DNA of 59,745 nt from assembly GCA_947589395.1 (NCBI GenBank), contig CANQAA010000002.1:1-59745 (forward strand), written 5' to 3'. This DNA is from an uncultured Clostridia bacterium (lineage in GTDB: Bacteria > Bacillota > Clostridia > Christensenellales > CAG-917). Of the stretch, positions 1-59,745 are shown one piece after another; within the stretch, counting starts at the first letter, position 1, and the number at the start of each line of letters is the position of its first letter. Under the pieces are notes generated by a model. It was given only the letters and a program-made list of their open reading frames with translations, had not been told where the DNA came from and searched no databases. The translations under genes were made by a program, and so were the position numbers.

Positions 1-129
1 TAGAGCGAAGCGTAAGTTTTGCGTGCGCGGAGCGGCGAAAAAACCGCGCCGCCCTCGTTAGGACTTGCAAAACGCAAGTCCGGAGGACATACGCGGTTTT
101 TGAGCGGTCGGGATTGCTTTGGTTTGAAG

Positions 130-276
130 TTATATGGTTTGATGTATACCGGTGTCTACGATTGAAGAAAGCGCTTCGGGCGGCAATCCGAGTATGCACG
201 CCGAGACCGATACTGTGAGCGAAACAAATGCTGTCAGCAGGATTATGATGAGCTTTTTCTTTTTATCTTTGTCCAT
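130..276 (-). CDS. hypothetical small membrane/lipoprotein-like peptide (48 aa)
   Basis: Read by hand (below ORF-track cutoff). ATG at 276-274 with GGGGGA 6 nt upstream. MDKDKKKKLIIILLTAFVSLTVSVSAC... has a Lys-rich n-region, a hydrophobic span and an SAC lipobox-like motif. Stop at 132-130. No homology support. Confidence 0.25.
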   Translation of the reverse strand: MDKDKKKKLIIILLTAFVSLTVSVSACILGLPPEALSSIVDTGIHQTI

Positions 277-278
277 AT

Positions 279-1409
279 ATGTCCCCCGAAAATGTATTTT
301 GCCACCGTGAGACTTTCCCGACCGCTCGCCTCGATTATAGCGCTAAAGACGCCGCCTTCCAAAAAATTATGTCAAAAAAATTTTCAAATACAGAATTTTC
401 CGAATATATTTTAGGTATGGAAAATTTCAATCTCATTTATCTCGACTCGCCCTTCAAGGGTGAAGTTTTGTTCAACAGGAGCGTGGAGGAGTATATGACG
501 CGCGCGCTCGGCTACGGGGAGGAGTGTAAAGAACTAAGAGCCGACAAAGTCAATCTCGTCCTCACTCTCGACATGCCGCTTGTGAGCTTTGAGGCAATAG
601 ACAGAGCGTATTTTTTGATGAAACAGCGCTCGCTGAAGGCGTTGAGGCTGGGCAGCGGCAACTCAAAGATCGTCATAGGCAAGGACGACGAATGCAAGGT
701 TTTTTTGCAGGACGACGCATTTTTGAATATTGATGGTGCAAAATCGCTGAATATGGTGTATAATCTATTGCGAAAGAGGATCGTGAGAGGGCATCTCGAG
801 CGCGGGGTCGTCATCTATGACGATCAAACGGTCTTCATCGACGACACGGTGCAAATTATGGCGGGCGCAAAAATCCTGCCCTTTTGCCGTATTGAAGGGG
901 AGACCGAGATCGAAAAGGACGCCGAGATATCCGCCTCTCACCTCAAAAATTGCCGCGTGCTTTCAGGCGCAAAGATAGAAGCGTCCCATCTTGAAGGCTC
1001 AACGGTGCGAAGCGGAGCGACAGTCGGTCCGTTTGCAAGGCTGAGAGGCGCGGACATAGGCGAGGGATGCAGGATAGGCGACTTTGTCGAGGTCAAGGCG
1101 TCCACGCTCGAGGGCGGCGTCAAGGCGGCGCATTTGAGCTATATCGGCGACGCGCGCGTCGGCGAGAGAACGAACGTGGGCTGCGGCAGCGTCTTTTGCA
1201 ACTACGACGGCAAAAGGAAGAGCCAAACGACCGTCGGCAAGGATTGCTTCATTGGCGCAAACGCAAATCTCATAGCGCCGATAAACATCTCAAACGGCGC
1301 GTATATCGCCGCCGCTACGACCGTCACGCAAGACGTGAAAGAGGATGAATTTGTGATCGGAAGAGTGCGCGAAGAGGCAAGACCAAAAAAAGAAGTAGAG
1401 CGCACATAA
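279..1409 (+). CDS. glmU: GlmU-like protein with an intact C-terminal hexapeptide-repeat GlcN-1-P acetyltransferase domain and a shortened, degenerate N-terminal nucleotidyltransferase region; start codon uncertain
   Basis: The C-terminal half (GAKIEASHLEGSTV...NYDGKRKSQTTVGKDCFIGANANLIAPINI...) is the left-handed beta-helix of GlmU. Its position upstream of pth-mfd matches Bacillota synteny. I cannot find the LAAGxGTRM nucleotide-binding loop, and the protein is about 80 aa shorter than canonical GlmU. There is no SD before ATG 279; alternative ATGs are at 369 and 417. Confidence 0.7.
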   Translation: MSPENVFCHRETFPTARLDYSAKDAAFQKIMSKKFSNTEFSEYILGMENFNLIYLDSPFKGEVLFNRSVEEYMTRALGYGEECKELRADKVNLVLTLDMPLVSFEAIDRAYFLMKQRSLKALRLGSGNSKIVIGKDDECKVFLQDDAFLNIDGAKSLNMVYNLLRKRIVRGHLERGVVIYDDQTVFIDDTVQIMAGAKILPFCRIEGETEIEKDAEISASHLKNCRVLSGAKIEASHLEGSTVRSGATVGPFARLRGADIGEGCRIGDFVEVKASTLEGGVKAAHLSYIGDARVGERTNVGCGSVFCNYDGKRKSQTTVGKDCFIGANANLIAPINISNGAYIAAATTVTQDVKEDEFVIGRVREEARPKKEVERT

Positions 1410-1492
1410 TCGCAAAAAGCGAAGTTTATATGCACAAAACGCGCGTATAAAGCGCTGAATATGAAACTTGATAATACGCAAAAGGAGCAATT

Positions 1493-2074
1493 ATGTTTGC
1501 AATCATAGGTTTGGGAAATCCCGGAAGAAAGTATGCCGACACATATCACAACGTCGGCTTTATGACCGTTGACAAATTGAGGGAGGAGCTTGGCTTCAAG
1601 CCCTTCAAGGCGGACGGGAAGTCTCATGTCACGCGCGGCTATTGGGAAGGGAACGAGATCTTGCTCTTAAAGCCAGACACGTTCATGAACGCATCCGGCG
1701 AGGCGGCGAGAGAGATCGTGAACAAACATAATATAGACGTAGAGCGCGAGCTCATCGTCATATACGACGACGTGGACGTGGATATAGGCAAACTCAGATT
1801 CCGCGAGGAGGGCAGCGCCGGCACGCACAACGGCATGCGCAGCGTGATAAAGGAGCTTGGCACTCAAAAGTTTTTGCGCATGAGAGTGGGCACTCGCGCG
1901 AAGGCTCTTAGCGATGGCGAGACGGCACTCATCGACTTCGTGCTTTCAAAGATCCCGTTTGAGGAGAGGCTTCTTATCGACGGCGCGATAGAAAGAGCGG
2001 TCGAGGGCATAAAAAAATATCTCTCGGGCGTTGATATGATGCGGATCACCGAAAAGCTCAACAGGGTGGACTGA
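1493..2074 (+). CDS. pth: peptidyl-tRNA hydrolase
   Basis: MFAIIGLGNPGRKYADTYHNVGFM... is the canonical Pth N-terminus. AGGAG lies upstream. Conserved pth-mfd adjacency. Confidence 0.95.
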   Translation: MFAIIGLGNPGRKYADTYHNVGFMTVDKLREELGFKPFKADGKSHVTRGYWEGNEILLLKPDTFMNASGEAAREIVNKHNIDVERELIVIYDDVDVDIGKLRFREEGSAGTHNGMRSVIKELGTQKFLRMRVGTRAKALSDGETALIDFVLSKIPFEERLLIDGAIERAVEGIKKYLSGVDMMRITEKLNRVD

Positions 2075-2075
2075 G

Positions 2076-5000
2076 ATGTTGACAAATCTGTTGGATATAT
2101 GCTCATATGATGAAAAATTGCAGCCGCTTCGCTCGCTCGGCGAAAAAAAGCTCCCGGACGGCAGGCTGTCGGCAATTTGCATACGCAACGCGTCCGAAGG
2201 CTTCAAATTTAACGTCATAGCGGATATTCCCGCGAGAAAGATCATCGTCACTTCCGACGCGCTCGCCGCAAAGAGCGCGGCAAGAAAGCTCGCGAGTTGG
2301 GGCTTGAAGGTGAAATATCTTCCCGCAAGAGAGGACGTGCTCGTCGCAAGAAAAAACGCGGCGACCGCCACCGTGCACGAGAGGATGGAGGCGCTCTCGT
2401 CGTTTGCGTTCGACGAGGCGGACGCGGTCGTGCTCAGCGCGGATTGCCTTCTTCAAAGCTTCCCAAAGCGGGAGCTCGTAAAAAAATTTTCCGTCCTCTT
2501 TTCAAAGGACGACGTCATCTCCCCTCAGGAAGCGACAAGAAAGCTCGTCATGGCGGGATACTCAAGACAGGACATGATCGCCGACGTCGGAGACTTTGCC
2601 TTAAGGGGAGACATTTTGGACGTTTACACGCCAAAAGGCGCATACAGGTTGAACTTTTTCGACGAATTTGTTGAAAACATCAAGGCGATCGACGTCGACA
2701 CGATGGTGACTTCAAACGAAGTTTCCCGCCTTTTAATATATCCCGCGAGCGACATTTTGCTCGACGAGGAGGGACTCAAGCTAACGTCCGAGAGGCTAAA
2801 GGCGCGCCTCAGCGTGAAATACGCCGCGCAAACGCTTTCGGGCTTGAGCGTGGGCGCGTGCTCCCCTGCGGGAGTGTGGGGACTGCCGTTTATGAGCGAG
2901 AGCGTGGAGGGCGTCCTCGACTTTTTCGACGACGACAGACCCTCCGTCGTGGTCCTTGACGAGCCGAAGGTTATCTTTGAAAAGCTCAATTTATTGAAAA
3001 AAGAGTTCGACGGAAGAATAAGCGCTTTGACAAGCGCGGGCGAGATCCTCGAGGAGCACAAAAAGGCGTATTTTGAGGTGTCCGCCGTAAAAAGACGGCT
3101 GGAGTTTGCAAGAAAGCTCGGCTTTTGCTCGTTGTTTTTGTCAAACGCGCTGTTTGAGCCGTTGACTATCATCGACGCTCCCACAAAAGCCGTGACAAAA
3201 TATTATCTCGACCCCGCGAGCATGGGGACGGAGCTGAGATCTTTTTGCGCGAATCAGATGAAGGTCATCATCTGCACGGGCTCAAGGGAGAGGGCTAAGA
3301 GCGTCGTCGAGAGTTTGAGAGATCTCGACGTATATTCAGAATATTCGGAAGACGGCGACGCGGATTGCTCGGTGGCGGTCACTCCGCTCTCGGTCGAGGT
3401 GGGTTATATCTACGCAAGGCAAAAACTCGTGCTCGTGGGCGTTTCGGAGTGCATAGGCAAGCACGTCGGCGAGAGCGTCGTCTCAAAAAAGAGCGGATTC
3501 ATCGCGCCGAAAGCGGGGGACTACGTCGTGCATCGCGTTCACGGCGTGGGACTTTGCGAGGGCACGGTCAGGATGAAGACGGGGGAGTTTGAAAAGGACT
3601 ATATCGTGCTTCGCTATCGCGACGGCGACGTCCTTTATGTGGCGACGGATCAGACCAACAACCTGCAAAAGTTCGTGGGCGAACAAAACCCAACTCTCAA
3701 CAAACTCGGCGGCAAGGAGTTCGAAAAGGAAAAGCAAAAGGTGCGCAAGTCCGTGAGGGCTATGGCGCTCAACCTCGTGGACGTCTACGCAAAGCGGGAA
3801 AAGCAGCGCGGCTTCAAATATGACGCGGACACCGTCTGGCAAAAGGAGTTCGAGGACAGCTTCGAATACGAGGAGACCTACGACCAGCTCAAGGCGATTG
3901 GCGACGTCAAGGCGGATATGGAAGCCGGGCGCATCATGGACAGGCTCATCGTCGGCGACGTGGGCTTTGGAAAGACGGAGGTCGCCTTTCGCGCGATGTT
4001 CAAGACAGTGCTCGACTCAAAACAGGCGGTCCTCATCGCCCCGACGACTATTCTTGCGCGGCAGCACTACGAAAACTTGCTTCCTCGCCTCAAGCCGTTT
4101 GGCATAACGCTTGGGCTGCTCACCCGCCTTCAAAGCGGCAAAGAAAACGAAAAGATCATAGAGCAACTCGCGTCGGGGGAGATGAACATGGTCATCGCGA
4201 CCCACAAAGTCCTCTCAAAAAACGTGCAGTTTCACGATTTGGGGCTGGTCGTCCTCGACGAGGAACAGCGCTTTGGCGTGGAGCACAAGGAGACTTTGAA
4301 GGCGCGCTATCCCATCGTCAACGTGCTCACCCTCTCGGCGACGCCCATTCCGCGCACGCTCAATATGTCGCTTTCGGGAATACGCGATATCTCCATGCTC
4401 GAGACTCCGCCGCTCGGACGGCTTCCCGTGCAGACCTATGTCGTCGGCTACAGCGACGCGATCGCGACAGACGCCATATCTCGCGAGACGGCAAGGGGAG
4501 GGCAGACGCTCGTTTTGCTCAATCAAATAGACGCGCTCGAGCCGTACGCGAACAGACTTCGCGCGCTTTTGCCTGACGTTCGCATAACAACCGCGCACGG
4601 TCAGATGCCGCCGAACTTGCTAGAACAGCGCATATCGGCTTTTTACGACAAGCAATTTGACGTGCTCATATCAACAAGCATCATCGAAAACGGCATAGAC
4701 CTGCCCGACGCAAACACCTTGATCGTCATAGACAGCGAGCGCTTCGGACTTGCGCAACTCTATCAATTGCGGGGCCGAGTGGGACGGCGCGGCGCGCTTG
4801 CAAACGCGTACTTCACCATTCCCGCAAACGGCGCGATCTCGGACGTGGCGGAAAAGCGCCTGTCCACCCTTCTCGACAACACCGAGATAGGCAGCGGCTT
4901 CAAGATCGCCCTCGCGGACCTCTCCATACGCGGCGCGGGAAATTTGCTCGGCGCGGAGCAGAGCGGACACATCGAAAAGGTCGGCTACGAGATGTATCTC

Positions 5001-5495
5001 GAGATCTTGGACGAAGCCATCAGGGAAATCAAAACGGGGGTCAAGGCAAAGCCCATCCGCGACGCCGAGATGAAGGTGGACGTGCGCGCCTACATCCCGG
5101 ACGGCTACGTCAGCAGCCGCGACAAACTCAAACTCCTCAAGCAAATTTCTGAGGTCTCCTCCGTCGCGATGAAGTCGAGACTGATTGCGGAGCTCAGCGA
5201 CATCTACGGCTATGTGGATAGACCCATTGAAAACCTCATCGACGTCGCCTTGCTCAAAAACCTCGCCTCGAGACAGGACGTCTCCCGCATAGTCATAAAC
5301 CGCATGGGCGCGGGCGCAAACTTTTATGACGCGGACGTCTTCAAAAACGAGGAGCTCATGAAGGCTGTCGCGGACAACCGCGATATCTGCGTGCTCACCG
5401 ACACCATCCCGCCCACGCTTATCTTTGACGTCGACAAACTCACCGCCGAGCAAAAACTTGAACGCCTCATCGACTTTTTTGCAAGCGTCGCGTGA
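2076..5495 (+). CDS. mfd: transcription-repair coupling factor
   Basis: 1139 aa. Contains a CarD/TRCF RNAP-interaction segment (YVVHRVHGVGL), SF2 helicase motifs (GDVGFGKTEVA, DEEQRFGV, LSATPIPRTL, GRVGRR) and a C-terminal TRCF domain. The ATG is 1 nt after the pth stop. Confidence 0.96.
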   Translation: MLTNLLDICSYDEKLQPLRSLGEKKLPDGRLSAICIRNASEGFKFNVIADIPARKIIVTSDALAAKSAARKLASWGLKVKYLPAREDVLVARKNAATATVHERMEALSSFAFDEADAVVLSADCLLQSFPKRELVKKFSVLFSKDDVISPQEATRKLVMAGYSRQDMIADVGDFALRGDILDVYTPKGAYRLNFFDEFVENIKAIDVDTMVTSNEVSRLLIYPASDILLDEEGLKLTSERLKARLSVKYAAQTLSGLSVGACSPAGVWGLPFMSESVEGVLDFFDDDRPSVVVLDEPKVIFEKLNLLKKEFDGRISALTSAGEILEEHKKAYFEVSAVKRRLEFARKLGFCSLFLSNALFEPLTIIDAPTKAVTKYYLDPASMGTELRSFCANQMKVIICTGSRERAKSVVESLRDLDVYSEYSEDGDADCSVAVTPLSVEVGYIYARQKLVLVGVSECIGKHVGESVVSKKSGFIAPKAGDYVVHRVHGVGLCEGTVRMKTGEFEKDYIVLRYRDGDVLYVATDQTNNLQKFVGEQNPTLNKLGGKEFEKEKQKVRKSVRAMALNLVDVYAKREKQRGFKYDADTVWQKEFEDSFEYEETYDQLKAIGDVKADMEAGRIMDRLIVGDVGFGKTEVAFRAMFKTVLDSKQAVLIAPTTILARQHYENLLPRLKPFGITLGLLTRLQSGKENEKIIEQLASGEMNMVIATHKVLSKNVQFHDLGLVVLDEEQRFGVEHKETLKARYPIVNVLTLSATPIPRTLNMSLSGIRDISMLETPPLGRLPVQTYVVGYSDAIATDAISRETARGGQTLVLLNQIDALEPYANRLRALLPDVRITTAHGQMPPNLLEQRISAFYDKQFDVLISTSIIENGIDLPDANTLIVIDSERFGLAQLYQLRGRVGRRGALANAYFTIPANGAISDVAEKRLSTLLDNTEIGSGFKIALADLSIRGAGNLLGAEQSGHIEKVGYEMYLEILDEAIREIKTGVKAKPIRDAEMKVDVRAYIPDGYVSSRDKLKLLKQISEVSSVAMKSRLIAELSDIYGYVDRPIENLIDVALLKNLASRQDVSRIVINRMGAGANFYDADVFKNEELMKAVADNRDICVLTDTIPPTLIFDVDKLTAEQKLERLIDFFASVA

Positions 5496-5733
5496 TTTTT
5501 CAAGGTCAAACGTACGTTCAAAGGACGCCCGATTGCCTTATTTCAGCGTGATACAAGATCCGGCATACAGTTTCAATAAAAAACGGAAACGGCATTTTAA
5601 CCAAACAAAACACCTGATAAAATGCTTTTTTTGCAAAAATATATTCATATTATGTGTGTCGATATATCTCGAAAAAATCGAAATCGGCAATATAAATATA
5701 ACATGAAGCAAGCCGCTTAAAAGTGCAATTTTG

Positions 5734-5940
5734 TTAATATTCGGCTCTTCCCAAAAGATAGTCGACCGAAACGCCGAAAAGATCTGCCAACTTTACCAAA
5801 TACGGCGCAGTCGGCTCGCTTCTGTCGGTCTCCCAATAGCACACGATAGAATAGCTGGATCCAATAGCTTTGGCAAGATCCGCTTGGCTTACGCCTTTTT
5901 CCATGCGCAATTCTTTTAATCTCTTTGCAAATACTTCCAT
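5734..5940 (-). CDS. XRE-family helix-turn-helix transcriptional regulator (68 aa)
   Basis: KRLKELRMEKGVSQADLAKAIGSSYSIVCYWETDRSEPTAPYLVKLADLFGVSVDYLLG is a typical Cro/C1-type HTH. Divergent from the 6031 gene. Confidence 0.88.
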   Translation of the reverse strand: MEVFAKRLKELRMEKGVSQADLAKAIGSSYSIVCYWETDRSEPTAPYLVKLADLFGVSVDYLLGRAEY

Positions 5941-5953
5941 AAATAAAGATTAC

Positions 5954-6006
5954 TCAATATTTTGAGCAAAATGCTTTACACTCAATATATTGAGTGATAT
6001 TATAAT
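5954..6006 (+). promoter_or_regulatory. two operator-like palindromes (CTCAA-N4-TTGAG) overlapping a sigma-A-type promoter for the 6031 gene
   Basis: CTCAATATTTTGAG at 5954-5967 and CTCAATATATTGAG at 5981-5994. The second extends to a perfect 18-bp palindrome (5979-5996). Centres are 27 bp apart. The second fills the spacer of TTTACA (5975-5980)-17 nt-TATTAT (5998-6003); TATAAT is at 6001-6006. Confidence 0.55.
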
Positions 6007-6030
6007 TAAAAACAGCTTAATGAGGTAGCT

Positions 6031-8208
6031 ATGAAAAAATCAAATCTTATAAAAAATGTTTTGTTGGTTTTATCATTCGCTTGTTTGATATTCTGTCTGT
6101 CGGCATGCTCTGATAAACGCGGGGTGAATGGCGCCGAAACTTACTATGATATAAACGTCGGCATCATTGTGACATTTGACGGAAAAGGTTCCTGCGACTA
6201 CGGCGGTATGATTTATAAATATGAGATCAAAAACGGATATTATTACATTTACGGCGACAACACTATCCTGCTCAAACAACCAAAAGACGGTGTGCTGGCA
6301 TTGGCGAATAGTTATGGCTACACGTTTGAAACTTCCGCACGCAGCGGCCCCTTGAACGAAAGCATTTATATTGGTCCGTCGGGTAGCATAACTTTGTCCG
6401 ACGACGGCACTTTTATCGGATCGGACGGATACTCGACCGTTATTGCAATCGGAAATTATTATTATAACGACGGCGTTTTGATGTTTGAACAAACAGCGGG
6501 GATAGACGCCAACGGCGGTTGGTCCACAGCGGTCAAATATTTCACGTTGTATGTGGAAGAGGTGACGGGAAGATTGGCGGACGTGCTGCTGAAAGATCCC
6601 GATTATTACAAAAGTTGGCACTTTGACAGCGAAAATGAAGATCCCTCGGGCGGACCCGAAACTCCTTCTTCCGCAAAACATTCGCTCACATACGATCTCA
6701 ACTATGACGGGCTGACGATTATATCGTCGCCGGTCGCCAAAAACGACTATGTGGAATTGCTTGTCCCAAAGCGCGACGGCTATGTTTTTGATGGTTGGTA
6801 TTATGAATGGTACCAAGTTGAAAGCGGCGTATGGCAGTACGATACAGACGTCACTCTGACGGCGCATTGGCGCGAGATGACCTACACGATCACCTACAAT
6901 GCAAACGGCGGAGATCTTCCCGAAAACAAGATGACATCTTTCTCGATCCTTAGCAACGATCTACCATATGCGTTGCCCATCCCCACCAAGGAGGGTTGCA
7001 ATTTTGAGGGCTGGTATGAGGACGAAAACTTTCTGAGTGGGAAAATAACAGAGATACCCAAAGGCAGCTTGCGCAACTACGTTCTGTATGCAAAATACAC
7101 CGACGAGGAGCTGTTGGAATTCGAGCTGTCGGATGACGAAGAATATTATACAGTCGTCGGCTTCAAAGGCTATCCGCAATACATTTCCGTGCCGGCGACA
7201 AAGGATGGAATGTCTGTCAAAGAGATAGCGGCGCGCGCTTTTGAAAATTGCAACTCATTGATCAGCGTCGCTCTTCCCGACGGCATAGTGAAGATAGGGG
7301 AGTCCGCATTTGATCATTGCTACAACTTGACCTCTATAAACTTCCCCGACGGTTTGACGACCATCGGCAGTTCCGCGTTTTCTTACTGCTATAAGCTGAG
7401 AACGGTTGACTTTCCCAAAAGCGTGACTTCCATCGGTTCAGCTGCGTTCAGCGATTGCGACAGCTTGACTGTTGTTGATTTGCCCGAAAACCTGACTGTC
7501 ATAAGCGCAGGAACATTTGGTTATTGCTACAACTTGATCGCTGTCGATTTCCCGGATGGACTGACGGCTATTGAATATGGTGCTTTCTGTAGTTGTTCAA
7601 AACTTGCTTCCGTGAACTTTCCCGATGGATTGACAAGCATAGGCGAACGTGCGTTCGAGTGTGACAACTTGACGACCGTAACGCTGCCTGACAGCATAAT
7701 GAGAGTAGGAAATAACGCTTTTGACGATAGATTGTGCACGCGATATGCAAATTGCTACTATTTGCCTACGAAGAGCAGTGCATATGGCGTTTTGTGCAAG
7801 AGCGTTTCGAATGACATTGTCAGTGTAAAGATACATGAGGGTTGCAAGGTTCTTGGCGATTGGGCATTCAATAGTTGCCACAGTCTCACGTCGTTAAGCC
7901 TTCCCGACGGCTTGATTTCCATCGGAGAATATTCCCTCTGTTACTTAACAACGATAATCATTCCCGCCAGCTTGACAAAAATGTATAGTTACAGCGGCAG
8001 TGATGTTATATTCTATAAGGGGAATGCCGACAGTTGGGACAGGATCGAGGGGCGGCCCGATTATTTAGCAGGCAAATTATATTATTTCAGCGCGGACGAG
8101 CCTGCGGACGACGGCAACTATTGGCACTATGCGCAGGATGGGACTACGCCCGAAATTTGGCAAAAGGAAGTTATCGGGGCAGCGTCGACAGAATACGCAA
8201 TAGGTTAG
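6031..8208 (+). CDS. surface lipoprotein with Listeria-Bacteroides (Flg_new-type) repeats and BspA-type leucine-rich repeats
   Basis: Signal peptide with lipobox (LIFCLSAC). Two Flg_new-like units (GYVFDGWYYEW...TLTAHW; CNFEGWYEDENF...LYAKY). About nine LRR units of form AFxxCxxLxSVxFPDGLTxIG (7180-7990). GAGGT SD. Confidence 0.85.
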   Translation: MKKSNLIKNVLLVLSFACLIFCLSACSDKRGVNGAETYYDINVGIIVTFDGKGSCDYGGMIYKYEIKNGYYYIYGDNTILLKQPKDGVLALANSYGYTFETSARSGPLNESIYIGPSGSITLSDDGTFIGSDGYSTVIAIGNYYYNDGVLMFEQTAGIDANGGWSTAVKYFTLYVEEVTGRLADVLLKDPDYYKSWHFDSENEDPSGGPETPSSAKHSLTYDLNYDGLTIISSPVAKNDYVELLVPKRDGYVFDGWYYEWYQVESGVWQYDTDVTLTAHWREMTYTITYNANGGDLPENKMTSFSILSNDLPYALPIPTKEGCNFEGWYEDENFLSGKITEIPKGSLRNYVLYAKYTDEELLEFELSDDEEYYTVVGFKGYPQYISVPATKDGMSVKEIAARAFENCNSLISVALPDGIVKIGESAFDHCYNLTSINFPDGLTTIGSSAFSYCYKLRTVDFPKSVTSIGSAAFSDCDSLTVVDLPENLTVISAGTFGYCYNLIAVDFPDGLTAIEYGAFCSCSKLASVNFPDGLTSIGERAFECDNLTTVTLPDSIMRVGNNAFDDRLCTRYANCYYLPTKSSAYGVLCKSVSNDIVSVKIHEGCKVLGDWAFNSCHSLTSLSLPDGLISIGEYSLCYLTTIIIPASLTKMYSYSGSDVIFYKGNADSWDRIEGRPDYLAGKLYYFSADEPADDGNYWHYAQDGTTPEIWQKEVIGAASTEYAIG

Positions 8209-8345
8209 CGCACAAGCTCACTCCGCCGCTCATTGCATACAAGTTGGGCTGAATTTCCGGTAGGTTTATTGCCTGATAATGCAAAAATCGAAGTTTATCT
8301 CGCATTTTTGCATATATAAACTCAATATTTGTGCAAAAAATGCAG

Positions 8346-8370
8346 ACGGGCGCAAATTGCGCCCGTTTTA
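8346..8370. terminator. bidirectional intrinsic terminator between convergent genes
   Basis: ACGGGCGCA-AAT-TGCGCCCGT is a 9-bp stem, flanked by an A-run upstream and TTTTA downstream. Confidence 0.7.
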
Positions 8371-8391
8371 TCTTTGAGTGTAAGTTTTCGC

Positions 8392-9501
8392 TCATGCGAG
8401 TTTCAGCACAGTGATGTTTGCGCCGAAATACGACGTCGTCTGCCCCGATACGTTGTATATCGACAGCGTGGTGGGGACGGCGGCGGTGTAGATGATGGTC
8501 TTGCTCACGTTCGCCGCGCCCGTGTCTGTTGCGTTGTCCGATATGGTCTCGTTTGCGATGGGAGAGCCGTTCTCGTACAGTTGCACGCTCAGGTTGGCGG
8601 TGGTCGTACTCGTGCCCGAAGCGCCGTAGTTCACAAGGTAGGTGCCAACAGGCAGGCTCACCGCGTTATCCGCAACGGACAGAGTTGTCGCGGGAGTCGC
8701 CGCAGTCTGCGTGATGGGGATTATTGTGGCAGTGTCCACGCTTTGCGCGCCCGCGCTCGCATACAGTCCGTCGATGGCGGGGGAGGGGATGCCAAACGCA
8801 AAGTCGAACACCGTCGCCGTGCTCGGTCCGCTCGCCGTCACCGAAACGGTAGGCTCCGATCCTGCGGGCAGTTCCTCGACTGTTGCCGTAGGAGTGCCAA
8901 ACCCCGCCGCTTCGCCTGCGGGTCCGGCTACGCCTTGAGGACCTTGAGCGCCCGTTGCCCCTGCAGGACCTTGTGGACCTGTAGCTCCGGTCTCGCCTTG
9001 AGGTATGCCGAATGTGAATTCAAAGATTTGCGCCGTGCTCGGACCGCTTGCCGCCACAGTCACGGTCGGAGTCGACCCCGCAGGCAGGGCAGTCGCCGTT
9101 GCCGTTGGAGTGCCAAATCCTGCCGCTTCGCCTGCAGGACCCGCTACGCCCTGAGGACCTTGCGGGCCCGTTGCGCCCGTTGCTCCCGCAGGACCTTGCG
9201 GACCGGTAGCTCCCGTCTCGCCCTGAGGACCTTGAGGTCCTTGTGGGCCGATCGGGCCTTGCGGACCTGTTGCGCCGGGTATGCCTTGAGGGCCGGGCGC
9301 TCCCTGCGGACCGACGGGACCCTGCGGTCCTTGAAGCCCGCGCACATATTGCACGCTTGAGAACGATCCGCAGCATGGATTGACGGGCGCAGGTTGACAG
9401 CCGCAAGATGGGACGCCGAGAGGTTGGTTGCCAAAAGGAATGTTGGGATGGCAGCCCGTCTCGGGGCGATTGCAATTGTTTGAGCCAAAGTTGAAAAACA
9501 T
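8392..9501 (-). CDS. collagen-like triple-helix repeat protein with a Cys-rich N-terminus and a BclA-like C-terminal globular domain
   Basis: Long Gly-X-Y runs ([24 protein letters not shown]...). AGGAGG SD 6 nt upstream. The C-terminal 130 aa are rich in T/S/A/N, as in BclA/C1q-like exosporium fibre heads. The N-terminal 54 aa carry 6 Cys. Confidence 0.85.
8785..9222 (-). repeat. in-frame tandem duplication inside the collagen-like gene (two units of 74 and 71 codons)
   Basis: Unit 1 (9222-9001) and unit 2 (8997-8785) both encode [38 protein letters not shown]...LPAGS.PTV.V.ASGPSTA..F.F.FGIP. Unit 1 has one extra GXY triplet. Confidence 0.9.
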
Positions 9502-9849
9502 AATGTGCCTCCTTAAATTTTATGTACAATCCTCAGGAGACGCCGAATAACTCAACACATATGCGCATTTCATCTGAAAATCGTCTGTGTTTTACAACGC
9601 TCGTTGCACATTTCGCGCCGCCGTTTGTGCATATAAATCGCCGCCGCTATTGCATTTGATTGCCCGCTTGCCCATTTTACTTTCGCTTGTATGTTTCGCC
9701 TACCATTTCAAGCACATTCAATGCTTTTTTGTCCGCTCGGCAGTTCACGCGCATTGCCGTGTATTTGTCAAGCTATTGTTTATGCGTTCGTCTGATATAT
9801 ACTATTCGTTTTTGCGCTAATGGGTTCAAATGAAAATTCGGGTTTTGTG

Positions 9850-9878
9850 TTGACGACGCGCGCAAGATATGTATAAAA
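9850..9878 (+). promoter_or_regulatory. sigma-A-type promoter placed to give a leaderless transcript of the CDF gene
   Basis: TTGACG (9850-9855), 17-nt spacer, TGT-TATAAA (9870-9878). The ATG at 9886 is 7 nt after the -10 box, and there is no SD. Confidence 0.5.
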
Positions 9879-9885
9879 TATCTAT

Positions 9886-10995
9886 ATGAGCGACTCCTTG
9901 AACAAGCGTTTACGCGGCGGGATAAGCGTTGCCGCCGCCGGCATATTTTGCAATGTTTTGTTGTCCGCCGCAAAAATTGCGGTCGGCGTTATATTTGCAA
10001 CTGTTTCGGTGGTCGCAGATGGCTTTAACAACCTTAGCGACTGCGCAGGAGGCATTGTAGCGCTCGTTTCATTGCTCATAGCTTTCAAACCTGCCGACGC
10101 CAAGCATCCATACGGGCATCGTCGTGCCGAATACATAGCGTCAATGATCATGGGCATGCTTGTGATGCTTGTGTCGGTGGAACTTGCGCGCGAAAGCGTC
10201 GGAAAGATCATTTCCGGCGAGTCGGCGCAGACGTCCGCCGTCGTATATGGGGTGTTGGCGGCGTCTGTCTTTATAAAAGCGGCAATGTTTGCCGTATACA
10301 GAGTTATCGCCAAACGCAACGATTCGGACGCTCTCAAAGCGGCTGCCGTAGACAGTTTGTGCGATTGCGTTGCCACGTTGGCGGTGATCGCGGGCGCGAT
10401 AATGGGGCAGTTCGGTTTGCGCGCCGACGGATGGGTGGGCGTTATAGTGGCATTGTTTATTTTTGCGCAGGGCGCTAAAATTTTAGCCGACGCAAGTTCG
10501 AAGTTGCTGGGGCAGGCGCCAGACAAGCAAACCGAACAGCGCGTATGCGAGACTATCAAACGTGCCGATTATGTGTTGGGCGTGCATGATTTGCATATTT
10601 ACACCTACGGCAGCGGTATGTCTTTTGCAACTGTGCATGTGCAAATGGACGCAAACGTGCCTTCTATTGAAGCGCACGCCATATTGGATCGTTTGGAAAG
10701 GGAGATCTTACTTGTCGAAAACATACACCTTACCACGCATCTCGACCCCGTCGTGTTGGACGACGCAGAAGCCGTTGAGCTACAAAAACGCATTGAACAA
10801 GCGATCTCCGATATAAGCGAAGGAATATGTATGCACGATTTTCGATTGGTGCGCGGCGACGTCGACAAAATAATATTCGACATAAGCGCGCCGTATTCTT
10901 GCAAGCTGTCCGACTCCGACATAGCCGAAAAAGCAGAGCAAGCGGTATGCGCTTTGGGCAACTATTTGCCGTCCGTTACGGTGGATCGCGAATAA
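9886..10995 (+). CDS. cation diffusion facilitator family exporter (site-A residues N-D/D-D, Mn/Fe-type by analogy with MntE)
   Basis: CDF signature HPYGHRRAEY. TM2 has ADGFNNLSD (NxxxD) and TM5 has VDSLCD (DxxxD). Six predicted TM helices plus a C-terminal cytoplasmic domain. Confidence 0.88.
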   Translation: MSDSLNKRLRGGISVAAAGIFCNVLLSAAKIAVGVIFATVSVVADGFNNLSDCAGGIVALVSLLIAFKPADAKHPYGHRRAEYIASMIMGMLVMLVSVELARESVGKIISGESAQTSAVVYGVLAASVFIKAAMFAVYRVIAKRNDSDALKAAAVDSLCDCVATLAVIAGAIMGQFGLRADGWVGVIVALFIFAQGAKILADASSKLLGQAPDKQTEQRVCETIKRADYVLGVHDLHIYTYGSGMSFATVHVQMDANVPSIEAHAILDRLEREILLVENIHLTTHLDPVVLDDAEAVELQKRIEQAISDISEGICMHDFRLVRGDVDKIIFDISAPYSCKLSDSDIAEKAEQAVCALGNYLPSVTVDRE

Positions 10996-11330
10996 TTTGC
11001 GTCCGTACGATTGCCTCAAATGGGGTTTTCTAGCAGTCGCGTTCGGTCGTCTTTCATATAATCCTCTGGCAACCCCTTGACAGATTTGGGAATAGGTTTA
11101 CAAGGGGTTACAGAATATGTGGCGTATGAACGAGAATGATTTGCACGGGAAAATTGTCAAACGGAAAGCCTTGTCAAAAACCTCGTGTAGGATTCGCCTC
11201 GATGAAACCAAGTGCCGCGAGATGAGTTCCACTTCGGCACAATCACAAAACGCGTCGTCCTATATCGCGGGGAGAGCACAAGCTTCGACGCCGTCGAGTA
11301 TAAGAACATCGAGGAGTTCTTAACCGATCA

Positions 11331-11359
11331 TTGACATACAAAAGCGCTCATGATAAAAT
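11331..11359 (+). promoter_or_regulatory. sigma-A-type promoter
   Basis: TTGACA (11331-11336), 17 nt, TGA-TAAAAT (11351-11359, extended -10). Confidence 0.6.
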
Positions 11360-11383
11360 ATAAAAAAACGCGAGGTGAAAAGT

Positions 11384-11785
11384 ATGTACTGTAAAAATTG
11401 TGGAAAAGAACTTTCCGAAGAAGCCCTTATGTGCCCCAACTGCGGAACGCCGACGGGCAACAAACCCCATGTGCGCAAATCGGCGCATGCGGTGTCGTCC
11501 GCGTCTCTTGGCGTCATCGCGTTCTTTCTCGGGTGTTTTTCATTCGTGACGGGTATTATTTTCGGTGCGTTTTTCTATGTTTATCCCGCCGCGTCGTTGC
11601 TTCTTTATATAATCGGCGCAACGACGATCATGCCCGCCTTAGCTACGATCTGTCTCGGCATTGCAGCGCTTATGCGAGAAATACAATCGCGATATCGCGT
11701 CTTAACGATCGTTGCGATCGTACTCGCGGGAATAAGCCTTCTCTTCTTGTATTTGACCGCCTGTATTTTGGCAAGCAGATTTTAA
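11384..11785 (+). CDS. zinc-ribbon domain membrane protein
   Basis: MYCKNCGKELSEEALMCPNCGTP is a CxxC...CxxC ribbon, followed by three or more hydrophobic helices. ATG 11384 has a GAGGTG SD 6 nt upstream. The ORF-track start at 11375 is a GTG inside the SD. Confidence 0.7.
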   Translation: MYCKNCGKELSEEALMCPNCGTPTGNKPHVRKSAHAVSSASLGVIAFFLGCFSFVTGIIFGAFFYVYPAASLLLYIIGATTIMPALATICLGIAALMREIQSRYRVLTIVAIVLAGISLLFLYLTACILASRF

Positions 11786-12539
11786 TTGCAAAAACGCTTG
11801 TTAAATGATGTTGTAAAATCTTTACGCCGTCCTCGTTTTCCCGACGGAGACGGTTTATTTTATCTTGACGATGTATTGTGACGACAAACTGCCCATACAC
11901 AAATTTGAGATCTATATGGAAAAGATAAGATTTTCACCGAAACATTTACTTGCTTTTAAAGTTGCCATAAAAAGTTGAGTGAACAAGAAATTGAAGATAA
12001 CTGATGCCATAAAAAAAGAGGTATATTGGCAAAAAACGATGTTTATCTCGCATTTTAGTGATATAAAGTTTATGTTTTGAAATTATCATGTTTGACGGTC
12101 GTAGGTTTGCCGACGGGGCGGAAGAGCGAAATCGGCGGACGTTTTTGCGGTCGTGTGTTAGCGTAAATCTTGTGATTCGGAGAGCGCGCAAGGTTTTTTG
12201 CGTGTAGTGATTATTGAGAGCGGATCGCCGAAAAGCGGCTCGCTGAGAGGGAATCGACGGGAAGACACATATCAATGCAAGGTTTGGCGGAGATTGTGGG
12301 AAGAAAATGGGAGGAGAGATGTAACCGGGTGTGGGAAAGCGCGTATAATATTCGGAAAACGAAGGGAGAAATTGTATATAGGTATAGTATACCGATACAA
12401 AATGCGCGAAGTGTATAAAAAAGCATAAAATACTTATTTTTTGTTATAAAATAATAAATAAAAAGTATATTGTAAATCCATGAAAAATGCGATATACTTC
12501 AATTATTAAATGATAGAAATAAATTTACGGAGGCATAAT

Positions 12540-13427
12540 ATGGCAGCGGCAGTGTCGACACTCTCGGACAGATTCAAGGCGTATCTGCAAGAGGAATTTC
12601 ACAAGATCACGCCCACCAAAGCGGCGATGGAATTTCGCAAAAAACTGTTGGTCGAGATGCTGGATAGGGAACAGGAGCTCAAGATCAAGGGCGTCACGGA
12701 CGACGAGCTCATATTCAAGTTGGTAGTCGAAGGGTTGGGCGATTTGCCCGCGCGGCTTGACGAATTCGAGCATAGAGAGGTAAGATCCATCAAGCAAAAG
12801 CGCTATATAACCGTTGCCGTCAGCGTGGCGAGCGCGCTTTTGGGGCTTGTGGCGCTCATATACGTTATAGTAGGCGTGACGACAAAGGCCTGGCATCCGA
12901 CGTGGCTGCTGCTTGTGGGCGCTGCGTTTTTGGAGTTCACTGCGGGGCTCGTTTTCCTCGCGGTCCTGAAAATCAAGCAAAAAAAATACGTTTTGTTCAG
13001 GCTGCTCGTTGCGGCGGTATTAGTGCTTTTCAGCGTATACGTCTATTTGCTTTTGGAGCTCGTTTTCCCGATCGGCGACGGGTGCTATCTCACCTTCCTT
13101 GCGATGATACCGCTCGTGCTTGGCGTTGACACGACGCTCGCGTTTGTCACGTCAAACAAATTGAGATGGGTCGAACTTCCCATATTCATCGAGGTCTTCG
13201 GGGTCATGTTGTACGTCATTTTGGGCTTGATTCTCGACCCCATTTTGCATACCGGCGTCAGTTTTTGGCATCCGGGCTGGCTGCTTTGCCTGATGGGCGT
13301 TATATGCGCGCTCGTGGAGGGCATAGTGTTTCTTGTCACTTTCAGCTCAAAGCGCGCCAAAAAAGAGAAAAACGAGAGCGACGACCTCAACAAAAAAGTG
13401 GACGAAAAGTATTGGACGGAGTGGTGA
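12540..13427 (+). CDS. polytopic membrane protein with an N-terminal cytoplasmic helical (DUF1700/HAAS-like) domain
   Basis: GGAGG SD 7 nt before ATG 12540. The soluble helical N-terminus (about 90 aa) is followed by about six hydrophobic helices. The tail is Lys/Glu-rich. Confidence 0.7.
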   Translation: MAAAVSTLSDRFKAYLQEEFHKITPTKAAMEFRKKLLVEMLDREQELKIKGVTDDELIFKLVVEGLGDLPARLDEFEHREVRSIKQKRYITVAVSVASALLGLVALIYVIVGVTTKAWHPTWLLLVGAAFLEFTAGLVFLAVLKIKQKKYVLFRLLVAAVLVLFSVYVYLLLELVFPIGDGCYLTFLAMIPLVLGVDTTLAFVTSNKLRWVELPIFIEVFGVMLYVILGLILDPILHTGVSFWHPGWLLCLMGVICALVEGIVFLVTFSSKRAKKEKNESDDLNKKVDEKYWTEW

Positions 13428-13451
13428 TCCAAGCTTGGGAGGTGTTCGTTT

Positions 13452-14753
13452 ATGAGAAAAAAACTCAAAGCCGAAGTTTGGGACAGGATGCAATTTTTGT
13501 TCAGAAACTATTATGACAGAATGATACATCTGAAACTCTCTTATCAAGGCACGCTCGACAAGGACGCGCTCAAAAACGCCGTCCTCTATATGGTGGAAAA
13601 CGCGCCTGTTTTGCACAGCAGCTTTCACTCCGACGTGGTAGAGCCGTATTGGAAAGAAGAAAAGTATACCATCGACGACATATTGAGCGTGACTGCCTCA
13701 GACGACGCCGAGAGTGCGGCGGACGCGTTTTTGCTTGGCGTCATTCCGTACGAAAACAACGTGCAGATCAAAATAGCCCTGTTTGAAGAAGGGAACAAGA
13801 GCGTGCTTGCCGCCCGCGTCAATCATATGTGCATGGACGGCGGAGACCTCAAATATTTCATCGCGACGCTCGTTGAAAACTACAACAACTTGAAGCGCGA
13901 AAACTATTCCTCCGTGCACGTCAAGACGGGCACGAGGAGCCTCGACCAGATTTATTCCAAGTTTGAAGGCGAGGATCTCAAACACGCCAAAGGGCTTTAC
14001 AAAAACATCGCCAAGTTCAAGGACAAAAAGGTGGAGTTCCCGTTCTCCCCGCCCGATCAACTCGATCGCAACACGATCGTGAGAAGGGACATAGACCCCG
14101 AGCGATTTTCCGGTATGCACGCTGTCGCAAAGTCTATGGGCATCACGGTGAACGACGCCGTCATGGCGATCGTGGTAAGGTCGCTGTACGAGATATGCGA
14201 CCTCGACGACAAAGATTGTCTCACCGTCTCCTGCGCGATTGACCTTAGAAAACACATCGTGGAGGGCGGAGCGCAGGGCGGCATGACCAATCACACCGCG
14301 TGGCTTGCTTGTCGCACTCCAGAAAAGGGCGAGACCATCAAGGACACCGTCGTCAACGTGCTTCGCTCGATGAAAGTGCACAAAAGAGACAAGTTTATCG
14401 GCTTGTACTCCCTTCCGCTTTTGAAGCTTGCGTACACCATATTGCCTCAGGACCTCGCGGAGTTCGCGATAAAGAAAGGCTACGACAACCCCTTGCTTGC
14501 GGTCAGCAACATTGGCGTCCTCGATGAGAAAAAGCTCACGTTTGACGGCACGACCCTCGTGGACGGCTTTATGACGGGCGCGGTCAAGCACAAGCCGTAC
14601 TTCCTCATGTCCGTGACGACGGTGCTCGGCAAGATGACGCTTTCGACCACCACGCACGGCAACGAAAAGGACGTCGAGATCGTCAACCGCTTCTTTGATA
14701 TAGTAGAGAAAAATCTCGGCGAGTTTATCGCCTGCTCTAAAAGCGCGCAATGA
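13452..14753 (+). CDS. stand-alone condensation (C)-domain superfamily acyltransferase (HxxxDG motif)
   Basis: 433 aa. NHMCMDGGD, with His at 13824-13826 and Asp-Gly at 13836-13841, matches the HHxxxDG catalytic motif of NRPS C / PapA5 / WS-DGAT type enzymes. GGGAGG SD. Confidence 0.6.
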   Translation: MRKKLKAEVWDRMQFLFRNYYDRMIHLKLSYQGTLDKDALKNAVLYMVENAPVLHSSFHSDVVEPYWKEEKYTIDDILSVTASDDAESAADAFLLGVIPYENNVQIKIALFEEGNKSVLAARVNHMCMDGGDLKYFIATLVENYNNLKRENYSSVHVKTGTRSLDQIYSKFEGEDLKHAKGLYKNIAKFKDKKVEFPFSPPDQLDRNTIVRRDIDPERFSGMHAVAKSMGITVNDAVMAIVVRSLYEICDLDDKDCLTVSCAIDLRKHIVEGGAQGGMTNHTAWLACRTPEKGETIKDTVVNVLRSMKVHKRDKFIGLYSLPLLKLAYTILPQDLAEFAIKKGYDNPLLAVSNIGVLDEKKLTFDGTTLVDGFMTGAVKHKPYFLMSVTTVLGKMTLSTTTHGNEKDVEIVNRFFDIVEKNLGEFIACSKSAQ

Positions 14754-15061
14754 GTTATTACGACAAAGTGTACGAGATAGTGCGCAAGATCCCAAAGGGC
14801 AGAGTGGCGACCTATGGTCAGATAGCGCTTCTTTGCGGCTCTCCGCGTGCGTCGAGAGCGGTGGGCTATGCGCTTCACTTCAACCCCGACCCCGAGCATG
14901 TCCCGTGCTTCAGGGTGGTCAACCGCTTTGGAGGGTGCGCGCCGGCGTTCGCCTTCGGAGGAAAAGACGTGCAAGCGTCGCTTTTGAGAGCGGACGGCAT
15001 TGAGGTGAGCGAGGACGGCTTCGTGGACCTTGAAAAATATCTTTGGAGACCAAATGAATAA
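14750..15061 (+). CDS. MGMT-family DNA-binding domain protein (short YbaZ/COG3695-like form), active-site variant PCFRV
   Basis: IPKGRVATYGQIA...SRAVGYAL...VPCFRVVN matches the alkyltransferase C-terminal fold. The ATGA start/stop overlap with the upstream gene suggests translational coupling. Confidence 0.82.
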   Translation: MSYYDKVYEIVRKIPKGRVATYGQIALLCGSPRASRAVGYALHFNPDPEHVPCFRVVNRFGGCAPAFAFGGKDVQASLLRADGIEVSEDGFVDLEKYLWRPNE

Positions 15062-15086
15062 ACCGAGCGACTTGCTCGGTTTTTTA
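15062..15086 (+). terminator. intrinsic terminator
   Basis: ACCGAGC-GACTT-GCTCGGT stem-loop followed by TTTTTAT. Confidence 0.75.
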
Positions 15087-15119
15087 TATCTATATTTGCT
15101 AAATTGCACCTGTGTTGAG

Positions 15120-16862
15120 TTATTTTGCAAGTTCGCTCATAAAAGATAGATATGCGTCGGCTTGTTTTGTCGCGGCGTCCATAGTTGATTTCGAGGACGC
15201 GGCGTAAAACTTGAGCTTGGGCTCGGTGCCGGAGGGGCGCACGCAGATCCAGTCCCCGCCCTCGAGTTGAAGCTTGAGAGCGTTGGTTTTGGGAAGATCT
15301 ATGGGATGCTCGACGGGAGGAGTTGAATTGACGTAGGTCACGCCGTCCACGAAGTCGCTTTGAGAGAGCACTTTCACGCCCGCGACCTGAGAGAAGCGGG
15401 TGTGACGGAGCTTGAGCATGATATCTGCCATCTTGCTCATGCCGTCCAGCCCTCCGAAAGTGACGGATATCGCCTTTTCCTTGAAATAGCCGTAGCGGGC
15501 GAAAATTTGTTGGAGCAAGTCGTAGACGGTGACGCCCAAGCCTTTGAGATAACACACCATCTCGGCAAACATCATAGAGGCTACGACCGCGTCCTTGTCG
15601 CGCGCGTGCGTGCCGACCAGCGACCCGTAGCTCTCCTCGAAGCCGAAGAGATAGACGAACTCGCCGCTCTCTTCCCATTCCTTTATCTTTTCTCCGATGA
15701 ACTTGAAGCCCGTGAGCACGTCAAAAGTCGTGACGCCAAAGTCGTTTGCAATCGCTCTTGCAAGTTCCGTCGTGACGATGGTCTTGACGATCGCGCCGTT
15801 TGACGGCAACGTGCCCGTCTCCTTTTTGCGCCGCAAGATGTAGTAGAGCAGCAAAACGCCGATCTGATTTCCGTTGAGAAGGACGAACTCGCCGCTGTCG
15901 TTTTTGACGGCGACGCCCATTCTGTCCGCGTCGGGATCGGTGCCGATGACGATGTCGCTGCCAATCATTTTTGCAAGCTCGACGCCCATTTTGAGGGTGT
16001 CCGCCTCTTCGGGGTTGGGGACGCGCACGGTCGGGAAGTCGCTGTCCGGCACGGCTTGCTCTAAAACGATATTCACACTGATTCCCATACGGCTCAAGAT
16101 AGAGCGCACGGGCTTGAAGCCGCTGCCATGCACGGGAGTGTACACGATCTTGATGTCCTTGCCGTACTTTTTCACCTCGTCGGGGGAGAGGGAGAGCTTT
16201 TGAATTTCGTCAAAATACATATCGTCCACGTCGCTGCCTATCACGATGAGGCGGTCGCTCAGCTTGCAAAAGTCGAGCTTTTTGAGGCTTTCGGGAGTGA
16301 GACCGCTGCGCTTTGTCGCGATATGAAAGTAGGGAGTTTGAGAGATATATTTCACGACCTTTTCGGTGGATTCGGGGGACATTTGCGCGCCGTCCTCGCC
16401 GTAGACCTTATAGCCGTTGTAAATTTTGGGGTTGTGGGAGGCGGTGATCATTATGCCCGCAAAGGCTTTTAAGCGGCGCACCGCAAACGAGCAAAGCGGC
16501 ACGGGATGCACGTCGCTGAAAAGATATGCGCGAATGTTGTTTTGAGTGAGAACTTCTGCGGCAAGAATGGCAAATTCCGCCGAGAACTTGCGCGTGTCGT
16601 AGGAGATGACCACGCCGTCGTTCTCGCGTCCCTGCTCGATGATGTAGTCCGCAAGTCCCTTCGTCGCGCGGCGCACGGTGAAGCGATTCATGCGATTTAT
16701 GCCCGGTTCGAGCACTCCGCGCATGCCCGCAGTCCCAAACGCGAGGGGAGCAAAAAACGCTTCCTTTTGCTGCTCGTCGCTCATATTGTTTATGGCAAAG
16801 ATCTCCTCGTCGGTCAATTCGCCCGACGAAAGCCACTCCTCAACTGTTTTTTTGTAGTCCAT
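15120..16862 (-). CDS. pgcA: phosphoglucomutase / phospho-sugar mutase (alpha-D-phosphohexomutase family)
   Basis: 580 aa. Active-site loop TASHNPKIYNGYKVY and Mg loop GTDPDADR. GAGGA SD. Confidence 0.9.
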   Translation of the reverse strand: MDYKKTVEEWLSSGELTDEEIFAINNMSDEQQKEAFFAPLAFGTAGMRGVLEPGINRMNRFTVRRATKGLADYIIEQGRENDGVVISYDTRKFSAEFAILAAEVLTQNNIRAYLFSDVHPVPLCSFAVRRLKAFAGIMITASHNPKIYNGYKVYGEDGAQMSPESTEKVVKYISQTPYFHIATKRSGLTPESLKKLDFCKLSDRLIVIGSDVDDMYFDEIQKLSLSPDEVKKYGKDIKIVYTPVHGSGFKPVRSILSRMGISVNIVLEQAVPDSDFPTVRVPNPEEADTLKMGVELAKMIGSDIVIGTDPDADRMGVAVKNDSGEFVLLNGNQIGVLLLYYILRRKKETGTLPSNGAIVKTIVTTELARAIANDFGVTTFDVLTGFKFIGEKIKEWEESGEFVYLFGFEESYGSLVGTHARDKDAVVASMMFAEMVCYLKGLGVTVYDLLQQIFARYGYFKEKAISVTFGGLDGMSKMADIMLKLRHTRFSQVAGVKVLSQSDFVDGVTYVNSTPPVEHPIDLPKTNALKLQLEGGDWICVRPSGTEPKLKFYAASSKSTMDAATKQADAYLSFMSELAK

Positions 16863-16937
16863 AGCGTCCTCACTTTGTTTTTCTGACTAACATTATAAGC
16901 GCAAAGCGAGGCGATTGCAAGCGTACGCGACTTATTT

Positions 16938-17402
16938 TCAAAACAGTTTGAATTTTGAAAAGAACAATTTTTTCAGCCTGTCCCGCTCTTCGCTCTCAAG
17001 CGAGTTCAGATATTTGTCGCCCGCCGTCTTTGCAAGCGAGAGGAGGGCAAGATCCTTCATAGCGGCAAGCTCGTCGAGGGAGCGATCCATATCCGCCCGC
17101 GATAAGAGGTCGTGAAGAAGAATTAGCGCCGCAAGTTTTTGACGCGACGCGTGCAAGCGCTCTTCAAGTCGCTCTATCCTCTCTTCCTTCAGAGCGCTGA
17201 ATATAGGTGCATGCGCCACTTCTTTTTCGTAAAGCTCGATAATTTGGGGAGTGAGAAAGGAGTATAAGTCCTTCGCTTCGGCAACGGACGCTTCGCTTTG
17301 AAAATTGCAAAACACGATGTTTATACCGCATAAAACGAACGATAAACATGCGATAATGCAAAATGTTGTCAAAAACGCCACAAGAAAATTTTTTGCTTTC
17401 AT
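16938..17402 (-). CDS. hypothetical membrane-anchored coiled-coil protein
   Basis: The preferred start MKAKNFLVAFLTTFCIIACLSFVLCGI (ATG 17402) gives an N-terminal TM helix. The rest is helical and charged. No recognisable family. Confidence 0.5.
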   Translation of the reverse strand: MKAKNFLVAFLTTFCIIACLSFVLCGINIVFCNFQSEASVAEAKDLYSFLTPQIIELYEKEVAHAPIFSALKEERIERLEERLHASRQKLAALILLHDLLSRADMDRSLDELAAMKDLALLSLAKTAGDKYLNSLESEERDRLKKLFFSKFKLF

Positions 17403-17486
17403 ACAAGTATTTTGCGCTTCATTTAACAAATTATAGCAAATGAAAAATTTTTGAAACCAAAATTTTGTTTTTTGCATACTACTGAT

Positions 17487-18272
17487 ATGAAAAGACTTAT
17501 ATTCTTTTTGATTTGTCTTTTTGTCGCGACGGCGGCAGGCTTTGGGGAGGTTAAGGTGGCGCAGGCAGAAAGCGAAAAGCTGATTTCACAATTTTCTACT
17601 TACTACGGGGAGAGCTCTGAGGGCAGAAAGCACAACATCGCCCTCGCGGCAAAAAAGATAGACGGGGTGACGCTCTATCCCGAAGAGGAGTTCTCTTTCA
17701 ACGACGTCGTGGGCAGGCGCACGGAGGCGAACGGCTTTCAAAGCGCGTTCATCATCAAAGACGGCGAGTTTGTCGAGGGCGTGGGCGGAGGAGTTTGTCA
17801 GGCGTCGAGCACGCTTTACAATTGCGTTTTGCTTGCAAATCTTGCGGTGACGGCGGTGAGCGCGCACTCCCTTCCCGTGAGCTACGTCGCGCCATCGTTT
17901 GACGCTATGGTGTCGAGCGTGAGCGACCTGAGATTTGTCAACACGTCCTCTTATAAGATAACGATCCGCATGTCGGCGGACGGAAAGTATCTCAAGGCGC
18001 AAATTTTCGGCTTTGACAGCGTGAACATAAGGCGGCGATCGGAGACTCTCGAAGTCATTCCGTTTGAAACGGAGTTCCGCTCTGACGCCTCGCTCGGCGT
18101 TGGGGAGAAGAGGATAGACTCCTACGGCAAAAACGGGCTGAGGTCTGAGGGCTATCTCGACTTTTTCGAGAACGGACGGGTGGTGAAGTCCGTGCTCATA
18201 CGCCGCGACCGCTATCTTCCTCAAAAGCGCGTGATCTTCACAAAAGACGGCGAGCCCGTCGAAGAAATTTGA
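17487..18272 (+). CDS. VanW family protein
   Basis: EEEFSFNDVVGRRTEANGFQSAFII...GGGVCQASSTLYNCVLLANL is the VanW core. The preferred start MKRLIFFLICLF at 17487 gives a signal peptide. Confidence 0.85.
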   Translation: MKRLIFFLICLFVATAAGFGEVKVAQAESEKLISQFSTYYGESSEGRKHNIALAAKKIDGVTLYPEEEFSFNDVVGRRTEANGFQSAFIIKDGEFVEGVGGGVCQASSTLYNCVLLANLAVTAVSAHSLPVSYVAPSFDAMVSSVSDLRFVNTSSYKITIRMSADGKYLKAQIFGFDSVNIRRRSETLEVIPFETEFRSDASLGVGEKRIDSYGKNGLRSEGYLDFFENGRVVKSVLIRRDRYLPQKRVIFTKDGEPVEEI

Positions 18273-18297
18273 AAAAAGCGATACATGTGTCAAAAAT

Positions 18298-18324
18298 AAC
18301 GGCTTGGCAGGTTGCCAAGCCGTT
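18298..18324 (-). terminator. intrinsic terminator of the 18347-21097 gene
   Basis: AACGGCTTGGCA-GGT-TGCCAAGCCGTT is a 12-bp stem. On the minus strand it is followed by ATTTTTG. Confidence 0.7.
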
Positions 18325-18346
18325 GTTGATAACGCTGTTTTGCTTT

Positions 18347-21097
18347 TTAAGATGGGATTGTGAAGGTGAGAAGAGTTTCGCCGTCCTTCGTTTTGACCGT
18401 GACCGCGTTGCCGTCCACGCTCCAAAGACCGATCGTCAGATTGCCTTCTGAGTCGAAGCACAAAACGCCGTTGAAGGAGTCGCTGAGGCGGGAGTCGAAA
18501 TACAGCTCATCGCCGTCGCTCGTCTCGTAGAATGTGGCAACTTCGTCCTCGTCCTTTTCAAGCAGCGTGAACACTATATCTTCGTCGTTCGTGCTCTCAA
18601 AGGTCACGGGGTCGAGGTTTACGCTCACCTCAAATCGCATGAACACTTCGCCCGCTGTGAGCTCGACATAGAAGCCCAAATACCAGCTGTAGCTGACGTT
18701 GTTATATTGCTCGCTTCCCACTTTGTAGTAGCCGAAGTAGAGTTCGCTGTCCTCGCCGTTTACGCTAACGGGAGCGACCGTGTAGCCCGCGAGGTTCTTT
18801 TCAAGCTGTACGACGTTGAAGGAAAGCGTGAGGCCGTGACCCGTGACGGTGACTTCCTTTTGGAAGTTTTTGCTGAAAACTTCGCCGTCGATCGTGAGAT
18901 TTTCGCCCGAAATATCCACCCTGTGAGGAGTGTAAAAGCCGTTGTCGTCAATGACGTACAGCGTGAAGTAAGTGCCTCCGTCGCTCAAAATGTACGGACA
19001 ACCCGCGTTGTCGACGAATGTGCAATCCGCACCCACCCTGAATTGACGGTTGAAGTCTGACGTAGAGTAGTATGTGCCGTAAATTGCTTTATATCTGTCC
19101 GCGCTCGTGTCGATGAACTCGATCATTTTGGCATAGCCCAAATCGTATGTGACATGGAATTGCATTTCCGCATTGTTGCCGTCTTGATCGAGATAGACAT
19201 AATAGCCGAAGTCGTCGCTGAAGAAGCCGTAGAGCATCATGTGATTGTCGGTGGCAAAATTATAATCCGTCGACCAAACGCCTCTGCCGTTGCCAAAGAG
19301 CTTCACATATATTGTAGGATCTGAGGCTAAGAGTAGAAGGTTTTTGTTGTCCTTGTTTATGACCACCGCATAGGGCTCGTCGCCCTCGTTTTCGATGAAG
19401 ATGTCAAACGTCGAGACCCCAGTTTTGCCGTCGTTCAGGTCGATTGGCATTACAAGCGTGATCGTGTAGACGAGAGAGTCCTTGTCGGTTATCGCGTAAG
19501 TGCCGCTTGTGACGTAGCTGAAACCGTCGTCAAACACCGCGACCTGCCCGCCGTTGTAGCCGGTGTAGAAGTTGAAGGTATAGTCGGAAAGTTTTTGCCA
19601 ACTGTCGTTGACGAGGGTGTATGTGCCGCTGATGTCGTAGGTCTTTGTGAAGAGTCCCGTCGTTTTGTTTGCGGAAAAGTCGAAGGTGTGCTGTCCGTCT
19701 TCGGACGCGAACACGCTCTTGATCTCGCCGTCGTCATTGAATTCGCCTTCCACTGTACCGGGATATTTTTCGCTTCCGGCTTTCAAATACGCCTCGTGCT
19801 CGCTTTCAAAGACCAACTGAGTGTCTGCGTCCGTCGTGTCTAAGAAAAATACGTCCGCAACTTCCGTGAGGGAGTTTGAAGCGCTGTCGTAGACGAAAGT
19901 CGTGAGCGCGCCGTTGTGGGTGAAAAAGACGTAGTCCTTCCAGCTCGCGTAAGTGCCCGAGAGGGTAGCGCCGTCCGCCGCCCGCGTGTAGGTCGCGCTC
20001 ATAAAGCCGTCGGAGCGGAAAGTGCCGCCCTTTTCGTCGTGCATCGTGCCGTCAAAGGTCTCGTCGTAGACTATGTAGAATATCTCCGATCCGGCTCCGG
20101 TCCTTAGAGCAACGAGTTGGAACTTGAAATCCTCAACTTCGCTCTCGGGATCGAACGTGACCGTGCCGACAAGGTTTTCGTAGTCAAAGACATAGGTGAA
20201 CTCGACATAGTTGTCGGCAGTGCTGTCCTCATAAAACTCGCCCGTGCCGTTGCCGTAAAGAATTATCCCGGTCAAGCTCCAACCCGAGAACAGATTGACA
20301 TATTGATAGAAGCCTACCTCGATGCCTATCCAGACCGCCTCGAGGGTGACGTCTGAGGTGACGGTGATGGGATTTTTCTCGTTATACACCTCGCTGCCGT
20401 CGCTGCCACTGATCGTCCAACCGAAAAACATGTAGCCGTCAAAGTCATATTCTTCGCCGAGCGACGCGGGCGCATACGAAGCGCCTCTGTCCACCTGCAC
20501 GGGGTCGGGAGCAGTCAAAGAGCCCGTGTATTCCTCGCCCAAATAGAATGTGACCGTGCAGGGAGCTGTCTTCCAGACGGCCGTGAGATCGAAGCTGTTG
20601 TTCAGCGTGATGGTCTCGCCGCCCGCAAATGTGGCTGTCCCCACGCTCCAACACACAAAAGCGTGACCGTCAAATTCCACGTCGGGGTAGGGCAGGGTGA
20701 CGCGAGAGCCCGCTTCGACCGTTATCGGATCGGGAGCTTCGCCGTCCCCGTCGTACTCGCCCAAAGAGAAACGTATGGTGAACATGCGCTTTGGAGCGGA
20801 AAATTTGGGCGTCGCAACGACCGACTCGGTGGGCACATAGCCGCCGTCCACTTTTTGATCGCCAACAAACCAGCCGTCGAATATCTCGCCGTCATGACCG
20901 CTCGGCGCGGGAGGGATATCGGAAGTCGCGATCGCTGCTCCCTCTTCAAGCGTGACGACAGTGTCGCCGCCGTCCGTTTGGAACGTCACTGTGACAGTGT
21001 TTTTGGGCGCGTCTTCGGGCTTTGGATCGCAAGCCGCAAGCGTGAGCGCAAGTATGACCGCCAAAATCAAAATCACAAACAGTCTTTTCAATTTCAT
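18347..21097 (-). CDS. large surface lipoprotein with three N-terminal Flg_new-type repeats and an uncharacterised ~650-aa Tyr/Thr/Gly/Asp-rich body
   Basis: Start MKLKRLFVILILAVILALTLAAC (lipobox) with an AAGGAG SD. Repeats are marked by FDGWFVGDQ, GHAFVCWSV...LTAVW and FDGYMFFGWT...LEAVW. I recognise no motif in the remainder. Confidence 0.85.
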   Translation of the reverse strand: MKLKRLFVILILAVILALTLAACDPKPEDAPKNTVTVTFQTDGGDTVVTLEEGAAIATSDIPPAPSGHDGEIFDGWFVGDQKVDGGYVPTESVVATPKFSAPKRMFTIRFSLGEYDGDGEAPDPITVEAGSRVTLPYPDVEFDGHAFVCWSVGTATFAGGETITLNNSFDLTAVWKTAPCTVTFYLGEEYTGSLTAPDPVQVDRGASYAPASLGEEYDFDGYMFFGWTISGSDGSEVYNEKNPITVTSDVTLEAVWIGIEVGFYQYVNLFSGWSLTGIILYGNGTGEFYEDSTADNYVEFTYVFDYENLVGTVTFDPESEVEDFKFQLVALRTGAGSEIFYIVYDETFDGTMHDEKGGTFRSDGFMSATYTRAADGATLSGTYASWKDYVFFTHNGALTTFVYDSASNSLTEVADVFFLDTTDADTQLVFESEHEAYLKAGSEKYPGTVEGEFNDDGEIKSVFASEDGQHTFDFSANKTTGLFTKTYDISGTYTLVNDSWQKLSDYTFNFYTGYNGGQVAVFDDGFSYVTSGTYAITDKDSLVYTITLVMPIDLNDGKTGVSTFDIFIENEGDEPYAVVINKDNKNLLLLASDPTIYVKLFGNGRGVWSTDYNFATDNHMMLYGFFSDDFGYYVYLDQDGNNAEMQFHVTYDLGYAKMIEFIDTSADRYKAIYGTYYSTSDFNRQFRVGADCTFVDNAGCPYILSDGGTYFTLYVIDDNGFYTPHRVDISGENLTIDGEVFSKNFQKEVTVTGHGLTLSFNVVQLEKNLAGYTVAPVSVNGEDSELYFGYYKVGSEQYNNVSYSWYLGFYVELTAGEVFMRFEVSVNLDPVTFESTNDEDIVFTLLEKDEDEVATFYETSDGDELYFDSRLSDSFNGVLCFDSEGNLTIGLWSVDGNAVTVKTKDGETLLTFTIPS

Positions 21098-21199
21098 AGC
21101 ATTATCTCCTTTTGGGCGGATTTTTTTGATGTATATTAATAATACATTATATTTAAAAAAAGTCAACCGAAAATCAATAAATATTCAAAATATTATAGC

Positions 21200-21270
21200 T
21201 TTATGCAAAATTTTTGCATAAAATTCATTTATGCACTCCGATTTTTGCATAAAATTGCAATTTTAGGGGC
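21200..21270 (-). promoter_or_regulatory. cluster of TGCA(T/A)AAAT boxes plus a CCCTAAAATTGCA module upstream of the 18347-21097 gene
   Basis: TGCAAAAT at 21204, TGCATAAAAT at 21215 and 21246 (spacings 11 and 31 bp). The revcomp of 21246-21270 is GCCCCTAAAATTGCAATTTTATGCA, homologous to 45843-45875. Confidence 0.45.
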
Positions 21271-21325
21271 GCGGTGTATAATTTTATTGTGAGAACAGAA
21301 TATTAGTCAATTGAAAAGGAACGGC

Positions 21326-21463
21326 TAAACGCGCACTCAATCGAAGACTTGCCTGAGAACGATGTCACTTGTTCGAAGCATAATAACGAGCACTCATTCG
21401 AAGCCCTGCTTGAGTACGACGGCTCTAATTCGAAGCGAAGGTAACGCGCACTCATTTGAAGGG
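21326..21463 (-). repeat. intergenic tandem repeat array (about 57-nt unit, about 2.4 copies), same family as 26330-26830 and 50112-50200
   Basis: Units TAACG(C/A)GCACTCA(A/T)T(C/T)GAAG... recur at 21326, 21383 and 21441. The reverse complement aligns to the 26741-26800 unit at about 45/60 positions. Confidence 0.75.
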
Positions 21464-21492
21464 AAGTTTCACAAAAAAAACTCAACACAGGT

Positions 21493-21539
21493 CATAAAAA
21501 GATAAAAATAAGGCGCTGCAAACGGGGTTGCAACGCCTT
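21493..21539 (-). terminator. intrinsic terminator of the 21567-23069 gene
   Basis: Minus strand: AAGGCGTTGCA...TGCAGCGCCTT stem (one G-U pair) followed by ATTTTTATCTTTTTA. Confidence 0.75.
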
Positions 21540-21566
21540 AAGAGGGAGAATTGGTTGTAACTGAAA

Positions 21567-23069
21567 TTAAAGTTTTATCTCGTCGAGACGATTCTTGACG
21601 CTCTCAAGCCACTCTTCCGCGCTGTTCTTTGCCGCTTGCATGGCTTGATCGAACGTCTCTTTTGCCTCTTCGAGCGTGGACGTTATGCTCGACTCGAGCT
21701 GTTTCACGCCTTCTATATCTTCTTCGGTGAGTTCCATCTTGTCGTAAACGCTCTGCTTTGCTTCGGATATCTTTGATATTGTGTTGTTCACGTCGAACAG
21801 GCTCTTGAAGTCTATCTTGTCAAGCCCGAGCCATTCGGACACGCCGTTCATAGCGTCCCATATCTTCGTGAACACGGCGTTTGCCTTTTCGCTTATCCCA
21901 AGCTGCTCGTTGAGTTCTGAGATCTTTTGCTTTATCGAAGAGAGAATGGCGGCAAGCGCGTCCTTGATGGACTGACTGTCCTTGCGCTCGATGGCGTCCT
22001 CTTCCCCTTGCTCCACGATGTCCATGACCTCTTCGTACGCCTCCTCGAAGGCGGGACGGGCGGACGCGTCGAGGTTGCGATAGAGCTCGTTCATATATGA
22101 GCGCACGCTCGTCTTCGTTATCTCGCCGTTTTCGTCCGCGATCTCCTTTTCGAAGATGTCCTCAGTCAGATTTTTGAAGAAAGAACCAACTTTTTTGAAG
22201 GCGTCCTTGACGTCGTCGAAAGTGAGAATGGGATTTTGAATGTATTCCTTCAAAGAGTTGTAATAGTGAGAAAGGGTGTTTTCCGTTGAGTTCAAAACCG
22301 CGTATACGTTTGCGTAAAGCACCTTTGCGGAGTTCTTTGCCGCCGCGACGATATTTTCGGAATGAAGGGTTTTTCCAACGAAATATACTGAATAAAGTCC
22401 GTCTCTTGCGATTTGGCGGGTGTTTTGCAACGCAAACCTCGCCTCCGCGACAGTGCGTTTGTAGAGCGTGCCGAGCTTTGAATCGTAAGTGCCGGCATAG
22501 TCGTTGACGGTCTTTAGCGCCTCGCTGTCGTTTGAAGGAAGGGAGCTCGCGTCAGAGCAAGCCATAGCCCTTGAGAGCATCCTGTATTTTCCTACGGACA
22601 TGTCGTAGCCCGCGCGCTCGATCTCGAACTTCGAGGCGAGGTCGAGGTCCTTTTGCACGTCGAGCTCGAAAGAGGCGAGAGCTTCGGACGCCTTCAAAAA
22701 TAGCTCCGAATCATTCTTTTCATCCAAAGAATACGCGCTTATCGACACGGTGCGTCTGTCTTCGGTTATATAGCCGTAGTCCTTTGCGAGTTGAACTATG
22801 TTTGCGAGCGCAACGCCGAGTTTTGCGTTGACGATGCCGCCCGCGTCAAACAACATCGCTCTCGCGTCGCCGTTTGCGCCGTACGCGCTCATCACGTTGT
22901 CGTTTTGGTCGAGGACGAGCTCGATGGACGGATTGATGTCAACGGCGACGAACGAGGTCGCCTTTGGCGGATCTTCGGTAGCGGGAGAGGGTCGCGCGTT
23001 GCACGCGACAAGGCAACTCATCAAAGCCAACGCCATTGCGGCGAGAAGCAAAATTTTGAGTTTTTTCAT
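21567..23069 (-). CDS. hypothetical alpha-helical lipoprotein
   Basis: MKKLKILLLAAMALALMSCLVAC lipobox and GGAGG SD. An N-proximal VDINPSIELVLDQNDNV segment is followed by a long charged, helical C-terminal half. Family not recognised. Confidence 0.8.
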   Translation of the reverse strand: MKKLKILLLAAMALALMSCLVACNARPSPATEDPPKATSFVAVDINPSIELVLDQNDNVMSAYGANGDARAMLFDAGGIVNAKLGVALANIVQLAKDYGYITEDRRTVSISAYSLDEKNDSELFLKASEALASFELDVQKDLDLASKFEIERAGYDMSVGKYRMLSRAMACSDASSLPSNDSEALKTVNDYAGTYDSKLGTLYKRTVAEARFALQNTRQIARDGLYSVYFVGKTLHSENIVAAAKNSAKVLYANVYAVLNSTENTLSHYYNSLKEYIQNPILTFDDVKDAFKKVGSFFKNLTEDIFEKEIADENGEITKTSVRSYMNELYRNLDASARPAFEEAYEEVMDIVEQGEEDAIERKDSQSIKDALAAILSSIKQKISELNEQLGISEKANAVFTKIWDAMNGVSEWLGLDKIDFKSLFDVNNTISKISEAKQSVYDKMELTEEDIEGVKQLESSITSTLEEAKETFDQAMQAAKNSAEEWLESVKNRLDEIKL

Positions 23070-23332
23070 ACCTCATCCTCCGATTATTAATTATGTTATC
23101 GCAAAAAACTTAACGGAATATAGTAAATATCATAAAGATTTGTTAAGAAACATATCGATTTTCGGACAAAATATATAGAAAATCCGTCCGAATTGCTTAA
23201 AAATCTTTCACAAGCGCGATTAAAAGTGAATTTTCGGTTGCCAAGAAAACTATTTGATGTATAATATATGTTGATATAATATTCACAATAACTATGTGCA
23301 TGGCGCAAAACGCGTCTCACAAAGAGGAAAAA

Positions 23333-26278
23333 ATGAAAAAAGTTTTGTTTACGGCGCTGCTTGTCGCGCTCATCGCCGTCGTGGCGGTCTCGGCAGTGGC
23401 GTGCAATCCGGACGGGAATCGCAGAAATCCCGGCTACAACGAGTACGAGACGGGCACCTACACCGTCACTTTCAACGCAAACGGCGCGGACAGCTCGACA
23501 GACGCGGCGAACCTCACCGGCGTTAAATACGGCTCGACCATCGCATATCCGACGGACGGCGACGGCAACAGATACGTCCCGACCAAGCTCGGATACAACT
23601 TCCTGTACTGGGAGTGGACGGATGCAAACGGCGCAACGCGGCAGTTCCGTTTCGAGGGCGAGAGCAACCCCGACGTCATCACCAAAAACACCACGATCAG
23701 CGCGGCGTACGAGGCGAAAAAGTTCGAACACGTCATCAACTACACCTCCGGACTGGAATATGAGATCATGTCAAACGGCAGCGTGAAATATTCCCTCGTC
23801 GACGACTTTTACGGAGCAGAGTGCAACAAGGTCACCATAACTCACAGCGACGGCGAGGAAGTCAAGTTCGTCTCGGAGTTCAAAAAGGCGAACGACAACT
23901 TCAAGTGCGCCTACATTGTCAACGCCGACGGCACTGTGAACACGGAGAACAAATTCTGCTTCTGGTATTACGTCATTCAGCAAAAGGACGATCAAGGCCG
24001 TCTTTTATACGTCAAGTCCGACGGCGAGCTCACCGCCGATCCTGCTGAGGCGATGAAAGACGCAAACGACGACCCGACGCCGTGTCTGAAGCCCATTCAG
24101 TTCACCAAGTGGAAGGAAGAGAGCAAGGACGTCGTCGCCTCTATGGAGACCTACGGGCTTTACGAGAGCCTCACGCTTTATCCCATGTTTGAGCAAAACT
24201 TGCCAAAGGTCACGGTCGAGTTCGAGGGCGGACACAGCGAAGTGTATCCCTTAAACGGCACGATCTACGAGAGCGTGAGCGAGGAGGCAAAGTCCCAACT
24301 CAACGTTTTGCAAGGCGAGGAGTTTGCATATTGGTATTATCAATTGGAAAACAAGGACAGCGAGGGCAACGTCACGTCGTACAGCGACTTCGAGTTCATC
24401 TTCAAGCCCGATCCTCAGGTCGACGAGGATGGCAATGAGGTCGAGCCGGAAGCCTCCAAGACCCCGACGGATCTTCGCGACGCAACGGGCAACAAGGGCG
24501 TGTTCACCCCCGTCACCCTCAATCTCAAGGCGAGGCGCGTGAGCGTGAGAAGGATGGAGAATCCCGCCGCGTTCGAGGCGTTCTGCAACGAGGCAAGAAA
24601 CTATTTCGCCGATGAGAGAACGCTTCTTGCAATAGAGGAGGGTCAGCGCACTCCCGAGCAAAAAGAGCAGCTCGAGGCGGTGCAGGCGAACATAAGGTCT
24701 TTGCTCACCGCAAAGCTCGTGTTTGCAAGCGGAATGAACTTTGTTTTGTCGGCGGACGACAAATATGCCCCCTTTGACGCGGCGCATGCGTTTGAGGGCA
24801 CGATAACGAGCGAAGGCGCCGCCGTCACGCTCACAATATCTCTTGACATCAACTTCAAAGACCTCTCCGAAGACGAGCTCAAAAAAACGGAATATTCGCT
24901 TTTCGGCTACGTCAAAGGCAAAATCGAGAACATAAACGTCGCTTTCAGCGCAAACGTGCAAAATATTCGCCTTGTGAAGGGCAATCTGTATATCGGCGCG
25001 TTGGCGGCGGAAAGCTCCGGAACGATAAGAAATTGCGAAGTCAACGTGGCGCAAGCGTCCTTCTTCGGCGGCGAGGAAGCAGACCTCGAGACGGGTGGCA
25101 GAGTGGTGTTCGGCGGTCTCGTCGCAAGAAACTCCAACCCCGAAGCGGAGGATGATATGGGCGTCATCGAGAGCGTGAGAGCGACCGTTAATAGTCTCGA
25201 CATTGTCCGCGTGAGCGCAACGGTCGGCGGTATCGTCGGCAACAACCTCTCCTCAACGTCAGTGAAAGAGAGCGAAGCGACGCTCACTCTCAACTCCATC
25301 GACGACGCGACCTTCAGGGCGATCCTCGAAGTGGGCGGCCTCACAGGCACGAACGGCGGCACGATAGAGGGATCTCACGCGACCATGCTTATGAATGCGG
25401 GCGCGCAACTCAAACTTTCAACGGGCACGCTGTCCATCGGCGCGCTTACGGGCAGAAACAGCCGCGCAGTCGTGAGAAGCTACGGCAAGATAGGCGCGCT
25501 TGCAACCGGAACGGAAAACGCGAAGGCGGTGGAGTTCACGTTGCTTGGCGGCGCTCTCAATGTGGGCGGGCTTGTCGGTCACAACGAGGGCTACGTCTAC
25601 GATTGCTACAGCGAGGACGTCATCACCGTCAACGCTCCCGCGACCGTGACTTCGGCTACTCTCAGCGTAGGCGGACTCGTCGGCAACAACAACGGCGACA
25701 AATTCAGCACCAGCCAAACGGAAACCAGCGTGGGCGCGATATCTTATAGCTACACTCGCGGCAGCATCCTGATCAACGTTGCGGACGGCGCAAAGAATGT
25801 CAACGTGAACGCGGGCGGCCTCAGCGGTCAACAGCTCAGCACCCGCCTCATGAACGCCTTCACGGCGATGTCCATCGACGCGCACATCAAGCTCGACGAG
25901 GGGCTCGGCAATCAGGCGAACATAGGCTATCTGTTCGGCAAGCTCTTTGAAAAAGCGGAGGACTCCACTTACAGGGCGAGACTCTACTATATCGACGACA
26001 ACGAGGGAGCCGGACTCAAGCTCAACGACGAGCCGTACAAGATCACCCAAAAGACGGAGGACGGCGAGGAAGAACCCACGTCCGAGAGCAATTTCGGCAA
26101 CATCTACGGCACGCTTATAAGCAGCAAGGAACTCAACTATTCGTTGCTCACCGACAACAGCAGCCTCAACTTCGACAGCCGCGAAAAAGCGGGCTCGACC
26201 TCTTCAAATCGTCTCTATGTGTGGACTCTGCCCGAGAGCGATGTGACCGAAGGCCCGTTCTATCCGACCTTGAACTGA
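23333..26278 (+). CDS. large surface lipoprotein with a Flg_new-type repeat and an array of GLUG-like repeats
   Basis: Preferred start MKKVLFTALLVALIAVVAVSAVAC (ATG 23333, AAGAGGA upstream). YTVTFNANG...GYNFLYWEW is the Flg_new-type repeat. Recurrent GGLVARNS / VGGIVGNN / GGLTGTNGG / GGLVGHNEG / GGLVGNNNG motifs are typical of GLUG beta-helix repeats. Confidence 0.85.
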   Translation: MKKVLFTALLVALIAVVAVSAVACNPDGNRRNPGYNEYETGTYTVTFNANGADSSTDAANLTGVKYGSTIAYPTDGDGNRYVPTKLGYNFLYWEWTDANGATRQFRFEGESNPDVITKNTTISAAYEAKKFEHVINYTSGLEYEIMSNGSVKYSLVDDFYGAECNKVTITHSDGEEVKFVSEFKKANDNFKCAYIVNADGTVNTENKFCFWYYVIQQKDDQGRLLYVKSDGELTADPAEAMKDANDDPTPCLKPIQFTKWKEESKDVVASMETYGLYESLTLYPMFEQNLPKVTVEFEGGHSEVYPLNGTIYESVSEEAKSQLNVLQGEEFAYWYYQLENKDSEGNVTSYSDFEFIFKPDPQVDEDGNEVEPEASKTPTDLRDATGNKGVFTPVTLNLKARRVSVRRMENPAAFEAFCNEARNYFADERTLLAIEEGQRTPEQKEQLEAVQANIRSLLTAKLVFASGMNFVLSADDKYAPFDAAHAFEGTITSEGAAVTLTISLDINFKDLSEDELKKTEYSLFGYVKGKIENINVAFSANVQNIRLVKGNLYIGALAAESSGTIRNCEVNVAQASFFGGEEADLETGGRVVFGGLVARNSNPEAEDDMGVIESVRATVNSLDIVRVSATVGGIVGNNLSSTSVKESEATLTLNSIDDATFRAILEVGGLTGTNGGTIEGSHATMLMNAGAQLKLSTGTLSIGALTGRNSRAVVRSYGKIGALATGTENAKAVEFTLLGGALNVGGLVGHNEGYVYDCYSEDVITVNAPATVTSATLSVGGLVGNNNGDKFSTSQTETSVGAISYSYTRGSILINVADGAKNVNVNAGGLSGQQLSTRLMNAFTAMSIDAHIKLDEGLGNQANIGYLFGKLFEKAEDSTYRARLYYIDDNEGAGLKLNDEPYKITQKTEDGEEEPTSESNFGNIYGTLISSKELNYSLLTDNSSLNFDSREKAGSTSSNRLYVWTLPESDVTEGPFYPTLN

Positions 26279-26295
26279 TAAAAAAAGCGCTATCA

Positions 26296-26325
26296 AAGCC
26301 GTCCAAACGGACGGCTTTTTGCTTT
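26296..26325 (+). terminator. intrinsic terminator
   Basis: AAGCCGTCC-AAAC-GGACGGCTT followed by TTTGCTTT. Confidence 0.8.
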
Positions 26326-26329
26326 ATTA

Positions 26330-26830
26330 ACTTCTCGACGTGCTCAAGCACGCAAACCTTGAAGGTTTGACTACAGAAGCGCGCTCGCTTTGAAAGCAAG
26401 AGAACCAAAAGCGCGAGATAGACTGCAGTTTGAAATAAGTTATCGTTTGCTCGCTAGATAGGTTATAGTTTATTAAACAATCCCCTCAGTCTGCGACCGC
26501 ATGTACGTTGCGCAGATTGAGGGGATTGTCAAACTACATTTCGTCTAAGAGCGTCTTTATTAAGCGTGCGTTACTATGTTTCAAACGAGTTATCATCATG
26601 TTCAAACTACACTTCGAACAAGTGCCGCCTTTTATAAGTACGCCCTGAGTAAGTGTTCGTTAGTTATGCTTTAATAAGTTCTCGTTGTGTTCAAGCAGGT
26701 CTTTGATTAGTGCTCGTTAGTTATACTTCGAATGAGTAATCGTCGTTTATAAGCACGCCCTGAATGAGTGCGCGTTAATTTGCTTCGAACAAGTGTGCGT
26801 TTAGTATAAGTGCGCTCCAATAAGCGATTG
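26330..26830 (+). repeat. intergenic array of degenerate tandem repeats (about 57-nt subunit, about 116-nt higher-order period), interrupted by a palindromic element
   Basis: TTTATAAGTACGCCCTGAGTAAGTGTTCGTTAGTTATGCTTTAATAAGT (26630) compares with TTTATAAGCACGCCCTGAATGAGTGCGCGTTAATTTGCTTCGAACAAGT (26746). Repeated GAGTGC(G/T)CGTTA...CTTCGAA cores occur throughout. Confidence 0.8.
26477..26529. repeat. 19-bp-stem palindromic element, a compact relative of the 49741-50111 element
   Basis: ACAATCCCCTCAGTCTGCG (26477-26495) pairs with CGCAGATTGAGGGGATTGT (26511-26529), with one G-T mismatch and a 15-nt loop. Both flanks are shared with the 49765-49797 and 50052-50078 arms. Confidence 0.85.
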
Positions 26831-26946
26831 CCTCGCTCTTATATGATAATATACTTATATATTTATATCTAATCCAAATTAAAATATGGGTGTGACGCGA
26901 TGTCAAAATGGACGAAAAAATTTTTTGAGTTTGTGCGTAATTTTGC

Positions 26947-26975
26947 TTGACAGAAAATATTGCAATAGCTAAAAT
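26947..26975 (+). promoter_or_regulatory. sigma-A-type promoter of the S10 operon
   Basis: TTGACA (26947-26952), 17 nt, TAAAAT (26970-26975). An AT-rich UP-like tract lies upstream. A leader of about 110 nt with two hairpins follows. Confidence 0.65.
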
Positions 26976-27087
26976 ATAGAGGCATATGTAAAAGTATGCC
27001 TGTTCCGTTGCGCCGCAACGGACAAAAAAATCAGGACGACACACACGGATAAGTGTTTAAGTAGGTAATATTCAGGAGGCTAAATAA

Positions 27088-27396
27088 ATGGCTGGACAAA
27101 AAATAAGAATCAAGCTCAAGGCTTACGATCACAACCTCATCGACCTTTCTGCAGAGAGGATCGTCGAGACTGTCAAGAAGACGGGCACGAAGGTCTCGGG
27201 GCCTATCCCTCTTCCCACAGACAAGGAAATCATCACCATCTTGCGCGCAACCCACAAGTATAAGGACAGCCGCGAGCAATTTGAACTCAGAACACACAAG
27301 CGTCTGATCGACATCTACAACCCGACGAAGTCCACAGTGGATTCTTTGATGAAGCTCGACTTGCCGGCGGGCGTGGACATCTCGATCAAGCTGTGA
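27088..27396 (+). CDS. rpsJ: 30S ribosomal protein S10
   Basis: [21 protein letters not shown]...; first gene of the S10 operon; AGGAGG SD. Confidence 0.97.
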
Positions 27397-27425
27397 TCTA
27401 ATAAATTAGGAGGATGAACTTTACC

Positions 27426-28061
27426 ATGAATAAAGCAATCATCGGAAAGAAAATCGGCATGAGCCAGGTGTTCACCAAAGAGGGCAAGGTCATTCCCGTC
27501 ACGGTAGTGGAAGCGGGTCCGTGCCCCGTCGTTCAGGTGAAGACGAAGGACAACGACGGCTACGACGCGATCCAGGTCGGATTCGGCGCAGTCAAGGAGA
27601 CGAGAGTCAGCAAGCCCGTTCAAGGGCACTACAAAAAGTCCGGCGTGACCGTCAGAAAGTATTTGCGCGAACTGAGACTCGCAAACTGCGCTGCCTACAC
27701 GGTAGGGCAGGAACTGACCTGCGATATCTTCGGCGAGGGCGACAGAGTCGACGTCACCGGCACTTCGAAGGGACACGGCTTTTCCGGCGTCATTCAGAGA
27801 TGGAACTCCCAAAGGATCGGTTCCATGACGCACGGCACAGGTCCCATCCACCGCGCGCCGGGTTCAATGGGCGCTTGCTCATCTCCGTCGAGAGTGTTCA
27901 AAAACAAGCATATGGCAGGTCAATGGGGTCATGAGCAGGTCACTGTTCAAAACCTGACCGTCGTGCGCGTTGACGCAAAGAGGAATCTTCTTTTGGTCAA
28001 GGGCGCCGTTCCCGGACCCAAAGGCGGTCTTGTCATCGTCAAGGAGTCCACGAAGGGCTGA
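27426..28061 (+). CDS. rplC: 50S ribosomal protein L3
   Basis: MNKAIIGKKIGMSQVFT matches the L3 N-terminus. The ORF-track ATG at 27414 abuts the AGGAGG with zero spacing, so I prefer ATG 27426. Confidence 0.93.
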   Translation: MNKAIIGKKIGMSQVFTKEGKVIPVTVVEAGPCPVVQVKTKDNDGYDAIQVGFGAVKETRVSKPVQGHYKKSGVTVRKYLRELRLANCAAYTVGQELTCDIFGEGDRVDVTGTSKGHGFSGVIQRWNSQRIGSMTHGTGPIHRAPGSMGACSSPSRVFKNKHMAGQWGHEQVTVQNLTVVRVDAKRNLLLVKGAVPGPKGGLVIVKESTKG

Positions 28062-28074
28062 GCGGAGGTAAATT

Positions 28075-28692
28075 ATGAAATTGGACGTATTTAACATTGC
28101 CGGCAAAAAGACAGGCGAAATCGAACTGAGCGATGTGTTTACCGCCGAATATAACGAGGCGCTCATACATCAGGTCGTGGTCGCGCAACTCGCCAACAGG
28201 CGTCAGGGCACTCATGCGGCTTTGACGAGGACGGAAGTGAGAGGCGGCGGCGCAAAGCCTTACCGTCAAAAGGGCACGGGTCGCGCACGTCAGGGCTCGA
28301 TCGTTGCGCCTAACTATGTGGGCGGCGGCGTCGTGTTCGCAAAAAAGCCGAGAGATTTCTCGCAAAAAATCAACAAGACAATGAAGAGAGCGGCGTTTGT
28401 GTCCGCACTTTCTCAAAAGCTTCGTCAGAACGAGGTCAAGATCGTGGACAAGTTCGAACTTGCCGAACCCAAGACCAAGCTCGTGGCGGGCGCGGTCAAG
28501 GCGCTTGGTTTGAACGGAAGAGCGCTCGTGGTGCTTGACGACTTCAACGAGGGCGTGCTCAGAGCGAGCGCGAACATCCCCACCGTCGGCGTGACCGAGT
28601 CCAGACAGCTCAGCGTTTATGAGATCGTTGCGACAAAAAACCTTATCATAACGGTCGACGCACTCAAAAAGATAGAGGAGGCAGCGCTATGA
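28075..28692 (+). CDS. rplD: 50S ribosomal protein L4
   Basis: Operon order and sequence ([33 protein letters not shown]). Confidence 0.96.
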
Positions 28693-28979
28693 CAGCATAC
28701 GATATTATCATCGAGCCTATCAATTCCGAGAAGAGCTACGACGGCATTCCTTCCAAGAAGTACACCTTCAAGGTCGTGAAGAGCGCGACGAAAACTCAGA
28801 TCAAGGCTGCGGTAGAAAAGATTTTTTCGGTCAAAGTCATAAAAGTGAACACCGTCAACTACGACGGCAAGCTCAAGAGAATGGGCAGAAACGAAGGCAG
28901 ACGCTCTGCCTACAAAAAAGCCATCGTGACCTTGAGCGAGGACAGCAAGGCTATCGAGTTCTTCGAGAGCTTGGCATAA
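28689..28979 (+). CDS. rplW: 50S ribosomal protein L23
   Basis: Operon order; [23 protein letters not shown]; ATGA overlap with rplD. Confidence 0.95.
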
Positions 28980-28989
28980 GGAGGACAGT

Positions 28990-29817
28990 ATGGCGATAAA
29001 GAAGTACAAACCCACGTCTCCCGCCCGCCGTTTCATGACGGTTTCGGCGTTTGAGGAAATCACCTCCCAAACTCCCGAGCGTTCGTTGCTCGTTTCGCTC
29101 TCCAAGAGCGGCGGCAGAAACTCGCAGGGCAAGATAACCGTTCGTCACATCGGCGGCGGCAACAGAAACAAATATCGCATCATCGACTTCAGGCGTGACA
29201 AGGACGGCATCCCCGCAAAGGTCGCGACCATCGAGTACGATCCCAACCGCTCCGCAAACATTGCGCTTTTGCACTACGCGGACGGCGAGAAGAGATATAT
29301 CCTGGCTCCTTTGGGGCTGAACGTCGGCGACACGCTTGAAAGCGGCGAGCATGCGGACATAAGGATAGGCAATTCGCTTCCTCTTTCCGCGATCCCCGTC
29401 GGCACGATGATCCACAACATCGAGCTTCATCCGAACGGCGGCGGCGTCATCGCAAGAGCGGCAGGCAACGCGGCTCAGCTCATGGCGAAGGAAGGCAAGT
29501 ACGCGACAGTGCGTATGCCCAGCGGCGAGATGAGATACATCCTCATCGGTTGCAGAGCGACGATCGGTCAGGTGGGCAACATCGACCACGAGATCGTGCG
29601 CGTGGGCAAGGCGGGCAAGACGCGTCACATGGGCGTTCGTCCTACGGTGCGCGGCGTGGTCATGAACCCGAACGATCACCCGCACGGCGGCGGCGAAGGC
29701 AAATCGCCCGTCGGCATGCCTTCACCCGTGACGCCTTGGGGCAAACCTGCTCTCGGCTACAAGACGAGAAAGAAGAAGAATGCATCTAACAAGTTCATCA
29801 TCAAGCGTGTGAACTAA
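28990..29817 (+). CDS. rplB: 50S ribosomal protein L2
   Basis: [16 protein letters not shown]...GGGEGKSP; canonical L2. Confidence 0.97.
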
Positions 29818-29828
29818 CGGAGGGGACA

Positions 29829-30110
29829 ATGAGTAGAAGTGTAAAAAAAGGACCGTTCGTAGAGGAACGCCTTATGAAAAGAGTCAATGCGATGAATGCA
29901 TCGGGTGAGCCCAAGACCCCCATCAAAACATGGTCGAGAAGCTCAACAATCTTCCCTGAGATGGTAGGACACACGATCGCAGTGCACAACGGAAAGCAGC
30001 ACGTTCCGGTCTATATCACCGAAGATATGGTCGGCTGCAAGCTGGGCGAGTTTGCTCCCACACGCACCTTCAGAGGACATGCGGGTTCAAAGACCACCGC
30101 AGGCAAATAA
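29829..30110 (+). CDS. rpsS: 30S ribosomal protein S19
   Basis: [15 protein letters not shown]...[17 protein letters not shown]. Confidence 0.97.
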
Positions 30111-30121
30111 GGAGGATCGAT

Positions 30122-30517
30122 ATGGCAACAAGAGTCAGAAGCAAAGCTTTACAACGCAGAAGCGAGCGCACAAAAAACAATCGCCCGCATGCAACTGCCA
30201 AGTTTGTCAGGATCTCTCCCTTCAAGGTCAGAGTGGTGCTGAACATAATAAGAGGCAAATCCGTGCAAGAGGCGCTCGCGATACTCGAAAACACGCCTAA
30301 GGCGGCGAGCGAAGTGCTCATCAAACTGGTGAACAGCGCGGCGGCAAACGGCGAGAACAATCTCAACCTTGCAAGAAACGATCTTTACATCGCGGAGTGC
30401 TACGCCGACGAGGGCCCGACGCTCAAGCGCATTCAGCCCGCGTCAAAAGGCAGAGCCTATCGCATCAACAAGAGAACGAGCCACATAACGATCGTGCTTG
30501 ACACGGTGAAGGCGTAA
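30122..30517 (+). CDS. rplV: 50S ribosomal protein L22
   Basis: Operon order; ISPFKVRVVLNIIRGKSVQEALAIL. Confidence 0.95.
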   Translation: MATRVRSKALQRRSERTKNNRPHATAKFVRISPFKVRVVLNIIRGKSVQEALAILENTPKAASEVLIKLVNSAAANGENNLNLARNDLYIAECYADEGPTLKRIQPASKGRAYRINKRTSHITIVLDTVKA

Positions 30518-30529
30518 GGAGGTATACAG

Positions 30530-31201
30530 ATGGGACAAAAAGTTGATCCAAACGGTTTGAGGACCGGTATCATCAAAGCTTGGAGCTCCAAGTGGTATGC
30601 CGACAAGGCGCACTTTGCGGACAACATCGTCGAGGACAACAAGATCCGCAAATTCATCAAAACGAAGTATTATGACACGGCAATTTCGCGCATAACGATC
30701 GAAAGAGCAGCAAACAAGGTCATAATCGGCATTCATTCCGCGCGCACCGCAGTGCTCATCGGCAAGGCGGGAGCGGGAGTCGAGCAAATCAAAAACGAGA
30801 TCGACAAGCTCATCGGATCGGCAAAGTCCGGCAAGAGCGTCACGATCAACATCATCGAAGTCAAGCATCCGGACGCGGACGCACAGCTCGTTGCGGAGAA
30901 CATCGCAAAACAGCTCGAGGCGAGAGGATCTTTCCGTCGCGCAATGAAGCAGGCGATGAGCAAAGCTATGAGAGCGGGCGCAAAGGGCGTCAAGACGATG
31001 GTCAGCGGCCGTCTGGACGGCGCGGAGATCGCAAGAAGCGAGCAATATCGCGACGGCTCAATTCCTCTTCAGACCTTGAGAGCGGACATCGACTACGGCG
31101 TGGCGACCGCAAACACGACTTTCGGAGCTATCGGCGTCAAGGTGTGGATCTACAAGGGCGAGGTGCTCGGCAAAAATCCGCTTGAAGGAGGAAACCAATA
31201 A
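30530..31201 (+). CDS. rpsC: 30S ribosomal protein S3
   Basis: [16 protein letters not shown]...; KH and S3-C domains. Confidence 0.97.
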
Positions 31202-31662
31202 TGTTAATGCCTAAAAGAGTAAAAAGACGCCGTCAGATGCGCGGCAGAATGAAGGGCAAGGCAATGAGGGGCAACACCGTCGCCTACGGCGAGTTCGGAC
31301 TTGTCGCTCAAGAGCCCGGTTGGATCACTTCCAATCAGATAGAAGCAGCCCGTGTGGCAATGACGAGATATATCCGCAGAGGCGGTCAGGTGTGGGTGGA
31401 CATCTTCCCTCACAAGCCCGTGACTCAAAGACCTGCCGGCACTCGTATGGGTTCAGGTAAAGGCGCTCCCGAATATTGGGTAGCTGTGGTCAAGCCGGGC
31501 AGAGTTATGTTCGAAATTGCGGGAATAGACGAAACAATAGCAAAAGAGGCGCTTCGTCTTGCGGCAAACAAACTTCCCATCAAGTGCAAGTTTGTGAGAG
31601 CGCAGGATGTCAACGAGGGCGTGAGCGCGCCCGCAGCGAGCGCCGAAGGCGGTGAACAATGA
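31201..31662 (+). CDS. rplP: 50S ribosomal protein L16 (short Ala/Glu-rich C-terminal extension)
   Basis: [19 protein letters not shown]...; TAATG overlap with rpsC. Confidence 0.96.
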
Positions 31663-31874
31663 AAGCGAAACAGGTTTTTGAAATGACAGACAAGGAGCTT
31701 CAGGTGAAGCTCAACGAATTGAAGTCGGAGCTCTTTTTCCTGCGCTTCAAGAATGCCACAAATCAGTTGACCAATCCTCAGGTGATCGCTCAGACGAGGA
31801 AGGACATCGCAAGAGTCAAAACAGTCATCCGTCAAAGAGAGATCGCCCGTCAAAAGGCTGAGGCGAAGGGCTAA
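31659..31874 (+). CDS. rpmC: 50S ribosomal protein L29
   Basis: Operon order; [24 protein letters not shown]. Confidence 0.94.
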
Positions 31875-31886
31875 TCGGAGGGTATT

Positions 31887-32144
31887 ATGGAAGAAAGAAA
31901 TCTCAGAAAAGAAAGAGTGGGCATCGTAGTCAGCAACAAGATGGACAAGACCATCGTCGTGGCGATCAGCGAGCGCGTCAAGCACCCCCTCTACAAAAAA
32001 ATAGTCAGCCGCACCAAGAAGTTCAAGGCACACGATGAAAACAACGAGTGCAACGTTGGCGACAAAGTGCGTATCATGGAGACTCGTCCCCTTTCAAAGG
32101 ACAAGCACTTCAGACTCGTTGAAATAATCGAGAAGGCAAAGTAA
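31887..32144 (+). CDS. rpsQ: 30S ribosomal protein S17
   Basis: [19 protein letters not shown]...[15 protein letters not shown]. Confidence 0.96.
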
Positions 32145-32155
32145 GGAGGCGCAGA

Positions 32156-32524
32156 ATGATTCAACCGTTAAGTTGGCTCAAGGTCGCTGACAACAGCGGA
32201 GCTAAGGAAATAATGTGCATCAGAGTGCTGGGCGGCTCTTTCAGAAGAAGCGGAAACATCGGCGACGTGATCGTCGCGTCCGTCAAGTCCGCGATTCCCG
32301 GCGGCAAGGTCAAAAAGGGCGACGTCGTGAAGGCGGTCATCGTCCGCACGCGTTTCGGTCTGCAAAGAGAGGACGGCAGCTACATCAGGTTTGACGACAA
32401 CGCCGCCGTCATCATCGACAACCAAAAGCAACCTCAGGGCACTCGTATCTTCGGGCCCATTGCGAGAGAGTTGCGCGACAAGGACTACGGCAAGATCATC
32501 TCGCTTGCGCCGGAAGTGCTGTAA
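32156..32524 (+). CDS. rplN: 50S ribosomal protein L14
   Basis: [28 protein letters not shown]. Confidence 0.97.
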
Positions 32525-32535
32525 GGAGGGCTAAT

Positions 32536-32940
32536 ATGGCAAATCTCAGTGTGAAAAAAGGCGATAACGTGATGGTCATCGCCGGCAAAGATAAGGGCAA
32601 GGTCGGCAAGGTCCTCAAAGTGGACTCGTCAACAGGCAGACTTTACGTCGAGGGCGTCAACATGGTCACAAAGTCCAAGAAGCCCAGAAACGCTCAGGAC
32701 AAGGGCGGACTCATCAAGCAGGAGGGCACGATCGACGCGTCCAACGTCATGCACGTTTGCCCGTCGTGTTCTGAGGTCGTAAGGGTCAAGCACGAGCTCA
32801 AGGAAGTGGACGGCAAGACCAAGTCCGTGCGCGTGTGCGCAAAGTGCGGCGCGTCGCTCGACGAAAAGAAAACTTCCGCAAAGAGAGCGGCAAGAAAAGC
32901 TTCAAAAAAGAAATCGGAAAAGTCCAAGAAAGAGGACTGA
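32536..32940 (+). CDS. rplX: 50S ribosomal protein L24 with a CxxC...CxxC motif and a Lys-rich C-terminal tail
   Basis: The KOW N-terminus (VKKGDNVMVIAGKDKGKVGKVLKV) is canonical. The protein is 134 aa, against about 103 aa typically. CPSC is at 32758-32769 and CAKC at 32836-32847. Confidence 0.92.
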   Translation: MANLSVKKGDNVMVIAGKDKGKVGKVLKVDSSTGRLYVEGVNMVTKSKKPRNAQDKGGLIKQEGTIDASNVMHVCPSCSEVVRVKHELKEVDGKTKSVRVCAKCGASLDEKKTSAKRAARKASKKKSEKSKKED

Positions 32941-32958
32941 TTCATCGGAGGTAATATC

Positions 32959-33564
32959 GTGGCAGAAAAGAAAACTCAGGTTGCTAAAGTAACTGCAACC
33001 GAACAAAATGCTGGTAATGCTGAAAGATACCGTATGAGAAAGCAGTACGCCGAAGAGGTCGTGCCGGCTCTCATCAAAAGATTTGGCTACAAAAACATCA
33101 ACGAAGTTCCCCGTCTTGAGAAAATTGTGCTGAATATGGGTCTTGGCGACTGCAAGGACAACAGCAAGAGCCTTCAACTCGCGGTTGAGGAGCTCAAGCT
33201 CATAGCAGGTCAAAAGCCGGTCATTACCAAGGCAAAGAAATCAGTGGCAAACTTCAAGGTCAGAGAGGGAATGAACGTCGGAGCAAAGGTCACCTTGAGA
33301 GGGACGAGAATGTACGACTTCCTCGACAAGTTCATCTCCATCGCGCTCCCGAGAGTGCGCGACTTCAGAGGCATTTCGGCAAAGTCCTTCGACGGCAGAG
33401 GCAACTACGCCATCGGCGTCAAGGAACAGCTTATCTTCCCTGAAATTGACTTTGACAAGGTGGAGAAGGTGCGCGGATTTGACATCTGCATCGTGACAAC
33501 CGCAAAAACGGACGAGGAAGCAAGAGAGCTTCTAAAGCTTTTGGGCTTGCCCTTCGCAAAGTAA
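32959..33564 (+). CDS. rplE: 50S ribosomal protein L5 (GTG start, N-terminal extension of about 22 aa)
   Basis: The core [37 protein letters not shown] is canonical L5. GTG 32959 has a GGAGGT SD 6 nt upstream. Confidence 0.92.
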
Positions 33565-33574
33565 GGAGTGAACT

Positions 33575-33760
33575 ATGGCCAAAACATCAATGAAAATCAA
33601 GCAACAAAGACCTCAGAAATATTCGACGCGCGAGTATACGCGTTGCCGTATATGCGGACGTCCCCATGCGGTGCTCAGAAAGTACGGCATCTGCAGAGTG
33701 TGCTTCCGCAATCTTGCCTACAAGGGCGAGCTTCCGGGCGTGAAGAAAGCAAGCTGGTAA
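33575..33760 (+). CDS. rpsN: 30S ribosomal protein S14, type Z (zinc-binding, 61 aa)
   Basis: [20 protein letters not shown] is the C4 motif; short form; spc operon position. Confidence 0.95.
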
Positions 33761-33773
33761 GGAGGAGAAAACA

Positions 33774-34169
33774 ATGACGGATCCTATTTCGGATATGCTT
33801 ACAAGAATCAGAAACGCCCTGACTGCAAAGCATGCGACTGTCGAAGTCCCTGCAAGCAAGATCAAGGTGGCAATAGCGGATATTCTCGTCAAGGAAGGCT
33901 ACATCAAGGGCTATGAGATCGTCGAAGGCGCTGTGCAAAACACGATCCTCATCACTTTGAAGTATGCACCCAACAAGAACCAAAAGGTCGTGACGGGACT
34001 CAAGAGAGTTTCCACTCCCGGCTTGAGAGTGTATGCGGGCGTCGACAATCTGCCCAAAGTCCTCAACGGAATGGGCATTGCGATTTTGTCCACTTCAAGA
34101 GGCATTCTCACCGACAAAGAGGCAAGAGCCCAGCATGTAGGCGGCGAAGTGCTCGCGTACATCTGGTAA
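33774..34169 (+). CDS. rpsH: 30S ribosomal protein S8
   Basis: [15 protein letters not shown]... Confidence 0.97.
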
Positions 34170-34179
34170 GGAGGGGAAT

Positions 34180-34722
34180 ATGTCAAGAATCGGAAGAGCT
34201 CCCATCGCGCTCCCCGCAGGGGTAACGTTTGAAAACAAGGACAATCTCGTGACAATAAGCGGTCCTCTCGGAAAGCTCACACAGCAGGTCGACAAGTCCA
34301 TCGACGTCGTCTTGGAGGACGGGCACATCGTTTGCAAGCGCCATTCGGACGACAAGGACCATAGAGCCCTGCACGGACTTTATCGCGCGCTCATCCACAA
34401 CATGGTGGTCGGCGTGACGAAGGGCTTCGAGAAGTCGCTCATCGTGGCGGGCGTAGGTTACAAAGTGACGTTGACAGGCAAGGACAAGCTCACTCTCAAC
34501 ATAGGATTTTCACATCCCGTCGAAGTGGTCGCCCCCAAAGGAGTCACGTTTGAGCAACCCGCTCCGCTCGAGATAGTGGTCAAGGGCATCGACCGTCAAC
34601 TCGTCGGTCAGGAAGCCGCCACGATCAAGGCGATCAAGCCCGTCGAGCCATATCACAACTACGGCATCCATTACAAGGACGAAGTCGTTGTCAAGAAGGT
34701 CGGCAAGAGAGCCACGAAGTAA
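34180..34722 (+). CDS. rplF: 50S ribosomal protein L6
   Basis: MSRIGRAPIALPAGVTF... Confidence 0.96.
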   Translation: MSRIGRAPIALPAGVTFENKDNLVTISGPLGKLTQQVDKSIDVVLEDGHIVCKRHSDDKDHRALHGLYRALIHNMVVGVTKGFEKSLIVAGVGYKVTLTGKDKLTLNIGFSHPVEVVAPKGVTFEQPAPLEIVVKGIDRQLVGQEAATIKAIKPVEPYHNYGIHYKDEVVVKKVGKRATK

Positions 34723-34733
34723 TGAGGTGAGTT

Positions 34734-35126
34734 ATGATAAAAAAATTGGATAAAAACAAAGACAGAGTCATCCGTCACGAAAGAGTTCGCAAAAAGATCG
34801 GCGGCGTTCAGGGCAGAAAGCTCAACGGCACCGCAGAGAGACCTCGTCTGAACGTGTACAGAAGCACCAATCACATTTACGCTCAAGTCATCGACGACGT
34901 AAAGGGACACACTCTGTGCGCGGCAAGCACGCTTGAAAAGGACGTGGCGGCTCAGGTCGCGGACCTCACAAAATGCGAGGCGGCAAAGGTCGTCGGCAAG
35001 GCGATCGCAAACAAGGCGCTCGCGCTCGGCATCAAGCAGGTCGTCTTTGACAGAGGCGGCTATATCTACACCGGCAGAGTTCAGGCTTTGGCAGACGGCG
35101 CAAGAGAAGCCGGTCTCGAGTTTTAG
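34734..35126 (+). CDS. rplR: 50S ribosomal protein L18
   Basis: [20 protein letters not shown]...[26 protein letters not shown]. Confidence 0.95.
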
Positions 35127-35134
35127 GAGGAATT

Positions 35135-35653
35135 ATGGCAGAAAATCGTGACAGAAGAAACGATAGAAACAGAGAGGAAAACGACGGCCTCACCAAAAAG
35201 CTCATCTCCGTCAACCGCGTCACAAAGACGGTCAAGGGCGGCAGAAACATGCGCTTCTCCGCGCTCGTAGTCGTTGGCGACGGACAGGGCAAGGTCGGCT
35301 TGGGCATGGGCAAAGCGGCGGAAGTCCCCGAAGCGATCGAAAAGGCGACTCAGCTTGCAAAGCGCAACCTGGTTGACATTTCTCTCAAAGGCAACACAAT
35401 CCCTCATGCGACGACAGGCAAGTTCTCGCGCGGACAGGTTTTGCTCCTGCCTGCCGAAGAAGGTACCGGAGTCATCGCGGGCGGCGCAGTCAGAATGGTG
35501 CTCGAAGTTGCGGGCGTCAAGGACATCAGAACGAAATCTTTGGGCTCGAACAACCCCATCAACAGCGCAAAAGCCACAATGCAGGGTCTCATGAGCCTGA
35601 GGAACGCGGATGAGATCGCGGCGCTTCGCGGCGTTGACGTCGTCGTGGAATAA
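35135..35653 (+). CDS. rpsE: 30S ribosomal protein S5
   Basis: [30 protein letters not shown]. Confidence 0.96.
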
Positions 35654-35663
35654 GGAGGGCGTT

Positions 35664-35843
35664 ATGGCAAGAATAAAGGTTACTCTTATAAAGAGCCCCA
35701 ACGGCATTTTGAAAAACCAAAAGGCAAATCTCGAGGCGCTCGGATTGCACAAGATCGGCAACTCCAGAGAGTTTGAAGACGACGCCACCGTAAGAGGCAA
35801 GATATTCAAGGTTTCTCACCTCGTAAAGGTAGAGGAAATCTGA
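35664..35843 (+). CDS. rpmD: 50S ribosomal protein L30
   Basis: MARIKVTLIKSPNGILKNQKANLEALGL. ATG 35664 has an AAGGAGG SD. The ORF-track start at 35610 overlaps rpsE. Confidence 0.93.
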   Translation: MARIKVTLIKSPNGILKNQKANLEALGLHKIGNSREFEDDATVRGKIFKVSHLVKVEEI

Positions 35844-35852
35844 GGAGGGACT

Positions 35853-36299
35853 ATGAACATTCAGGATTTGAAACCCGCAGTAGGAGCAAGGACCTCCGAA
35901 AAGAGAGTCGGACGCGGCATTGGCAGCGGCACGGGCAAGACCTCCACTCGCGGTCACAAGGGACAGTGGGCAAGAAGCGGCGGCGGCGTCCGTCCCAACT
36001 TCGAAGGCGGACAAATGCCCATGACGAGGCGTCTGCCAAAGATCGGCTTCAACAACAAGAGATTTGCCCATTGCTACACGACAGTTAACGTGGGCGCGCT
36101 CGAAGTTTTCGAAGACGGCGACACGGTCACGCTTGAAGCGCTTCTTGAAAGAGGCGTTGTCAAAAAGGCAGAGGCTTACGGACTTAAGGTCTTGGGCGAT
36201 GGAGAGCTCACCAAAAAGCTCACCGTCAAGGCAAACAAATTCACTTCGTCTGCAGCTGAAAAAATTCAAAAGGCAGGCGGCACTTCAGAGGTGCTATAA
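35853..36299 (+). CDS. rplO: 50S ribosomal protein L15
   Basis: [22 protein letters not shown]. Confidence 0.96.
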
Positions 36300-37618
36300 T
36301 GTTTGAAACGCTAAAAAACGCATTCAAATCAAAAGAGATCAGAGTGAAAATTTGGTGCACTCTCGCTCTCATACTCGTGTACCGCATCGGGTGCTACATT
36401 CCCATCCCGTCGCTCAACGCCTCGAGCGTTGCAGACACGATAGGAAATGCGGCGGACTTCTTCGGAGTGCTCGGAGCATTCACGGGCGGTTCGCTTCAGA
36501 ACGCGACGTTGTTTGCGCTTGGCATACTGCCGTTTATCAACTCGTTCATCATCATGCAACTGCTCACACTCGTCATTCCCGCGCTTGACAGAATGTCAAA
36601 GGAAGGCGAAGAGGGCAGAAACAAGCTCACGCAGATAACAAGGATCGTGGCGATAGTGCTTGCAGTCATTCAGGCGATAGGCATCGTGGTGACCTTGAGA
36701 AACGCGATCAATCCCTTTTTTGATTTTGAAGTGGGACAGACCCCGTATCTGACTATGGTCATGACGATCGTGATACTCGTCGCGGGCAGCACGATGGTCA
36801 TGTGGCTGAGCGAGAGGATCACGGAGTACGGCATCGGCAACGGAACGTCGATCATCATCTTCATCGGCATTTTGGCGACAGCAGGACAGACGATGGCTCA
36901 ATCCTTCAACATGGTCGGAGAGAACTGGGTGTACATCTGGAACATCATCGGCTTTATCATCGTCGTCGTGGCAGTTTTGGCGTTCATAGTCTTTATGGAC
37001 GGCGCAGAAAGAAGGATAACCGTGCAATATTCAAAGCAGGTCAAGGGCAACAAGATGTACGGCGGTCAAACCACCTACATCCCCATCAGAGTGAACGGCA
37101 GCGGCGTCATGCCCATCATCTTCGCCTCATCGCTTCTGATGTTGCCTCAGATGATCATCCAATTGTTCTTCTCGAACACGAGCGCGGCGGTGTGGTACGC
37201 AAGATATATGGGTTCAAACACTCCCGTATATTACATCCTTCTCGCGCTGTTGATCTTGGGATTCAGCTATTTCTATGCTCAGATCCAGTTCAACCCCGAA
37301 GATGTGTCCAAAAACATACAGCAATACGGCGGATTCATTCCGGGCATAAGAGCGGGCAAACCAACGAGCGATTTCTTGAGAAAGATCAACAACCGCATAA
37401 CGTTGTTCGGAGCCGTCTTCCTTATGATCATCGCGCTCATTCCTACATTGTTGTTTGCGGCGCTCGCGGGACAGCTCACAAACGGCGCAACAGTGCTTCC
37501 GTTTGCGAACTCCTTCTCCGCAACCGGCTTGCTGATCGTCGTGTCGGTCGCGCTCGAGCTCAACAAACAACTTGAGTCGCAGATCATGATGAAGCATTAC
37601 AAGGGCTTCTTGAAGTAA
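36299..37618 (+). CDS. secY: preprotein translocase subunit SecY
   Basis: 439 aa, 10 TM helices; IPIPSLNAS..., GILPFINSFIIMQLL; TAATG overlap with rplO. Confidence 0.96.
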   Translation: MFETLKNAFKSKEIRVKIWCTLALILVYRIGCYIPIPSLNASSVADTIGNAADFFGVLGAFTGGSLQNATLFALGILPFINSFIIMQLLTLVIPALDRMSKEGEEGRNKLTQITRIVAIVLAVIQAIGIVVTLRNAINPFFDFEVGQTPYLTMVMTIVILVAGSTMVMWLSERITEYGIGNGTSIIIFIGILATAGQTMAQSFNMVGENWVYIWNIIGFIIVVVAVLAFIVFMDGAERRITVQYSKQVKGNKMYGGQTTYIPIRVNGSGVMPIIFASSLLMLPQMIIQLFFSNTSAAVWYARYMGSNTPVYYILLALLILGFSYFYAQIQFNPEDVSKNIQQYGGFIPGIRAGKPTSDFLRKINNRITLFGAVFLMIIALIPTLLFAALAGQLTNGATVLPFANSFSATGLLIVVSVALELNKQLESQIMMKHYKGFLK

Positions 37619-37634
37619 GCCTTTGGGGGAAAAT

Positions 37635-38258
37635 ATGCACAACGTCATTCTTTTGGGCGCTCCGGGCGCAGGAAAGGGCACGCAGGCGGCGCTTCTCAAA
37701 GACAAGCTCAACGTTCCGACGATATCCACAGGCGATATACTCAGGCGCAACATCAAGGAGGGCACTCCTCTCGGGATCGAAGCCAAAAAATATATCGACG
37801 CGGGAGCGCTTGTTCCCGACGAGGTAGTGGTAGGGCTCGTCAAGGCGAGACTTGCAAGCGACGACTGCAAAGACGGCTTCATCCTCGACGGATTTCCGAG
37901 AACGGTGCCTCAGGCTGAGGCGCTCGACAAGATCGCGGATATAGACGTTGCGATCAACGTAGACGTGCCGTTTGAGCTCATCGTGTCCCGCCTTTCGGGA
38001 AGAAGAGTGTGCATTTGCGGCGAGACCTATCATGTCTCTATGTTAAACGGCAGCAACATGTGCGCAAAGTGCGGCAAGGAGCTGTTCATACGAGACGACG
38101 ACAAAACCGAGACGATCAAGAAGAGATTGCAGGTATATTCCGTCGAGACCGCGCCCCTCATCAAGTATTACGAGGCGCAGGGAAAGCTCAAAAACATCGT
38201 GGCTACGGGCACGGTGGAGGAGACTTTCAAAGACATAATGAAGGTGCTCAATGATTAG
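37635..38258 (+). CDS. adk: adenylate kinase (Cys-containing LID)
   Basis: MHNVILLGAPGAGKGTQA P-loop. LID cysteines are CIC...CAKC. I prefer ATG 37635 over the ORF-track TTG at 37623. Confidence 0.95.
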   Translation: MHNVILLGAPGAGKGTQAALLKDKLNVPTISTGDILRRNIKEGTPLGIEAKKYIDAGALVPDEVVVGLVKARLASDDCKDGFILDGFPRTVPQAEALDKIADIDVAINVDVPFELIVSRLSGRRVCICGETYHVSMLNGSNMCAKCGKELFIRDDDKTETIKKRLQVYSVETAPLIKYYEAQGKLKNIVATGTVEETFKDIMKVLND

Positions 38259-39003
38259 GCTCAAGTCGCCGTTTGAAATCGATTGCATGCGCAAGTCCGG
38301 CGAAATTTTGCGAGACTGCCTGCTTTTTCTCGAAGAGAGAGTGAAGGCGGGCGTCTCAACGAAGAAGCTTGACGAGTTTGCCTACGAATACATAAAAGGG
38401 CATGGCGCAGAGCCGTCGTTTTTGGGCTTTGACGCGGGCATGGGCGTCCCGTTTCCCGGCACGATATGCGCGTCGGTGGACAGCGTGGTCGTGCACGGTT
38501 TCCCAAGCGAGAGGAAGCTCAAAGAAGGCGAGATACTCTCGATAGATTGCGGGCTCGTGTTCAAGGGCTGGCAGGCGGACGCGGCGAGGACGATCGCCGT
38601 CGGCGAGATAAGCAAAGAAAAGCGCGACCTCGTCGATGTGACGAGACAGAGCTTTTTCGAGGGCGTGAAAAACTTCAAAGAAGGCAACAGGCTCGGAGAT
38701 ATCTCGAGCGCGATACAGCTATATTGCGAGTCGAGAGGATATTCGATCGTTCGCACCATGACGGGGCACGGGATAGGCAGAGAGATGCACGAGGACCCGT
38801 CCGTCCCCAATTTCGGGCGCGCGGGGCACGGCATAAGGCTTGAAAGAGGGCTTGTGCTCGCGATCGAGCCGATGGTCAACATGGGCACCTGGAAGACCCA
38901 TGACGAGGGCTGGCTTTGCGAGACCCTCGACAAAAAGCCGTCCGCGCACTACGAAAACACGGTAGCTCTGACCGAAAACGGAGCGGAAATACTCACTCTT
39001 TGA
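38251..39003 (+). CDS. map: type I methionine aminopeptidase
   Basis: Metal ligands lie in context (DCGLVFKGWQAD, GHGIGREMHE, LAIEPM). Confidence 0.95.
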   Translation: MIRLKSPFEIDCMRKSGEILRDCLLFLEERVKAGVSTKKLDEFAYEYIKGHGAEPSFLGFDAGMGVPFPGTICASVDSVVVHGFPSERKLKEGEILSIDCGLVFKGWQADAARTIAVGEISKEKRDLVDVTRQSFFEGVKNFKEGNRLGDISSAIQLYCESRGYSIVRTMTGHGIGREMHEDPSVPNFGRAGHGIRLERGLVLAIEPMVNMGTWKTHDEGWLCETLDKKPSAHYENTVALTENGAEILTL

Positions 39004-39004
39004 T

Positions 39005-39268
39005 ATGGAACTTGGCGAAATCGTATATTCAATTGCGGGCAGAGATCAAGATAGGTTCTATGCCGTAGTCGAGATAGACGGCGATGACAGAGTCAAAATT
39101 GCCGACGGCGAGCTCAGGCGTATCAAAAGGGCGAAGCTGAAAAACGTCAAACATCTCAAAAGCACGGGCGACGTGCTCGAGAAAATAGCGTTGAAGCTCA
39201 GATCAGGCGCACAGGTGTTCGACGCAGAGTTGAAGAGCGCGCTCCGCTTTTATACCGAAACCAAATAA
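39005..39268 (+). CDS. small KOW-domain protein commonly found between map and infA in Clostridia
   Basis: [22 protein letters not shown] is a KOW-like motif; conserved position. Confidence 0.7.
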
Positions 39269-39279
39269 AGGAAGGTTAT

Positions 39280-39498
39280 ATGTCAAGGGAAGACGTTATC
39301 GAAACTGAGGGCAAAGTTGTAGAGGTATTGCCCAAGACCCAATTCAGAGTTGTGCTGTCAAACGGCAGGGAAGTGCTTGCGTACTTGGGCGGCAAACTTC
39401 GCATCAACAACATAAGGATCTTAGAGGGCGACAAAGTCAAGATAGAGCTGTCGCCGTACGACCTTACTAAAGGCAGAATAATATATCGTAACAAGTAA
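39280..39498 (+). CDS. infA: translation initiation factor IF-1
   Basis: [41 protein letters not shown]. Confidence 0.97.
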
Positions 39499-39518
39499 GG
39501 AAATAAAAGGAGGCTAAT

Positions 39519-39635
39519 ATGAAAGTCAGACCAAGCGTAAAACCCATGTGCGACAAGTGCAAGGTCATCAAGAGAAACGGCAGAGTTATGGTCATCTGCT
39601 CAAAGTATCCCAATCACAAACAGCGTCAGGGCTAA
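39519..39635 (+). CDS. rpmJ: 50S ribosomal protein L36 (38 aa, Zn-binding C-C-C-H form)
   Basis: Absent from the ORF track (under 60 aa). Read by hand as [38 protein letters not shown] with an AAGGAGG SD. Confidence 0.94.
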
Positions 39636-39735
39636 GAAGGGAAGTCAGCGTAGGGCGGCTGGTTGCTCATTCCGATTTTGGCAACTCCCTATGCGTCCAT
39701 ATATATAAATCGAACATATTTTTCGGAGGTAAAAA

Positions 39736-40101
39736 ATGGCAAGAATCGCCGGCGTGGATCTTCCGCGCGACAAAAGAGTTGAATACGGCCTTACCTACAT
39801 TTACGGCATCGGTTTGCCCACCTCTCAGCGCATTTTGCGCGAGACGGGCATAAGCCCGGACGTCCGCGTGAAGGATCTCACAGAGGATCAGGTAAGCAAG
39901 ATCCGTGATTACATTGAAAACAATCTTCACGTCGAGGGTGATTTGAGAAGGGAAGTCGTTCTCAACATCAAGAGACTTGGAGAGATCGGTTGCTATCGTG
40001 GCATTCGTCATAGAAAGGGTCTGCCCGTCAGAGGTCAGAACACCAAGCAAAATGCCCGCACCCGCAAGGGACCCAAGCGCGCAGTCAGCCGTAAGAAGTA
40101 A
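39736..40101 (+). CDS. rpsM: 30S ribosomal protein S13
   Basis: [26 protein letters not shown]. Confidence 0.97.
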
Positions 40102-40112
40102 GGAGGCAGATT

Positions 40113-40508
40113 ATGGCAGGTATTGCAAGAAGAGCTATCAAAAAAAGGAAAGATATCAAGCGTGTTGAAAAGGGACAGGTGCACATTCACGCTTCCTTCA
40201 ACAACACGATCGTTACAGTCACGGACATGAACGGCAACGCCATCAGCTGGTCTTCGGCAGGCAAGCTCAAACTTCGCGGCAGTCGTAAATCCACGCCGTT
40301 TGCGGCGCAGATGGTCAGCGAGGACGCGGCAAAAGTCGCCTACGATCAAGGCATGAGAAGCGTCGAGGTTTATGTCAAGGGGCCCGGTCAAGGCAGAGAG
40401 TCTGCCATCCGTGCACTCGGCAACGTGGGGCTTGAGGTCACGCTCATTCAGGACGTGTCCGCCATTCCGCACAACGGTTGCCGTCCGCCAAAGGCGAGGA
40501 GACTGTAA
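40113..40508 (+). CDS. rpsK: 30S ribosomal protein S11
   Basis: [30 protein letters not shown]. Confidence 0.97.
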
Positions 40509-40522
40509 AGGAGGACTAAGTT

Positions 40523-41149
40523 ATGGCAAAATATACAGGAGCAGATTGTCGTCTGTGCCGCCGCGAAGGCTGCAAGCTCTTTTTGAAGGGCGATAAGTGC
40601 ATGACAGAAAAGTGCCCTTATCTCAAAAAGTTCGCGCCTCCCGGACAGCATGGCAAAGCAAGAAAGAAAAACAGCGGCTATTCCGTGCAGCTCAGGGAAA
40701 AGCAAAAAACCAAGCGTATCTACGGCGTCACCGAAAAGCAATTCAAGATGTATTATGACACCGCGTCCGAAATGCGCGGAGTCACCGGCGAGAACATGCT
40801 CATCTTGATCGAAAGACGTCTTGACAACGTGGTGTACCGTCTCGGGCTTGGCGCTTCGAGGGCGCAGGCAAGGCAGATCGTGTGTCACGGACATATTCTA
40901 GTGAACGGCAAGACCGTCGACATTCCGTCCTATCTCGTGAAGGCGGGCGACGTCGTCTCCGTCAAGGAGAACAGCCGCGACTCCGTCATGTGGGAGACCG
41001 TCAAGGCGACGAAGAACCTCAACATCGTCAAGTGGTTGGAGTTTGACAACGTCGAGCTCACCGGCAAGGTCGTCGCGCTTCCCCAAAGAGAGGACATCAA
41101 CGACGTTGACATCCACGAGCACCTTATCGTCGAGTTGTATTCCAAGTAA
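40523..41149 (+). CDS. rpsD: 30S ribosomal protein S4 (Cys-cluster form)
   Basis: MAKYTGADCRLCRREGCKLFLKGDKCMTEKC... Confidence 0.96.
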   Translation: MAKYTGADCRLCRREGCKLFLKGDKCMTEKCPYLKKFAPPGQHGKARKKNSGYSVQLREKQKTKRIYGVTEKQFKMYYDTASEMRGVTGENMLILIERRLDNVVYRLGLGASRAQARQIVCHGHILVNGKTVDIPSYLVKAGDVVSVKENSRDSVMWETVKATKNLNIVKWLEFDNVELTGKVVALPQREDINDVDIHEHLIVELYSK

Positions 41150-41169
41150 TAAGTCAGGAGGATTCGGAT

Positions 41170-42126
41170 ATGATGGAGATCAAAAGCCCAAAGATTACTT
41201 TCGAGGAGAACGAAAGCAAAAATTATGCGAAGTTCGTCGTCGAGCCGCTTGAGCGCGGTTTTGGCACGACAATAGGCAACAGTCTGCGTCGAATACTCCT
41301 TTCCGCACTTCCCGGCGCGGCGGCGGTCGGGGTGAAAATCGCGGGGGTAGACCACGAATTTTCCACGATAAAAGGCGTCAAGGAAGAAGTAACCGAAATC
41401 ATACTCAACGTCAAATCAGTGCGCTTCAGGGCGGTCAGCAGTCTCGAGCACGCCGAGAAGCAGGAATGCAGGCTTCATGCCAACACGGTCGGCGTGGTCA
41501 CTGCGGGCGACATCGAGTGCGCTTTGGGCATCGAGGTCATGAACCCCGCGCAGGTCATCTGCACTCTCGACGAGGGCGCCGAGATCGACATGATCATCTA
41601 CGTCGACTGCGGCAGGGGCTATGTGCCCGCTCAGCAGAACAAAGACCCCTTGAAAGGCATCGGTTATATCCCGATCGACTCTATCTACACCCCCGTAGTG
41701 AGAGCAAACTATTCCGTTGAAAACACCCGCGTCGAGCAGAGCATAGACTTTGACAAGCTCACGCTCGAAGTCACAACGGACGGCACGACTTCCGCAAAGG
41801 AGATCACGTCGCTCGCCGCAAAGATTATGAATGACCACATCAGGCTGTTTGTCACGCTTGTGGATCACATGGAGGAGCAAAACATCCTCGTCGAGCCGCA
41901 GCAAGACAGCAAGCTCAAGGTTCTTGAGATGTCCGTTGAGGATCTGGACCTTTCCGTCCGCTCTTACAACTGCCTCAAGCGCGCGGGCATTCACACCGTC
42001 GAGGATTTGACCAAGAGGTCCGAAGAGGATATGCTCAAGGTCAGAAATCTCGGCAGAAAATCTCTCGAGGAAGTCGTCAAGAAGCTCGAGGATTTAGGAC
42101 TCAGTCTAAAGACCCAAGAGGATTAG
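41170..42126 (+). CDS. rpoA: DNA-directed RNA polymerase subunit alpha
   Basis: FVVEPLERGFGTTIGNSLRRILLS. The C-terminal domain has LDLSVRSYNCLKRAGIHTVEDL. AGGAGG SD. Confidence 0.96.
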   Translation: MMEIKSPKITFEENESKNYAKFVVEPLERGFGTTIGNSLRRILLSALPGAAAVGVKIAGVDHEFSTIKGVKEEVTEIILNVKSVRFRAVSSLEHAEKQECRLHANTVGVVTAGDIECALGIEVMNPAQVICTLDEGAEIDMIIYVDCGRGYVPAQQNKDPLKGIGYIPIDSIYTPVVRANYSVENTRVEQSIDFDKLTLEVTTDGTTSAKEITSLAAKIMNDHIRLFVTLVDHMEEQNILVEPQQDSKLKVLEMSVEDLDLSVRSYNCLKRAGIHTVEDLTKRSEEDMLKVRNLGRKSLEEVVKKLEDLGLSLKTQED

Positions 42127-42136
42127 GAGGAACATC

Positions 42137-42655
42137 ATGCCAAACAAATTAGGTAAAAGAACAGACCAAAGAATGGCTCTCATCAAAAATCAGGTGTCCG
42201 AGCTGCTTTGGTACGGACAGATCGAAACCACTGTCGACCGTGCAAAATCTGTGAGAAGCCTCGCAGAAAAATATATCACCATTGCAATCAGAGCGTACAA
42301 GGACGAAGTCAAGGTCTCAAAGACCGTGACCACGACAAACTCAAAGGGCGAGAAGTCCCAAAACGTCGTGGAGTTCACAAACGACGGCCCCAAAAAGCTC
42401 GCCGCAAGACGCAGACTCATGGCTGAGCTCGTCGATCTTCACGAGGTCAAGGGCGAGAAGGAGTCCAAAGCCGCGTTCCGCAACCGCATCAAGGACGCAA
42501 AGCATCCTCTCATCGAAAAGCTCTTCAGAGAGTATGCTCCCAAGTACGACGCTCGCAAAGAGGAGCTCGGACAGGGCGGCGGCTACACCCGCATCTTCAA
42601 GACGGGCAACAGACGCGGCGACGCTGCAAAGACTTGCATTTTGAAGCTCATCTAA
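42137..42655 (+). CDS. rplQ: 50S ribosomal protein L17 (long form, 172 aa)
   Basis: The N-terminus LGKRTDQRMALIKNQVSELLWYGQIETT and C-terminus GGGYTRIFKTGNRRGDAA are canonical. The central part is expanded. Confidence 0.93.
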   Translation: MPNKLGKRTDQRMALIKNQVSELLWYGQIETTVDRAKSVRSLAEKYITIAIRAYKDEVKVSKTVTTTNSKGEKSQNVVEFTNDGPKKLAARRRLMAELVDLHEVKGEKESKAAFRNRIKDAKHPLIEKLFREYAPKYDARKEELGQGGGYTRIFKTGNRRGDAAKTCILKLI

Positions 42656-42663
42656 ACAAAACC

Positions 42664-42694
42664 AAGCCGCTTGCGCAAGCGGCTTTTTTGTTTT
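42664..42694 (+). terminator. intrinsic terminator of the alpha operon
   Basis: AAGCCGCTTG-CG-CAAGCGGCTT followed by TTTTGTTTT. Confidence 0.85.
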
Positions 42695-42734
42695 CAAAAC
42701 GACGCAAAAAAGCAAAATGCGAACTTAAATTTGC

Positions 42735-42769
42735 AAAAACACGCGGATAAACCGCGTGTTTTGATTTTA
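42735..42769. terminator. second, bidirectional terminator-like hairpin
   Basis: AAAA-ACACGCGG-ATAAA-CCGCGTGT-TTTGATTTT. Confidence 0.55.
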
Positions 42770-42939
42770 CAGCTTATTTAACTTTGATTTACAGCTCGAT
42801 TATATTATGGGTCTACGGCTTGATTTTCTCACTCAATTTTTATGATGTTACGGCTTGGCTTTGTTTTGATTTTTCACTCCACCCAATATGATGTTAGGGC
42901 TTATTTTGTGATTTTATCGCCCGATGTAATATCGATTTC
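42761..42939. repeat. degenerate T-rich tandem repeat (about 45-nt period, about 4 copies)
   Basis: The recurring TGTTA(C/G)GGCTT...GATTTT..CAC pattern appears as TGATGTTACGGCTTGGCTTTGTTTTGATTTTTCACTC and TGATGTTAGGGCTTATTTTGTGATTTTATCGCC. Confidence 0.45.
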
Positions 42940-43674
42940 TCACTTGTTTTCGGGCTTTTGCCAGAGGTTGTTGCGCTCGGGGTGATATATTGCTCCCAAA
43001 ATGCGCTCCTTTGCGAACGGGATCTCCTCGCAGATGTGTTTGATGAGGTTTTTGACGTACTCGCGCTGAGAGTGGTGATTTTCGGGGCAGGGATTGTTCA
43101 CGATGGGGAGCTCGAGTCTTGAAACGGCGCTCTTTATGTCGTACTCTTCAAGATATATGAGGGGGCGAATTAGCGAGACTTTTGAGCGGTCCATATACGC
43201 GGTGGGAGCGAAGCAGGAAAAGCGTCCTTCGTAGAGAAGGGAGAGGAGCATTGTTTCGGCGACGTCGTCCGCGTTGTGCCCGAGCGCGAGCTTTCCCCCG
43301 CCAAGACGGTTTATTTCGCTCGTCAACGCGCCGCGTCTCAACTTCGCGCAGAGAGAGCAGGGATTGGACTCTTTTCTCGCCTCGAAAATTATCTCCGCGA
43401 TGTCCGTTTTGACGACATGGTGTGGAATATTTTGCGCCTCAAGGTATTTTTCGAGGTTGACCTTTTCCTCTTGGGACGTGCCCTCGAGCCCCATATCTAT
43501 CGTGATCGTCTCAAGCGTGAAGCGCTCGGGAGAGAAGCGACGATAGGCGGCGAGCGCGGCGGTCAAAAGCACGCTGTCCTTGCCTCCGGACAGTCCCACG
43601 AAGATCTTGTCCCCGTCCTCGATCATTTTGTAGTCCGTGACGGCGCGGCGCACGGCGCTCAAAATTTTTTGCAT
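42940..43674 (-). CDS. ttcA: TtcA-family PP-loop ATPase (tRNA 2-thiocytidine synthetase-like)
   Basis: SGGKDS PP-loop, CSLC pair and a later NPCP Cys, GHNADD motif. Confidence 0.8.
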   Translation of the reverse strand: MQKILSAVRRAVTDYKMIEDGDKIFVGLSGGKDSVLLTAALAAYRRFSPERFTLETITIDMGLEGTSQEEKVNLEKYLEAQNIPHHVVKTDIAEIIFEARKESNPCSLCAKLRRGALTSEINRLGGGKLALGHNADDVAETMLLSLLYEGRFSCFAPTAYMDRSKVSLIRPLIYLEEYDIKSAVSRLELPIVNNPCPENHHSQREYVKNLIKHICEEIPFAKERILGAIYHPERNNLWQKPENK

Positions 43675-43800
43675 TATATCCCCTTTGAAAAATATATTTT
43701 ATATATAGATTATAGCGGCAAAGCGGGCGCAAGGCAAGCGAAAATTGCAACGCTTTCTTGACATACTCACAAGTTGAGGCTATACTATGCAAGAGGGCAT

Positions 43801-44637
43801 ATGATTGAAACGATCAGCGACTTTTTCAAACAATTGACGGGCGGGAACGAATATTTGATGTTGTATCTCATGTCCATCATTCCCATCATCGAGCTCAGAG
43901 GCGCGATCGTTTTCATGTCCGGCATGTTCACCGCTTCCGTCAACCGCTTTTTGCAGGTGTACATAGGCATGTGGTGTTGCATCGCGGGCTCTACGACAAT
44001 CATTTTGCCGTTGATGTTGATAACTCGTCCGCTCATCAAGCGCATGAAAAAGTCAAAATGGTTTTCAAAGCTCGCCAAAAATCTCGAAAGCAACCTTGCG
44101 GATAGGGCGAAGAGCGCCTACAGCGAGGAGAGTGAGAAAAAAGCCGTCAAACGGTTGTCCGCCGACGCCAAAAAGTTTTTGGGCTTGTTCGCGTTTGTGG
44201 CGATCCCCCTGCCGATGACGGGCGCGTGGACGGGCTCTTGCATAGGCAGCTTTTTGGACTTTCCCATTTGGAAGGCGTCACTGGCGGTGTTTTTGGGCAA
44301 CGTGGTCGCGGGGCACATCCTTATGGCGATCGCCTATCTCATGCCTCAGCAATATGCCGATCTGTTCTTGTACGGCTTCGTGATCCTTGCGGTCGCGCTT
44401 GCCGTGATACTCTATTTCACACGCAGTCGTCGTCAGGAAAAACAGCGCAAAGAGGAGATGGCAAAATATTCCTCAAAGAGCGAATATGAGCTTGCGCTCA
44501 TCAAAAAAGAGGCTGAGCAAAACGGCGAGACGCTCGTCAAAAAAGAGTACATCGACGAAAACGGCGACCGTCACATCGTGATAGGGCGGGACGAATCCAA
44601 AAATCGCCAAGCCATCGACGGCGACGACGTCATATAG
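43801..44637 (+). CDS. small multidrug export-like (COG2426 / PF06695-type) membrane protein with a long charged C-terminal tail
   Basis: IPIIELRGAIVF motif. Four to five TM helices. The tail is RRQEKQRKEEMAKYSSKSEYELALIKKEAEQ... Preferred start ATG 43801. Confidence 0.7.
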   Translation: MIETISDFFKQLTGGNEYLMLYLMSIIPIIELRGAIVFMSGMFTASVNRFLQVYIGMWCCIAGSTTIILPLMLITRPLIKRMKKSKWFSKLAKNLESNLADRAKSAYSEESEKKAVKRLSADAKKFLGLFAFVAIPLPMTGAWTGSCIGSFLDFPIWKASLAVFLGNVVAGHILMAIAYLMPQQYADLFLYGFVILAVALAVILYFTRSRRQEKQRKEEMAKYSSKSEYELALIKKEAEQNGETLVKKEYIDENGDRHIVIGRDESKNRQAIDGDDVI

Positions 44638-44711
44638 CGCAATTTGAGCTTTATCATCTCAAAATCGCGCGTTAAAATGCTTGTTTTGAAAACAACTCCA
44701 AAAAAAATCGC

Positions 44712-44750
44712 ACAAAAAAAATCACCGCAAAAAGCGGTGATTTTTGATTT
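44712..44750. terminator. bidirectional intrinsic terminator between convergent genes
   Basis: A-run, ATCACCGC-AAAAA-GCGGTGAT, then TTTTGATTT. Confidence 0.8.
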
Positions 44751-44762
44751 GCTTTTGTCAGA

Positions 44763-45692
44763 TTACGCCTTGTTTGCGCAGCCGAGAACATACTCGATCT
44801 TGTGCTTGACGACTTGCTTGACAGCCTCTCTCGCCGGCCCGAGATATTGACGGGGATCGAAGTGGGAGGGGTTGAGAGCGAAGTGCTCGCGAATTGCGCC
44901 CGTGACCGCAAGACGCAGGTCGCTGTCGATGTTGATCTTGCAAACTGCCATAGAGGCGGCTTTGCGCAGCATCTCTTCGGGGACGCCCTGTGCTCCGGGC
45001 ATGCTTCCGCCGTATTGATTGACGATCTTGACGAGTTCCTGAGGAACGGACGAAGCGCCGTGCAAAACGATCGGGAAGCCCGGCAAACGACGCGCGACTT
45101 CTTCGAGGATGTCAAAGCGAAGCTTTGGCTCGCCCTTGAACTTGTATGCGCCGTGAGACGTGCCGATCGCGATGGCGAGAGAGTCCACGCCCGTCTTGGA
45201 GACGAACTCCTGAACCTGATCGGGGTCGGTGAAGGCGGCGTCCTTGTCGGCGACGTTGACGGCGTCCTCTATGCCGGCGAGCTTTCCGAGCTCGGCCTCG
45301 ACCACCACGCCGTGATCGTGAGCGTACTCAACGACCTGCCTCGTGATGCTGATGTTTTCGGCAAACGGATGCGCGCTCGCGTCGATCATGACGGAAGTGA
45401 AGCCGTGATCCACGCAGTCCTTGCAAAGCGCAAACGTGTCGCCGTGATCGAGGTGCAAGCAGATGGGAAGACCGCTCGTTTCCACCGCCGCTTCGACCAT
45501 CTTGGTGAGGTAGGTGGTGTTGGCGTACTTTCTCGCGCCTGAGGAAACTTGCAAAATGAGGGGAGCATGTTCTTCGGTGGCAGCTTCGACGATGCCCTGA
45601 ATGATCTCCATATTGTTGACATTGAAAGCGCCGATCGCATAGCCGCCCTCGTATGCCTTTTTGAACATTTCGGTTGTTGTTACCAATGGCAT
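44763..45692 (-). CDS. fba: class II fructose-1,6-bisphosphate aldolase
   Basis: MPLVTTTEMFKKAYEGGYAIGAFNVNNMEI..., LHLDHG, VLHGASSVP. Confidence 0.95.
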   Translation of the reverse strand: MPLVTTTEMFKKAYEGGYAIGAFNVNNMEIIQGIVEAATEEHAPLILQVSSGARKYANTTYLTKMVEAAVETSGLPICLHLDHGDTFALCKDCVDHGFTSVMIDASAHPFAENISITRQVVEYAHDHGVVVEAELGKLAGIEDAVNVADKDAAFTDPDQVQEFVSKTGVDSLAIAIGTSHGAYKFKGEPKLRFDILEEVARRLPGFPIVLHGASSVPQELVKIVNQYGGSMPGAQGVPEEMLRKAASMAVCKINIDSDLRLAVTGAIREHFALNPSHFDPRQYLGPAREAVKQVVKHKIEYVLGCANKA

Positions 45693-45817
45693 AATTTAGC
45701 CTCCATAAAAAATTTTTTTGCAATACATATTATATAAAACCCCATAGGCAATGTCAAGTCAAACGCGAGAAAATCAGCTCCCGCGCGAAAGATTTTGCGG
45801 CGAGGGTGGGACCCTTC

Positions 45818-45885
45818 AAAATGCATATTTATGCACAAAAATCTCCCTAAAATTGCATAATCGTTGCATAAAATCCGAAAATATC
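45818..45885 (+). promoter_or_regulatory. cluster of TGCA(T/C)A(T/A)(T/A) boxes plus a CCCTAAAATTGCA module upstream of the 45986 gene
   Basis: TGCA-type boxes start at 45822, 45832, 45854 and 45865 (spacings 10, 22 and 11 bp). TCCCTAAAATTGCATAATCGTTGCATAAAATCCGAAAATATC is homologous to modules at 21200-21270 (revcomp) and 50296-50340. Confidence 0.45.
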
Positions 45886-45916
45886 TCAAATTTATAAATT
45901 TTGAACATAAAATTGA

Positions 45917-45945
45917 TTGACATGACGTCAAAGAAGGATTATCAT
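45917..45945 (+). promoter_or_regulatory. sigma-A-type promoter candidate
   Basis: TTGACA (45917-45922), 17 nt, TATCAT (45940-45945). Confidence 0.5.
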
Positions 45946-45985
45946 TTTCATATTCTATAAAGGAATAGTATAAAAGAGGCTATAT

Positions 45986-48900
45986 ATGAAAAAGAAATTT
46001 ACGTTTTTGATGATCGTCGCGCTCGTCGCGCTGCTCGTTGCGGTGACGATGGTCGCGTGCAATCCGAAAGATGCAAAATTCACGGTCACGTTCTCGCTTG
46101 GAGACGGGGTGGAAGGCGACGCTCCCGCGCCCATCAAGGCGGCTGAAAACGAACAGATCGTTCTTCCCAACGTCACGCGCGAGGGCTTCACGTTCTTGGG
46201 CTGGAGCGACGGGGAAAACACATATGCGCCCGGCGATTCCTTCACGGTCGTTGCGGACGTCACTCTCACCGCCACCTGGCATGACAATGACGCGCCCATC
46301 TACACCGTGACATTCTCGCTTGGCGAGCTCGAGGGCATCGCGACCCCCGTTCAGGCGATCAAGGCGGAGGCAAACGTGCCCATTGTGCTTCCCGCCGCCA
46401 CGCATACGGGCTACACGTTTTTGAGTTGGAGCGACGGCGACGACGTCTACACCGCCGGCTCATATTACACCGCGACTGCAGACGTCACCCTCACGGCGAA
46501 TTGGCGCAACGACAGCCTGCGCACTTTCACGGTGACGTTCTCGCTCGGCGAGCTTGCGGACTTGGCGGTCGCGCCTCAACCCCAAGTGGTAAACGACGGG
46601 GCGACGATACACCTTCCCGCCGCGCCTGTCATCGCGGAATACAACTTCCAATATTGGGAGCTTGAAGGCACGATCTCGCACTACGATGAAGACGACGAGT
46701 ACGAAGTCCGCGCGAACGTCACCTTCGTCGCCCGCTACCGCGACAACGGCAGAGTCCCTCAGGAATGGCGCGGGTCATGGATTGTCAAAGGGTCCGACGC
46801 TTGGGTTGCGTCGTCGATCTTCAACGAAGCGGTCATGTTGACAAAGGACGACATCTATTATTGCGGGTTCAAGGGCACGGACTATGAAGTCACCCAAACG
46901 GGTTCTATCAAGTTCAAAGTGACGTATTATTTCGGCGAAGTGGAAGAAATGACGCCGTTGATCCTTGAAGTTTACGAGGAGAACGACAAACTTTGGTTGC
47001 GCAGTTGGGGAAGGGCAGATTATGACTACAGTCAATCCACCGGTTCAAAACCCCCGTTTGCGCCCGATGAGTTGGAAAGGAAGACATATTCTGTGACGTT
47101 CTACGCTCTTCCCGATATAGAGCTTGGCGAAAATAACAATGTGTATTCCTATTATCTGCAGGACGACGGCACAGCCTCCGAAGAGGATCTTGCGGGAGTT
47201 CCCACTGCAGACGAGATGGAAGAGGGATTTGTCGGTTGGTACAGCATGAGGGGAGCAAACTATCCGCCGGAAGAGGAGTTTGACCCGGAACAAAAACTTT
47301 ATACCTACGTCACATATTACGCCAAATATTGCTTCTACGGCACATACAGGGACGAAGACGACAACTTTATCACTCTGGACGGAAAATATGCGTTTGTCAA
47401 CAGCGCTGCGGGCGAAGAATACAATCTGGATTATGAAACGAAAACTTTGTTTGTTGGTGCAAGAAGATACAAAATAAATTGGAACACATGGACGTTTGAG
47501 GACATCTCGGTCGACGCGGAGGAATTTGACGGCGAGTGGTACGGAATGTTCAAGGACAACACCTATTATAACTTCAAATTTAACGGAGTCGGATACGGTT
47601 GGATATATCTCACCGTTGCGGGACGCCCGGAGGATACGGGCACGTCAGTGCAATATACCGTTGCCGCTATCAACACAATTCAGTTTACTTTCAAAGGCGA
47701 GACCTACAGAATCGAGATCAATGATGACGGCACTCTCACAGTCAGCGACAACGAAAATGAATACGTTGTGGTCAAAAAAGGCACGGTTGTGGGCACATGG
47801 ACAAACAGCGACAAGAGCAACAAGCTGGTGTTTACTGCGGATACCGTATCCGTCAACGGCGAAACCGCCGTTGCATATGAAAAACAGGGGAGCACATATC
47901 TCGCTACATACAACGATGAGCAGCTCACGATAACCGTGAATGAGGTTGGCGTTTTGAGCGTTGCCTCAAGCAGTGACTCGAGCGAGATCGCGGACGATTA
48001 TATGCCCGGCGAAAACGGCTTTGTCCCGCCCGTGTTGGGGGTGAAGGATAAGTTCGAAGGCGTTTGGTATGGCGTGTACGGAATAACGACAGATTATGAA
48101 GGCGATGAATATACTGTATATATCGTCGTTACTTTGGACGGTTGGGGCAATGTCAGCGTTAAAAATTATTCCGTTTATGTGTTCGGTGAGCAAGAGTATG
48201 TTGAGAATGAATCGGGAGGAACAAATCATTATCAACTCACCGACGACGATCATATCACTTGGGTGATGACCGGAATGTATACGCTTTGGGGCGGTGAGTT
48301 CGCGGCAAATGGAACGCTCATATTCGACCATGAGGCGTCGGATAGATCAAAGAATCTTGTTTTGGTCAAGGTGGGCGAGATAGAAGCAAATTGGGTGAAC
48401 GAGAGCAACACAAAGGCGTTTGTTTTCAACGACGGTCAAGTCACATTTGGGGACTACACCGCACCTTACGTCAAGGGCGATGGCAATTGGACGGCGACTC
48501 TCAACAACGAAAACCTCACGTTCACGATCACGGAATACGGCAAGTTGGTCGTGACTTCCGACAACCCCGACAGTGAGTTTGCGGGCAACGATTTCCATCC
48601 GCAAAAGGAAGTCTCGCTTGTTGCGCCCGAACCCCCAACGCCCACAATTCCCGCAGAGTCCGAATATTACGGCACTTGGGAGGGCAGTGACAGTGATGGC
48701 GATTACACGCTCGTCATCAAGTCCGACAAGAGCGGCACGATCGACTATGACGCGGGCTACATGTCGGGGGAAGAACCGTTCGACGGTTCATTCACATGGA
48801 CATATGATCCTGCAACAGGCAAAATCAGCTTCACAGGCGCGTCATTCTATGGTGATGAACAATACAGTTGCTTGATAAGCGACGGTCAGATGATCATGAC

Positions 48901-49600
48901 CGTTTCGGGGTCAGACATTACTCTCACCAAAACAGCCGACGAAGGCAGCAAAGAGCAAGTGGACGATTCCGCGCAAGCATTTTACGGCACTTGGGAAGGC
49001 AGTGACGGAGACGGAGATTTCACGCTCGTCATCAAGTCCGACAAGAGCGGGACGATCGACTATGAACCTGATTATTGGGATGAAGAACCGTTCAACGGTT
49101 CATTCACATGGACTTATGATCCTGCGACGGGTAAAATCAGTTTCACAAGTGCGTCTTTCTATGAAGATGCCGATTATACTTGCGAAATTAGCGGCGGCAA
49201 GCTCGTGATGTCTTATGGAAGCACTTCCGTCACGCTCACCAAGACGTCGGGCGGTACAACCGGCGGCGACACAAGCGGTGGCGGACAGGACGTCCCGCCC
49301 GCAAAGGATCATGATGACGCTTGGTATCACAACGCGCTCAAAGGCAGTTGGAGCGGATTTGAACATACCGATGAATGGACATACTATCTTGAGTTCGACG
49401 GCGAAGGTAATGTTACATTGTCCTATGCCGATATCGGACCACATACGGTGCTCGAAACGGTAGCTTATACGATCAACGAAGATGGAACGATAACATTCCA
49501 TAAAACCTTTTCTTTCAAAATAGTTGTTGTTGATGAAACGCACATCACCGTTACAATGGACGGAGAGACCTACAATATCGAAAAGCTTCCAGAAGCATGA
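45986..49600 (+). CDS. large surface lipoprotein with three Flg_new-type repeats and a long modular Tyr/Thr/Gly/Asp-rich body
   Basis: MKKKFTFLMIVALVALLVAVTMVAC lipobox. Repeats are FTFLGWSDGEN...LTATW, YTFLSWSDGDD...LTANW and YNFQYWELEG. The remainder has recurring WYG/YGTW...LT(I/V)T modules of unknown family. Confidence 0.88.
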   Translation: MKKKFTFLMIVALVALLVAVTMVACNPKDAKFTVTFSLGDGVEGDAPAPIKAAENEQIVLPNVTREGFTFLGWSDGENTYAPGDSFTVVADVTLTATWHDNDAPIYTVTFSLGELEGIATPVQAIKAEANVPIVLPAATHTGYTFLSWSDGDDVYTAGSYYTATADVTLTANWRNDSLRTFTVTFSLGELADLAVAPQPQVVNDGATIHLPAAPVIAEYNFQYWELEGTISHYDEDDEYEVRANVTFVARYRDNGRVPQEWRGSWIVKGSDAWVASSIFNEAVMLTKDDIYYCGFKGTDYEVTQTGSIKFKVTYYFGEVEEMTPLILEVYEENDKLWLRSWGRADYDYSQSTGSKPPFAPDELERKTYSVTFYALPDIELGENNNVYSYYLQDDGTASEEDLAGVPTADEMEEGFVGWYSMRGANYPPEEEFDPEQKLYTYVTYYAKYCFYGTYRDEDDNFITLDGKYAFVNSAAGEEYNLDYETKTLFVGARRYKINWNTWTFEDISVDAEEFDGEWYGMFKDNTYYNFKFNGVGYGWIYLTVAGRPEDTGTSVQYTVAAINTIQFTFKGETYRIEINDDGTLTVSDNENEYVVVKKGTVVGTWTNSDKSNKLVFTADTVSVNGETAVAYEKQGSTYLATYNDEQLTITVNEVGVLSVASSSDSSEIADDYMPGENGFVPPVLGVKDKFEGVWYGVYGITTDYEGDEYTVYIVVTLDGWGNVSVKNYSVYVFGEQEYVENESGGTNHYQLTDDDHITWVMTGMYTLWGGEFAANGTLIFDHEASDRSKNLVLVKVGEIEANWVNESNTKAFVFNDGQVTFGDYTAPYVKGDGNWTATLNNENLTFTITEYGKLVVTSDNPDSEFAGNDFHPQKEVSLVAPEPPTPTIPAESEYYGTWEGSDSDGDYTLVIKSDKSGTIDYDAGYMSGEEPFDGSFTWTYDPATGKISFTGASFYGDEQYSCLISDGQMIMTVSGSDITLTKTADEGSKEQVDDSAQAFYGTWEGSDGDGDFTLVIKSDKSGTIDYEPDYWDEEPFNGSFTWTYDPATGKISFTSASFYEDADYTCEISGGKLVMSYGSTSVTLTKTSGGTTGGDTSGGGQDVPPAKDHDDAWYHNALKGSWSGFEHTDEWTYYLEFDGEGNVTLSYADIGPHTVLETVAYTINEDGTITFHKTFSFKIVVVDETHITVTMDGETYNIEKLPEA
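48656..49255 (+). repeat. near-identical in-frame tandem duplication (315-nt period, 2 copies) inside the 45986-49600 gene
   Basis: TACGGCACTTGGGA(G/A)GGCAGTGAC... starts at 48668 and again at 48983. The peptides YGTWEGSDSDGDYTLVIKSDKSGTIDY...FTWTYDPATGKISFT are repeated. Confidence 0.92.
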
Positions 49601-49621
49601 GCGAAATGAAAACCAAAAACG

Positions 49622-49648
49622 AGGACGGCAAGAGCCGTCCTTGTTTTG
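49622..49648 (+). terminator. intrinsic terminator
   Basis: AGGACGGC-AAGA-GCCGTCCT followed by TGTTTTG. Confidence 0.75.
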
Positions 49649-49740
49649 TATGAGCGGCGTTGGTTATCCCAACAAAAATGCGGATGTGTATGGACAAAAT
49701 TGAGACATGTATGCGAAAATTTGAAATATAACGCGTGCTT

Positions 49741-50111
49741 AATAAAGGACGCCCTTAGACAAAGTATAGTTTGACAATCCCCTCAGTCTGCGACCGCCCA
49801 AGCGGCGCAGCCAGCCCCCCTTACTAAGGGCGGCCTCGAGCGGGGGCTCTTGAAATATCACCAACCAACCGCGTTGAAGCATAGTTTGATGAGGGCTAAA
49901 AGAAAATGAAAAACTTGAGAATAACTTGCTTTCGCTCGAAGAGTTTTTGTAAAGAATAAAGCACAATGACTAATTTTGCTCAAACAGAGGATACGCTTTA
50001 TATTCCCACATAAGGCCGCCCTTTGTAAGGGGGGGGGGCTGCCCGAATGGGCTGAGGGGATTGTCATCTAATTTTCGCCGACAGGCGCACCATTTAGGGG
50101 CGTCCTTTATT
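49741..50111. repeat. 371-bp nested inverted-repeat element (MITE-like, invertible-segment-like or structured RNA)
   Basis: Three mirrored inverted blocks are present: AATAAAGGACGCCC (49741-49754 / 50098-50111), TGACAATCCCCTCAG (49772-49786 / 50052-50066) and CCCCCCTTAC(T/A)AAGGGCGGCCT (49815-49836 / 50013-50038). Confidence 0.8.
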
Positions 50112-50200
50112 ATGTGCGCGTTACTTATGCTTCGTACATGTGCTCGTTATGCTCAAACGGGGTTTCGATTGAGTGCGCGTTAATTTTGGTTCGAATTGGA
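50112..50200 (+). repeat. short array of the same ~57-nt repeat family as 26330-26830
   Basis: ATGTGCGCGTTACTTATGCTTCGTACATGTGCTCGTTATGCTCAAACGGGGTTTCGATTGAGTGCGCGTTAATTTTGGTTCGAATTGG. Confidence 0.7.
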
Positions 50201-50243
50201 AACTATCGCATCCACCCATGCTTTGAGCGGAAAAAGGTGGAAA

Positions 50244-50361
50244 TTTTATGCATAATTTCAAAAGTGGGCGATTTGATTGTACACAGTGTTGTTTTCACCC
50301 TTAAAAACAAATAAAAATGCATAAAATTTCAAAAATATACAGATTTTATGCATAAAATTTC
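50244..50361 (+). promoter_or_regulatory. three TTATGCATAA(A)AT boxes, including a perfect 16-bp palindrome, upstream of the giant protease gene
   Basis: ATTTTATGCATAAT is at 50244-50257. TGCATAAAAT is at 50318-50327. The perfect palindrome ATTTTATGCATAAAAT is at 50343-50358. The last two are 31 bp apart. Confidence 0.5.
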
Positions 50362-50403
50362 TTTTTAATTTAAATTTAATGTATATTTTTTGTATAAAAA
50401 CAG

Positions 50404-50432
50404 TTGCCTTTTTTGTTTATTGGTTATAGAAT
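50404..50432 (+). promoter_or_regulatory. sigma-A-type promoter candidate
   Basis: TTGCCT (50404-50409), 17 nt, TAGAAT (50427-50432). Confidence 0.4.
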
Positions 50433-50518
50433 AGTCATACTATTATTATAAGTATATCTATAAATTCCGTACGGGGCGTATGAGACAACCGGGCGGAGCA
50501 GACAATACGGAGGCAATA

Positions 50519-53500
50519 ATGTTTAAGAGTGAAAAGAGACTTGCAACAGTGTCGTTGATCCTCATCGCGGTGATGGTGTTCACTTTGCTGTTCAACGTCG
50601 TCACGGCAGGAAACATATCCGACTTGATCTCAAGCGACAGCGTGAGCGGCATCGAGAGCACAACGTCCACTTCCTTCAAAAAGAGCGGACTGAGCTTTGA
50701 CGGCGTTTCGCAAGAGCTCATCAACAAGGAGCTTGCTCAGCAAAACATCGCGTCCTACGACGGCGAGCGTTGGGCGATCGTCGAGCTTGAGGGCACAAAT
50801 TTGTATTCTTCCTTCAAAGCGAGCGGCAGATACGGCGACTTCCAGGAGTACGTCGCGAGCGCGGAGGGCAGAAAGCTCAGAGCGTCCATCGAGAAAAATC
50901 AAAACGACTTTTTGAAGAAACTCGACAGGCGCGGGCTGAGCTACACTTACAAATATTCCTACTACACGATCAACAACGGCGTGGCTCTCAAGATAGACGC
51001 GGACGCGTTTAACGCAATAAGAGAGATGGCGGGCGTGAAGGACGTGTATTATTCCGAAACGTACGACGTGCCAAAGGTCGAAGCGGTCCAAAACAACGCG
51101 CACGTCTACACGACGGGCATTTACGACACCTCCGCTCTCAAGAACATAGACACCGACGGCGACGGAACGTTCGAGAGCTATCAGGGCGAGGGCATGGTCG
51201 TTGCCATCATCGACACGGGCATCGACTACAACCACCCGGCGTTTTCCAATATGCCCACAAACCCCAAACTCTCAAAAGAGGACGTTGCCGATCTCATCGC
51301 GAGCGCGAACGGCAGCGGGCACTTTTATGCGGCGGGCGGCGTCGACGATCTTTATTACAACGCAAAGATCCCCTTCAGCTATGACTACGCCGACGACGAC
51401 ACGAACGCGTACGCAGGGTTCGAGTCTCACGGCACTCACGTCGCGGGCATCGTGGCGGGGCGCGACGACGGCAAAGTCGTCAACGAGAACACACACGAGA
51501 CGTTCACGGGCGTCGCTCCCGAAGCTCAGCTCGTCATCATGAAGGTGTTCACGGACGATCTCGACAGCCCCGTGCTCGGCGGCGCGAACAGCGTGGACAT
51601 TTTGAGGGCGGTCAACGACTGCGTGAGGCTTGGCGTCGACGTCATCAACATGAGCTTGGGCACTTCCGCAGGCTTTGCGGACGGCAAGTCCAACAACTTC
51701 CTCAACAGCATATACGGCAGCGTAGAGGACGCGGGCATCAGCCTTGTCGTCGCGGCTTCAAACGACTATAGCTCCGGCTTTGGCGGCGGCAACGGCACCA
51801 ACCTCGCCTCCAACCCCGACAGCGGCACGGTCGGCGCGCCTTCCACATATCAAGCGGCAATTTCAGTCGCTTCCATCAACGGACAGATGTCCAAATATAT
51901 CCTCGCAAACGACGACGAAAATCAGGTCGCGTTCATCACCAACTCCTCCGACCAATACGGCAACGAGCTGGACTTCATTGACGACCTGTATGCGAAATTT
52001 TCCGATCAAATCGACGCGGACGGACGGCTGACGTTCAAGTACGTCCTCATCGGCGGCGTGGGCGAAATTTCAAACTATAACTCGCAAGTCTACAACAGGC
52101 TGAACGACAAGACCTACAGGGGCACCCCCGTCGCGGGCACGATCGCGCTCGTCAAGCGCGGCACATCCACCTTCGCCGAGAAAGTTCAGCTTGCAATGGA
52201 CAACGGCGCGGACGCCGTCGTCATCTACAACAACGTGTCGGGCGTGATAAGGATGTCGCTCGGCGACGTCGAAAACCCCGTCCCCGCGTGCTCGATCTCA
52301 ATGGACGCCGCAAACTACATTTTGGCAAATACTCCGTTTGACGGCATGGGCACGATAACGCTCGACCGCGACGAGTTCCAGGCAGGACCTTTCATGAGCG
52401 ACTTCTCAAGCTGGGGCCCCACTCCGAGCTTGCAACTCAAGCCCGAGATCACCGCTCACGGCGGCGAGATAACGTCGGCAGTCGGCGGCGAGAAGAACAA
52501 CGAGGAAAACGGCGCGTACGACATCTACAGCGGCACGTCAATGGCTTCCCCGAACATGGCGGGCGCAGTCGCGCTTTTGAGACAATATCTCACCAAAAAG
52601 GTCGATTCTAATCTCAAAGGACCCGAACTCGAGGCGAGAGTCAATCAACTTTTGATGTCCACAGCGACCATCGCGCGCAACGAGGAGGGCAATCCGTACT
52701 CCCCGCGCAAACAGGGCGCAGGACTTGCCGATATAACGTCGGCTCTGATGTCCGAAGGCTATATCTACGTTGAAAAAGACGACAAAATTTTGGACAAGAC
52801 CAAGCTCGAACTTGGCGACGATCCGACAAAATCGGGCGTTTATACCCTCGAATTTGTCATAAAAAACATCAAAGACGTTCAGCAGGTCTATTCTCCGACC
52901 GCTTACGTCATGACCGAAACTATGGCGTCGGACAACAAGACCGTCGCCGAAAAGGCGTTCATGCTCGCGCCCTCATCAAACGACTATTGTTCGGTGCAAT
53001 ACTTTGTTGACGGCGTCGCTCACACGGGCGACATCACGGTGGGCGCAAACGGCGAAAGCCACGTCAAAGTGGTCATCACACTCAACCAATCCGCAAGGGA
53101 TTATCTTGACGCGAACTTTGTCAACGGCATGTACATCGAGGGCTTCGTGTCCTTCGACAACAAGAGCGAAAAAGGCATAACGCTGGGCATTCCGTATCTC
53201 GGCTTCTACGGCGATTGGAACGCCGCGCCTCTATTTGACTACGACGTGTTCGAGATCGCCGAGAGCGAGCAGGACACAAGCGTCCCCGAAGAGAAAAAGC
53301 TCAAGGCTTCCGCCGCCGCAACACAGGTCGTCGGAATGTACTATGAGGACGAAATGCTCCTGCCGCTCGGCACTTATCTCTACGCTCAGGCGGAAGAGGA
53401 CGTTCAGATGTATCCTTCGAGGGACAAGATGGCGGTGTCGATGTACGACGAGCAGGGCAACAGGACGCTTTACGAGATATATTGCGTGTGGGGCGGACTG

Positions 53501-56500
53501 CTAAGAGGCGCTGCTTATATGGACATAAAGGTCACAAACAGTGCGACGGGCGAGGTCGTCTATCAACATCAGCTTGAAAACATCGCCAAGTCCTATGCGG
53601 CAGGCGGCTCGGGAAGAGGCGCTCTCATCGAACTTGCCCTCAACCCCTATCAATGGGGAATGTTGAACAACGAGACCTACACCGTCGAAGTCAACGGCCA
53701 ACTCGACTATGAGACGGACACGGACGCTCTTGCCAAAAACCCCAACAACGGCAGCTGGAAGTTTGACTTCACCGTCGACTACGAAGCTCCCAAGATGACG
53801 GGTTACAGGGTGCGCTATGTGCCTTATGAGCAATACGGTCAGACAAAATATCACATCTGGCTTGACGTTGACGTCGTGGACAACCACTATGTGCAGGACG
53901 TCATCCCCGCGCATCTTCTTGACGATGTCGGCAGATGGAACGAGACTCTGGAAGAGGACGGAGAGGGCAACCGCGTCTATCCTCAGACTCTCACCCTCAT
54001 CACGGACTACGCGATAGCGGTTCAGGGCGAAAAGGGCAAGCAGAGCACAGTCTCGTTTGAGATCACAGACTACTACGAGGAGTTCGTGAACAAGGGCAAC
54101 CTCTACATTCAGATAGAGGACTACGCGATGAACTCCGAAGTTTACAACATAATTCTCGACGAGGAGTCCCTCTCCTTCCCGGAGACGATCGACTTTGTCG
54201 AGGACGCCGCAGGCAAGCTGAGACTCCCCGCCGGAAGCATCGGCAAAAACGCGGACGGCTCTCTTTACAATATATATAGTTTGTCCCTGCGCCCGAACGA
54301 GCTTTACACTTTGAACTGCACGGAGATCCTTGACAGATACACCTGGACGGGGACGACCGACGCGGTGCTCGCAAAGGGCAATCAGATCTATGCAAACGCG
54401 CTCACCGAAGGACAAGCGGTCACGCTGTATCTCACGGACGGCGCTTCCGTGCACGATCCGTACTTCGATCCCGACGAGGACGTGGATAAGATCTACGCGG
54501 CGGTCAGAGTGGACGTTGCAGGCGCGGAACTCACCAAACAGAGGGTAGAGGGCATCTCGTTCAAGCCCATTTTGAACGGCGACGATTGGGTGCAACCCGC
54601 CTCAGGCGAGGTCGAGCTCAATCCCGGTATGAACATTCAGTTGCAGATAGAGGTCTCCCCGTGGTATCTGAACATTCCGGGCGGCTACACTTACACTTCG
54701 ACAAACTCTTCCGTCGCAACCGTGAGTACGGACGGCGTGCTCACCACAAACGGCAGAGGAACCGCGACGATCACGGCAAGGGCGAACACGGGCAGCGCGT
54801 TCGAACTCTACACGGCGCAATTCATCGCGGTCGTGGGCGAGGAGTTCGAAGTGACAAGCTACACGCTTTACGACTACTACGGCGGGCCAAACGTCGTCAT
54901 CCCGGAGGACATCAACGTGATGTACCTCGACGAGGAGTGCTTCAGAAACAGGGAGGACATCGAGACGGTCGTGTTGCCCTCAACGCTCATGCAGATCCCG
55001 GAAGGCGCGTTCATGAACTGCACGAACTTGAGAGAGGTCACGATACCCGGCGGCTGCCGCGTGGTCGGCAATATGGCGTTTTTGAACTGCCCGAACCTTG
55101 AAAAGATAATACTTCCCGACTACACGGACGGCGAACACAACGTGCTTGACGGCGTTCCCGGACAGTTGATGGTCGGCAGATACGGCTTTGCGAACTGCCC
55201 CAAACTCGAGCACATCGCTCACGCTACCGTCCAAAAGAACGGCAACGTCTTGAGCTACACCGTCGACAACAACGACGGCGGCTGGCTCAGGGTCACGACG
55301 CTTTACGACTACGCCTTTATGAACTGCACGGCGCTTGGCGCGATTGATATCAGCAACCTGCAGGTCTCGGGCGAGGGCGTGTTCACGGGCTGCACGAACT
55401 TGTCGTCTGTGACGACGAGCAGGGCGACGGCGATAGGAGCGTATATGTTCGATGGTTGCACGAACTTGAGAACGTTTGAGTATAATGCGACGACAGTGCC
55501 GGACGGCGCGTTCTTCAACACGAAGAATCTTCAGACGATCACCTTCACACAAGAGTTGCTTTCCATAGGTTCTGAGGCGTTCAGAGGCGCGGGCATCGAG
55601 ACGATCACGCTCCCGGACGGCAAATTCGACATCGGCGCGTATGCGTTCAGTCAGTGCCCCAATCTCACCACCGTGAAGCTTTCTGCCAACACGGAGATCA
55701 AGTTCGACGAGACAATCGCGACGCTCTTCCCGCAATATACGGAAGATCTCACGCAATACTACGAAGACGCATACGGTCAGGTCCTCACGGAGCTTGCGGT
55801 CAATCCGTTTGGCGGCAGCGACCTCTTCACGGCGTACGAGCTCGTTGGAGAAAGCGAATTTTATCAAGTGAAGGACGGCGTGCTTTACAGCAAGGACGGA
55901 AGCGCTCTCGTCAGCGTTCCCGTCGGCAAGACGCTCAGCGCAATTCCTTCTGACGTCACGGCGATAGGCGCGCTCGCGCTTGCGGGCAACAAAATCACGA
56001 ACGCGGATCTCAGCTCTGTCACGAGCATAGGCAAGTACGCGTTTGCGCAGAGCAATCTTAGAACTGTCACACTCCCCGAGATAGACAAAGTGGACGACGG
56101 CGTGTTCTTTGACTGCACGAATCTTGTGAGCGTAACGGGGCTTGACAAAATCAAGCACATCGGCAAATTTGCGTTTGCGTTCACGGGCGATCCCGACACG
56201 ACGGGCGCGACGCTTTTGAACGTGGACCTTGTCGCCGCGCAGACGATCGACAACTATGCGTTCTACAACAGCACGATAGAGAACATCACGGGCGGGCGCA
56301 CAAACAGAAACGAGGCGCTTCAAAACGTGACGGAGGTCGGACAATATGCGTTTGCGTATACGCTCGTTGACAACATCAACATGCCCAACCTCACAAAGAT
56401 AGGCTACGCGGCGTTCTCCAATATGTACGCGTACAGAAACCAACAGGCAGTTGGGCTTGAGAGCATCACGGTCGGCGGCGTGACGGAGATGGGCGACTTC

Positions 56501-58654
56501 GCGTTTGCGTATAACAACGCGCTTGTGACGGCAACTCTCGGCGCGGGCACGACGGCAATTTCAAACGCCGCGTTCATGGGCGAGGAAGCAGAGGTCGAGA
56601 GCGGACAGATCTACTATTATTCGCCGCTTGAAAGGGTCAACATCCCCACGAGCGTCAAGTCGATAGGACAGGCGGCGTTCGCGTACAATTGCGCGCTTGA
56701 AACAATCAATCTCGCAAATGTCGAGACCTTCGGCGCGCAGGCGTTCTACTTCGACCTGTCTTTGGAAAACGCGGATCTTGGCAAGGCAAAGATCATCGGC
56801 GACGGAGCGTTTTATCTGACGAGCATCGTCGACGCGGACCTGAAAGAGGCGGAGTATATCGGCGACATGGCGTTCTATCTGAGCTCGGTTGCGACTCTCA
56901 ACATGCCAAAGGCGAAATATATCGGCTCGTACGCGTTCAGGGGCACGGAGCTTGAGGAAGTGACCATCCCCGCAACGCTCGACACGAGCTACGTCTACGA
57001 GTGGGTGGACATTGACGAGATGGGCTACAGCGAAAACCGTCAGGGCAGCACTGCGGACAACTGGAACGGCGATCCACGCAGGCGCAACGTCAAGGCGTAC
57101 GGCGACGGCGCGTTTGCGGACATCTCGACGCTTCAGAACATCTATGTCGATGGCGACGTCGAGATCGAAGTCGTCGTGGACGGCAAAAAGAGAACGGCAA
57201 CCGGCAACGGCAAATATTTCTCTCTTGACGGCGTGCTTTACTCCGTGCTGCCAAATGGCTACAGGATAGAGCAATTCCCGGCAGGCAAGGGAGGCGAGGA
57301 AAACTTGTTGGGCAAGTACGTCATCGTTGACGACACGGTGACCGTCGCGGCACACGCGTTCGAAGGCGCGTTTATGCTCGACGAGGTGACCCTGCCCAAC
57401 ACCATGCTTCAGATCGGCGGCGGCGCGTTCTACAACACGTCGATAACAAAATATAACTTCCTCAGCGTCAAAGCGCCCACGTTGCTTGCGGAATACGACG
57501 AATATATCTATCACTTGATGGCGTATGTCACGGGCGAGGAAGACCTTTTGGGCATGACCAACACGGAGTATTACAACAACTTCGTGCCCGACGACATCGT
57601 CGCCAACTCCGACGATCTCGGCATCCCTGTCGACTACGAGCTGTTTGCCAATGCGGACTGGGTGTTTGACACCTGGCTCGGCTCTACGGCGCAGATGCTG
57701 TATCAGGACTTCAAACTGCTTGCGGTCGTTCCCAAGAACGGCTCGGGTTACGACTTCTGGCTGTACAAGAACTTCTTCTCGACCATTCAGCAAACCGAGA
57801 CGGACCTTCCCGACGTTGCGACTTCCAACGCGATAAAGGCGATCGGCAACTTGCCGACGGTCGAAAGCATAGCGGACATTGCGTCGATCGAAGATCTCAA
57901 CAAGGCGGGCGGCGCGGCTGAGGCTGTGGCAAACGCAAGAAAGCTCTACAACAAGATAACCGACCCCGTGCAACTCGAACTCGCAAAGGACTCCTACGCG
58001 GCGCTTGCGGCGGCAGAGGCGGCTTTAAGAGACCTCAAAAAGAACAAGTTCGGGCAGACCATCAACGTTACTTCCGTGACAGCTACGGGCAACTACAAGT
58101 CCCGCTATGACAACATCAAGTCCAAGTTCGACCCGACCGGCTTGCAACTGAACGTTGTGTTTGAGGACGGCTCCGAGATCGTTGTGGAAGGAAATCAGTT
58201 GAACTTCTCCGACATCCGCATCAAGAGGCAGACCTTCGGCGAGGGCGAGGGCAGCTACACGACCACAAGCTACTATGTGACCTCCACCTACGTCGACGAA
58301 AACAACAAGGCGTGGGACATCGAGCTCACCGTCAACCTCGACAATCCTCCGGATGAAAACTACACCGAAGAGGAAGAAGAGAACAAGCTCTCAAACGGCG
58401 CTATAGCGGGAATTGCGGTCGCGGCGGCAGCGGCGGCAGTGTTGATCGCTCTTGCCGTTGTGCTCACCGTGCTCGTCAAAAAGGGCGTGATCAAGGTTGC
58501 GAGCAAGCTCCCGAAGGCTGCGGCAAAGAAGGCTAAAGCGGGCGATGACCTCATCGACGACAAGGACGAGTTCTATGCGGACGACGCGGACGTCGACGTT
58601 GACATCGACGCGGACGTTGACGCGGACGACATAGACGGCGGAGACTTTGAGTAA
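50519..58654 (+). CDS. giant (2711 aa) cell-envelope subtilase: propeptide, S8 peptidase with PA insert, Ig-like (Big_2-type) segment, very long BspA-type LRR region, C-terminal TM anchor and acidic tail
   Basis: GGAGG lies 5 nt before ATG 50519. Signal-anchor MFKSEKRLATVSLILIAVMVFTLLF. Catalytic triad: D (IIDTGID, 51212), H (HGTHVAG, 51428), S (GTSMASP, 52538). PA-type IALVKRGTSTFAEKVQLAMDNGADAVVIYNN. SSVATVSTDGVLTTNGRGTATITA is the Ig-like segment. LRR units AFxNCxNLxxVxxP span about 54900-57480. TM helix at 58400-58477. Confidence 0.9.
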   Translation: MFKSEKRLATVSLILIAVMVFTLLFNVVTAGNISDLISSDSVSGIESTTSTSFKKSGLSFDGVSQELINKELAQQNIASYDGERWAIVELEGTNLYSSFKASGRYGDFQEYVASAEGRKLRASIEKNQNDFLKKLDRRGLSYTYKYSYYTINNGVALKIDADAFNAIREMAGVKDVYYSETYDVPKVEAVQNNAHVYTTGIYDTSALKNIDTDGDGTFESYQGEGMVVAIIDTGIDYNHPAFSNMPTNPKLSKEDVADLIASANGSGHFYAAGGVDDLYYNAKIPFSYDYADDDTNAYAGFESHGTHVAGIVAGRDDGKVVNENTHETFTGVAPEAQLVIMKVFTDDLDSPVLGGANSVDILRAVNDCVRLGVDVINMSLGTSAGFADGKSNNFLNSIYGSVEDAGISLVVAASNDYSSGFGGGNGTNLASNPDSGTVGAPSTYQAAISVASINGQMSKYILANDDENQVAFITNSSDQYGNELDFIDDLYAKFSDQIDADGRLTFKYVLIGGVGEISNYNSQVYNRLNDKTYRGTPVAGTIALVKRGTSTFAEKVQLAMDNGADAVVIYNNVSGVIRMSLGDVENPVPACSISMDAANYILANTPFDGMGTITLDRDEFQAGPFMSDFSSWGPTPSLQLKPEITAHGGEITSAVGGEKNNEENGAYDIYSGTSMASPNMAGAVALLRQYLTKKVDSNLKGPELEARVNQLLMSTATIARNEEGNPYSPRKQGAGLADITSALMSEGYIYVEKDDKILDKTKLELGDDPTKSGVYTLEFVIKNIKDVQQVYSPTAYVMTETMASDNKTVAEKAFMLAPSSNDYCSVQYFVDGVAHTGDITVGANGESHVKVVITLNQSARDYLDANFVNGMYIEGFVSFDNKSEKGITLGIPYLGFYGDWNAAPLFDYDVFEIAESEQDTSVPEEKKLKASAAATQVVGMYYEDEMLLPLGTYLYAQAEEDVQMYPSRDKMAVSMYDEQGNRTLYEIYCVWGGLLRGAAYMDIKVTNSATGEVVYQHQLENIAKSYAAGGSGRGALIELALNPYQWGMLNNETYTVEVNGQLDYETDTDALAKNPNNGSWKFDFTVDYEAPKMTGYRVRYVPYEQYGQTKYHIWLDVDVVDNHYVQDVIPAHLLDDVGRWNETLEEDGEGNRVYPQTLTLITDYAIAVQGEKGKQSTVSFEITDYYEEFVNKGNLYIQIEDYAMNSEVYNIILDEESLSFPETIDFVEDAAGKLRLPAGSIGKNADGSLYNIYSLSLRPNELYTLNCTEILDRYTWTGTTDAVLAKGNQIYANALTEGQAVTLYLTDGASVHDPYFDPDEDVDKIYAAVRVDVAGAELTKQRVEGISFKPILNGDDWVQPASGEVELNPGMNIQLQIEVSPWYLNIPGGYTYTSTNSSVATVSTDGVLTTNGRGTATITARANTGSAFELYTAQFIAVVGEEFEVTSYTLYDYYGGPNVVIPEDINVMYLDEECFRNREDIETVVLPSTLMQIPEGAFMNCTNLREVTIPGGCRVVGNMAFLNCPNLEKIILPDYTDGEHNVLDGVPGQLMVGRYGFANCPKLEHIAHATVQKNGNVLSYTVDNNDGGWLRVTTLYDYAFMNCTALGAIDISNLQVSGEGVFTGCTNLSSVTTSRATAIGAYMFDGCTNLRTFEYNATTVPDGAFFNTKNLQTITFTQELLSIGSEAFRGAGIETITLPDGKFDIGAYAFSQCPNLTTVKLSANTEIKFDETIATLFPQYTEDLTQYYEDAYGQVLTELAVNPFGGSDLFTAYELVGESEFYQVKDGVLYSKDGSALVSVPVGKTLSAIPSDVTAIGALALAGNKITNADLSSVTSIGKYAFAQSNLRTVTLPEIDKVDDGVFFDCTNLVSVTGLDKIKHIGKFAFAFTGDPDTTGATLLNVDLVAAQTIDNYAFYNSTIENITGGRTNRNEALQNVTEVGQYAFAYTLVDNINMPNLTKIGYAAFSNMYAYRNQQAVGLESITVGGVTEMGDFAFAYNNALVTATLGAGTTAISNAAFMGEEAEVESGQIYYYSPLERVNIPTSVKSIGQAAFAYNCALETINLANVETFGAQAFYFDLSLENADLGKAKIIGDGAFYLTSIVDADLKEAEYIGDMAFYLSSVATLNMPKAKYIGSYAFRGTELEEVTIPATLDTSYVYEWVDIDEMGYSENRQGSTADNWNGDPRRRNVKAYGDGAFADISTLQNIYVDGDVEIEVVVDGKKRTATGNGKYFSLDGVLYSVLPNGYRIEQFPAGKGGEENLLGKYVIVDDTVTVAAHAFEGAFMLDEVTLPNTMLQIGGGAFYNTSITKYNFLSVKAPTLLAEYDEYIYHLMAYVTGEEDLLGMTNTEYYNNFVPDDIVANSDDLGIPVDYELFANADWVFDTWLGSTAQMLYQDFKLLAVVPKNGSGYDFWLYKNFFSTIQQTETDLPDVATSNAIKAIGNLPTVESIADIASIEDLNKAGGAAEAVANARKLYNKITDPVQLELAKDSYAALAAAEAALRDLKKNKFGQTINVTSVTATGNYKSRYDNIKSKFDPTGLQLNVVFEDGSEIVVEGNQLNFSDIRIKRQTFGEGEGSYTTTSYYVTSTYVDENNKAWDIELTVNLDNPPDENYTEEEEENKLSNGAIAGIAVAAAAAAVLIALAVVLTVLVKKGVIKVASKLPKAAAKKAKAGDDLIDDKDEFYADDADVDVDIDADVDADDIDGGDFE

Positions 58655-58660
58655 ATTGTG

Positions 58661-58683
58661 CCCATCGGGCTCGTCCCGATGGG
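58661..58683 (+). terminator. strong hairpin after the giant gene (no U-tract)
   Basis: CCCATCGGG-CTCGT-CCCGATGGG is followed by AAAAAC, so it is atypical for an intrinsic terminator on the + strand. Confidence 0.35.
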
Positions 58684-58697
58684 AAAAACAATTGCTA

Positions 58698-58727
58698 TAG
58701 ACAAAATAAGGTATTTTGTGATATAAT
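58698..58727 (+). promoter_or_regulatory. sigma-A-type promoter with an extended -10
   Basis: TAGACA (58698-58703), 18 nt including TGA, TATAAT (58722-58727). Confidence 0.5.
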
Positions 58728-58775
58728 AAATTGTTTGAGAAAAACAGCGCGTGCGCGCAAAACGAGGATAAAACT

Positions 58776-59745
58776 TTGAAAAAGACTGCTTTGAGAATTA
58801 TGATGTGCGTGATGGCGATCCTGCTGCTTGCGGCGGGATTGGTCGCGTGCAACAAAAAGGGCGACAAGCTGCCGGACGACTATCGTTACGTCACTTTCGA
58901 CTACAATGTGGCGGGGCTTGAGACGAGTTCCGTGCCTCAGACGCAATATATCGCCGTGAAGCAAGGCGGGCTCGTGTCGATAAGACCCGGCTTCAACAAC
59001 CGCTTGGAAGAGCAGACCGTCATCAATTATTACATAAAGAGCTGGAACGTCGCGCTCGCGACGGACGAAAACGGCGAGCCCGAAAAGGACGAAAACGGCA
59101 GGGTCAAGCTCGGAAGAGCGTGGGACTTTGCGACCGACCGCGTGCAGGAGAACATCACGCTTTACGCAAACCTCATCAAGAGCCCCGTCATGCGCTTCAT
59201 CGACGCGGACACCAACGAGGAAGTGAGCACGATCGACGGCAAGCGTCCCGGCACGATCCAGCGCCAACCCTCCGCATCCTATGCGCCGAGAAAGAGCGGC
59301 TACACATTTATGGGCAGCTATTATGCGGACAGGGGGTGCACGCAGGAGTTTGATTGGACGGACGGAAACGGCGGCTCCTTCCGCTTTGGCGATCGCGACG
59401 TCGACGTCTACGTCAAGTTCATCGAGGGCGAGTGGGTGTTGGTCAGCGACCTTTCCGGTTTGATTTCCGCATTCAACACGGGCTCGAACATCTATCTTTT
59501 GAACGACATTGTGCTTGAAGAGAGCATGCAAGGGCAATCTTACGCTTCAAACTGGTCGCCAAACTCCTACAACGGAGTGTTCAACGGCAACAACCATACG
59601 ATAAAAAATATTCATGTCTATAGAGAAGCGTCGCGCAAGACGAACACGAACTTCGGCATATTCGGCAAGCTCGGCGCGAGGGCGCACGTCTACGATCTCA
59701 AAATCGAAAACGCCACCGTCGAAGTGTATTATGCGGACTCGAGCG
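58776..59745 (+). CDS. surface lipoprotein (3'-truncated by the window end) with Flg_new-type repeats followed by the onset of GLUG-like repeats; paralogue of 23333-26278
   Basis: Not in the ORF track because it is open to the window edge. Hand translation from TTG 58776 (GAGGA 7 nt upstream) gives (M)KKTALRIMMCVMAILLLAAGLVAC, then YVTFDYNVAG..., GYTFMGSYYADRGC..., then GVFNGNNHTIKNIHVY...FGIFGKLG. There is no stop to 59745. Confidence 0.8.
   Translation, partial: MKKTALRIMMCVMAILLLAAGLVACNKKGDKLPDDYRYVTFDYNVAGLETSSVPQTQYIAVKQGGLVSIRPGFNNRLEEQTVINYYIKSWNVALATDENGEPEKDENGRVKLGRAWDFATDRVQENITLYANLIKSPVMRFIDADTNEEVSTIDGKRPGTIQRQPSASYAPRKSGYTFMGSYYADRGCTQEFDWTDGNGGSFRFGDRDVDVYVKFIEGEWVLVSDLSGLISAFNTGSNIYLLNDIVLEESMQGQSYASNWSPNSYNGVFNGNNHTIKNIHVYREASRKTNTNFGIFGKLGARAHVYDLKIENATVEVYYADSS

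Follow-up and report, generated by a model that had tools for sequence, protein, structure and literature searches.

The locus at 26330-26830 raises the question of what kind of element is formed by degenerate tandem repeats of about 57 nt which lie in intergenic gaps, immediately behind genes for surface lipoproteins. An earlier note on this DNA had described them as a dispersed family and had proposed three possibilities: a REP/BIME-like genome element, an RNA array derived from 3' untranslated regions, or an array bound by a protein. We analyzed the whole stretch of DNA, hereafter the window (59,745 nucleotides, i.e. 60 kb, from an uncultured Clostridia bacterium), in which about ten degenerate units are present over three intergenic loci, named A, B and C. 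Units were examined at these three loci of a single 60-kb contig and at one locus in a relative. The 57-nt tandem repeats do exist, as non-coding parts of a modular repeat element located between genes, and the first of the three possibilities fits them best.

The existence of the family was borne out by Tandem Repeats Finder, nhmmer and blastn. Tandem Repeats Finder returned a period of 57 at 21328-21461 (2.3 copies, 77% matches) and at 26631-26794 (2.9 copies, 68% matches). A profile of the unit, run with nhmmer over the whole 60-kb window, found units at A, B and C with E-values from 6e-15 to 1e-3, and no further significant unit elsewhere in the 60 kb. With blastn, A and B share 75.8% identity over 91 nt (21366-21455 vs 26795-26706, E 4e-11), in agreement with the 45 identities out of 60 first counted by hand, and A and C share 75.6% (21372-21451 vs 50195-50114, E 6e-9). 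The two uninterrupted blocks reported between A and B, GAATGAGTGC and TGCTTCGAACAAGTG, are indeed found in both arms of repeat pair I3. The motif AWTGAGTGCGCGTTW, at no more than 2 mismatches, occurs 6 times for 0.81 expected, a number reached in 0 of 100 shuffles, and 7 of the 22 TTCGAA sites of the window fall in the 1.2 kb that the arrays occupy. The higher-order period of ~116 nt that had been proposed at B is a weak one: shifting the sequence by 114/115 nt gives roughly the identity that a shift of 57 nt gives.

The unit is dimeric. Its two related halves measure ~26 and ~31 nt (~28 nt each), and both start with the pattern CTTCGAA-NN-AGTG-N2-3-CGTT, also written TTCGAA-AGTGCGCGTTA. Units are direct repeats composed of a conserved 19-nt block and a variable spacer. 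Identity from unit to unit ranges from 58 to 86%, the conserved block being degenerate too. Between loci it reaches 86% (A2-C1) and 84% (A2-B3), compared with 69% for the neighbouring units B2-B3; since identity between loci is as high as between neighbours, multi-unit blocks have been dispersed, and not only amplified in place.

Searches beyond the window were also carried out. A 16-mer scan of metagenomes with GAWTGAGTGCGCGTTW returned 120 loci, all of them chance 16-mer matches (scan locus L068 falls within an ABC-transporter gene), and the unit profile recovered its seed only. Scans of viral sequences with the unit and core patterns gave chance matches only, plasmid and phage collections gave no blastn match to the repeats, and a literature search on the motif strings gave unrelated primer sequences only.

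Locus A is the simplest of the three, a solo array devoid of palindromic core. Its features are as follows.

21308-21461, minus strand: array A, 2.7 units (21461-21405, 21403-21349 and a partial unit at 21345-21308).
21509-21540, minus strand: intrinsic terminator of the 500-aa lipoprotein gene (21567-23069, minus strand), a 13-bp stem then a T run.

The three units of array A have nhmmer E-values of 6e-15, 2e-14 and 1e-3, and the terminator is transcriptionally upstream of them. Folded together with this terminator (21290-21566), the array exceeds shuffles by a small margin (z -1.6), and hardly anything besides the terminator hairpin remains in the centroid. A 61-aa ORF across the array has no relative among 5.8 billion proteins. 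The 500-aa lipoprotein has distant relatives (25-44% identity), whose contigs stop after the gene or show short 3' gaps.

Locus B is composite.

26295-26318, plus strand: intrinsic terminator of the 994-aa lipoprotein gene (23294-26278), a 10-bp stem then a T run.
26317-26352, plus strand: isolated direct half unit, left of the core, found by blastn and Smith-Waterman.
26478-26528, no strand: palindromic core, CAATCCCCTCAGTCTGCG, a 13-nt loop and TGCGCAGATTGAGGGGATTG, read from the sequence.
26529-26554, plus strand: conserved linker from the core half-site to the first unit (AAACTACATTTCGTCTAAGAGCGT), from blastn and alignment A1.
26555-26830, plus strand: array B, ~4.6 units and a tail ending in AAGCGATTGCC.
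26947-26975, plus strand: promoter-like site of the rpsJ (S10) operon, TTGACA, 17 nt, TAAAAT, downstream of array B.

The locus had first been taken as an array over its whole length. This holds from 26555 onwards; 26330-26554 is mostly not made of 57-nt units, and contains the direct half unit, unrelated sequence and the palindromic core. The half unit matches the array (26317-26350 vs 26664-26697, 82% over 34 nt with blastn), with a Smith-Waterman score of 37, where the best of 500 shuffles reached 30. The stem of the core is 18 bp long and is kept in the centroid fold, and both halves of the core were recovered by the pattern search. Array B consists of units at 26555-26607, 26643-26699, 26702-26757 and 26758-26813, with a half unit at 26608-26642 (unit E-values from 2e-13 to 2e-3). 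The segment 26491-26585 is the reverse complement of 49720-49810 at locus C (81% over 96 nt, E 2.5e-17); core, linker and first unit form a single conserved block, shared by the right side of B and the left side of C. The promoter-like site agrees with the consensus at 11 of 12 positions, and the sequence around it can be aligned with that upstream of rpsJ in relatives. In inverted orientation, the left and right sides of B resemble each other no more than shuffles do, and a foldback was on this ground rejected for locus B and as a general description.

Locus C is part of a 480-nt inverted-repeat element (49693-50202) with an inverted unit on its left arm.

49618-49645, plus strand: terminator hairpin after the 1204-aa lipoprotein gene (45986-49600), stem GAGGACGGC/GCCGTCCTT then TGTTTTGT.
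49693-49757, minus strand: left arm of element C, about one inverted unit, from repeat pair I10.
49775-49836, plus strand: left core module, CAATCCCCTCAG, a hairpin TCTGCG..CGCAG and a CCCCTTACTAAGGG hairpin.
49837-50012, no strand: central segment of 176 nt, read by eye.
50013-50063, minus strand: right core module, inverted, with a ten-G run at 50029-50038.
50104-50202, plus strand: array C, 1.7 units (50104-50161 and 50164-50202).

The terminator scan placed the hairpin at 49618-49645 on the minus strand. The two units of array C have E-values of 2e-13 and 9e-9. The arms are clearly inverted: repeat pair I10 (49729-49757 vs 50095-50123) is 86% complementary, and the right arm against the reverse complement of the left scores 38 by Smith-Waterman for a maximum of 26 in 500 shuffles. 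The core modules pair in the same way (repeat pair I7, 49807-49836 vs 50013-50042, 90% complementary), with a core pattern match at 50052-50063. The whole of element C forms one long hairpin, with z -7.7 as RNA and -9.1 as DNA. Its central segment has no match elsewhere except the 15-mer TTTGCTCAAACAGAG, common to L137, a locus of a related genome, and no match in Rfam.

The palindromic core, to which the arrays are joined by the conserved linker at two loci (B and C), and which is shared with related genomes, had escaped the earlier note. This core module consists of GACAATCCCCTCAG, a hairpin of variable sequence and a CCCCTT..AAGGGG hairpin. We counted 22 copies over the window and the loci of four related metagenome-assembled genomes, or MAGs (L004, L012, the Lapin-014 loci and L137), and all the copies inspected lie between ORFs. 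The first hairpin varies in sequence, with compensatory changes, and the predicted fold retains a paired stem there in most copies. The module recurs in related MAGs of rabbit-gut Clostridia: it is present on 7 contigs of MAG Lapin-014__bin23, is itself arranged in tandem in L004, and the left core module of element C is 77-80% identical to copies at the Lapin-014 loci L007, L008, L009 and L015 (E 1e-7 to 3e-9). The core is conserved over a family-level clade, and its partner modules are species-specific. The resulting arrangements are mosaic: units only at A; half unit, core and units at B; inverted unit, core module, centre, inverted core module and units at C; and another arrangement at L137. 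An extragenic, short, imperfect palindrome of 20-40 nt combined with other motifs in variable mosaics is what characterizes REP and BIME elements, of which a genome has tens to hundreds.

The gene context of the arrays is chromosomal, with the ribosomal S10 operon, mfd, pth and fructose-bisphosphate aldolase. Exact-protein look-ups gave no record for the aldolase and the 994-aa protein, and only short low-coverage fragments for S10 and IF-1. The organism is also present in ENA assemblies ERZ27059666 and ERZ27249386, and probably in Logan runs SRR29273037 and SRR29273042. As had been claimed, a terminator-like hairpin precedes each of the arrays A, B and C; in these co-oriented gaps a promoter-like site comes after the array, its -35 hexamer overlapping the last partial unit at A, and each array lies 140-280 nt upstream of the start codon of the next gene. 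The orientation shared with the upstream gene holds for the main arrays, which are co-oriented with both flanking genes, but not for the inverted units at 49721-49757 and at 7082-7133 of L137. The link with 3' ends of lipoprotein genes is likewise partial: all three upstream genes of the window begin with a lipobox signal peptide, but in a second species (L137/L144) the composite follows a Peptidase_M28 gene. The association with 3' ends of lipoprotein genes holds only inside the window, where the three gaps could just as well be described as 5' regions of the genes that follow.

This second species carries its composite in the same gap, between the Peptidase_M28 gene and the rpsJ promoter. 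It comprises an inverted unit, a core module and an array of 56-57 nt period (73% matches, halves of 25 and 32 nt), and folds with z -4.4, the outer stem pairing ~7085-7115 with ~7500-7545 in L137. In sequence, the window arrays resemble the L137 array weakly (66.7% over 93 nt, Smith-Waterman z ~4, and a higher score in one shuffle); homology rests partly on the shared period, layout and context. Ribosomal-protein genes differ by ~13% between the window species and L137/L144. Four of six related species have a short empty site upstream of rpsJ, with no array, and the element-carrying species is nested among species without the element. Filled and empty sites are thus seen across species, with flanks too diverged to place ends or a duplication. 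Synteny with the relatives breaks at array B: they have Peptidase_M28 upstream of rpsJ, and none of that block is found in the window. A comparable array in the same gap of two species may point to an insertion-site preference or to long-term retention.

Several known classes of element were considered and rejected. The arrays are not CRISPRs: successive units follow directly on each other, head to tail, it is the full 57 nt that recurs, the copies are degenerate, and the 18 window ORFs scanned contain no cas domain. Nor are they iterons of plasmids or phages, in view of the chromosomal context, of the lack of rep genes in it and of the lack of any plasmid or phage match. An attC site or integron cassette does not fit either, as by inspection no evident RYYYAAC/GTTRRRY pair stands at the base of the core hairpin, the neighbouring genes possess terminator-like and promoter-like sites of their own, and the 18 ORFs contain no integrase domain. 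Reading ATCCCC..CGAA as a SigI-type promoter fails by inspection for want of a CGAA at the right distance. Finally, TTCGAA, 15 nt, TATAAG within the units has too short a spacing for a promoter, and the motif is not conserved in array A.

On balance, we consider it somewhat probable that the arrays belong, as one module, to an interspersed mosaic repeat of an uncultured gut Clostridia bacterium, a repeat that is non-coding and lineage-specific and is probably selfish or neutral DNA. Its basic block is a core half-site (CTGAGGGGATTGTC) followed by a linker of ~25 nt and n tandem 57-nt units. Blocks occur singly, without core (A), with an inverted core half (B), or as two inverted blocks around a 176-nt centre, giving the 480-nt foldback (C). 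The element would act at the DNA level. New sites may be reached by trans-mobilisation or by recombination at the palindromic core, through a putative enzyme, and copies would persist where insertion is harmless, i.e. in the untranscribed gap from a terminator to the next promoter. Replication slippage or unequal exchange would then make the arrays lengthen, shorten and diverge. That arrays are co-oriented with genes and lie near lipoprotein genes would be a by-product of where long tolerant gaps are found, and not a function. We infer mobility from the presence or absence of copies and from their dispersal; no target-site duplication, exact element end or transposase was found for the elements examined. 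The 57-nt dimeric period kept in two species could reflect a constraint, e.g. a bound protein, which a purely selfish model does not predict.

The first alternative is that the arrays are an operator- or iteron-like platform for a predicted DNA-binding protein (regulator, nucleoid or partition protein) acting on the downstream promoter, that of the S10 operon or of surface-protein genes. Direct repeats spaced by ~26 and 31 nt, with a conserved 19-nt block, a variable spacer and no single-strand structure, speak in its favour. The arrays also stand before start codons and ahead of a promoter-like site (at A a promoter-like -35 hexamer overlaps the last partial unit), and the period and dimer layout recur upstream of the rpsJ promoter in the second species. 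Against this, the absence of the array in four of the six relatives makes it dispensable there; the units, conserved block included, are degenerate; a spacing of 28.5 nt does not come to full turns of the helix; no candidate regulator gene was seen beside the arrays; and units are also found inverted on the far side of the core. We regard this platform as unlikely.

A second alternative would take the GACAATCCCCTCAG box and hairpin as the site of a putative hairpin-specific recombinase or transposase shared by a clade of gut Clostridia, the 57-nt arrays as subterminal binding sites, and the elements as prokaryotic foldback-type transposons. Pairs of elements, e.g. A and B around 21.3-26.8 kb, could then mobilize or flip the genes for surface proteins. 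As to terminal inverted repeats of the kind that MITEs have, inversion of the arms is significant at C, whereas the left side of B is no significant inverted arm and A is a single arm; the foldback description consequently fits C and L137, not all copies, and no transposase domain was found in the 18 window ORFs scanned. This proposal is quite doubtful.

The arrays could also be substrates of recombination for surface-protein variation, through inversion, deletion or cassette exchange of the flanking lipoprotein genes. A and B are outward-pointing inverted arrays which bracket two divergently transcribed lipoprotein genes, the break in synteny falls at array B, and the 1204-aa lipoprotein has no orthologue found elsewhere. 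However, identity between arrays is ~76% over 90 nt, poor for homologous recombination. In addition, the gene of the RsgI_M-domain lipoprotein and its large neighbour (of Flg_new type in the window) are likewise adjacent and divergent in L297, and L298 has related gene content, so that they are not obviously a mobile cassette. A role in such variation seems decidedly improbable.

Still weaker is the case for transcribed RNA elements, i.e. read-through 3' untranslated regions or small RNAs derived from them, acting through sequence motifs and not structure. In each element the longer arm points the same way as the upstream gene, and the composites would be very stable hairpins if transcribed (z -3.8 for B, -7.7 for C). 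But strong intrinsic terminators stand before every array, both orientations occur, and the unit arrays are unstructured: direct arrays fold no better than shuffles (z +0.96 and -0.54 for array B on the plus and minus strands, and +0.24). Rfam gave no match at the gathering threshold over the window; when E-values up to 1 were admitted, loci B and C gave chance-level matches only. This agrees with the earlier note having recognized no known element. A structured form of the RNA array that it had envisaged is therefore unlikely, and we give very little credit to the motif-based version. Decayed coding sequence, the relic of a repeat-domain gene or of surface-protein C-terminal repeats, is hardly credible: 57 nt does make 19 codons and neighbouring genes encode repeat-rich surface proteins, but, as the note had seen, no frame is conserved, stops interrupt nearly every frame with none open across the arrays, no protein homologue exists, and blastx of the units gave only self-overlaps with window ORFs and no match to fetched homologues.

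The mosaic repeat that we favour can be compared with known systems. The BOX element of Streptococcus pneumoniae is a composite with a variable tandem boxB array, clusters with other repeats and is enriched in tolerant regions downstream of genes (PMC3049150). The likeness is one of architecture: a modular composite intergenic repeat of a Firmicute (boxA, n boxB, boxC) with a variable tandem module, other modules which give inverted complementarity, and copies which nest with repeats and favour tolerant regions downstream of genes. In BOX, however, the tandem module is of 45 nt and lies inside inverted ends, whereas here the units are placed to the outside of the palindromic core, as arms, and the unit is a much more degenerate 57-nt dimer. 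Foldback (FB) transposons of eukaryotes, and MITEs with subterminal repeats, resemble C and L137 by their long unequal inverted arms of degenerate tandem sub-repeats around a variable centre. They differ in that the window elements have no defined transposase, exact ends or target-site duplication, that A and B are not foldbacks, and that the element is prokaryotic and only ~0.5 kb long.

BIMEs of enterobacteria and NIMEs of Neisseria (REP or dRS3 palindromes with motifs) share the association of a palindromic unit with motifs in variable combinations and orientations, the extragenic location, often after terminators, and a species-specific consensus. NIMEs cluster near surface-protein genes. 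Here, in contrast, a conserved box with a variable-sequence hairpin makes up the core, a long degenerate minisatellite takes the place of short fixed motifs as its partner, and no gene for a cognate RAYT (REP-associated tyrosine transposase, Y1 type) was seen among the scanned window ORFs. MIRUs, with units of 40-100 nt, make up short tandem arrays in many intergenic places and share the orientation of the flanking genes. The window arrays, with 1.7-4.6 units at three intergenic loci and the same co-orientation, resemble them. MIRUs sit within operons, with small ORFs overlapping the stop and start codons of their neighbours, whereas the window arrays lie beyond terminators, have no open frame across them and are attached to a palindromic core.

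In practice, arrays of this kind break short-read assemblies (contig L142, 100% identical to 26349-27725, terminates within array B) and lead to spurious ORF calls. Their variable repeat number could make them markers for strain typing in this uncultured gut Clostridia lineage. Species-specific interspersed repeats are common in bacteria, and the finding therefore extends a known phenomenon and, on present evidence, reveals no new one. Not specifically tied to lipoprotein genes, the repeat appears comparable to the BOX, BIME and MIRU repeats.

The earlier note's observation of a dispersed repeat family at three intergenic loci was confirmed. Tandem Repeats Finder, run on the window, detected a period of 57 at 21328-21461 (77% matches) and 26631-26794 (68% matches), and self-blastn aligned 21366-21455 with 26795-26706 (75.8% over 91 nt, E 4e-11) and 21372-21451 with 50195-50114 (75.6%, E 6e-9). 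The two uninterrupted blocks cited in that note both occur in the repeat pair labelled I3. A profile made from eight units and run over the 59.7 kb found about ten 57-nt units, all at loci A, B and C, and no other significant unit over that length. The positions from the profile search are as follows:

21461-21405, 21403-21349 and 21345-21308, minus strand: units of locus A
26555-26607, 26608-26642 (half), 26643-26699, 26702-26757 and 26758-26813, plus strand: units of locus B
50104-50161 and 50164-50202, plus strand: units of locus C

The 15-mer AWTGAGTGCGCGTTW, with at most 2 mismatches, occurs 6 times (0.81 expected), and TTCGAA 7 times in the 1.2 kb of arrays (22 in the whole window). A higher-order period of ~116 nt, also proposed, is weak, since lags of 57 and 114/115 give about the same identity. 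The unit is a dimer of two halves: a, composed of CTTCGAATGAGTGCGCGTTA and ~6 nt, and b, composed of CTTCGAAYAAGTG-N3-CGT.. and ~12 nt. Pairwise identity of units is 58-86%. Since units of different loci (A2-C1 86%, B3-C2 85%, A2-B3 84%) are at least as similar as neighbours in one array (B2-B3, 69%), the sequences argue that blocks were dispersed among loci, and not just amplified in place.

The possibility that the units are decayed coding fragments finds no echo in blastx, which for the three loci against all window ORFs and fetched homologues gave self-overlaps only. Nearly every frame of the arrays is broken by stop codons and none is open across them, so that the units indeed have no conserved reading frame; a 61-aa ORF over array A has no words in common with any of 5.8 billion proteins. 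No known RNA element was recognized: Rfam returned nothing at the gathering threshold and, with E relaxed to 1, chance-level matches only. A search for tRNA genes was likewise negative. Direct arrays are predicted to fold no better than shuffled sequence (array B, z +0.96 on the plus strand and -0.54 on the minus strand; array of L137, a locus of the related MAG GCA_947628255.1, z +0.24).

At all three loci the stop codon is followed by an intrinsic-terminator hairpin, the array and then a promoter-like site for the next gene in the same direction, which bears out the placement after the upstream terminator:

21540-21509, minus strand: terminator of locus A
21310-21281, minus strand: promoter-like site of locus A; its -35 hexamer shares bases with the final, partial unit
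26295-26318, plus strand: terminator of locus B
26947-26975, plus strand: promoter-like site for rpsJ at locus B (TTGACA, 17 nt, TAAAAT)
about 49618-49645: terminator of locus C
50404-50432, plus strand: promoter-like site of locus C

Lying between terminator and promoter-like site, the arrays therefore probably occupy DNA without transcription.

The arrays belong to composites, a point missed in the earlier note. Locus B has a palindromic core at 26478-26528 (CAATCCCCTCAGTCTGCG, loop, TGCGCAGATTGAGGGGATTG), and the same core box lies at 49775-49786 and, inverted, at 50052-50063 (4 matches in a pattern search, 0.14 expected). The segment 26491-26585, which holds a core half, linker and first unit, matches 49720-49810 in inverted orientation (81% over 96 nt, E 2.5e-17), and this alignment argues for a repeated block made of a core half-site, then a linker, then units. 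Locus C contains two such blocks, inverted around a 176-nt centre; its arms are significantly inverted (Smith-Waterman 38, maximum 26 in 500 shuffles) and its predicted fold is a single long hairpin (z -7.7 as RNA, -9.1 as DNA). Locus B has the short core palindrome only, with a direct half unit left of the core (26317-26352) and no significant inverted arm on that side by Smith-Waterman against shuffles. Locus A is a solo array, with a folding z of -1.6, only marginally better than shuffles and mainly due to the terminator hairpin. Given these differences in layout, "mosaic" is a more apt name for the family than "foldback". Within the locus C element, a run of ten G in the right core module (50029-50038) faces a six-C run of the left module, a slippage-prone tract within the foldback.

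When GTDB species genomes were scanned for the 18-nt core, real matches were confined to MAGs of "uncultured Clostridia" from rabbit gut: Lapin-014__bin23 (7 contigs), Lapin-011__bin67 and Lapin-002__bin27. A metagenome scan with one pattern gave chance matches only. The window's S10 protein has the same sequence as those of Lapin-014__bin23 and GCA_947628255.1; nucleotide identity with these relatives over rpsJ-rplC is 84-87%, the window falling outside their group. The window would accordingly belong to a related species not sampled otherwise. The core module is conserved across the clade, with sites at 26478-26528, 49775-49836 and 50013-50063 of the window and at loci L004, L007-L009, L012-L015 and L137 of the relatives. 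It comprises GACAATCCCCTCAG, a first hairpin and a second hairpin, GCTCCCCTT..AAGGGGAGC (CCCCTT..AAGGGG). The first stem varies by copy (TCTGCGC, TCACC, GCACC, TCCGCCGA, TCCGCTC), and a paired stem is predicted there by folding in most of 22 copies. The module is tandemly arrayed in L004 of Lapin-011__bin67 (3469-4004; periods 76, 111 and 187, 91-94% matches), where a T run after the second hairpin resembles an intrinsic terminator; some copies carry a further small palindrome nested in the second-hairpin loop. The 57-nt units of the window are absent from the Lapin loci. Lapin-014__bin23 has another abundant unit, GGGGAT(TC/GT)TTCGACTNCGCTCA(GA/AC)ATGACAG (L013 1330-2090, L014 120-430), interleaved with core modules; its two variants differ by paired changes (ATTCT/AGAAT vs ATGTT/AACAT), suggesting that a small hairpin is conserved. 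Close to the mosaic repeats of this MAG lies a sub-threshold Rfam match to Clostridiales-2 RNA (L009 1000-1108, minus strand; 29 bits, gathering 58.6, E 0.006).

In L137/L144 of GCA_947628255.1, a composite (fold z -4.4) is present between the upstream gene and the rpsJ promoter:

7082-7133: inverted unit
core module ending ..CTGATGGGATTGTC
7345-7545: tandem array, period 56-57, 73% matches, halves of 25 and 32 nt

Four relatives (L136; L138 with L139, L143 and L145; L140; L141) have a short empty gap 5' of rpsJ, and L137 is nested among them in the rpsJ-rplC comparison. Similarity between the window and L137 arrays is weak (66.7% over 93 nt; E 9e-5, the space searched being small; Smith-Waterman z about 4), and the case for their relatedness rests on common period, dimer layout, attachment to the same core and location. 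Synteny with L136-L141 breaks at array B (26279-27087): in every relative sampled, rpsJ is preceded by chromate transporter, radical SAM, TSCPD and Peptidase_M28 genes, a block absent from the window, where a lipoprotein gene adjoins the array instead. A metagenome contig (L142, ENA ERZ27059666) is 100% identical to 26349-27725; its end falls in the left part of locus B, and an assembly break at a repeat would fit, but coverage is only 1.8x.

The proposed link with lipoprotein genes is seen in the window alone. A lipobox signal peptide starts all three genes upstream of the arrays (domains RsgI_M, Flg_new and GLUG), but the arrays occupy 3 of about eight long gaps of the window (an approximate count), an association not significant in this sample, and the L137 copy, which follows a Peptidase_M28 gene, contradicts it. 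As well as being 3' of lipoprotein genes, the arrays are equally 5' of what follows: a 939-aa lipoprotein, the S10 operon and a 2724-aa subtilase/LRR protein. The 1204-aa lipoprotein gene has an internal ~315-nt duplication (48664-48898 and 48979-49210, 78-91% identical), and its product no orthologue among 5.8 billion proteins beyond Flg_new domains. A collagen-triple-helix repeat gene (8392-9501, minus strand) with internal periodicities of 9/18/36 nt and 216 nt converges on a gene for a BspA-LRR/Flg_new surface protein. The partly palindromic motif TTTATGCATAAAAT, centred on ATGCA, is clustered 5' of large surface-protein genes (window 21200-21255, 45828-45841 and 50243-50398; L007 3375-3554 and 4865-4926), with 14 matches at most 2 mismatches away (0.93 expected). 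These clusters look like a candidate operator for a shared regulator; the promoter region 5' of the orthologous subtilase gene is kept in MAG Lapin-014 (68% over 142 nt).

The main rival explanation, a less likely one, is that the arrays are a DNA-binding platform; it draws on the retention of the 57-nt dimer period in two species. The findings are most simply explained by an interspersed repeat that is non-coding, modular and lineage-specific. Such a repeat would be tolerated in terminator-to-promoter gaps, its presence varies between species, and slippage would alter the length and sequence of its tandem module; mobility and the enzyme behind it are both presumed, and neither target duplication nor transposase was found at the loci and genes examined. 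Of the earlier interpretation, the non-coding dispersed repeat of BIME-like class is retained and the general lipoprotein link is not. We group the 57-nt family with the BOX, BIME, NIME and MIRU classes, and the documented behaviour of the pneumococcal BOX, RUP and SPRITE repeats matches the interspersed-repeat account (PMC3049150).

Follow-up and report, generated by a model that had tools for sequence, protein, structure and literature searches.

A nested inverted repeat between two surface-protein genes of an uncultured Clostridia bacterium is probably a mosaic of two families of dispersed hairpin repeats

Several kinds of short inverted repeat have been described in the intergenic DNA of bacteria. 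The REP sequences of Proteobacteria, with their BIME and REPIN arrangements, are scattered between the genes of a genome, with copy numbers from tens to hundreds, and flank the gene of RAYT, a Y1 HUH transposase. The BOX elements of Streptococcus pneumoniae are modular composites of hairpins, assembled from boxA, a repeated boxB and boxC. Bacterial MITEs, such as the Correia elements of Neisseria, are small and terminate in inverted repeats. Inverted repeats also delimit the invertons of C. difficile (cwpV and flgB) and of Bacteroides, which are switches flipped by a recombinase. Here we discuss a 371-bp nested inverted repeat (49741-50111) from an uncultured Clostridia bacterium, found in a stretch of 59,745 nt that we call the window. 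An earlier note on this DNA had hesitated between a MITE, an inverton and a structured RNA. We present evidence that the element is probably explained by a mosaic of two dispersed hairpin-repeat families.

The window is ordinary core chromosome, carrying a ribosomal-protein cluster, mfd, pth and fba. It also encodes at least five giant Flg_new, BspA-LRR or GLUG surface proteins (6031-8208, 18347-21166, 23294-26278, 45986-49600 and 50519-58654), and a gene for an RsgI-like anti-sigma factor (21567-23069, minus strand) is found directly upstream of the one encoding a 939-aa Flg_new surface protein (18347-21166, minus strand). The element had been placed after the terminator of the upstream gene and about 400 bp before a protease gene, and this context is correct. 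A terminator hairpin with T-run (49616-49647, plus strand; inverted repeat I11, with 14-nt arms at 93%) ends the gene of a 1204-aa Flg_new surface protein 5' of the mosaic, and the ATG of the gene downstream, encoding a 2711-aa S8 protease/BspA-LRR protein, is located at 50519, 408 nt past block 1.

The three mirrored blocks of the earlier note were all recovered by a repeat finder, somewhat extended and far above chance. Block 1 (49741-49754 / 50098-50111) is the perfect core of inverted repeat I3 (49729-49757 / 50095-50123; 29 nt, 86% complementary), block 2 corresponds to I8 (49772-49786 / 50052-50066; 15 nt, 100% complementary) and block 3 is the core of I2 (49807-49836 / 50013-50042; 30 nt, 90% complementary). 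When the intergenic region was shuffled 500 times with its dinucleotides preserved, a single shuffle contained any perfect 14-nt inverted repeat, compared with eight such seeds in the real sequence. The arms indeed enclose an AT-rich core or spacer of 176 nt (49837-50012, no strand), whose GC content is 38.6% against 56-58% in the arms.

The blocks are not, as had been considered, the nested terminal repeats of one element: blocks 2 and 3 belong to one repeat unit and block 1 to a second repeat. In either arm, blocks 2 and 3 together make up a copy of a double-hairpin unit of about 60 nt, composed of GACAAYCCCCTCAG, a variable stem-loop (hp1), and a second hairpin (hp2) made of CAGCTCCCC, a loop and GGGGAGC. 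They are recognized as the conserved parts of a single unit because metagenome-assembled genome (MAG) contigs show the identical order of a 17-mer, a variable hairpin, CAGCTCCCCTT, a loop and AAGGGGAGCC. The whole window was scanned, with filters off, using R2, a covariance model built exclusively from 54 aligned IMG/VR units. Both arms were significant and nothing else was, the next match having an E value of 0.14. Unit L (49769-49843, plus strand) scored 42.2 bits with R2 (E 2e-9) and 64.8 bits with R1; unit R (50006-50069, minus strand), convergent with unit L, scored 30.3 bits (E 2.5e-6) and 53.3 bits, respectively. Each carries all the parts of the family, namely the 5' tail GACAAYCCCCTCAG, a variable hp1 and an hp2 of the form CAGCYCCCC-loop-GGGGRGC. 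In unit L, the 5' motif is GTTTGACAATCCCCTCAG (block 2, 49772-49786), followed by hp1 (49788-49810, CTGCG.CCGC-CCAA-GCGG.CGCAG) and hp2 (49814-49834, GCCCCCCTT-ACT-AAGGGCGGC, block 3). Unit R possesses the same 5' motif (block 2, 50052-50066), a shorter and unlike hp1 (GCCC-ATTC-GGGC) and the same derived hp2 (block 3). The possibility that hp2 acts as an intrinsic terminator was dropped since no T-run follows it.

The two arms resemble each other in some parts and differ in others. The hp2 of both carries two derived substitutions in common, a compensatory change of T-A to C-G and a disrupting change of G to C, and therefore the arms belong to one lineage-specific subfamily or have been homogenised. 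Their hp1 sequences are unrelated and measure 26 nt in the left arm and 11 nt in the right one; the spacers between blocks 1 and 2 are equally unrelated, with 17 nt on the left and 31 nt on the right. The non-complementary stretches between the blocks exist because each arm has its own variable hp1. Judging from these alignments, the arms do not appear to be recent copies of each other, since their hp1 and spacers are unlike and the left arm is nearer to the right arm of a sister locus than to its own partner.

This sister (26472-26534, no strand) had been interpreted as an internally deleted copy of the element. Such a relative does exist; however, it is not a simple deletion, as neither block 3 nor the core is present, the loop sequence is its own and block 1 is found at just one of its sides. 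It consists of a palindromic doublet of two inverted 5' unit halves (ACAATCCCCTCAG and stem), without hp2 or core, and R2 found only partial matches in it (E 0.14 and 0.29). Positions 49774-49797 are identical to 26477-26500 (24/24), and 49737-49792 match the reverse complement of 26511-26565 at 89% over 56 nt. The sister is 100% identical in L007, a contig of 1377 bp from the same species and the sole other assembly contig over the sister region, whose first base corresponds to position 26349 of the window. The start of L007 inside repeat-rich intergenic DNA may reflect an assembly break at repeats, or may be due to chance at about 2x coverage.

Block 1 is part of the second repeat, a 57-nt array unit with the consensus TTTATAAGCACGCCCTGAATAAGTGCTCGTTAGTTATGCTTCGAATAAGTAATCGTCG, which forms tandem arrays upstream of three promoters of the window. 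Tandem Repeats Finder (TRF) detected 57-nt arrays at 21328-21461 and 26631-26794, and an HMM of nine units (covering 21303-21473, 26542-26796 and 50092-50203) was used for nhmmer searches. At the element, an inverted array unit outside the training set (49720-49761, minus strand; E 2.4e-4) holds the left-arm block 1 within I3. On the other side, two direct array units, both included in the training set (50092-50145 and 50150-50203, plus strand; E 2.2e-10 and 9.3e-12), constitute direct repeat D1, and the first of them contains the right-arm block 1 (50098-50111). The block-1 copies are the inner parts of array units abutting double-hairpin units on both sides. Another array (26542-26796, plus strand; TRF period 57, 2.9 copies; nhmmer) follows the sister directly and precedes the promoter of the S10 operon. 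The third (21303-21473, minus strand; TRF period 57, 2.3 copies, 77% matches; nhmmer) is found upstream of the 939-aa surface-protein gene, with no adjoining double-hairpin unit. All three arrays are co-oriented with what lies downstream of them, namely the gene of the 939-aa surface protein, the S10 operon and the gene of the S8 protease.

Model matches to both repeat families thus establish the order inverted array unit, unit L, core, unit R and direct array units. Neither the whole element nor its core has another copy in the window, and a 20-mer from the core retrieved no second core copy from JGI metagenomes, its seven matches being chance hits in coding DNA. A derivation of the core from array units was considered and dropped, nhmmer with the array HMM finding no recognisable relation. 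A core 15-mer, TTTGCTCAAACAGAG (49973-49987), is also present in the repeat block upstream of S10 in a related species (contig L002, 7296-7310), and the similar strings GCTCAAACGGGG and GTTTCAAACGAG occur in array units (50150-50161 and 26578-26589); these resemblances hint that the core is decayed repeat material.

The double-hairpin family extends well beyond this locus. A 17-mer across block 2 was scanned over one genome per species; about 50 of the 59 matches were due to chance and served as negative controls, scoring about 20 bits with R1. The genuine ones came from Christensenellales/Clostridia MAG contigs (L016, L023, L029, L039, L044 and L062), among which L039 has three to four tandem units. 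A relaxed family pattern matched at least 120 IMG/VR loci, many of them multi-copy, with four to five units per 8-16 kb in relatives and a maximum of 10 copies in L124, a structural module of a phage that spans 14.7 kb. A 14-mer viral scan was uninformative. The unit thus belongs to a large family that is distributed among gut Clostridia (Christensenellales, Oscillospiraceae) and among the phages of these bacteria. The phage module (L124 1-14677, IMGVR_UViG_3300029705_006572) encodes terminase, scaffold, P22-like coat and baseplate proteins; almost every intergenic gap holds one to three units, nearly all in sense orientation, and partial inverse copies (GGAGGGGTTGT) lie between units. Integron attC sites were considered and dropped, given the lack of R'/R'' GTTRRRY motifs and the phage structural operon setting. 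Over the family, units are mostly intergenic and mostly co-oriented, neighbouring units being arranged in tandem in 27 pairs, divergently in 3 and convergently in 1; by crude ORF calls, 46 units point the same way as the upstream ORF and 17 the opposite way.

Comparison of near-identical contigs revealed that units come and go. One unit distinguishes a filled from an empty site (L082 versus L185), a composite of 141 nt is present or absent (L140 versus L096) and two tandem units in L083 correspond to one chimeric unit in L084. Three contigs of related species, L001, L002 and L003, all encode the S10 protein of the window and share a common gene order from peptidase to S10. L002 contains a block of about 400 nt made of unit and array, with an analogous array of about 29-nt period before S10 (7330-7540); the congeners L001 and L003 lack the block, and both array and unit are absent upstream of their S10 gene.

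The family is absent from Rfam, and unit-rich loci had no match there at E <= 0.01. Where the family matches phages in GenBank or plasmids in PLSDB, the records carry no annotation, and literature searches on the unit motif and on repeat elements of Clostridia brought up nothing of relevance. Unannotated unit-like sequences of 32-47 nt, with 81-97% identity, were encountered in two Deinococcus plasmids and in the 861-kb replicon of Vescimonas fastidiosa (CP029777.1 327115-327159, NZ_AP026561.1 372635-372666 and NZ_AP023416.1 69512-69558). The motif may be broader than Clostridia, or these matches may be convergent. In several Christensenellales contigs (L002 7262-7290; L016 around 7000-7040, minus strand; L029 6575-6595; L039 around 2260-2290), double-hairpin units are adjoined by a second dispersed motif, CCTGTCATYCTGAG...GAAGAATC (also ...CGAAATGACA), that looks like another widespread short repeat family.

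Variation within the double-hairpin family preserves its structure. Standard pairs occupy 95.9% of the pair cells in a set of 49 distinct units, against 44-57% pairing in slid controls, and 53 cells display double-sided change against 10.1 +/- 3.2 in shuffles. G-U pairs account for 3 of 706 cells in these units and for 4 of 181 hp1 pairs; such a near-absence of wobble is unusual for a structure selected in RNA alone. The 60 distinct hp1 inserts comprise 29 different stems, and shuffled inserts seldom pair. A C-GNA-G loop is found in 30 of these 60 hp1 on the strand complementary to the CCCCTCAG strand, compared with 1 of 60 on the unit strand, and 17 of the 60 contain the complete GCGNAGC. This sequence forms an extraordinarily stable DNA mini-hairpin encountered at single-strand initiation sites (PMC13037366), and d(GNA) loops have been described (PMC3201870). 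The family resembles d(GCGNAGC) mini-hairpin DNA (PMC13037366) in placing C-GNA-G on one specific strand in half of its distinct hp1; both window units differ in having no GNA loop, with CCAA and ATTC instead. A part for the hp1 GNA loops in priming or in SSB exclusion would be speculation.

A mosaic of two families of short intergenic repeats, in the manner of REP/BIME or BOX elements, accounts best for these observations; the element is probably not a mobile element of one piece, a switch or an RNA gene. In this reading, each arm would be a composite module comprising a 57-nt array unit (block 1) followed by a double-hairpin unit (block 2 tail, hp1, and hp2 as block 3), and the nested inverted repeat would be apparent only because two such modules sit convergently around the 176-bp AT-rich spacer. 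This reading is carried by the family membership of the arms, the multi-copy distribution of the unit, the array membership of block 1, the structure-preserving variation and the insertion/deletion polymorphism of the units. The hairpins would act in single-stranded nucleic acid, probably DNA, since their covariation is Watson-Crick-only and the GNA loops are asymmetric between strands. A trans-acting enzyme or recombination could spread the units; neither transposase nor RAYT was found among the window ORFs scanned or at family loci. A role of the units at the level of mRNA would likewise be compatible with the sense bias and with their location behind the coat gene and further late genes of phages. 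The palindrome studied here would have no dedicated role, except perhaps a block to read-through, termination or insulation between two genes that are large and probably highly expressed. Besides the transposase or RAYT that was sought and not found, other points count against the mosaic. The 59.7-kb window holds only four arms, two full units and the two partial ones of the sister, which limits the multi-copy claim for this genome, and the convergent layout is atypical, being that of 1 in 31 neighbour pairs. As alternatives, the derived hp2 substitutions could stem from a local inverted duplication or from homogenisation within one functional palindrome.

More specific interpretations are less probable. 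The units could be the recognition structures of an ssDNA-acting mobilisation system that spreads them among gut Clostridia and their phages, and the sister and the 371-bp element would then be REPIN-like doublets. This possibility, tentative and on balance unlikely, draws on the Watson-Crick-only covariation, the strand-specific GNA mini-hairpin, the conserved 5' tail and the filled and empty sites. A tblastn search of 1.08 Mb of family loci, with approximate queries and hence limited sensitivity, returned no IS200, IS608 or RAYT-like ORF.

It is quite improbable that the arrays and the hairpin module are protein-binding or architectural parts of strong promoters, those of the S10 operon and of the surface-protein genes, with the palindrome included. 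The position of the three arrays upstream of promoters, in the orientation of the downstream gene, would agree with such a function, as would the recurrence in L002 of the order hairpin unit, array, promoter and S10 in diverged sequence. However, L001 and L003 dispense with array and unit despite an S10 protein identical to that of the window, orthologues of the protease do so as well, and no binding protein or motif is known. A palindromic AT-rich motif, GAAATTTTATGCATAA / TTATGCATAAAATTTC and TTTTTGCATAAAATT, is present in two to three copies just 5' of giant surface-protein genes (window 50240-50361 and 21215-21256; L070 8470-8500 and 8790-8810; L071 9670-9700 and 9990-10010), and in other genera the genes of protease orthologues are preceded by similar motifs. 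A common regulator may use this motif as its operator.

The non-autonomous mobile element proposed earlier came closest among the three initial readings, inasmuch as the arms belong to dispersed, indel-polymorphic families; the repeating units are of about 60 nt and 57 nt, and not of 371 bp. We consider it very unlikely that a single MITE (49729-50123, about 395 bp), bounded by long composite terminal inverted repeats, inserted here and left the sister (26472-26565) as a deleted derivative. Imperfect terminal inverted repeats of about 108-111 nt, a shorter relative within the window and the insertion/deletion polymorphism of family units elsewhere would agree with such an origin. Yet no target-site duplication surrounds 49729-50123 (flanks GAAATA and CTTATG), the core is single in the window and in JGI metagenomes by its 20-mer, the arms differ in unrelated hp1 and spacer segments and the sister has sequence missing from the main element. 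Moreover, the outer repeat ends run into array units that are also found without a double-hairpin unit (21303-21473), and no transposase was detected. Like the Correia elements, the locus is small, has inverted-repeat ends, is intergenic near promoters and has no coding capacity; unlike them, it shows no target-site duplication, repeated full-length copies or cognate IS, and its inverted ends are independent dispersed units.

An invertible switch, in which a recombinase encoded elsewhere flips the segment between the block 2 or block 3 arms and alters expression of the S8/BspA-LRR protease, is highly improbable, and the phase-variable inverton of the earlier note found no support. Ahead of a giant surface-protein gene, inverted repeats of 15-30 nt do enclose a segment of about 180-265 bp, as around the few hundred bp preceding such genes in C. 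difficile cwpV and flgB or at Bacteroides promoters. A weak promoter-like site (49691-49720) is also located directly 5' of the element, with room for a long leader of the cwpV type. Against this, a consensus scan for one promoter type found no sigma-70-like site in the core (49837-50012), and the region has two promoter-like matches versus 2.7 +/- 1.6 in shuffles. The window had been said to contain no recombinase or transposase, which holds for the 23 ORFs outside the ribosomal-protein cluster scanned against Pfam; neither a tyrosine or serine recombinase nor a RAYT was among them. The repeats are members of a dispersed family, normally single or tandem, and, when matches confined to the repeats are left aside, no inversion between inverted units is seen in related contigs; the apparent inversions in IMG/VR contigs were rejected as such matches, with collinear flanks. 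In related genera, the genes of protease orthologues are not preceded by the element: the best homologues are at most 59% identical and their upstream regions contain no units. The 1204-aa, 2711-aa and aldolase proteins had no match on record, and look-ups with L17 and S10 led only to same-species contigs of about 2 kb. From the other sample containing the species (ERZ27059666, with L007 and L320, about 2x coverage), no contig across the element locus was retrieved. Compared with known invertons, the element has no internal promoter-like site, nearby recombinase or observed orientation variant, its repeats come from a dispersed family, and the inverted repeats are the single inverton feature that it displays.

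The least probable reading is that the plus strand is transcribed into a structured RNA, non-coding or cis-regulatory and about 370-400 nt long, which folds through long-range helices: the fold is very stable and somewhat better on that strand (z = -11.1 and -182 kcal/mol, versus -8.7 and -173 kcal/mol on the minus strand) and three of the four mismatches of the block-1 helix (I3 arms) are G-U on it, yet the window has no Rfam match at gathering score and only chance-level ones at E up to 10, the element follows a terminator with no framing promoter/terminator pair, no covariation supports the long-range helices because the whole element has no homologues, and the component units covary without G-U pairs and occur in both orientations relative to genes. 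Rfam searches of both repeat regions gave nothing, and no tRNA or tmRNA was found.

The locus is therefore fairly ordinary repetitive intergenic DNA, and the result is mainly cautionary. In a gut Firmicute, one readily takes an inverted repeat that precedes the gene of a surface protein for a phase-variation switch, and inverton finders relying on inverted repeats will flag repeat mosaics of this kind. A described family model would improve the annotation of MAGs and phages, explain contig breaks such as that of L007, which ends in the repeat region, and offer a handle on REP-like biology beyond Proteobacteria. The family appears to be undescribed, and the locus appears to belong among the interspersed hairpin repeats.

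Among these, REP, BIME and REPIN sequences differ from the double-hairpin family in having one hairpin where the latter has two, in residing in Proteobacteria and not in Clostridia and their phages, and in their neighbours, which here are mostly tandem and not inverted. No GTAG tetranucleotide stands next to the palindrome, the 5' motif of the family being GACAAYCCCCTCAG. Both are nevertheless short, imperfect, intergenic and multi-copy palindromes with a conserved single-stranded 5' tail, whose stem structure is kept through double changes, and both occur as singletons, tandem clusters and inverted doublets forming long hairpins, here the sister and L044. BOX elements bear no sequence similarity to the mosaic and differ in module order and in the inverted duplication; the array is also found alone here. 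They share with it a modular composite of hairpins around a tandem middle module of about 45-57 nt, a position just upstream of genes and strain-to-strain variability. By analogy, the element would work like REP/BIME/REPIN and BOX sequences while falling outside the REP definition, which calls for GTAG and RAYT, neither of which was seen.
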